DNA of 17,124 nucleotides from Candidatus Iainarchaeum sp. (GTDB lineage: Archaea; Iainarchaeota; Iainarchaeia; Iainarchaeales; DTGL01). The DNA lies in NCBI GenBank assembly GCA_038736825.1, contig JAVYME010000023.1, forward strand, positions 1-17,124, given 5' to 3'. Below are positions 1 through 17,124 of this stretch, piece after piece; the first letter of the stretch is position 1, and each line of letters begins with the position of its first letter. Both the position numbers and the translations under genes were made by a program. The notes below the pieces were generated by a model, which ran no database searches, was not told where the DNA came from, and saw nothing but the letters and a program-made list of their open reading frames with translations.

Positions 1-74
1 GAAATGTTGTTGTCAAATTCTTCAAGCCACTTGGAAACAAACAGTTTGGAATAAGAATTTGACAACAACATTTC
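1..74. repeat. Perfect 22-bp inverted repeat (1-22 vs 53-74) around a 30-nt spacer, beginning exactly at the window edge
   Basis: Base-by-base check shows gaaatgttgttgtcaaattctt (1-22) is the exact reverse complement of aagaatttgacaacaacatttc (53-74). Pairing breaks at 23/52. Confidence 0.95.
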
Positions 75-969
75 CGGAGTTCTTGCCTTAGACAATTATG
101 CTTCAATTCCAGGGCTTTCCTGCCAGGGAACCACTTTTTGGAATTGGACCCAGTGCACTTATGAATGGGATACCACTGGCATTCCAGATGGAAATTATTT
201 CATTGATGTTAATTTTTGGACTGAAACCCGCTCTGTTGGAAAAAACCATTCCCTTCAACCATTCATTTTGGACAACACTCCGCCCTCTCCAAGCATTGGC
301 GGTGTTTCTCCCACTTGGGTTTACTCTAACAGGGTTTACTTGGGTTGCACTGATGCTGGTTCTGGTTGCAAGATGACAAAATGGTATTATTTCAGTCCAA
401 CACCTGAATGCTCTTCCTCAAAAACAGCGTACACTCTTTACACCAACGCTGGCTATATAGATATTACAACCGATAACAGCGATTACCTGTGCTTGTGGGT
501 TGAAGACTTGGCAGGGCATAGTGCTAGAACTGTTTCGCCTCAATTGCGTGTTGACACTGGAGTTTACGTTGTTGGCAGTATTCCAAGCGAATCCATAAGC
601 ATTGCCACGCAGGACTTGAACAACGAGTGCCGCATGTACTTGGATCAAAATATTACGGTTGAATGTGCTTTCAAGAGCACAATAAGAATCAGCAGCCATG
701 AAAAGGACTTTAACAGGGTTTGGCCTGAAAGCCCAGAGCTGGTAACATCGCCACCGAAAAACGTGAGGGTGTTAATCCAAAGCGAAATAGAGTCTTTCTA
801 TCACAAGGATTATTTCTTGAGGTTTGAAAGCGAGCAACGCACTATTACCAGTCAAGGAAATGAAAGGGATTATCCCACTGTTGTGGTAAGGCGCAGAGTC
901 ATGCCCTTGCTTACCACTGATGGACAAATTGAAATTGGCACGCTTACAATAAAGATAAGGCAACAGTGA
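55..969 (+). CDS. 5'-truncated secreted Ig-like surface protein, paralog of the 12074-13975 protein. It has no signal peptide and no ATG start, so it may be a pseudogene or a contig-edge fragment.
   Basis: Frame 1 is open from 55 (in-frame TAA at 52-54) to TGA at 967-969. The first candidate start is TTG at 268 (track ORF 268-969). Residues encoded from 55 (EFDNNISGVLALDNYASIPGLSC..CTYEW..DGNYFIDVNFW..LGCTDAGSGC..VEDLAGH) align by eye with DFNNFIADLNLSDYANYPGLSC..CTYDW..DGNYFLDLNVW..ISCDD..ASGC..VDLAGN of the 636-aa protein. Coding homology therefore extends upstream of the TTG. Confidence 0.6.
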   Translation, partial: EFDNNISGVLALDNYASIPGLSCQGTTFWNWTQCTYEWDTTGIPDGNYFIDVNFWTETRSVGKNHSLQPFILDNTPPSPSIGGVSPTWVYSNRVYLGCTDAGSGCKMTKWYYFSPTPECSSSKTAYTLYTNAGYIDITTDNSDYLCLWVEDLAGHSARTVSPQLRVDTGVYVVGSIPSESISIATQDLNNECRMYLDQNITVECAFKSTIRISSHEKDFNRVWPESPELVTSPPKNVRVLIQSEIESFYHKDYFLRFESEQRTITSQGNERDYPTVVVRRRVMPLLTTDGQIEIGTLTIKIRQQ

Positions 970-972
970 ATT

Positions 973-1030
973 CAAGAAAAACTTTTTTTGTTGATTATTG
1001 GCTTGAACCTGAAAAAAGCTTTTTTTTTTA
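973..1030. terminator. Intergenic region between convergent genes with T-tracts on both strands
   Basis: A T7 run lies at 983-989, just after the plus-strand stop. An A6-GC-T10 palindrome at 1012-1029 gives T10 on plus and T6 on minus, right after the minus-strand stop at 1028-1030. Archaeal termination typically uses oligo-T tracts. Confidence 0.35.
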
Positions 1031-1885
1031 TGCTGGCACCAAAAGCGATGTAGCCAAAAGATAGGCGGAAACTGAAGTAATGAGCAATATGAGGCAGTGT
1101 TTTAATCCTGCCACAAGGCTGTTTTCTGAAATCTTTCCAATCATTGGTCCAGCGAAAAGGCTTTGCACAACCAAGAGATGCAAAAAGTGTTCTGAAAAAT
1201 TTATTTTTTTCTGTTCACTGGATACTTGCATTGAAGAAATATCGCCTGCTAAAAGGCTTGCTGCATTTATTGACGGCTGATTTGCAATCAATGGCACAAA
1301 GTACACTTGAATGGCAATTATTATCATCACAAAAACATAAAACATCATGTATGCATTGAACAGCGTGGACATTGTGCGGCTTTTTCTTTGCTTTTTCAAT
1401 CTTTCAATTTTTTCCACGTATTTTGCGCTTGTTGTGAAAACTTTCATGAAGTTGCCGCCAGTGCGCAGGGTTTGGTTTATTACAGTAATTATTTTTCTTA
1501 TTAGTTGCGAGCGCACATCTGCAAACGTTATCTGCATTGCTTTTTCGAATGGAATTCCCAGTTTCACTTTTGCCGCAAGCCTTTTCACGTAAATGCTTAA
1601 AGGTCCATAATCGTTTCTGGCTGCTATTTGGAGTGCATCGTTTATGTTCACTCCTGCTTGGAGCAAATCCCTCAAATCGTCAAGCAAGACCCTGAAATTG
1701 TCCTCTAAGCCTTTTATTGCTCGGTTTTTGAGATAGTATGCCAAGAGCAGTGGAGTCAAAAAGGCAATTATTGGCACGATAAGCAAGCCCGTGCCTGCAA
1801 ACAGGAAAAAAAACACTGTGCCTAATGCTATTCCTAAAAGGCTGAATTTCAAGTAATAAACTAAAACTTCATCCATTTTTCCCAC
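1028..1885 (-). CDS. Type IV filament membrane platform protein with a single T2SSF domain (FlaJ/PilC C-terminal-half-like, TadC/EpdK-like)
   Basis: 285-aa ORF with N- and C-terminal TM segments flanking a cytoplasmic helical domain (LRDLLQAGVNINDALQIAA..LRTGGNFMKVF) typical of GspF/T2SSF repeats. The track start is GTG at 1885, with an alternative ATG at 1876 (MDEVLVYY). It lies 9 nt downstream of the preceding platform gene. Confidence 0.85.
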   Translation of the reverse strand: MGKMDEVLVYYLKFSLLGIALGTVFFFLFAGTGLLIVPIIAFLTPLLLAYYLKNRAIKGLEDNFRVLLDDLRDLLQAGVNINDALQIAARNDYGPLSIYVKRLAAKVKLGIPFEKAMQITFADVRSQLIRKIITVINQTLRTGGNFMKVFTTSAKYVEKIERLKKQRKSRTMSTLFNAYMMFYVFVMIIIAIQVYFVPLIANQPSINAASLLAGDISSMQVSSEQKKINFSEHFLHLLVVQSLFAGPMIGKISENSLVAGLKHCLILLITSVSAYLLATSLLVPA

Positions 1886-1894
1886 TTTAGAAAT

Positions 1895-2770
1895 TCATTC
1901 TGGTGATATCACGCTCATCACTATTATGAATGCAATGTTTGCTAGTGGTATTACCAGCCAAACCCCGTAAGTTACAAGTTGTTCTGTTGACAAGCCAAAA
2001 ATGCCGGAATCGCTTGCAAACATGCCTAAAAGCATTACTGAAAAGAACAAAAACAGCGGTGCCGCTATCAAGATAATGCTGTAAATTTCACCCAGTGTTT
2101 CTGCTCTTTCAGCGCTTCTTTCCAATTGCAGCATGTATTCAAAGTATGCGTCGTCTGCACGCTTTGCCATGAATTCTTTGAGGTCACCACCGCTTTTCAG
2201 TGTTGTGTTTAATTCTTTTAGAAAGGTTTGAAATTTTATTGATGGCGTTAATTCTATTTCTTTTGCCACTGCCTTGCTAAAGGAAAGCCCTAATTGGTCC
2301 ATAAAGCGCTGTATTTTTGTGCACTCTTTTTCAAGCCAGGGATAGTCTGGATTGCCTGCAATGGATTGAAACATGTATTGTGGTGGAGCGCCGCCTTCAC
2401 TAATCGTTGACATTGTGAGTATGGCAAGTGGAAGGTTTGCCTCTATTGTTTTGTTTTTTTTTGATAATTCCATTGAAGGCCAAACAAAAGAGAAAGCGAA
2501 AACGCCTGGAAGAAGGAAAAAAGGCAATAAGAAAAGCAGTGGGATTGCCAGGATTCCTGAAAAGAAAACAATTGCTGCAACAATAAAGGCAGCAATTGTG
2601 GAAATGACTGAAAGCGCAAGCCAGTATGCAAAATAGTGTCCAGTGCTATAAGGGTAATCTATATGCGCTAGTTTTTTTTTGAGCGATTCCATTTCCATGT
2701 TTTTTGTGATTTTGTAAAAGGTTTTTTCAGCAAAACTGAAAATAATTGAGTTTATTTTTTCTTTTAGCAT
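1895..2770 (-). CDS. Type IV filament membrane platform protein with a single T2SSF domain (FlaJ/PilC N-terminal-half-like, TadB/EpdJ-like)
   Basis: 291-aa ORF with a TM block followed by a T2SSF-like helical domain (LPLAILTMSTISEGGAPP..LKSGGDLKEFMAKRADDAYFEY) and C-terminal TMs. Its ATG lies 4 nt after the ATPase stop. Confidence 0.85.
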   Translation of the reverse strand: MLKEKINSIIFSFAEKTFYKITKNMEMESLKKKLAHIDYPYSTGHYFAYWLALSVISTIAAFIVAAIVFFSGILAIPLLFLLPFFLLPGVFAFSFVWPSMELSKKNKTIEANLPLAILTMSTISEGGAPPQYMFQSIAGNPDYPWLEKECTKIQRFMDQLGLSFSKAVAKEIELTPSIKFQTFLKELNTTLKSGGDLKEFMAKRADDAYFEYMLQLERSAERAETLGEIYSIILIAAPLFLFFSVMLLGMFASDSGIFGLSTEQLVTYGVWLVIPLANIAFIIVMSVISPE

Positions 2771-2774
2771 TCAG

Positions 2775-5039
2775 TCAACCTTCTTTTTGCGTTTTCAAGT
2801 CTTTTTCTTCGTCCTTGTATTCTTCCAAGCGCTTGGAGAACTCGTTGTAGTCTGAAACTCCTTCTTCCGCTAGTTTTTTCAAGAAAGCAGTCCGCTTTTC
2901 TATTTTTTTCTGCAATTCCAGCAAGGGAATGCTGTGCTCTTTGCTTATTTCTTTTAACAAAAAGCTTTTTCCAGTGATGGGGAAAAACTCTGCAATGCTT
3001 TTTTTGCCTCCCTGCAAGTCAGTTATTTCCTCTATTTCAGTGTTTTCAAGCAAGTCATTGTATTCAAGCCGCATTTCTTTTGCATTGTATCTTTTCACTT
3101 CCGCTATTGTCCTAATCCTTCTCTTAACCTCTTCCTCGCCTATAAAACCAATGTTTATTATTATATCCACTGATTCCAGCAAGGCAGGATACAAGTTTAT
3201 TGGAGGGGTTGTCAGCCTTGAAACAACATCATCAACAGACCTTGCGTGCAATGTTGCAAGAGAACAGTGCCCTGAAGCCATTCCCTGGAAAAGCACAAAG
3301 GTTTCTTTTCCCCTTACCTCGCCAACAATCAAGTAGTCAGGTCTTTGCCTGAAGGACTCCATTATTAGAGTCATCAAGTCAACTTCTCCAAAGCGCTTTC
3401 CAGTTGCATCTGGTGGTCCAAAGCCCTGCCTTGCAACCTGCGGCAGCCAGTTTTCATGCTTTATGTTCAATTCCCTTGTGTCCTCTATTGATACAACGCG
3501 ATTGCCGTATGGAATGAACATTGCTATTGCATTCAATACAGTTGTTTTTCCGCTTGCAGTTGGACCGGTTATCAGCATTGATTTTTTGAATTCGAGCACT
3601 GTCCAAAGATAGGCTGCAATCCTTGCACTCATTGTGCCATTTTTTATGAGCAGCGTGGGCGGCAAAGGTTTTTCCGGGAAAAGCCTTATAGTGAAGCTTG
3701 GGCCTTTCGTGGAAACAGATTTTGTTAGCACTGCGTTTACCCTTGAACCGTCAGGCAAAATGGAGTCAACAAGGGGGGATGCATATGAAACATATGTTTT
3801 GGAGAGTTGTGCGAGCTTGATTATAAAGTCCTCCAATACCTCAATATTGCTAAAAATAATGTTTGTTGCTATATGGCCTTCTTTTTGGTGGACAATGTAG
3901 ACTGGGACGTCAACACCATCGCATTCTATGTCTTCTATGAAAGAATCATGCATTAGCGGTTCTATTCTTTCAAGGCCCAAAAGGTCTCTTGAAAGATAGT
4001 ACATGAGCTTGTGCCTTCCCTGGCTTGAAAAGGAATAACCGCGCCTTTGAATGATGCTTTCCACTTTTTCAAACATTTTTTCTCGGCTTAATTCTTCAAT
4101 GGTTATTACTTCTATTAGTTCGTTTTTGATTTTGTTTATTTTTTCTCTTTCGTCTGCACTGAGGTCTGGTTCTATCACATAGTAAACCTTTTGTCCTTTT
4201 TTTTGGGATATTATTTTTCCATAAGCGTAGCCTGGAATTAAGGTTATGAGGTCTTTTGTTTCGCTTGAAAGCTCGGCTTTTTTTCCTTCAGCGAAAAGGG
4301 TTTCTTTTAGGGAAACAATTGTTTCAGCGTGTTGTCCGGTATCAATTTCCATTTTTCTAAAATCTTCAATGCTTGCTTTTTCAGCCAAGCCAGAGCCTGT
4401 GGCAAAAACTGGCACTTTGAAAACTTCTTGGATTTTTTCCCCTGTTTGCACTCCCTTGTTTCCAAAAATTTTTCCAAAAGATTCTGTTTTTTTGGTTAAA
4501 AACGAAAATCTTTTAGAAACTGTGTTCATTAATCCTGGTTTTTTTTGAAAGCCAGTGGCTTCTTCGCCTGTTTCGCTTTCTTTTGTTTCAATAAAAAAAG
4601 ATTTTATTTTGCTTATAGTTGATTGCCCGCCTTTCACTGGTTGTGGAATGCTTTTGCCTAATGGCAGAGCACTAACTATTTTTTCTTTTGTTCCACTGCC
4701 TTTGGGGGCAAAAACCACAAATTTTGCTTCCAAGGAGAATTGTTTTGCCAGTTGTCCGTAGGAATTAAATGCTTTCACGAATTCGCTTGCTGTTTTTTTT
4801 GCAATTTTTTCCCTAGAATTGAGTTTTTTTTCAGATATTTCTCTGGACAGGTTTTCCATTGCACTTGCACTGATTTCCATTTTTTTGCTTGCTTCCATTA
4901 GGGCTTGCTGCATGTTTTTTGGTTTAAATTCATTGCTTGAAAGAGTGTTTTCCAAAAAAACTAGGCTTGAAAGCCTTTCTTTTAGGGAAGAAAGCGCTGT
5001 TTTTTGCATTTCAAGCCTTTCAATGCTGTCTGTTGTCAT
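2775..5039 (-). CDS. FlaI/PilB/VirB11-family (T2SSE) secretion/assembly ATPase with a long N-terminal extension
   Basis: 754-aa ORF with Walker A GPTASGKT (nt 3543-3566), Walker B-like PDYLIVGEVRGKE and a His-box-like GHCSLATLHA. The canonical N-domain starts near YYVIEPDLSADEREKINKIK (about residue 285). The start ATG overlaps the upstream stop (ATGA at 5036-5039). Confidence 0.95.
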   Translation of the reverse strand: MTTDSIERLEMQKTALSSLKERLSSLVFLENTLSSNEFKPKNMQQALMEASKKMEISASAMENLSREISEKKLNSREKIAKKTASEFVKAFNSYGQLAKQFSLEAKFVVFAPKGSGTKEKIVSALPLGKSIPQPVKGGQSTISKIKSFFIETKESETGEEATGFQKKPGLMNTVSKRFSFLTKKTESFGKIFGNKGVQTGEKIQEVFKVPVFATGSGLAEKASIEDFRKMEIDTGQHAETIVSLKETLFAEGKKAELSSETKDLITLIPGYAYGKIISQKKGQKVYYVIEPDLSADEREKINKIKNELIEVITIEELSREKMFEKVESIIQRRGYSFSSQGRHKLMYYLSRDLLGLERIEPLMHDSFIEDIECDGVDVPVYIVHQKEGHIATNIIFSNIEVLEDFIIKLAQLSKTYVSYASPLVDSILPDGSRVNAVLTKSVSTKGPSFTIRLFPEKPLPPTLLIKNGTMSARIAAYLWTVLEFKKSMLITGPTASGKTTVLNAIAMFIPYGNRVVSIEDTRELNIKHENWLPQVARQGFGPPDATGKRFGEVDLMTLIMESFRQRPDYLIVGEVRGKETFVLFQGMASGHCSLATLHARSVDDVVSRLTTPPINLYPALLESVDIIINIGFIGEEEVKRRIRTIAEVKRYNAKEMRLEYNDLLENTEIEEITDLQGGKKSIAEFFPITGKSFLLKEISKEHSIPLLELQKKIEKRTAFLKKLAEEGVSDYNEFSKRLEEYKDEEKDLKTQKEG

Positions 5040-5359
5040 TCTGGAACTGCCTCCAATATTGTTCCAATGCCTTCTTTTTCAGATTTTTCCTTGTATTGGT
5101 TTTTCAATTCGGTCATTGTTAAGCCAATGGTGGCAATTTCTCTTTCCAAGCGTTCTCTCATGCTTTCAAGAACCTTTTCCAGTGCAAGAGCTTGTTTGCC
5201 GGCTTTTTCAGCTTCAATTGCGCTTTCTTTGGCGTTTTTTGCCTTTGCCAGCAAATTTTTATGGCTTTCTTCTATGCGAAGCATTTCCTCTATTTCCTTA
5301 ATGCATTTGTCTGTTGCACTTATTGCTTCTCTCAGTTTTTCCACAGTGTTTAACTCCAT
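5036..5359 (-). CDS. Small soluble coiled-coil protein of unknown function, translationally coupled to the ATPase
   Basis: 107-aa ORF rich in E/K/A/L with a heptad-like pattern and no TM segment. Its ATG overlaps the upstream gene end by 10 nt (ATGGAGTTAA), and its stop overlaps the ATPase ATG. Confidence 0.7.
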   Translation of the reverse strand: MELNTVEKLREAISATDKCIKEIEEMLRIEESHKNLLAKAKNAKESAIEAEKAGKQALALEKVLESMRERLEREIATIGLTMTELKNQYKEKSEKEGIGTILEAVPE

Positions 5360-6099
5360 GTTGCATCACTTGCCCAGACTCTTACAAAGTCTGCTCCGCT
5401 TTCAAGCCTGAAATGAACATTGTATCTATGCCCTTCACCCACAATGCTTGCTTTTATTTCCCCCCATCCAAGATTATAACCGCTTTTTATGAATTCTGTT
5501 GCAATATTGACATCCTCGCCTGCATGGCTGTCCATGTAAAAGTCTACTTTGGCGTTAAGGTCAGCTGGCACATCCTTAAACCTGATTTTTTGAACCAAAT
5601 TGTATGCTTTCATTGTTGTGTTGGAGTCCAGTTTTTTTATTGCAAGATAAATGTGTTCGTTTTCCAGTACTAGCACGTTTGTGTCTTCAATTGTGCCAAC
5701 ATAAGCGTCAACTTCCACGTTTACGCCTTGAAAATAGTTGCCTTGGCTTTTTCTGCTCCTGGGATTCATTACTTGTGCGCTGGTTTGCTTGTTCACTATT
5801 ATCATTTCAGAATCCCCATTGATGTCCATGGATTCTTTTGCTAGGTTTATGCTTATTCTTCTTTGCGAGTCCTTGCCTTCAGCGGCAACAATTGATATTG
5901 TTTTGTCCATTTCCTTGAGCATTGATTCAAGGTTTTTTATTTCCCCATAATCCTGCATTCTGTTAAGATAGGGTATTCCCACTTGGAGCACAATTGAGAC
6001 AATCACTATGCTCACTAGAGTGTAAATTATTGCACTAATAAGCGGGCTCACTCCTTTTGGTGCCACTCGTTTTTTTGATAATTTTGCAGTTTTGTTCAT
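5350..6099 (-). CDS. Archaeal type IV pilin-like protein (class III signal peptide), probable minor pilin or assembly factor
   Basis: The N-terminus MNKTAKLSKKRVAPKG|VSPLISAIIYTLVSIVIVSIVL has a basic leader, then the KG|VSPLI motif and a hydrophobic helix. This is the archaeal pilin/flagellin N-terminal domain pattern. It shares an ATGA overlap with the upstream ORF. Confidence 0.85.
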   Translation of the reverse strand: MNKTAKLSKKRVAPKGVSPLISAIIYTLVSIVIVSIVLQVGIPYLNRMQDYGEIKNLESMLKEMDKTISIVAAEGKDSQRRISINLAKESMDINGDSEMIIVNKQTSAQVMNPRSRKSQGNYFQGVNVEVDAYVGTIEDTNVLVLENEHIYLAIKKLDSNTTMKAYNLVQKIRFKDVPADLNAKVDFYMDSHAGEDVNIATEFIKSGYNLGWGEIKASIVGEGHRYNVHFRLESGADFVRVWASDATWS

Positions 6100-6656
6100 T
6101 CACTCACCACAATTTCATCCTGTCTGCGGATTTCTGCCCTGTAATCAAAGTCTTCTTTTAAGTCTAGAGTGTGACCGCAAATAATTAAGTCATAGTCATT
6201 ATTAAGCCATGCTCGTGGAAAGGTAGCAGTTGTGCCGTTTGCGATTGCAACTGGGCTTCGCTTGCTATTGTAATAAGTGCAGTCTGCACCAGACCAGTTG
6301 CCTACAAGGTAGTGCACTGAAACACCCCTAGTGTATTTTCCGGAAAACACAAGGTTGAAAGTGTAGCCTTTTTCGCTTGAAAAGGTTTTGAAATTATTGC
6401 TTGTTTCAATCATTATTCTATTCAAGTCGTTTTGGAAAATTCCTGCAGTGTAAGCAAGCGGTATTTCTCTTTCAATGTTTTCCATTAAAAAATGTCCTTC
6501 GGTTCTTTGATGGGGTTGGGTTCTTGAAACAAAGGCAACAGCAAACATTAGCATAACCAATATGAGTGAAACTATCAGGTATGCTTGCCCTTTATTGTTT
6601 CTGGCTCTTGGCATCAAACCTTTTTTGTTGGGTCTCTTGCAATTTTGTCCGAGCAT
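6096..6656 (-). CDS. Putative pilin-like, N-terminally anchored protein (possible class III signal)
   Basis: 186-aa ORF. MPRARNNKG|QAYLIVSLILVMLMFAVAFV resembles a basic leader, Gly and hydrophobic helix. A TAATG stop/start overlap links it to the upstream ORF. The start could also be the internal Met (MPRAR). Confidence 0.65.
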   Translation of the reverse strand: MLGQNCKRPNKKGLMPRARNNKGQAYLIVSLILVMLMFAVAFVSRTQPHQRTEGHFLMENIEREIPLAYTAGIFQNDLNRIMIETSNNFKTFSSEKGYTFNLVFSGKYTRGVSVHYLVGNWSGADCTYYNSKRSPVAIANGTTATFPRAWLNNDYDLIICGHTLDLKEDFDYRAEIRRQDEIVVSE

Positions 6657-7054
6657 TATTTCACCTTGAAAACCCAGATGAACATTTGTATTTTTTTCAT
6701 TGAATGGTTGGAAATGTTTCCATCAAACAAGTATGAAACAGTGGTGTATGCTTTGTCTGAGGGGATTTCTCCCCAGCAATTGGCGTTATTGTTTGCATCG
6801 CAAACTCTTAACGAATAAGGGTAGTCAAAATATCCATCCATGTATGCTTTCAGCATTGAAAGAGAATTTTCGTCTTTAACAGCGGCTGCCAGGTTTCTAA
6901 AGGATTGTTCTTCACAAAAGGAAAGGAAAGCGTCTTCTCCGGCTTCTCGCAAGCCAGTGTATTTTTCCTCTGGAACAAAATATGGAGATGAAATGAAGGT
7001 AATTGTTCCCAACAACAGTGCAGTTGCAAGCAGTGCTTCATAGGTTTTTATCAT
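6656..7054 (-). CDS. Small N-terminally membrane-anchored protein of unknown function in the pilus operon
   Basis: 132-aa ORF with hydrophobic N-terminus MIKTYEALLATALLLGTITFISS. A strong GGAGG lies 7 nt upstream of the ATG (7062-7066). Confidence 0.7.
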   Translation of the reverse strand: MIKTYEALLATALLLGTITFISSPYFVPEEKYTGLREAGEDAFLSFCEEQSFRNLAAAVKDENSLSMLKAYMDGYFDYPYSLRVCDANNNANCWGEIPSDKAYTTVSYLFDGNISNHSMKKIQMFIWVFKVK

Positions 7055-7061
7055 TTGAGTG

Positions 7062-7066
7062 CCTCC
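7062..7066 (-). promoter_or_regulatory. Shine-Dalgarno site of the 132-aa ORF
   Basis: The minus strand reads GGAGG 7 nt upstream of ATG 7054. Confidence 0.55.
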
Positions 7067-7074
7067 ACTTTTTT

Positions 7075-10000
7075 TTAAAGCCGTTTCAGCCTCCAGTAAA
7101 GATAGGCAATAATGGCTGCCATTATTATGAGGATTAATGGCAGTGGAATGCTGCCAGGCATTCCTCCAAAAGAAACCTCTGAAGCTTTATGTTTTGTTGG
7201 CAATGGCACTGGAATTTTGAAAAAGGATGAAGGGCTTGCTTGCAGTGCAGTAATTTCTTCTCCAGTAAAAGATTTTTTTGGCTTGTATTTTATGGTTTTT
7301 TCCTCTCCTGGTTGCAGTGATGGGACAAAAAAGGAAAGCACTGGGTCAACTTCAACTATTTCAAAAAGCGTGTTTGCTGACAAAACAGATGCTTTCTCTC
7401 CAATGCTTTTGGGAACAAACTCCACTACATTGAATGGAGTGCTTTCTTTTTGGCTCGTGTTTTTGACATAAATTACAACCAACAAATGCGTTTCAGTTTT
7501 TTGCCCAGAACTCACTTCTAAAGCAATTATTTCGCGCTTGAAAGAGAGTTCTCTCCAAAGGCTTTTTGCATCTGAAAGGGCTTCACCGTTCAAAAATTGT
7601 GCCAGAGATGTTTCAAGGGAATCCCTGTCAACAGAATAATCTATTGCCTGCGTGCTTTTCACAGAAACTTTTGGGCTTGCATTCCCAATTTTTTCCAAGA
7701 GTTTTGCAGCTTCAGCGAGCTCGCTTTCCACTGAAACAACATTGCTTTCCTTGAAAGCCTTTTTTGCCTTTTCAATGTGTTCTTTTGCGGTTTCAAGCCA
7801 AGACCTTGCTTCAGCTCCAGGATCAACAAGGAAGGCGTCAAGTAAAGCCATTATGGAATTAATTGAATCCAAAAGCGATTCAATGTTTTTTATTTTTTCA
7901 TTGAATCCACTGAAAAGCCTTAATTGCACGGTTTTTTCTGAAAAATTGTTTAAGTCATCAAACGCTTGTGCTTTAATGTTTGCATCACTCAAGCCGAGAG
8001 CCACTATATTCCAGTCAAAAACCGCGCTTTGCTTGTTAAGGTCTTTTCCAGAGAGTTCTGCAATAATTGTGCAATTCAAGCCATGGCAATTGCTTAGTTT
8101 TAGCCTTACGGTGTCTTCAGAAAACCTTGCTTTTATTTCAATTAATTCTTCGCTTTTTTGTTTTGCTTCAAGAAGGTTTAAGTCTGGCGGTGTTGCATCT
8201 ATGGTGAAAGCCAGTTCTTCGGTTGCATTTAAGTCAAGCGTGTCGGTTGCAAAAACAACCATTTTTGTGTTTCCATCAATTGGCTTGAAAAAGACAGTTC
8301 CTGACAGGGTTGTGCTATTGCCGGAAATTGAAAACTCTGAAGTGTTGCCGTCACTATAGTCAATTTTTCCATATGCAATTTTTAACGGATAATCACTGTA
8401 AATTTTAATGGGGTGTTCGCCGCCAGCATAGTGTTTGATTCCATTTTTGTAAGTGTATCCTTCAATTGAAACCTCTATTGTTGGCGCATTTGCATCGACA
8501 ACACTGCATTTTTCTTGGCTTAATTCTGAAAGATTGCCTGCCTTGTCCACAGATTGCACTCTATAACAGTATTTTGTTCGCCCGGTTGCTTTGTGTGAAA
8601 AGTTTGTGTCTTCCCTTGTTGCATAAGAGTTGGAGGAAGTTATTCCGCTTGCATTCGCATAATATATGCGATAATGGCTTATTCCACTGCCAACATCGGT
8701 TGCTTGGCTCCATTGGACAATGTTATTGGAGTCAATGCGTTCAATGCTGGTTATTGAAGGCATGGCTGGAGAGTTCCTGTCAAGGAAAACAGAGCGCTGG
8801 ACTTTTGTGTTATTGTCATGGTTGTCAAAAACCCAAGCATAAACTGTCCTGTTTCCATCTGTTGCAGTGCAACCGTTTTCTGAAGTTATTGAAAAAGTTT
8901 TAACTGGAAAAGAATAAAAGTGGCTGGAATAATTGGCATCATTGCAGCTGAACCTTGCACTGTACAAGTCTATCCCAGAAACATTTATGTCTGGAAACTC
9001 TGAATTAACATACCATTCAATAAAAAAGTTAATGTCGGTTGGCGCACTAATGTCTGGCACAGTTGCGCTAGCACTATTAGAGAGTGCTGAAATGTTTCCA
9101 GCTCCATCCACTGCTTTAATGGCATAATAGTATGTGGTGTCTTCGTTTGCCATGCTCATTGCGTCAACATAGTTTGTGTTTGAACTGCTTATTGATTCAG
9201 AAACAAGAGTTGCACTGGAAAGATTTGAAGAATTAATGGCTGAAGTGTAACGGTACAGGAGAAAATGAGAGAGACCGCTCCCGCCAGAATCCAGAGGTGC
9301 ACTCCAGTAAATGTTAAGATCGTGTTTTCCTAAAACATTTTTTACATTTAGGTCTGAAACAGCGCTTGGAGGGACCTCGTCTATAATGAAAGACCAGTTT
9401 AAGTCTTTATTGTTGCCAGCATTGTCTTCAAAATAAACGCTTACTGCCACGGTTAGACTTGAAATGTTGCTGTCTGGCTTGTAGGATAAAAGGACTCCGT
9501 TTGGAATCTGGGTTTTTTTAATGTTTGTGTCTGGAATTGGGTCCCCGTTAACCCACAAAAATATGGAAGAGGCTTTCACTCCAGATTCTGCATCCAAGAG
9601 TTGCACATTTATGTCTGGAGTGCGAGTGTTTGCATAATTTTTCGGGTTTTCAGAAGAATGGGTTGGAGAATTCAAGTCTATGCAAAGCTCTGTAAAAGAA
9701 TTTTTTGTGCTAATATTGCCAACTCTGTCAACCTGTTTTCCAACAACATAAGACATGCAAGAAATGCTTTTGCCAAAAGAAGAAACTGAAAAGCTTGCTC
9801 CATAAATGCCATCGTTTGCATCAAAATCATTGTGTGCTCCATCATCATACAAGTTCAAGTCCAAAATTGTGCCTATTGAGGCAAAAGTGTTTGAATCCTT
9901 TTCCCCTGAAACCCTGATTGTCAGAGTTTTGCTCCCATTTAAAATGGAATTAATGTCACTTGCATTGGCGTCATGCCATACATAGTTTATTGTTGGACCA

Positions 10001-10356
10001 GTTGTGTCAAGGTTTATGGTATCGCTTGCGCTTGCAAGGTTTAAACTTGTATCTCGCACTCTTGCATAAACTGTTTTTTGGCCATCTCCGGTTGTGCAGC
10101 CTGGACCGGAATTCAAGTTGAAGGGGTAAGTTGCAGCATAATCAATCCAGCCACTGTAAGTGGAGTTATCGCAAGAGAACTGCATTTGGTGACCATCAAC
10201 TGCAGAAATGTAGAGAATTACTTGGGGGGAATTGGTGTCAGGTTCGTTTTTTTGAATATTGAAGTCGGTTATTGAGACAATAGCGATGGTTGCTTGCAAG
10301 TATAAGAGGAAAATTGTGGCAAGGGTAATCCGGAAAAGCTTTTTTTTCATTCCCAT
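7075..10356 (-). CDS. Large secreted, C-terminally anchored surface protein/adhesin with FN3 and Ig-like repeats
   Basis: 1093-aa ORF with a Sec-like N-terminal signal (MGMKKKLFRITLATIFLLYLQATIAIVS). Two FN3-like modules are recognisable (about nt 9055-9375, PPSAVSDLNV..YWSAP..SGLSHFLLYRY..YYYAIKAVDGAGNIS, and about nt 8494-8772, VQWSQATDVGSGISHYRIYY..CYRVQSVDKAGNLS). It also has a duplicated Cys-containing module, a helical segment and a C-terminal PGS-TM-RLKRL tail. I counted about 23 N-X-S/T sequons manually. Confidence 0.9.
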   Translation of the reverse strand: MGMKKKLFRITLATIFLLYLQATIAIVSITDFNIQKNEPDTNSPQVILYISAVDGHQMQFSCDNSTYSGWIDYAATYPFNLNSGPGCTTGDGQKTVYARVRDTSLNLASASDTINLDTTGPTINYVWHDANASDINSILNGSKTLTIRVSGEKDSNTFASIGTILDLNLYDDGAHNDFDANDGIYGASFSVSSFGKSISCMSYVVGKQVDRVGNISTKNSFTELCIDLNSPTHSSENPKNYANTRTPDINVQLLDAESGVKASSIFLWVNGDPIPDTNIKKTQIPNGVLLSYKPDSNISSLTVAVSVYFEDNAGNNKDLNWSFIIDEVPPSAVSDLNVKNVLGKHDLNIYWSAPLDSGGSGLSHFLLYRYTSAINSSNLSSATLVSESISSSNTNYVDAMSMANEDTTYYYAIKAVDGAGNISALSNSASATVPDISAPTDINFFIEWYVNSEFPDINVSGIDLYSARFSCNDANYSSHFYSFPVKTFSITSENGCTATDGNRTVYAWVFDNHDNNTKVQRSVFLDRNSPAMPSITSIERIDSNNIVQWSQATDVGSGISHYRIYYANASGITSSNSYATREDTNFSHKATGRTKYCYRVQSVDKAGNLSELSQEKCSVVDANAPTIEVSIEGYTYKNGIKHYAGGEHPIKIYSDYPLKIAYGKIDYSDGNTSEFSISGNSTTLSGTVFFKPIDGNTKMVVFATDTLDLNATEELAFTIDATPPDLNLLEAKQKSEELIEIKARFSEDTVRLKLSNCHGLNCTIIAELSGKDLNKQSAVFDWNIVALGLSDANIKAQAFDDLNNFSEKTVQLRLFSGFNEKIKNIESLLDSINSIMALLDAFLVDPGAEARSWLETAKEHIEKAKKAFKESNVVSVESELAEAAKLLEKIGNASPKVSVKSTQAIDYSVDRDSLETSLAQFLNGEALSDAKSLWRELSFKREIIALEVSSGQKTETHLLVVIYVKNTSQKESTPFNVVEFVPKSIGEKASVLSANTLFEIVEVDPVLSFFVPSLQPGEEKTIKYKPKKSFTGEEITALQASPSSFFKIPVPLPTKHKASEVSFGGMPGSIPLPLILIIMAAIIAYLYWRLKRL

Positions 10357-10379
10357 CGTATATGAGTATTGTTTCGTTC

Positions 10380-10404
10380 TTTAAAAGCTTTATTAATATA
10401 TTTA
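10380..10404 (-). promoter_or_regulatory. Internal promoter candidates for the adhesin gene
   Basis: On the minus strand, cttttaaa (10380-10387) is centred 27.5 nt upstream of ATG 10356, which would make the transcript leaderless. The adjacent taaatatattaata (10391-10404) is an alternative TATA element. Confidence 0.35.
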
Positions 10405-10438
10405 GAAACTTTTTTTTGAATGAGTGGGAAAAGCTTTT

Positions 10439-10843
10439 TTAGGCTGTTTCTTTGGTTGTTTCTGCTAGCGCGGTAATCCTTTGCTTGAACCATTCCAGGG
10501 AATAAAAGCCAGTGAATTTTTCGCTGCCCAAAATAAAGCAGGGCACTTCTTCTTCTGAAATGTTGTTTTGCCCCATTTTGCCTGGTTCTGCTTCAACGTT
10601 TACAATTGTAATCTTTGCAATTTTTGAAAGGTTTTCGTCTTCTCCGATTTTGCGCAAGATTTCTTGGAGTTTTGCTGAATCGCTGTCAAAGGTTTTAAGG
10701 AAGGCAACCACTTTTATTTCCCTTGTCCTTTTCACGTTATCATTTGGAATGATGTTCAATATTGAGGGTAAAACAAAAAAATAAAGCAATAAGAGCGATA
10801 TTGCCAGTATCACTATTTTTCCAGCCAAAGTTAGTTTTACCAT
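10439..10843 (-). CDS. Membrane-anchored thioredoxin/glutaredoxin-fold protein lacking the CXXC motif
   Basis: 134-aa ORF with an N-terminal TM segment. The rest follows a beta-alpha-beta...cis-Pro pattern: IKVVAFLKTF-DSDS-AKLQEILRKI, KITIVNVE, then EEVPCFILGSEKFTGFYSLEWFKQRI. This aligns by eye with small archaeal thioredoxin-like proteins (VKIELFTSPMCPHCPAAK..VPTIVINGDVEFIG), with DSDS in place of CPHC. Confidence 0.55.
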   Translation of the reverse strand: MVKLTLAGKIVILAISLLLLYFFVLPSILNIIPNDNVKRTREIKVVAFLKTFDSDSAKLQEILRKIGEDENLSKIAKITIVNVEAEPGKMGQNNISEEEVPCFILGSEKFTGFYSLEWFKQRITALAETTKETA

Positions 10844-10854
10844 GCCAATCCCTT

Positions 10855-11289
10855 TTAACTACAATTTGTTGTTTTGTGGGAAAGGTTTTTGCAATCCCGA
10901 GAAGTGACTTTTATTTCTGCTGGGCTTTCTCCGGGGTCGAGTTGTATGTAAACTTTTCCATAAGCGCTCTCTTTAAGGTTTATATTGCAAATGTTGGTGT
11001 CAGATTCACCACTGCTGTACCTTACAGTTACAGTGAAGGAATTCAAGTCCACAAAATCAGTGTTTTCTAATAATATTGTGGCAATGTTGGTGTCGCCTGC
11101 ATCAAAAGAGCATGAAACTATTTGAAAGCCAGCATTAGAGCATTTTATTTGTTCATCTGAAATTCTTTGCTGGTTGGACAACTCGTTATTGTAATAAGTG
11201 TACATCCATGAAAAAAAAAGGCCGCCTATGCCCATTGCCACTAAAACCAAGAGCATTGTTGCAATGAGCGGGCTTACTCCCTTGTTCAT
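10855..11289 (-). CDS. Archaeal type IV pilin (class III signal peptide), pilin B
   Basis: MNKG|VSPLIATMLLVLVAMGIGG. The track ORF starts at TTG 11310, but ATG at 11289 is preceded by AAGGTG (11299-11304) at a 9-nt spacing and gives the typical short leader. It shares the YSSGESDTN motif with pilin A. Confidence 0.9.
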   Translation of the reverse strand: MNKGVSPLIATMLLVLVAMGIGGLFFSWMYTYYNNELSNQQRISDEQIKCSNAGFQIVSCSFDAGDTNIATILLENTDFVDLNSFTVTVRYSSGESDTNICNINLKESAYGKVYIQLDPGESPAEIKVTSRDCKNLSHKTTNCS

Positions 11290-11298
11290 TCCAAAAAA

Positions 11299-11304
11299 CA
11301 CCTT
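11299..11304 (-). promoter_or_regulatory. Shine-Dalgarno site of pilin B
   Basis: The minus strand reads AAGGTG 9 nt upstream of ATG 11289. Confidence 0.5.
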
Positions 11305-11336
11305 TTTCAAAGCAGAATAAAATAGTGTTTTACTGG

Positions 11337-11345
11337 TTTAAATAA
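11337..11345 (-). promoter_or_regulatory. TATA-like element upstream of pilin B
   Basis: The minus strand reads ttatttaaa about 52 nt upstream of ATG 11289. This would give a ~25-nt leader containing the AAGGTG SD. Confidence 0.3.
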
Positions 11346-11380
11346 CTTTCTGTATTGTTGCCTTAAGAAAAAGATTGAAT

Positions 11381-11417
11381 AAATAAAATAAAAGAAGGGA
11401 AGGGTGAAACCCCATCC
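11381..11417 (-). terminator. Candidate terminator after pilin A (short GC hairpin plus T-rich tract)
   Basis: ggaagggtgaaaccccatcc (11398-11417) can form a 3+3 bp GC-rich stem with one mismatch and a 6-nt loop. On the minus strand it is followed by ttcttttattttattt (11381-11396). Confidence 0.3.
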
Positions 11418-11437
11418 TTTTTCAAACAATTTAAAAT

Positions 11438-11902
11438 TCAACCTGTTATATCGCTTTGGTTTACTTCTGTTGCAATGTTGCACTGTGTGGATTCAACTCT
11501 GACTCTTAATGGTTTGCTAGCGCCATTGGCAGTGCCACCCACAGTTAGAAGTGTTTGTGCGCCAGCGGCTATTGTTGTGTCAGCATATGTATTGGTGTCA
11601 CTATTGCCTCCAGAATAGTATGCGATTAACTTGAACCCGTTTAGGTCTCTTGAGCCTTTATTTTGCACCACCAAGGTTGTGTTTTTTGTGGTTGAATTCC
11701 AAACGGGTTTTGTATCAGTAAGGTCAATTCCAAGACTCACTCCAGCGCACCCTGTCATTCTTTGTCGCTCTTGTTCGCTTTCCGTTTGAACACTTGACTG
11801 CATGGATGTCACCCATTGCCAGATTATTACTCCTACAGCCATGCACACTAGCAACAGTAATACTGTTGCAATCAGCGGACTAACTCCTTTTTGGTTTTTC
11901 AT
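11438..11902 (-). CDS. Archaeal type IV pilin (class III signal peptide), pilin A, candidate major subunit
   Basis: MKNQKG|VSPLIATVLLLLVCMAVGVIIW. GGGTGAT (11908-11914) lies 5 nt upstream of the ATG. The gene has its own upstream TATA-like elements and a downstream hairpin with a T-rich tract. It is the first gene of the locus. Confidence 0.9.
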   Translation of the reverse strand: MKNQKGVSPLIATVLLLLVCMAVGVIIWQWVTSMQSSVQTESEQERQRMTGCAGVSLGIDLTDTKPVWNSTTKNTTLVVQNKGSRDLNGFKLIAYYSGGNSDTNTYADTTIAAGAQTLLTVGGTANGASKPLRVRVESTQCNIATEVNQSDITG

Positions 11903-11907
11903 TGCAT

Positions 11908-11914
11908 ATCACCC
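11908..11914 (-). promoter_or_regulatory. Shine-Dalgarno site of pilin A
   Basis: The minus strand reads GGGTGAT 5 nt upstream of ATG 11902, complementary to the archaeal 16S 3' end consensus (..AUCACCUCC). Confidence 0.55.
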
Positions 11915-11936
11915 TTTATAAATTTTAATGCATAAA

Positions 11937-11963
11937 ATAAGCCTTAAGTTCTTTATAAGCCTT
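11937..11963 (-). promoter_or_regulatory. Tandem repeated promoter-like elements upstream of pilin A
   Basis: A perfect 9-bp direct repeat ataagcctt occurs at 11937-11945 and 11955-11963. On the minus strand these read AAGGCTTAT followed by TTTATG and AAAG, so each copy is fused to a TATA-like run. Confidence 0.3.
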
Positions 11964-12036
11964 TCTTTTTTGTTTTTTAAGCCAAAAAGCAATCTTTTTC
12001 CGTTTTTTTTTGCTAAAAACGCGCTTCCTGCGGAAT

Positions 12037-12053
12037 GTTTTTATTGAAATAAT
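12037..12053 (+). promoter_or_regulatory. A/T-rich TATA-like region upstream of the LamG surface-protein gene
   Basis: gtttttattgaaataat lies 21-37 nt upstream of ATG 12074. The exact box is ambiguous. Confidence 0.3.
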
Positions 12054-12073
12054 GCGTTATTAAATTGATTGCA

Positions 12074-13975
12074 ATGAAGGCATGGTTTTTGCTGGTTTGG
12101 CTTTTGCTGGTTTCAGTTTTTGTCTGGAGTGCCTCTCCTTGGACAACCTTGAACCAACCAAATGGCAATCAAGTGATTGGAAGCACTTATACTGTTGATT
12201 TTAATGTAAGCGATGAGGATGGCACTGGCTTGAATGCAGCACTTTATTATTCTTCTGCTAGAGGGGATTTCAACAATTTTATTGCTGACTTGAATCTCAG
12301 CGATTACGCCAATTATCCTGGTCTTTCTTGTGGCAATTCTTTTTTTATCACCAACACGAATTGCACTTATGACTGGAATTTGTATCGCCCAGGGGTTTCA
12401 GTTAAAGATGAAAACCTTGTTCTTTTTATGCCAATGGATTCGTATTCTTTTAGGGATTTTTCGCTTTTGGCAAACAATGGTTTGGGTCAAAACTTTGACA
12501 AGACTTCTTCGAGTGGCATTGTTTCCGGCAAAGTCAATAGGGCTATGAGATTTGATGGTGTTGACGACTACATTTCAATTGCTGACAATGACAGGCTTGA
12601 CCTTAGAACCAACAATTTCACTATAGAATTGTGGGTTTCACGTGCAACAACTGGTTCAAACCAAGTGTTGGTGGATAAAAGGGTTGATGCTGACAATGGT
12701 TATTTGCTTCAATTCAATGCCTCTGACCAAATTGAAGCCCAAATTTGTAGTAGTGGTTGCATTACTGTGGCTTCCACTAGCACGGTTAGTGATGCAAACT
12801 GGCACTATATTGTTGTGGAATTCAACAGGAATGCAAATGCTCAAATTTATTTGGATGGTTCAGCCAATGGTGCAGCAGTGAACATTTCAGGCAAGGCTGG
12901 CAACATAAATACTGCTGTTGCGCTTCGCATTGGAGCAAGAGCATACGGTGCCCTAGCAAGCGCGCTCAATGGTTCTATTGATGAATTGCGATTTTATGAC
13001 AAGCTCTTGGGAGAAGCTGAAATCAAAAAGCGTTATTCAATGGTGCAAGGCACTGATTTGAACAGGATTGCTGACGGCAATTATTTTTTGGATTTGAATG
13101 TTTGGGATTCCAGTGATTTGAACGCAATTGATTCCAGCAATAACAGTTTTGCTGTGGACAATAATGCGCCAACCTCAACAGACAATGCGCCTGCAGGAGT
13201 GCAAACCTCTTCTTTTATTGTGACAATTTCTTGTGATGACACTTCTCACATTCCAGGCATTCAGGCAAGCGGTTGCTCGCATTCAGTTTACAGGCTTAAT
13301 TCCGGGCAATGGAGGGTTTCAAGTGCAATTGCAATAAACAGTGACGGAAACCACAAAATAGAATATTTTTCAGTTGATTTGGCTGGAAACGCTGGCCCGA
13401 TAAGGACAACATATGCTTCTCTTTTATTGACTGGGCATTCTTTCAGTTTTGGTTTAAAGTTTGATGGCAACTGGTGGGGCAGCCGTGTAAGGATTCCAGG
13501 GTTTGTTGTGGACCAAAACATGCAAAGCACTGTTTCACAGTCTTTAAGCCAGTCAACCAACATCGATTTTGCATGTTTTTCCCTTAACAGTCTTGCTTTG
13601 GGTTTGATTAGCACTGGTTCCACTTATTGGGCGGACATAACAAATGTTTTTCCATCCACTTTCAATATTTACTTGCAACAGTCTCGCAGGGAAGATATTG
13701 ATAACGAGTTTTTTCTTGCTTTCACTTCAGGCAATTGCTCGATTTTTGAATCCCAAAAAGGCTATGTTAGAAGCGGGGAATTCCTTAAAAGGGTAAACCC
13801 GGCTTTTGGGGTTCCAACAACTGCAATTTACACTCTAACACTTGGACTGGATTACTATGGCAGCAATGTTGACATTAATGGAAACCTGGGCTTGGGGCCT
13901 GGCTCGCATTCTCTTTTAATAAAAAACCAGGGAACTGCTAACGAAAAAGTGGTAATAGGCATTTCTGAAGAATGA
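12074..13975 (+). CDS. Secreted surface protein with a LamG/concanavalin A-like lectin domain inserted in an Ig-like module
   Basis: The track ORF starts at TTG 12065, but ATG at 12074 gives MKAWFLLVWLLLVSVFVWSASPW, a Sec-type signal. The Laminin_G_3-like core reads AMRFDGVDDYISIADNDRLDL..NFTIELWV..NWHYIVVEFN..IYLDGS..LRIGAR..GSIDELRFYDKLL. A later Ig-like module reads ISCDD..SGCSHSVYRLNSGQW..DGNHKIEYFSVDLAGN. Confidence 0.9.
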   Translation: MKAWFLLVWLLLVSVFVWSASPWTTLNQPNGNQVIGSTYTVDFNVSDEDGTGLNAALYYSSARGDFNNFIADLNLSDYANYPGLSCGNSFFITNTNCTYDWNLYRPGVSVKDENLVLFMPMDSYSFRDFSLLANNGLGQNFDKTSSSGIVSGKVNRAMRFDGVDDYISIADNDRLDLRTNNFTIELWVSRATTGSNQVLVDKRVDADNGYLLQFNASDQIEAQICSSGCITVASTSTVSDANWHYIVVEFNRNANAQIYLDGSANGAAVNISGKAGNINTAVALRIGARAYGALASALNGSIDELRFYDKLLGEAEIKKRYSMVQGTDLNRIADGNYFLDLNVWDSSDLNAIDSSNNSFAVDNNAPTSTDNAPAGVQTSSFIVTISCDDTSHIPGIQASGCSHSVYRLNSGQWRVSSAIAINSDGNHKIEYFSVDLAGNAGPIRTTYASLLLTGHSFSFGLKFDGNWWGSRVRIPGFVVDQNMQSTVSQSLSQSTNIDFACFSLNSLALGLISTGSTYWADITNVFPSTFNIYLQQSRREDIDNEFFLAFTSGNCSIFESQKGYVRSGEFLKRVNPAFGVPTTAIYTLTLGLDYYGSNVDINGNLGLGPGSHSLLIKNQGTANEKVVIGISEE

Positions 13976-14006
13976 TTGGTTCAAGGGAAGCTTGCTTCCG
14001 AAAAGC

Positions 14007-14014
14007 AATTAAAG
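14007..14014 (+). promoter_or_regulatory. TATA-box-like element upstream of nurA (leaderless configuration)
   Basis: aattaaag is centred 26.5 nt upstream of ATG 14037, and there is no SD between them. Confidence 0.35.
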
Positions 14015-14036
14015 CCCTTTTTAGCATACTTTTTTC

Positions 14037-15101
14037 ATGCCTTCAAGGGATTTCATTTCAGAGGCAGCTGAAAGCATTTTAAGAGTTGAAGAGAAAAGGC
14101 AAAAGCTTGCTGCCAAAATAAAGCCTTTCAAGAAAAACAAAATGAACGCTGAAGAGCAAATGGTGGAAAAAACAGAGTGCGCTAAATTGAACGAAAGAAT
14201 TGCAGGAATAGATTCAGGTTTTGTTGGTCAAGAGTTCTTTTCACTGGACTTAGTCCTTGTAAGGGCAAGAGGTGTCATATTTGACTACCAGAATGGCTGC
14301 CTTGCAAGAGCAATCTATTATCCAAACTATTATTCTTTTCCAGAGCCCTTGATTTCAAACAGAGCACTCCAAAAAGAAGATGTTTCTTCAAACAAAAGCC
14401 TGCAAAGGCTTGCCAAAGAAATAATTTTAGCGCAAGAAATAATTGAAAGGTTTTCCCCAGATTATTGCTTTCTTGACGGTTCAATTGTGCCACAGCATGC
14501 AGACAAGCCCCGCTCCAACTCTCAAATGCAGCCATTCTACAAGGAAGTCATAAAAAAATTTGAATCGCTTTTTTCCATTGCAATTGAAAAAAACTGCACT
14601 CTTGTGGGCTGTGTTGAGGACTCGCGTGGAACTCGCTTCAAGGACATTGTGGAAAAAATAATTGGCGAAAAAGAATTTTCAGGCATAAACGAGTGTTTTG
14701 ATGCAGCACTATTGGACTTGCTTTTAGCAGAAGGAGAGCGCTCTTTTGCTTTCCCTTACGCTGAAAACATAAAAGAACACCCCGTATTGCAAGATTTTTC
14801 AAAAGAGTTTGCGGAAATGGTGCACGCTTTTTATTTAAAACCCTCTGCCCTAGACAAGCCTTTAAGGGTAGAGTTTTTGTTGCAAAAAAGCCATGGCAAA
14901 AAAGAAACCGACAGGATTGCATCAGTTGTTTTCGCTCAAAGCCGGCTTCACCGCGAATACTCTTATCCAGCAATCCTTATAGAGGCAGACTTGCGTTCTC
15001 GCTTAAAGGAAGAGGAAATTAAAATAATTTGCGACAAAATATTTGACAGGATGGGGGGAAGCAAAAGGCTTTCACTTAGAAGAGGCAAAAGACCGTTTTA
15101 A
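14037..15101 (+). CDS. nurA: NurA-family 5'-3' nuclease
   Basis: 354-aa ORF immediately upstream of, and SD-coupled to, a HerA gene. NurA-like motifs are recognisable: IAGIDSGF, YCFLDGSIVPQ, LVGCVEDSRG, PLRVEF and YPAILIEADLRSRL. Confidence 0.78.
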   Translation: MPSRDFISEAAESILRVEEKRQKLAAKIKPFKKNKMNAEEQMVEKTECAKLNERIAGIDSGFVGQEFFSLDLVLVRARGVIFDYQNGCLARAIYYPNYYSFPEPLISNRALQKEDVSSNKSLQRLAKEIILAQEIIERFSPDYCFLDGSIVPQHADKPRSNSQMQPFYKEVIKKFESLFSIAIEKNCTLVGCVEDSRGTRFKDIVEKIIGEKEFSGINECFDAALLDLLLAEGERSFAFPYAENIKEHPVLQDFSKEFAEMVHAFYLKPSALDKPLRVEFLLQKSHGKKETDRIASVVFAQSRLHREYSYPAILIEADLRSRLKEEEIKIICDKIFDRMGGSKRLSLRRGKRPF

Positions 15102-15106
15102 GGGTG
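15101..15106 (+). promoter_or_regulatory. Shine-Dalgarno site of herA
   Basis: AGGGTG lies 5 nt upstream of ATG 15112 and overlaps the nurA stop codon. Confidence 0.5.
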
Positions 15107-15111
15107 CTTGA

Positions 15112-16647
15112 ATGAACGATTTTTTGGGAACAGTTATTTCAACACTTAATTCGCCCTCCCCCAGCGAAATGAGCTTTGTGGTGACAAAAGGAGAAGTGCA
15201 CAGAGGGCAATTCGTTGAAGCAGATTATTCTGAAGGCACAATGGTTGCACTCATCACAAATGTGATTAAAACAAACCGTTATTTTGAAAGAGCTGATTCC
15301 GTAAAAGAATTTGAGGCAAGAGGCTCAGCTCTTTTCGAACAGTTTCCCACAACAGAATGGGAATACCTTGTTGCCAACACCAAACCATTGGGAGTCTTTC
15401 AAAAAGACAAAGTTTTAAGGGCAAGCTTTCCGCCATCGCCTGGCACAAAGGTCAGGCTGGCAAGAGCAGAAACCTTAAAAAAATTCTTCAAGTTTGATGA
15501 AGAAAAAGGCTTAAACCTTGGAAAAGTTGAATTCCATGACTTGGATGTAAAATTAAACCTCACAAAACTCTTGAAAAAGCACTTGGCAATCTTAAGCATT
15601 TCTGGCGCTGGAAAAAGTTATACTGTGAGCATTCTATTGGAAGAACTCTTGGACCGCAAAAAAGAACACGGCAGGATTGCCTGCATTGTATTGGACCCAC
15701 ACGGCGAATACTCCTCCTTTGCCGAACCCGTAAAAGACAAAGAACACACAGATTACAGTGACCGCACCCTTTTAGTGAAAGGCCGCAGTGTAAGGATTGC
15801 AGTGCCATCGCTCAGCGTTGGAATGCTGGCTGGCATTGTAGGCGGCTTGAGCGGACCACAAAAAAGGGATTTAAACAAAATCATCTCAAAGCTCTCAGGG
15901 GAAATGAAATCTGGACTTGGGCCTTTTGATTTTGAAAGCGTGAAAAAGGAAATAATTCAGGATTCTGAGATAAAAGAGAACACCAAGGGCCCGCTTTTGG
16001 GCTGGATTTCCGAATTGGAGCAAATGCGCTTGTTTTCAAAAATTGATTCTCCGAGCGTGCGCGACATTGTAAGACCAGGCTATCTAACCATAGTTGACCT
16101 TTCAGACATAATTGATGTAAAGAAAAAACAGGTTATTGTAAGCCATTTTTCGCGCAAGCTTTTTGATGAAAGGCGAAAGAAAAGCATTCCGCCTTTTTTG
16201 CTTGTTTTAGAGGAAGCCCACCAGTTTTGTCCAGAGCGTGTTTCAGAAGAGCAGGCAGTTTCAAGGAATATAGTTCGCACGATTGCTCGCGAGGGAAGAA
16301 AGTTTGGTGCATCAATTTGCCTTGTATCCCAAAGGCCAGTGCAATTGGATACAACTTCGCTTTCCCAGTGCAACACCAAAATAATTCTCCGTGTAACCAA
16401 TCCTTATGATTTAAAGCACTTGGCTGAATCCTCTGAGGCAATTGACCAGCGCTCGCTTGAAATGATCACTTCACTCCAAGTGGGCGAGGCACTAATAATA
16501 GGAGAAGCAGTTAATTATCCATTATTTTTCAAGGTAAGGGAAAGAAAATCGCTTCCATCCAAGCACGAAATTTCCTTAGAGGACGCTGCCCTGCAATTTG
16601 AATCTTCAAAGAAAAAAGAAGAAGAGGAAACAGAAGCGTTTTTGTGA
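15112..16647 (+). CDS. herA: HerA-family (DUF87, FtsK-HerA superfamily) hexameric ATPase/helicase
   Basis: 511-aa ORF with an N-terminal barrel-like region (GTVISTL..FVVTKGEVHRGQFVEADY..MVALITNV). Walker A is ISGAGKSY (nt 15598-15621) and Walker B is FLLVLEEAHQFCP. It also has REGRKFGASICLVSQRP and NTKIILRVTNPYD. AGGGTG lies 5 nt upstream of the ATG. Confidence 0.92.
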   Translation: MNDFLGTVISTLNSPSPSEMSFVVTKGEVHRGQFVEADYSEGTMVALITNVIKTNRYFERADSVKEFEARGSALFEQFPTTEWEYLVANTKPLGVFQKDKVLRASFPPSPGTKVRLARAETLKKFFKFDEEKGLNLGKVEFHDLDVKLNLTKLLKKHLAILSISGAGKSYTVSILLEELLDRKKEHGRIACIVLDPHGEYSSFAEPVKDKEHTDYSDRTLLVKGRSVRIAVPSLSVGMLAGIVGGLSGPQKRDLNKIISKLSGEMKSGLGPFDFESVKKEIIQDSEIKENTKGPLLGWISELEQMRLFSKIDSPSVRDIVRPGYLTIVDLSDIIDVKKKQVIVSHFSRKLFDERRKKSIPPFLLVLEEAHQFCPERVSEEQAVSRNIVRTIAREGRKFGASICLVSQRPVQLDTTSLSQCNTKIILRVTNPYDLKHLAESSEAIDQRSLEMITSLQVGEALIIGEAVNYPLFFKVRERKSLPSKHEISLEDAALQFESSKKKEEEETEAFL

Positions 16648-16649
16648 GG

Positions 16650-16691
16650 TTTGAAAAAACTCAAATTTTTAGCACTGTTTAAGCTTTTTTT
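16650..16691 (+). terminator. Candidate terminator region after herA
   Basis: A small hairpin pairs tttga (16650-16654) with tcaaa (16661-16665). It is followed by T5 (16666-16670) and then T7 (16685-16691). Confidence 0.3.
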
Positions 16692-16723
16692 ACTGTTCAG
16701 GGGAAGCGAACTCTATCAAGTGC

Positions 16724-16731
16724 TTTTTAAA
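16724..16731 (+). promoter_or_regulatory. TATA-box-like element for the leaderless ORF starting at 16754
   Basis: tttttaaa is centred 26.5 nt upstream of the A of the ATG. This matches archaeal TATA-to-TSS spacing for a leaderless mRNA. Confidence 0.4.
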
Positions 16732-16753
16732 CCCGGAAAGCGTGCTTTTTTGC

Positions 16754-17124
16754 ATGACTCTCGGCACAGCGTATTTGGATACTGTAAAGTATTTTGAGGG
16801 CGAAGGCAGGATTGCTGTCCTTTTTAAATCCCTTGATTGTGATGGAAAAGAAACAGAACTTTTTTTTGATTTCCTTCCAGAGATAAGGCTTCCAACAGGC
16901 AATGTTTTCAAATCTTTTCTGGAATTGGTTTCACCCCAAGAACTAATTTTCCAGCAAACAGAAAAGGGAATGTACGCTAACTCTAAATCTTTTTCTGGCT
17001 TGAAATGGCTGCATTCCCTTTTGTCTGTTTCATTCAAGGAAATGGTTCCACTCCTTGAACCGGAAAGACAGTTTTTGCTTTCCCGCAACTGGAGTTATTT
17101 TGACAAATTTGAAATCAGTGAAAT
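16754..17124 (+). CDS. 3'-partial ORF running off the window (hypothetical; weak resemblance to the N-terminal region of family B DNA polymerases)
   Basis: My manual translation is MTLGTAYLDTVKYFEGEGRIAVLFKSLDCDGKETELFFDFLPEIRLP...LEPERQFLLSRNWSYFDKFEISE, with no stop through 17124. The ATG is preceded by the TATA-like tttttaaa centred 26.5 nt upstream. It is absent from the track, probably because it has no stop. The product guess is low confidence. Confidence 0.5.
   Translation, partial: MTLGTAYLDTVKYFEGEGRIAVLFKSLDCDGKETELFFDFLPEIRLPTGNVFKSFLELVSPQELIFQQTEKGMYANSKSFSGLKWLHSLLSVSFKEMVPLLEPERQFLLSRNWSYFDKFEISE

Follow-up and report, generated by a model that had tools for sequence, protein, structure and literature searches.

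What kind of filament is built by a cluster of eleven archaeal genes in which pilin-like proteins, an ATPase, and two membrane platform proteins are accompanied by a large surface protein and a thioredoxin-fold protein? The cluster occurs in a Diapherotrites/Iainarchaeota MAG (DPANN), and the window analyzed here is an entire 17.1-kb contig (17,124 nucleotides). A first-pass annotation had described it as a type IV pilus-like locus, not an archaellum, that encodes pilins, an ATPase, and two platform proteins. Our analysis supports this description, and we consider it likely, from sequence and predicted structure, that the locus equips its Iainarchaeal host with a complete system for a type IV filament, in the form of an adhesive pilus.

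The ORF list contains exactly 11 minus-strand ORFs in 1028-11902, all co-directional, as had been claimed (Table 1). The sequence also matches the reported stop/start overlaps, i.e., TAATG at 6654-6658, ATGA at both 5036-5039 and 6096-6099, and 10 nt shared by two genes at 5350-5359. The remaining small intergenic gaps are 4, 9, 11, and 20 nt. Packing is tight (-10 to +20 nt between genes) in the part that starts with the gene for the 1093-aa protein and ends with the second platform half, where Shine-Dalgarno-like motifs are present in most cases. Two bigger gaps are present: 127 nt downstream of the first pilin gene, containing a hairpin and oligo-T, and 82 nt upstream of the 1093-aa gene, containing a TATA-like box. 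These two gaps suggest up to three transcription units, so the single co-expressed operon initially proposed is an overstatement. Pilin A is probably a major pilin whose gene has a promoter and a terminator to itself.

Table 1. Genes of the pilus locus and its flanks (slash in a motif, predicted cleavage position)
Feature	Position	Strand	Properties and evidence
Giant convergent surface protein, C-terminal 304 aa	55..969	+	truncated by contig end; in-frame stop 52-54
Platform half 2, 285 aa	1028..1885	-	one T2SSF domain (Pfam 5.9e-20), 3 TM
Platform half 1, 291 aa	1895..2770	-	one T2SSF domain (Pfam 4.6e-15), 3 TM
Assembly ATPase, 754 aa	2775..5039	-	Pfam T2SSE 7.7e-33, PilB3_C 4e-06
Cytoplasmic coiled-coil protein, 107 aa	5036..5359	-	translationally coupled on both sides
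Minor pilin, 249 aa	5350..6099	-	PKG/VSPLISAIIY, DUF7289-related family
Minor-pilin candidate, 186 aa	6096..6656	-	class III motif [KR][GA]/Q[AT]Y, two conserved Cys
Pilin-like protein, 132 aa	6656..7054	-	N-terminus M-x-K-T-[FY]-E-A and hydrophobic helix, conserved Cys pair (12 orthologues aligned)
Type I surface protein, 1093 aa	7075..10356	-	Pfam fn3 3.9e-08, NCBIfam choice_anch_X 5.3e-09, AF2 model
Membrane-anchored thioredoxin-fold protein, 134 aa	10439..10843	-	AF2 model, Foldseek, family alignment
Pilin B, 151 aa from TTG start	10855..11310	-	class III motif MNKG/VSPLIATMLL, four conserved Cys
Pilin A, 154 aa	11438..11902	-	class III signal MKNQKG/VSPLIATVLL, TM helix, beta-rich globular domain, one conserved Cys pair
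LamG (concanavalin-like lectin) protein, 636 aa	12065..13975	+	divergent, Sec-secreted, Pfam Laminin_G_3 1e-24

The pilins were called by motif, hydrophobic helix, context, and conservation, and no pilin in the locus scored above the curated thresholds of Pfam or NCBIfam. The 154-, 151-, and 249-aa proteins have KGVSP ahead of a hydrophobic helix, in agreement with the three class III signal-peptide proteins recognized earlier. The 186-aa protein (NKG/QAYL), previously listed as a possible fourth, gains support from conservation of [KR][GA]-Q-[AT]-Y in 11 of 11 orthologues; it also has a weak match to the minor pilin ComGD (NCBIfam, E 0.019). Pilin A gave weak, sub-cut-off matches to the NCBIfam models UpsA and arch_flag_Nterm and to Pfam CARDB, and those of pilin B to Pfam Pilin_N (E 0.041) and NCBIfam UpsA (2.1e-06) were likewise below cut-off. 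For pilin B, the internal ATG (MNKG/VSPLIATMLL) is a more likely start than TTG. The 132-aa protein matched no family in Pfam or NCBIfam, and its conserved non-canonical N-terminus lacks a [KR][GA] cleavage site in the alignment of 12 orthologues. Orthologue alignments revealed conserved Cys pairs in four proteins, namely pilin A, pilin B, the 132-aa protein, and the 186-aa protein.

The ATPase and the two T2SSF proteins passed the profile check of their earlier assignment. The ATPase begins with an extension of ~265 aa that is specific to its clade, followed by an N-terminal domain of the FlaI/GspE2 type, the T2SSE core, and a PilB3_C tail whose score (27.3 bits) lies just above the Pfam cut-off of 27. 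Walker A (GPTASGKTT), Walker B, Asp box, and His box are intact, and the catalytic motifs are invariant across 19 orthologues. Among PDB sequences, Archaeoglobus fulgidus GspE2 (2oap) scored 307 bits, FlaI (4ii7) 226, and CpaF 127; the protein is predicted to be a hexameric secretion ATPase of the FlaI/GspE2 type. Two TadB/TadC-like halves make up the split membrane platform; the first has partial ArlJ and UpsF matches far below the NCBIfam cut-offs. The 107-aa protein has no predicted signal or TM segment. Its sequence diverges rapidly, but its position is fixed, and positional homologues of 107-116 aa occur in all relatives.

FlaI/ArlI is the best NCBIfam model for this ATPase (345 bits), and pilin A weakly matches ArlG (E 1.4e-04), as might be expected if the locus were the operon of a swimming motor, an archaellum whose accessory genes have diverged. 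These scores fall short of the cut-offs (550 bits for FlaI; 21.9 against 110 bits for ArlG, mostly from the N-terminal helix). Pfam and NCBIfam searches of every ORF in the window found no members of the KaiC/ArlH, ArlF/G, ArlCDE, or ArlX families, consistent with the reported absence of FlaH and FlaC-G equivalents. In addition, the platform is split, in contrast to the single ArlJ, and the ATPase carries its 265-aa extension, whereas archaellum ATPases are of the minimal form (bioRxiv 10.64898/2026.04.22.720090). An archaellum is already contradicted by these data and has a negligible likelihood.

Conserved pilus loci have been reported in DPANN (PMC6393860, PMC11291902). The identical 11-gene order, together with the convergent giant protein, was found in about 12 species-level Iainarchaeal genomes, among which protein identity goes down to 25-60%. 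Since the order is kept across about 12 species, the eleven genes appear to form one functional module. A reduced core, comprising a pilin, the 249-aa pilin-like protein, the ATPase, and two TadC halves, occurs in Woese-, Pace-, and Nanoarchaeota, and tblastn searches of these groups showed that the 249-aa-type pilin stays adjacent to the ATPase across DPANN. No prepilin peptidase is encoded in the window or within 10 kb of the locus in relatives with called genes.

Two genes interposed between pilin and assembly genes had been considered unusual. For one of them, encoding the 134-aa thioredoxin-fold protein, this holds. A TM helix (residues 6-31) at its N-terminus is followed by a beta-alpha-beta-alpha-beta-beta-alpha fold in the AF2 model (pLDDT 81.4), and all 50 top PDB matches in Foldseek were thioredoxins (best, 1v98_A, E 3.7e-05, rmsd 2.0 A). 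The CXXC position is occupied by K50-T-F-D53 (KxxD), while P101-C102 is invariant. The family has only 25 clusters among 5.8 billion proteins, and none of the 25 members has CXXC, which confirms the CXXC-less thioredoxin fold suggested previously. In the relatives compared, the gene invariably comes next after the last of the pilin genes. Judged by charge, the side of the membrane on which the thioredoxin domain lies is ambiguous.

The second interposed gene is less exceptional, as big genes for Ig-like, adhesin, or S-layer-like proteins have been described as common within archaeal pilus loci (PMC4858521; bioRxiv 10.64898/2026.04.22.720090). Its 1093-aa product is indeed rich in FN3/Ig domains, as annotated. 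The N-terminal half has a Sec-like signal and a choice-of-anchor-X motif and is variable and poorly modeled by AF2. It is followed by four beta-sandwich/FN3 domains (445-815) and a bundle of three helices (818-893); next come an alpha/beta domain (896-1060) and, at the C-terminus, a TM helix (1073-1090). Distant orthologues retain residues 468-1089 only. Foldseek returned generic Ig/FN3 arrays only, and the conserved C-terminal module had no match in Pfam or PDB. The heavy sequon decoration noted earlier proved to be a modest enrichment (23 observed versus 14.7 expected, P about 0.014). A Sec signal combined with a C-terminal TM anchor has been read as S-layer-like (Makarova et al. 2016, PMC4858521); by this architecture, the protein would be S-layer-like, and it is a putative adhesin.

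Both sides of the locus are flanked by genes for surface proteins. The fragment at 55..969 is 68% identical to residues 2063-2366 of its counterpart in the closest relative, L001 (tblastn), where the full convergent protein has 2366 aa and a DUF2341 domain (5.8e-23). In all relatives, this gene follows the second platform gene. On the other side, the LamG gene adjoins the pilus locus in 7 relatives and probably codes for an accessory surface or adhesion protein. The claim that the two flanking proteins are paralogous holds in part: two short domains are shared, but there is no wider paralogy, and the left flank is represented only by a C-terminal fragment. The LamG protein has no similarity to the 1093-aa protein. 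Genes for NurA and HerA adjoin that for the LamG protein, both in the window and in several relatives.

The 249-aa pilin provides a tie between the flanks and the filament. Among its homologues (332 representatives; PF23960 matched in 51 of 82), those in other archaea include fusions to Laminin_G_3, DUF2341, or beta-propeller domains. Because such pilins are fused elsewhere to LamG or DUF2341, and every relative has the convergent giant protein (which in the closest one contains DUF2341) after its last platform gene, there is indirect support for the flanking LamG and giant Ig-like proteins belonging functionally to the pilus. The LamG protein is similar in its LamG domain and C-terminus to a pilin-LamG fusion (P0299); no similarity was found to the 249-aa pilin itself.

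The machine could also serve mainly non-adhesive purposes, either as a short secretion or surface-display pseudopilus resembling the bindosome or as a pilus for DNA uptake or exchange that works with NurA-HerA. The neighborhood of NurA and HerA would agree with the latter, and an NCBIfam match to the bindosome ATPase BasE (200 bits) with the former; this match is far below the cut-off of 1000. Two relatives, L003 and L019, keep the pilus locus but have lost the NurA-HerA neighborhood, and the adjacency therefore looks like inherited synteny. Moreover, the conserved partners of the locus are three large Ig/LamG/DUF2341 surface proteins. We regard a mainly non-adhesive machine as quite improbable, and the most likely role of the pilus, judged from its gene content, is attachment to surfaces or other cells.

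A working model of such an adhesive pilus may be outlined. A prepilin peptidase encoded elsewhere would cleave the pilins after [KR]G, a processing step that is assumed. The ATPase would dock on the split platform, pull pilins out of the membrane, and polymerize them, with its 265-aa extension and the coupled 107-aa coiled-coil protein as probable modulators of these steps. The filament shaft may be built from pilin A, pilin B, or both, with the 132-, 186-, and 249-aa proteins as a complex for priming or at the tip. The 249-aa DUF7289-type pilin could act as an adaptor for adhesive modules, which are fused to such pilins in other archaea (LamG, DUF2341, and also beta-propeller) and would here be supplied by separate flanking genes (LamG/DUF2341). 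The 1093-aa protein, made alongside the assembly genes, may be a C-terminally anchored stalk of the cell envelope (S-layer-like) or an adhesive one. By analogy with a role proposed for the CXXC-less TraF in F-pilus assembly, the thioredoxin-fold protein, held by one TM anchor, might help Cys-pair pilins to fold, or hold them, in a non-redox (or single-Cys) manner.

Published archaeal pilus loci follow a general plan in which an ATPase and TadC are accompanied by a major pilin of the PilA type, a signature minor pilin (250-550 aa), and proteins that are S-layer-like or adhesins (PMC4858521; bioRxiv 10.64898/2026.04.22.720090). Within this plan, our locus appears to fit euryarchaeal clade 2/system 2 with a split platform because of its globular ~150-aa pilins, an ATPase closest to GspE2 and carrying PilB3_C, and a DUF7289-group pilin adjacent to the ATPase; this placement is drawn from scores, domains, and pilin type. 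An example of this class is Haloferax volcanii PilA1-6 with PilB3-PilC3 (Makarova et al. 2016 PMC4858521; Sivabalasarma & Albers 2026 preprint). Shared features are the ATPase N-terminal extension and PilB3_C tail (nearest solved relative, A. fulgidus GspE2), PilA-like globular major pilins, a DUF7289-related minor pilin of variable length linked to the ATPase, a pilin-like protein that lacks the canonical class III site, and a large adhesin- or S-layer-like protein. Differences include the split platform, where a single gene is typical of system 2 (Sivabalasarma & Albers 2026 preprint), the lack of a MinD/FleN ATPase nearby, the thioredoxin-fold and 107-aa coiled-coil genes, and the DPANN host.

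The locus had initially been labeled Epd/Tad-like, and kinship with the Epd machine of Methanococcus maripaludis (system 1/clade 1, Tad-like) was weighed against this placement. Epd has two platform genes and DUF2341 adhesins, to which the two single-domain T2SSF genes and the DUF2341-type giant neighbor correspond; like our locus, the Epd cluster numbers 11 genes, among them one for an adhesin-like protein, and some DPANN are reported to have system 1 (bioRxiv 10.64898/2026.04.22.720090). Of the label, only the split platform stands, but two tadC genes also occur in many clade 2 loci (Makarova et al., PMC4858521). The short, non-globular Epd major pilins (about 70 aa; PMC4858521) have no counterpart among the ~150-aa globular pilins here, Pfam searches found no EppA-type peptidase in the locus, and the Epd ATPase belongs to a distinct clade, whereas ours scores lowest with CpaF and has the extension and tail of system 2. 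The ATPase-adjacent pilin, too, resembles the clade 2 signature pilin. An Epd-type pilus is thus unlikely, and the system 2 plan is preferred.

A near counterpart is found in cluster 2 DPANN (Woese-, Pace-, Nano-, Nanohalo-, and Aenigmarchaeota; Hamm et al. 2024 PMC11291902; Makarova et al. 2019 PMC6393860), whereas the host of the window belongs to cluster 1. The ATPase core is 42-45% identical, the order (pilin, 249-aa-type pilin, ATPase, TadC1, TadC2) is the same, coiled-coil components occur, and the locus of Woesearchaeote AR15 is headed by a large surface protein. However, the cluster 2 ATPase lacks the N-terminal extension, and in AR15 the first TadC has an extension of ~270 aa instead; no thioredoxin-fold gene and no 132- or 186-aa homologues were detectable in these loci by tblastn.

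For the thioredoxin-fold protein, a parallel exists in TraF, a CXXC-less thioredoxin-like protein needed for F-pilus extension in F-like conjugative systems (PMC11315126). Both are encoded in filament-assembly gene clusters whose secreted parts have cysteine pairs. The resemblance is an analogy only: the sequences are unrelated, TraF serves a type IV secretion pilus, and it is periplasmic and soluble, in contrast to the N-terminal TM anchor and invariant Pro-Cys of the protein described here. Overall, the pilus locus encodes a well-known machine in a lineage-specific variant, whose sole new part is this small membrane-anchored thioredoxin-fold protein without the usual redox motif.

The minus strand carries exactly the eleven co-directional genes (1028-11902) proposed in the first-pass annotation, and the junctions quoted there are all correct (TAATG at 6654-6658, ATGA at 6096-6099 and 5036-5039, and a 10-nt overlap at 5350-5359). 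This locus probably encodes an adhesive type IV pilus of an Iainarchaeal member of the DPANN archaea: the gene set first observed was confirmed, and its interpretation as a pilus with its own adhesin was supported in part. The G+C content of the window is ~40% throughout, and Rfam and tRNA scans found no RNA genes in it. The genes and other features are listed in the table.

Positions of the genes and other features of the window; domains of the 1093-aa protein are given as residues
Feature	Position	Strand	Remark
Giant convergent surface protein	55-966	+	C-terminal 304 aa
TadC2	1028-1885	-	platform half 2, 285 aa
TadC1	1895-2770	-	platform half 1, 291 aa
ATPase	2775-5039	-	754 aa
Coiled-coil protein	5036-5359	-	107 aa
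249-aa pilin	5350-6099	-	
186-aa protein	6096-6656	-	
132-aa protein	6656-7054	-	
1093-aa surface protein	7075-10356	-	
Four beta-sandwich domains	residues 445-815		AF2
Three-helix bundle	residues 818-893		AF2
Alpha/beta domain	residues 896-1060		AF2
TM helix	residues 1073-1090		AF2
Gap with TATA-like box	10357-10438	-	
Thioredoxin-fold protein	10439-10843	-	
Pilin B	10855-11310	-	151 aa
58-aa ORF	11307-11483		dismissed
Hairpin and T-rich runs	11365-11445	-	
Pilin A	11438-11902	-	154 aa
636-aa LamG protein	12065-13975	+	divergent
NurA-HerA pair	14037-16647	+	
132-aa ORF	16690-17088	-	dismissed
Gene running off the contig end	16754-17124	+	

From the 1093-aa gene through the last gene, intergenic distances range from -10 to +20 nt; the only two larger gaps are 127 nt behind the first pilin gene and 82 nt ahead of the 1093-aa gene. 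A TATA-like box is located ~27 nt upstream of the latter gene, which lacks a Shine-Dalgarno motif, unlike most of the genes downstream of it, and so may be the first gene of an assembly-gene transcription unit. The first pilin gene is followed by a hairpin (-19.6 kcal/mol, z -2.26) and T-rich runs. Given this hairpin and the TATA-like box, the eleven genes may form up to three transcription units: one for pilin A, one for pilin B and the thioredoxin-like protein, and one reaching from the large protein to TadC2. A 58-aa ORF (11307-11483) was dismissed, as relatives have no called gene at that place.

The motor components had been described as one T2SSE ATPase and two T2SSF platform proteins, and Pfam recognizes all three. 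The ATPase matches T2SSE at 7.7e-33, and its PilB3_C tail is borderline at 27.3 bits (cut-off 27). Walker A, Walker B, the Asp box and the His box do not vary among 19 orthologues, and an N-terminal extension of ~265 aa is kept within the Iainarchaeal clade. Against solved structures, it scored 307 bits with Archaeoglobus fulgidus GspE2 (2oap), 226 with Sulfolobus acidocaldarius FlaI and 127 with CpaF. The platform is split, as each of the two adjacent genes encodes one T2SSF domain (4.6e-15 and 5.9e-20) and three TM helices. An archaellum was considered as an alternative, FlaI being the top NCBIfam model for the ATPase; the score (NF058587, 344.8 bits) falls short of the ArlI/FlaI equivalog cut-off of 550. 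Neither Pfam nor NCBIfam detected a KaiC-like, ArlF/G, ArlCDE or ArlX family in any ORF, which excludes an archaellum and agrees with the original annotation; the sole ArlG match (21.9 bits, cut-off 110) falls mainly on a pilin N-terminal helix.

The three proteins initially assigned class III signals (154, 151 and 249 aa) do have KG/VSP followed by a hydrophobic helix. The possible fourth, of 186 aa, is backed by the motif [KR][GA]/Q[AT]Y, conserved in every orthologue. In orthologue alignments, [KR]G/[VQ] and the hydrophobic helix are conserved in all four proteins. Matches to Pilin_N, TIGR02537 and UpsA are all below curated cut-offs, and none of the pilin calls reaches one; the four are therefore candidate pilins, identified by motif, conservation and context. 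The 132-aa protein is pilin-like but non-canonical, with a conserved M-x-K-T-[FY]-E-A N-terminus and a hydrophobic helix, and without a [KR][GA] site. Conserved cysteine pairs occur in pilins A and B and in the 132- and 186-aa proteins, and the C-terminal domains of pilins A (154 aa) and B (151 aa) are beta-rich. No A24-family prepilin peptidase is encoded on the 17-kb contig or in the 10-kb flanks of those relatives with gene calls.

The thioredoxin-fold protein belongs to a very small family. Searching 5.8 billion proteins with a profile returned only 25 clusters, all unannotated and without a Pfam hit on record, and those with a named organism are all from Diapherotrites. A single-sequence Pfam scan gave no match, and comparing a profile with PDB sequences hinted only weakly at thioredoxins (E 0.02-1), so structure prediction was needed to recognize the fold. 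The AlphaFold (AF2) model, made with the family alignment (pLDDT 81), has a TM helix (residues 6-31) followed by a beta-alpha-beta-alpha-beta-beta-alpha arrangement. The best 50 PDB matches in Foldseek are all thioredoxins, with target-normalised TM-scores of 0.65-0.79; the top one is 1v98_A (E 3.7e-05, rmsd 2.0 A, TM-score 0.79 on the target). The protein thus shares with the thioredoxin superfamily the fold and its cis-Pro loop, P101-C102 being invariant at the cis-proline position. Redox-active thioredoxins have CXXC (or CXXS) at the N-terminus of helix 1, whereas none of the 25 members contains CXXC; K50-T-F-D53 occupies this place instead, between strand 1 and helix 1, with K50 and D53 each at least 90% conserved. 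Model, Foldseek matches and motif together bear out the earlier call of a CXXC-less thioredoxin-fold protein. In the loci of relatives, its gene is always directly behind the last pilin gene. The closest functional analogy is TraF of the F plasmid, which is also thioredoxin-like and devoid of CXXC; F-pilus extension requires it independently of redox activity, by a mechanism that is unclear (PMC11315126). By this analogy, the Iainarchaeal protein might help pilins to fold or hold them.

The 1093-aa protein contains a Sec-type signal, a C-terminal TM helix, a choice-of-anchor-X motif (NCBIfam) and an fn3 domain, the last being a Pfam match that upholds its FN3/Ig-like assignment. Its AF2 model has a mean pLDDT of 67 (residues 1-440 poor, the rest good), and Foldseek matched this model with generic Ig/FN3 arrays only (receptor ectodomains, macroglobulins and adhesins). 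A profile of the conserved C-terminal 285 aa matches nothing in PDB or Pfam. Sequons, previously described as heavy decoration, are enriched, but modestly (23 observed versus 14.7 expected, P ~0.014). Half of the lineages retain the C-terminal ~620 aa alone. By BLAST, the protein is unrelated to either flanking protein, and paralogy with the LamG protein was rejected. An adhesin is one of two readings of this protein, because Makarova et al. regarded large proteins that are encoded in a pilus locus and have a TM domain at the C-terminus as S-layer-like (PMC4858521), and such proteins have been suggested to prime the envelope for filament passage (bioRxiv 10.64898/2026.04.22.720090).

For the 249-aa pilin, an exhaustive phmmer search identified 332 representatives; homologues range from 235 to 1485 aa. 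Pfam DUF7289 is matched by 51 of the 82 homologues of typical length (best 2.8e-10), but not by the window protein itself. In longer homologues, up to 1485 aa, the same pilin module is N-terminal and fused to Laminin_G_3, DUF2341 or beta-propeller/PQQ domains. These fusions, which are from other archaea (homologues P0224, P0242, P0253, P0272, P0285, P0299, P0278, P0256 and P0338), look like pilin-borne adhesins. The divergent 636-aa protein has a Laminin_G_3 domain (Pfam, 1e-24); both its LamG domain (E 2e-14) and its C-terminus (E 3e-4) are similar to a pilin-LamG fusion. The convergent gene encodes a giant protein that in the closest relative is 2366 aa long and contains DUF2341 (5.8e-23). 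Fusions of the pilin module to LamG and DUF2341 therefore link the 249-aa pilin to both flanking genes. DUF2341 proteins were proposed as PilY-like tip adhesins by Makarova et al. (PMC4858521). Of the paralogy claimed for the flanking proteins, two short common domains stood, and nothing beyond them; similarity of the LamG protein to the 249-aa pilin was rejected on comparison. Homology to the giant protein begins at base 55, right after an in-frame stop (52-54), and there is no start codon before 268; the stop could be a contig-end artefact or mark a truncated gene.

A scan for the ATPase, with each GTDB species represented by one genome, detected the N-terminally extended form in ~13 Iainarchaeal loci (56-76% identity). 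The ATPases next in similarity (42-45% identity) lack the extension and come from Woese-, Pace- and Nanoarchaeota. Every window protein was then compared with the relatives' loci by tblastn, and each Iainarchaeal locus with enough flank has the full order: pilin(s), thioredoxin-like, large protein, 132-, 186- and 249-aa proteins, coiled-coil, ATPase, TadC1, TadC2 and the convergent giant surface protein. Loci have between one and three pilin genes, and surface proteins (25-63% identity) diverge faster than the motor (50-86%). The core found in other DPANN phyla consists of a pilin, the 249-aa-type pilin, ATPase, TadC1 and TadC2.

Two other arrangements were seen among the relatives. The locus of Woesearchaeote AR15 (L022, Archaeon GW2011_AR15, 4121-14057) is headed by a 1068-aa surface protein and two small [KR]A/Q-type proteins. 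Its first TadC, of 558 aa, has a charged-rich N-terminal extension of ~270 aa and its ATPase has none, the reverse of the Iainarchaeal arrangement; the two extensions lack sequence similarity, and a relocated domain was rejected. Two Iainarchaeum-type contigs, L005 (193 kb) and L006 (664 kb), contain a second ATPase lineage of 653-675 aa, 50% identical over the core. This ATPase gene is preceded by genes for 325, 122, 150 and 116 aa, with a gene for 454-458 aa on the opposite strand; it is adjoined by no Pfam T2SSF gene, and FtsZ, SecE and ribosomal genes are nearby.

Behind the LamG gene lies a canonical pair of NurA (8.6e-09) and HerA (DUF87, 2.3e-29). The LamG-NurA-HerA neighbourhood occurs in many relatives and is missing in two loci (L003 and L019), so NurA-HerA is unlikely to be a functional partner of the pilus. 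In another locus (L088, 4287-6111), a HEPN/nucleotidyltransferase pair and an HTH gene lie between NurA-HerA and the pilus-flanking gene. The plus-strand gene at the contig end is 48% identical to an unknown 461-aa protein after HerA in a further relative (L087), and the 132-aa ORF antisense to this conserved gene was dismissed as spurious.

DPANN archaea are mostly uncultured, and many are attached to hosts. The foremost candidate means of this attachment are pili, as in analogous ultrasmall bacteria (PMC9894109, PMC11291902). The present data provide a fully resolved parts list of an Iainarchaeal pilus that is conserved in ~12 species and shares its core with loci of Woese-, Pace- and Nanoarchaeota. 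New here are the narrowly distributed CXXC-less thioredoxin-fold accessory protein and the evidence, from fusions, that connects the minor pilin encoded next to the ATPase with adhesive LamG and DUF2341 domains. The association of the former with pilins and the link of the latter to lectin-like domains can both be tested. A bolder combination of the two, which we regard as rather improbable, would make the thioredoxin-fold protein the first dedicated pilin-folding or holding factor of an archaeal type IV filament system, and the 249-aa pilin a docking adaptor at which giant LamG and DUF2341 adhesins, encoded separately, are mounted on the pilus or exchanged; the two would belong to a modular host-attachment organelle. 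These findings refine the catalogue of archaeal type IV filaments and leave the way they are currently viewed unchanged.

The Epd/Tad-like label first given to the locus holds for the split platform, which recalls both Epd (system 1), with two platform genes as here, and subsystem 4A. The pilins, the absence of EppA and, indirectly, the ATPase (CpaF 127 versus GspE2 307 bits) speak against it. Epd has a major pilin of ~70 aa without a globular domain and a 9-TM EppA in the locus (PMC4858521; bioRxiv 10.64898/2026.04.22.720090), whereas here the pilins are of the 150-aa class and there is no peptidase. Clade 2 / system 2 is marked by an extended ATPase N-terminus and/or a PilB3-type C-terminal domain, and both occur here, PilB3_C being borderline. 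System 2 is described as having a single platform gene (bioRxiv 10.64898/2026.04.22.720090), and this locus has two, but many clade 2 loci carry two tadC genes (PMC4858521), so that this feature is not strict. The DUF7289-type 249-aa pilin may correspond to the signature clade 2 minor pilin (arCOG02911-type) of Makarova et al., which is FlaFind-positive, all-beta, variable in length and 250-550 aa long (PMC4858521). Clade 2 / system 2 is also matched by the pilin-like protein that lacks a class III site and by the large Ig-like protein. Judged by its globular pilins, lack of EppA, ATPase affinities, and N-terminal extension with PilB3_C, the locus appears to fit this euryarchaeal plan better than Epd. 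Since conserved pilus loci have been reported in DPANN before (PMC6393860; cluster 2 lineages, PMC11291902), it represents a lineage-specific variant and not a new kind of system.
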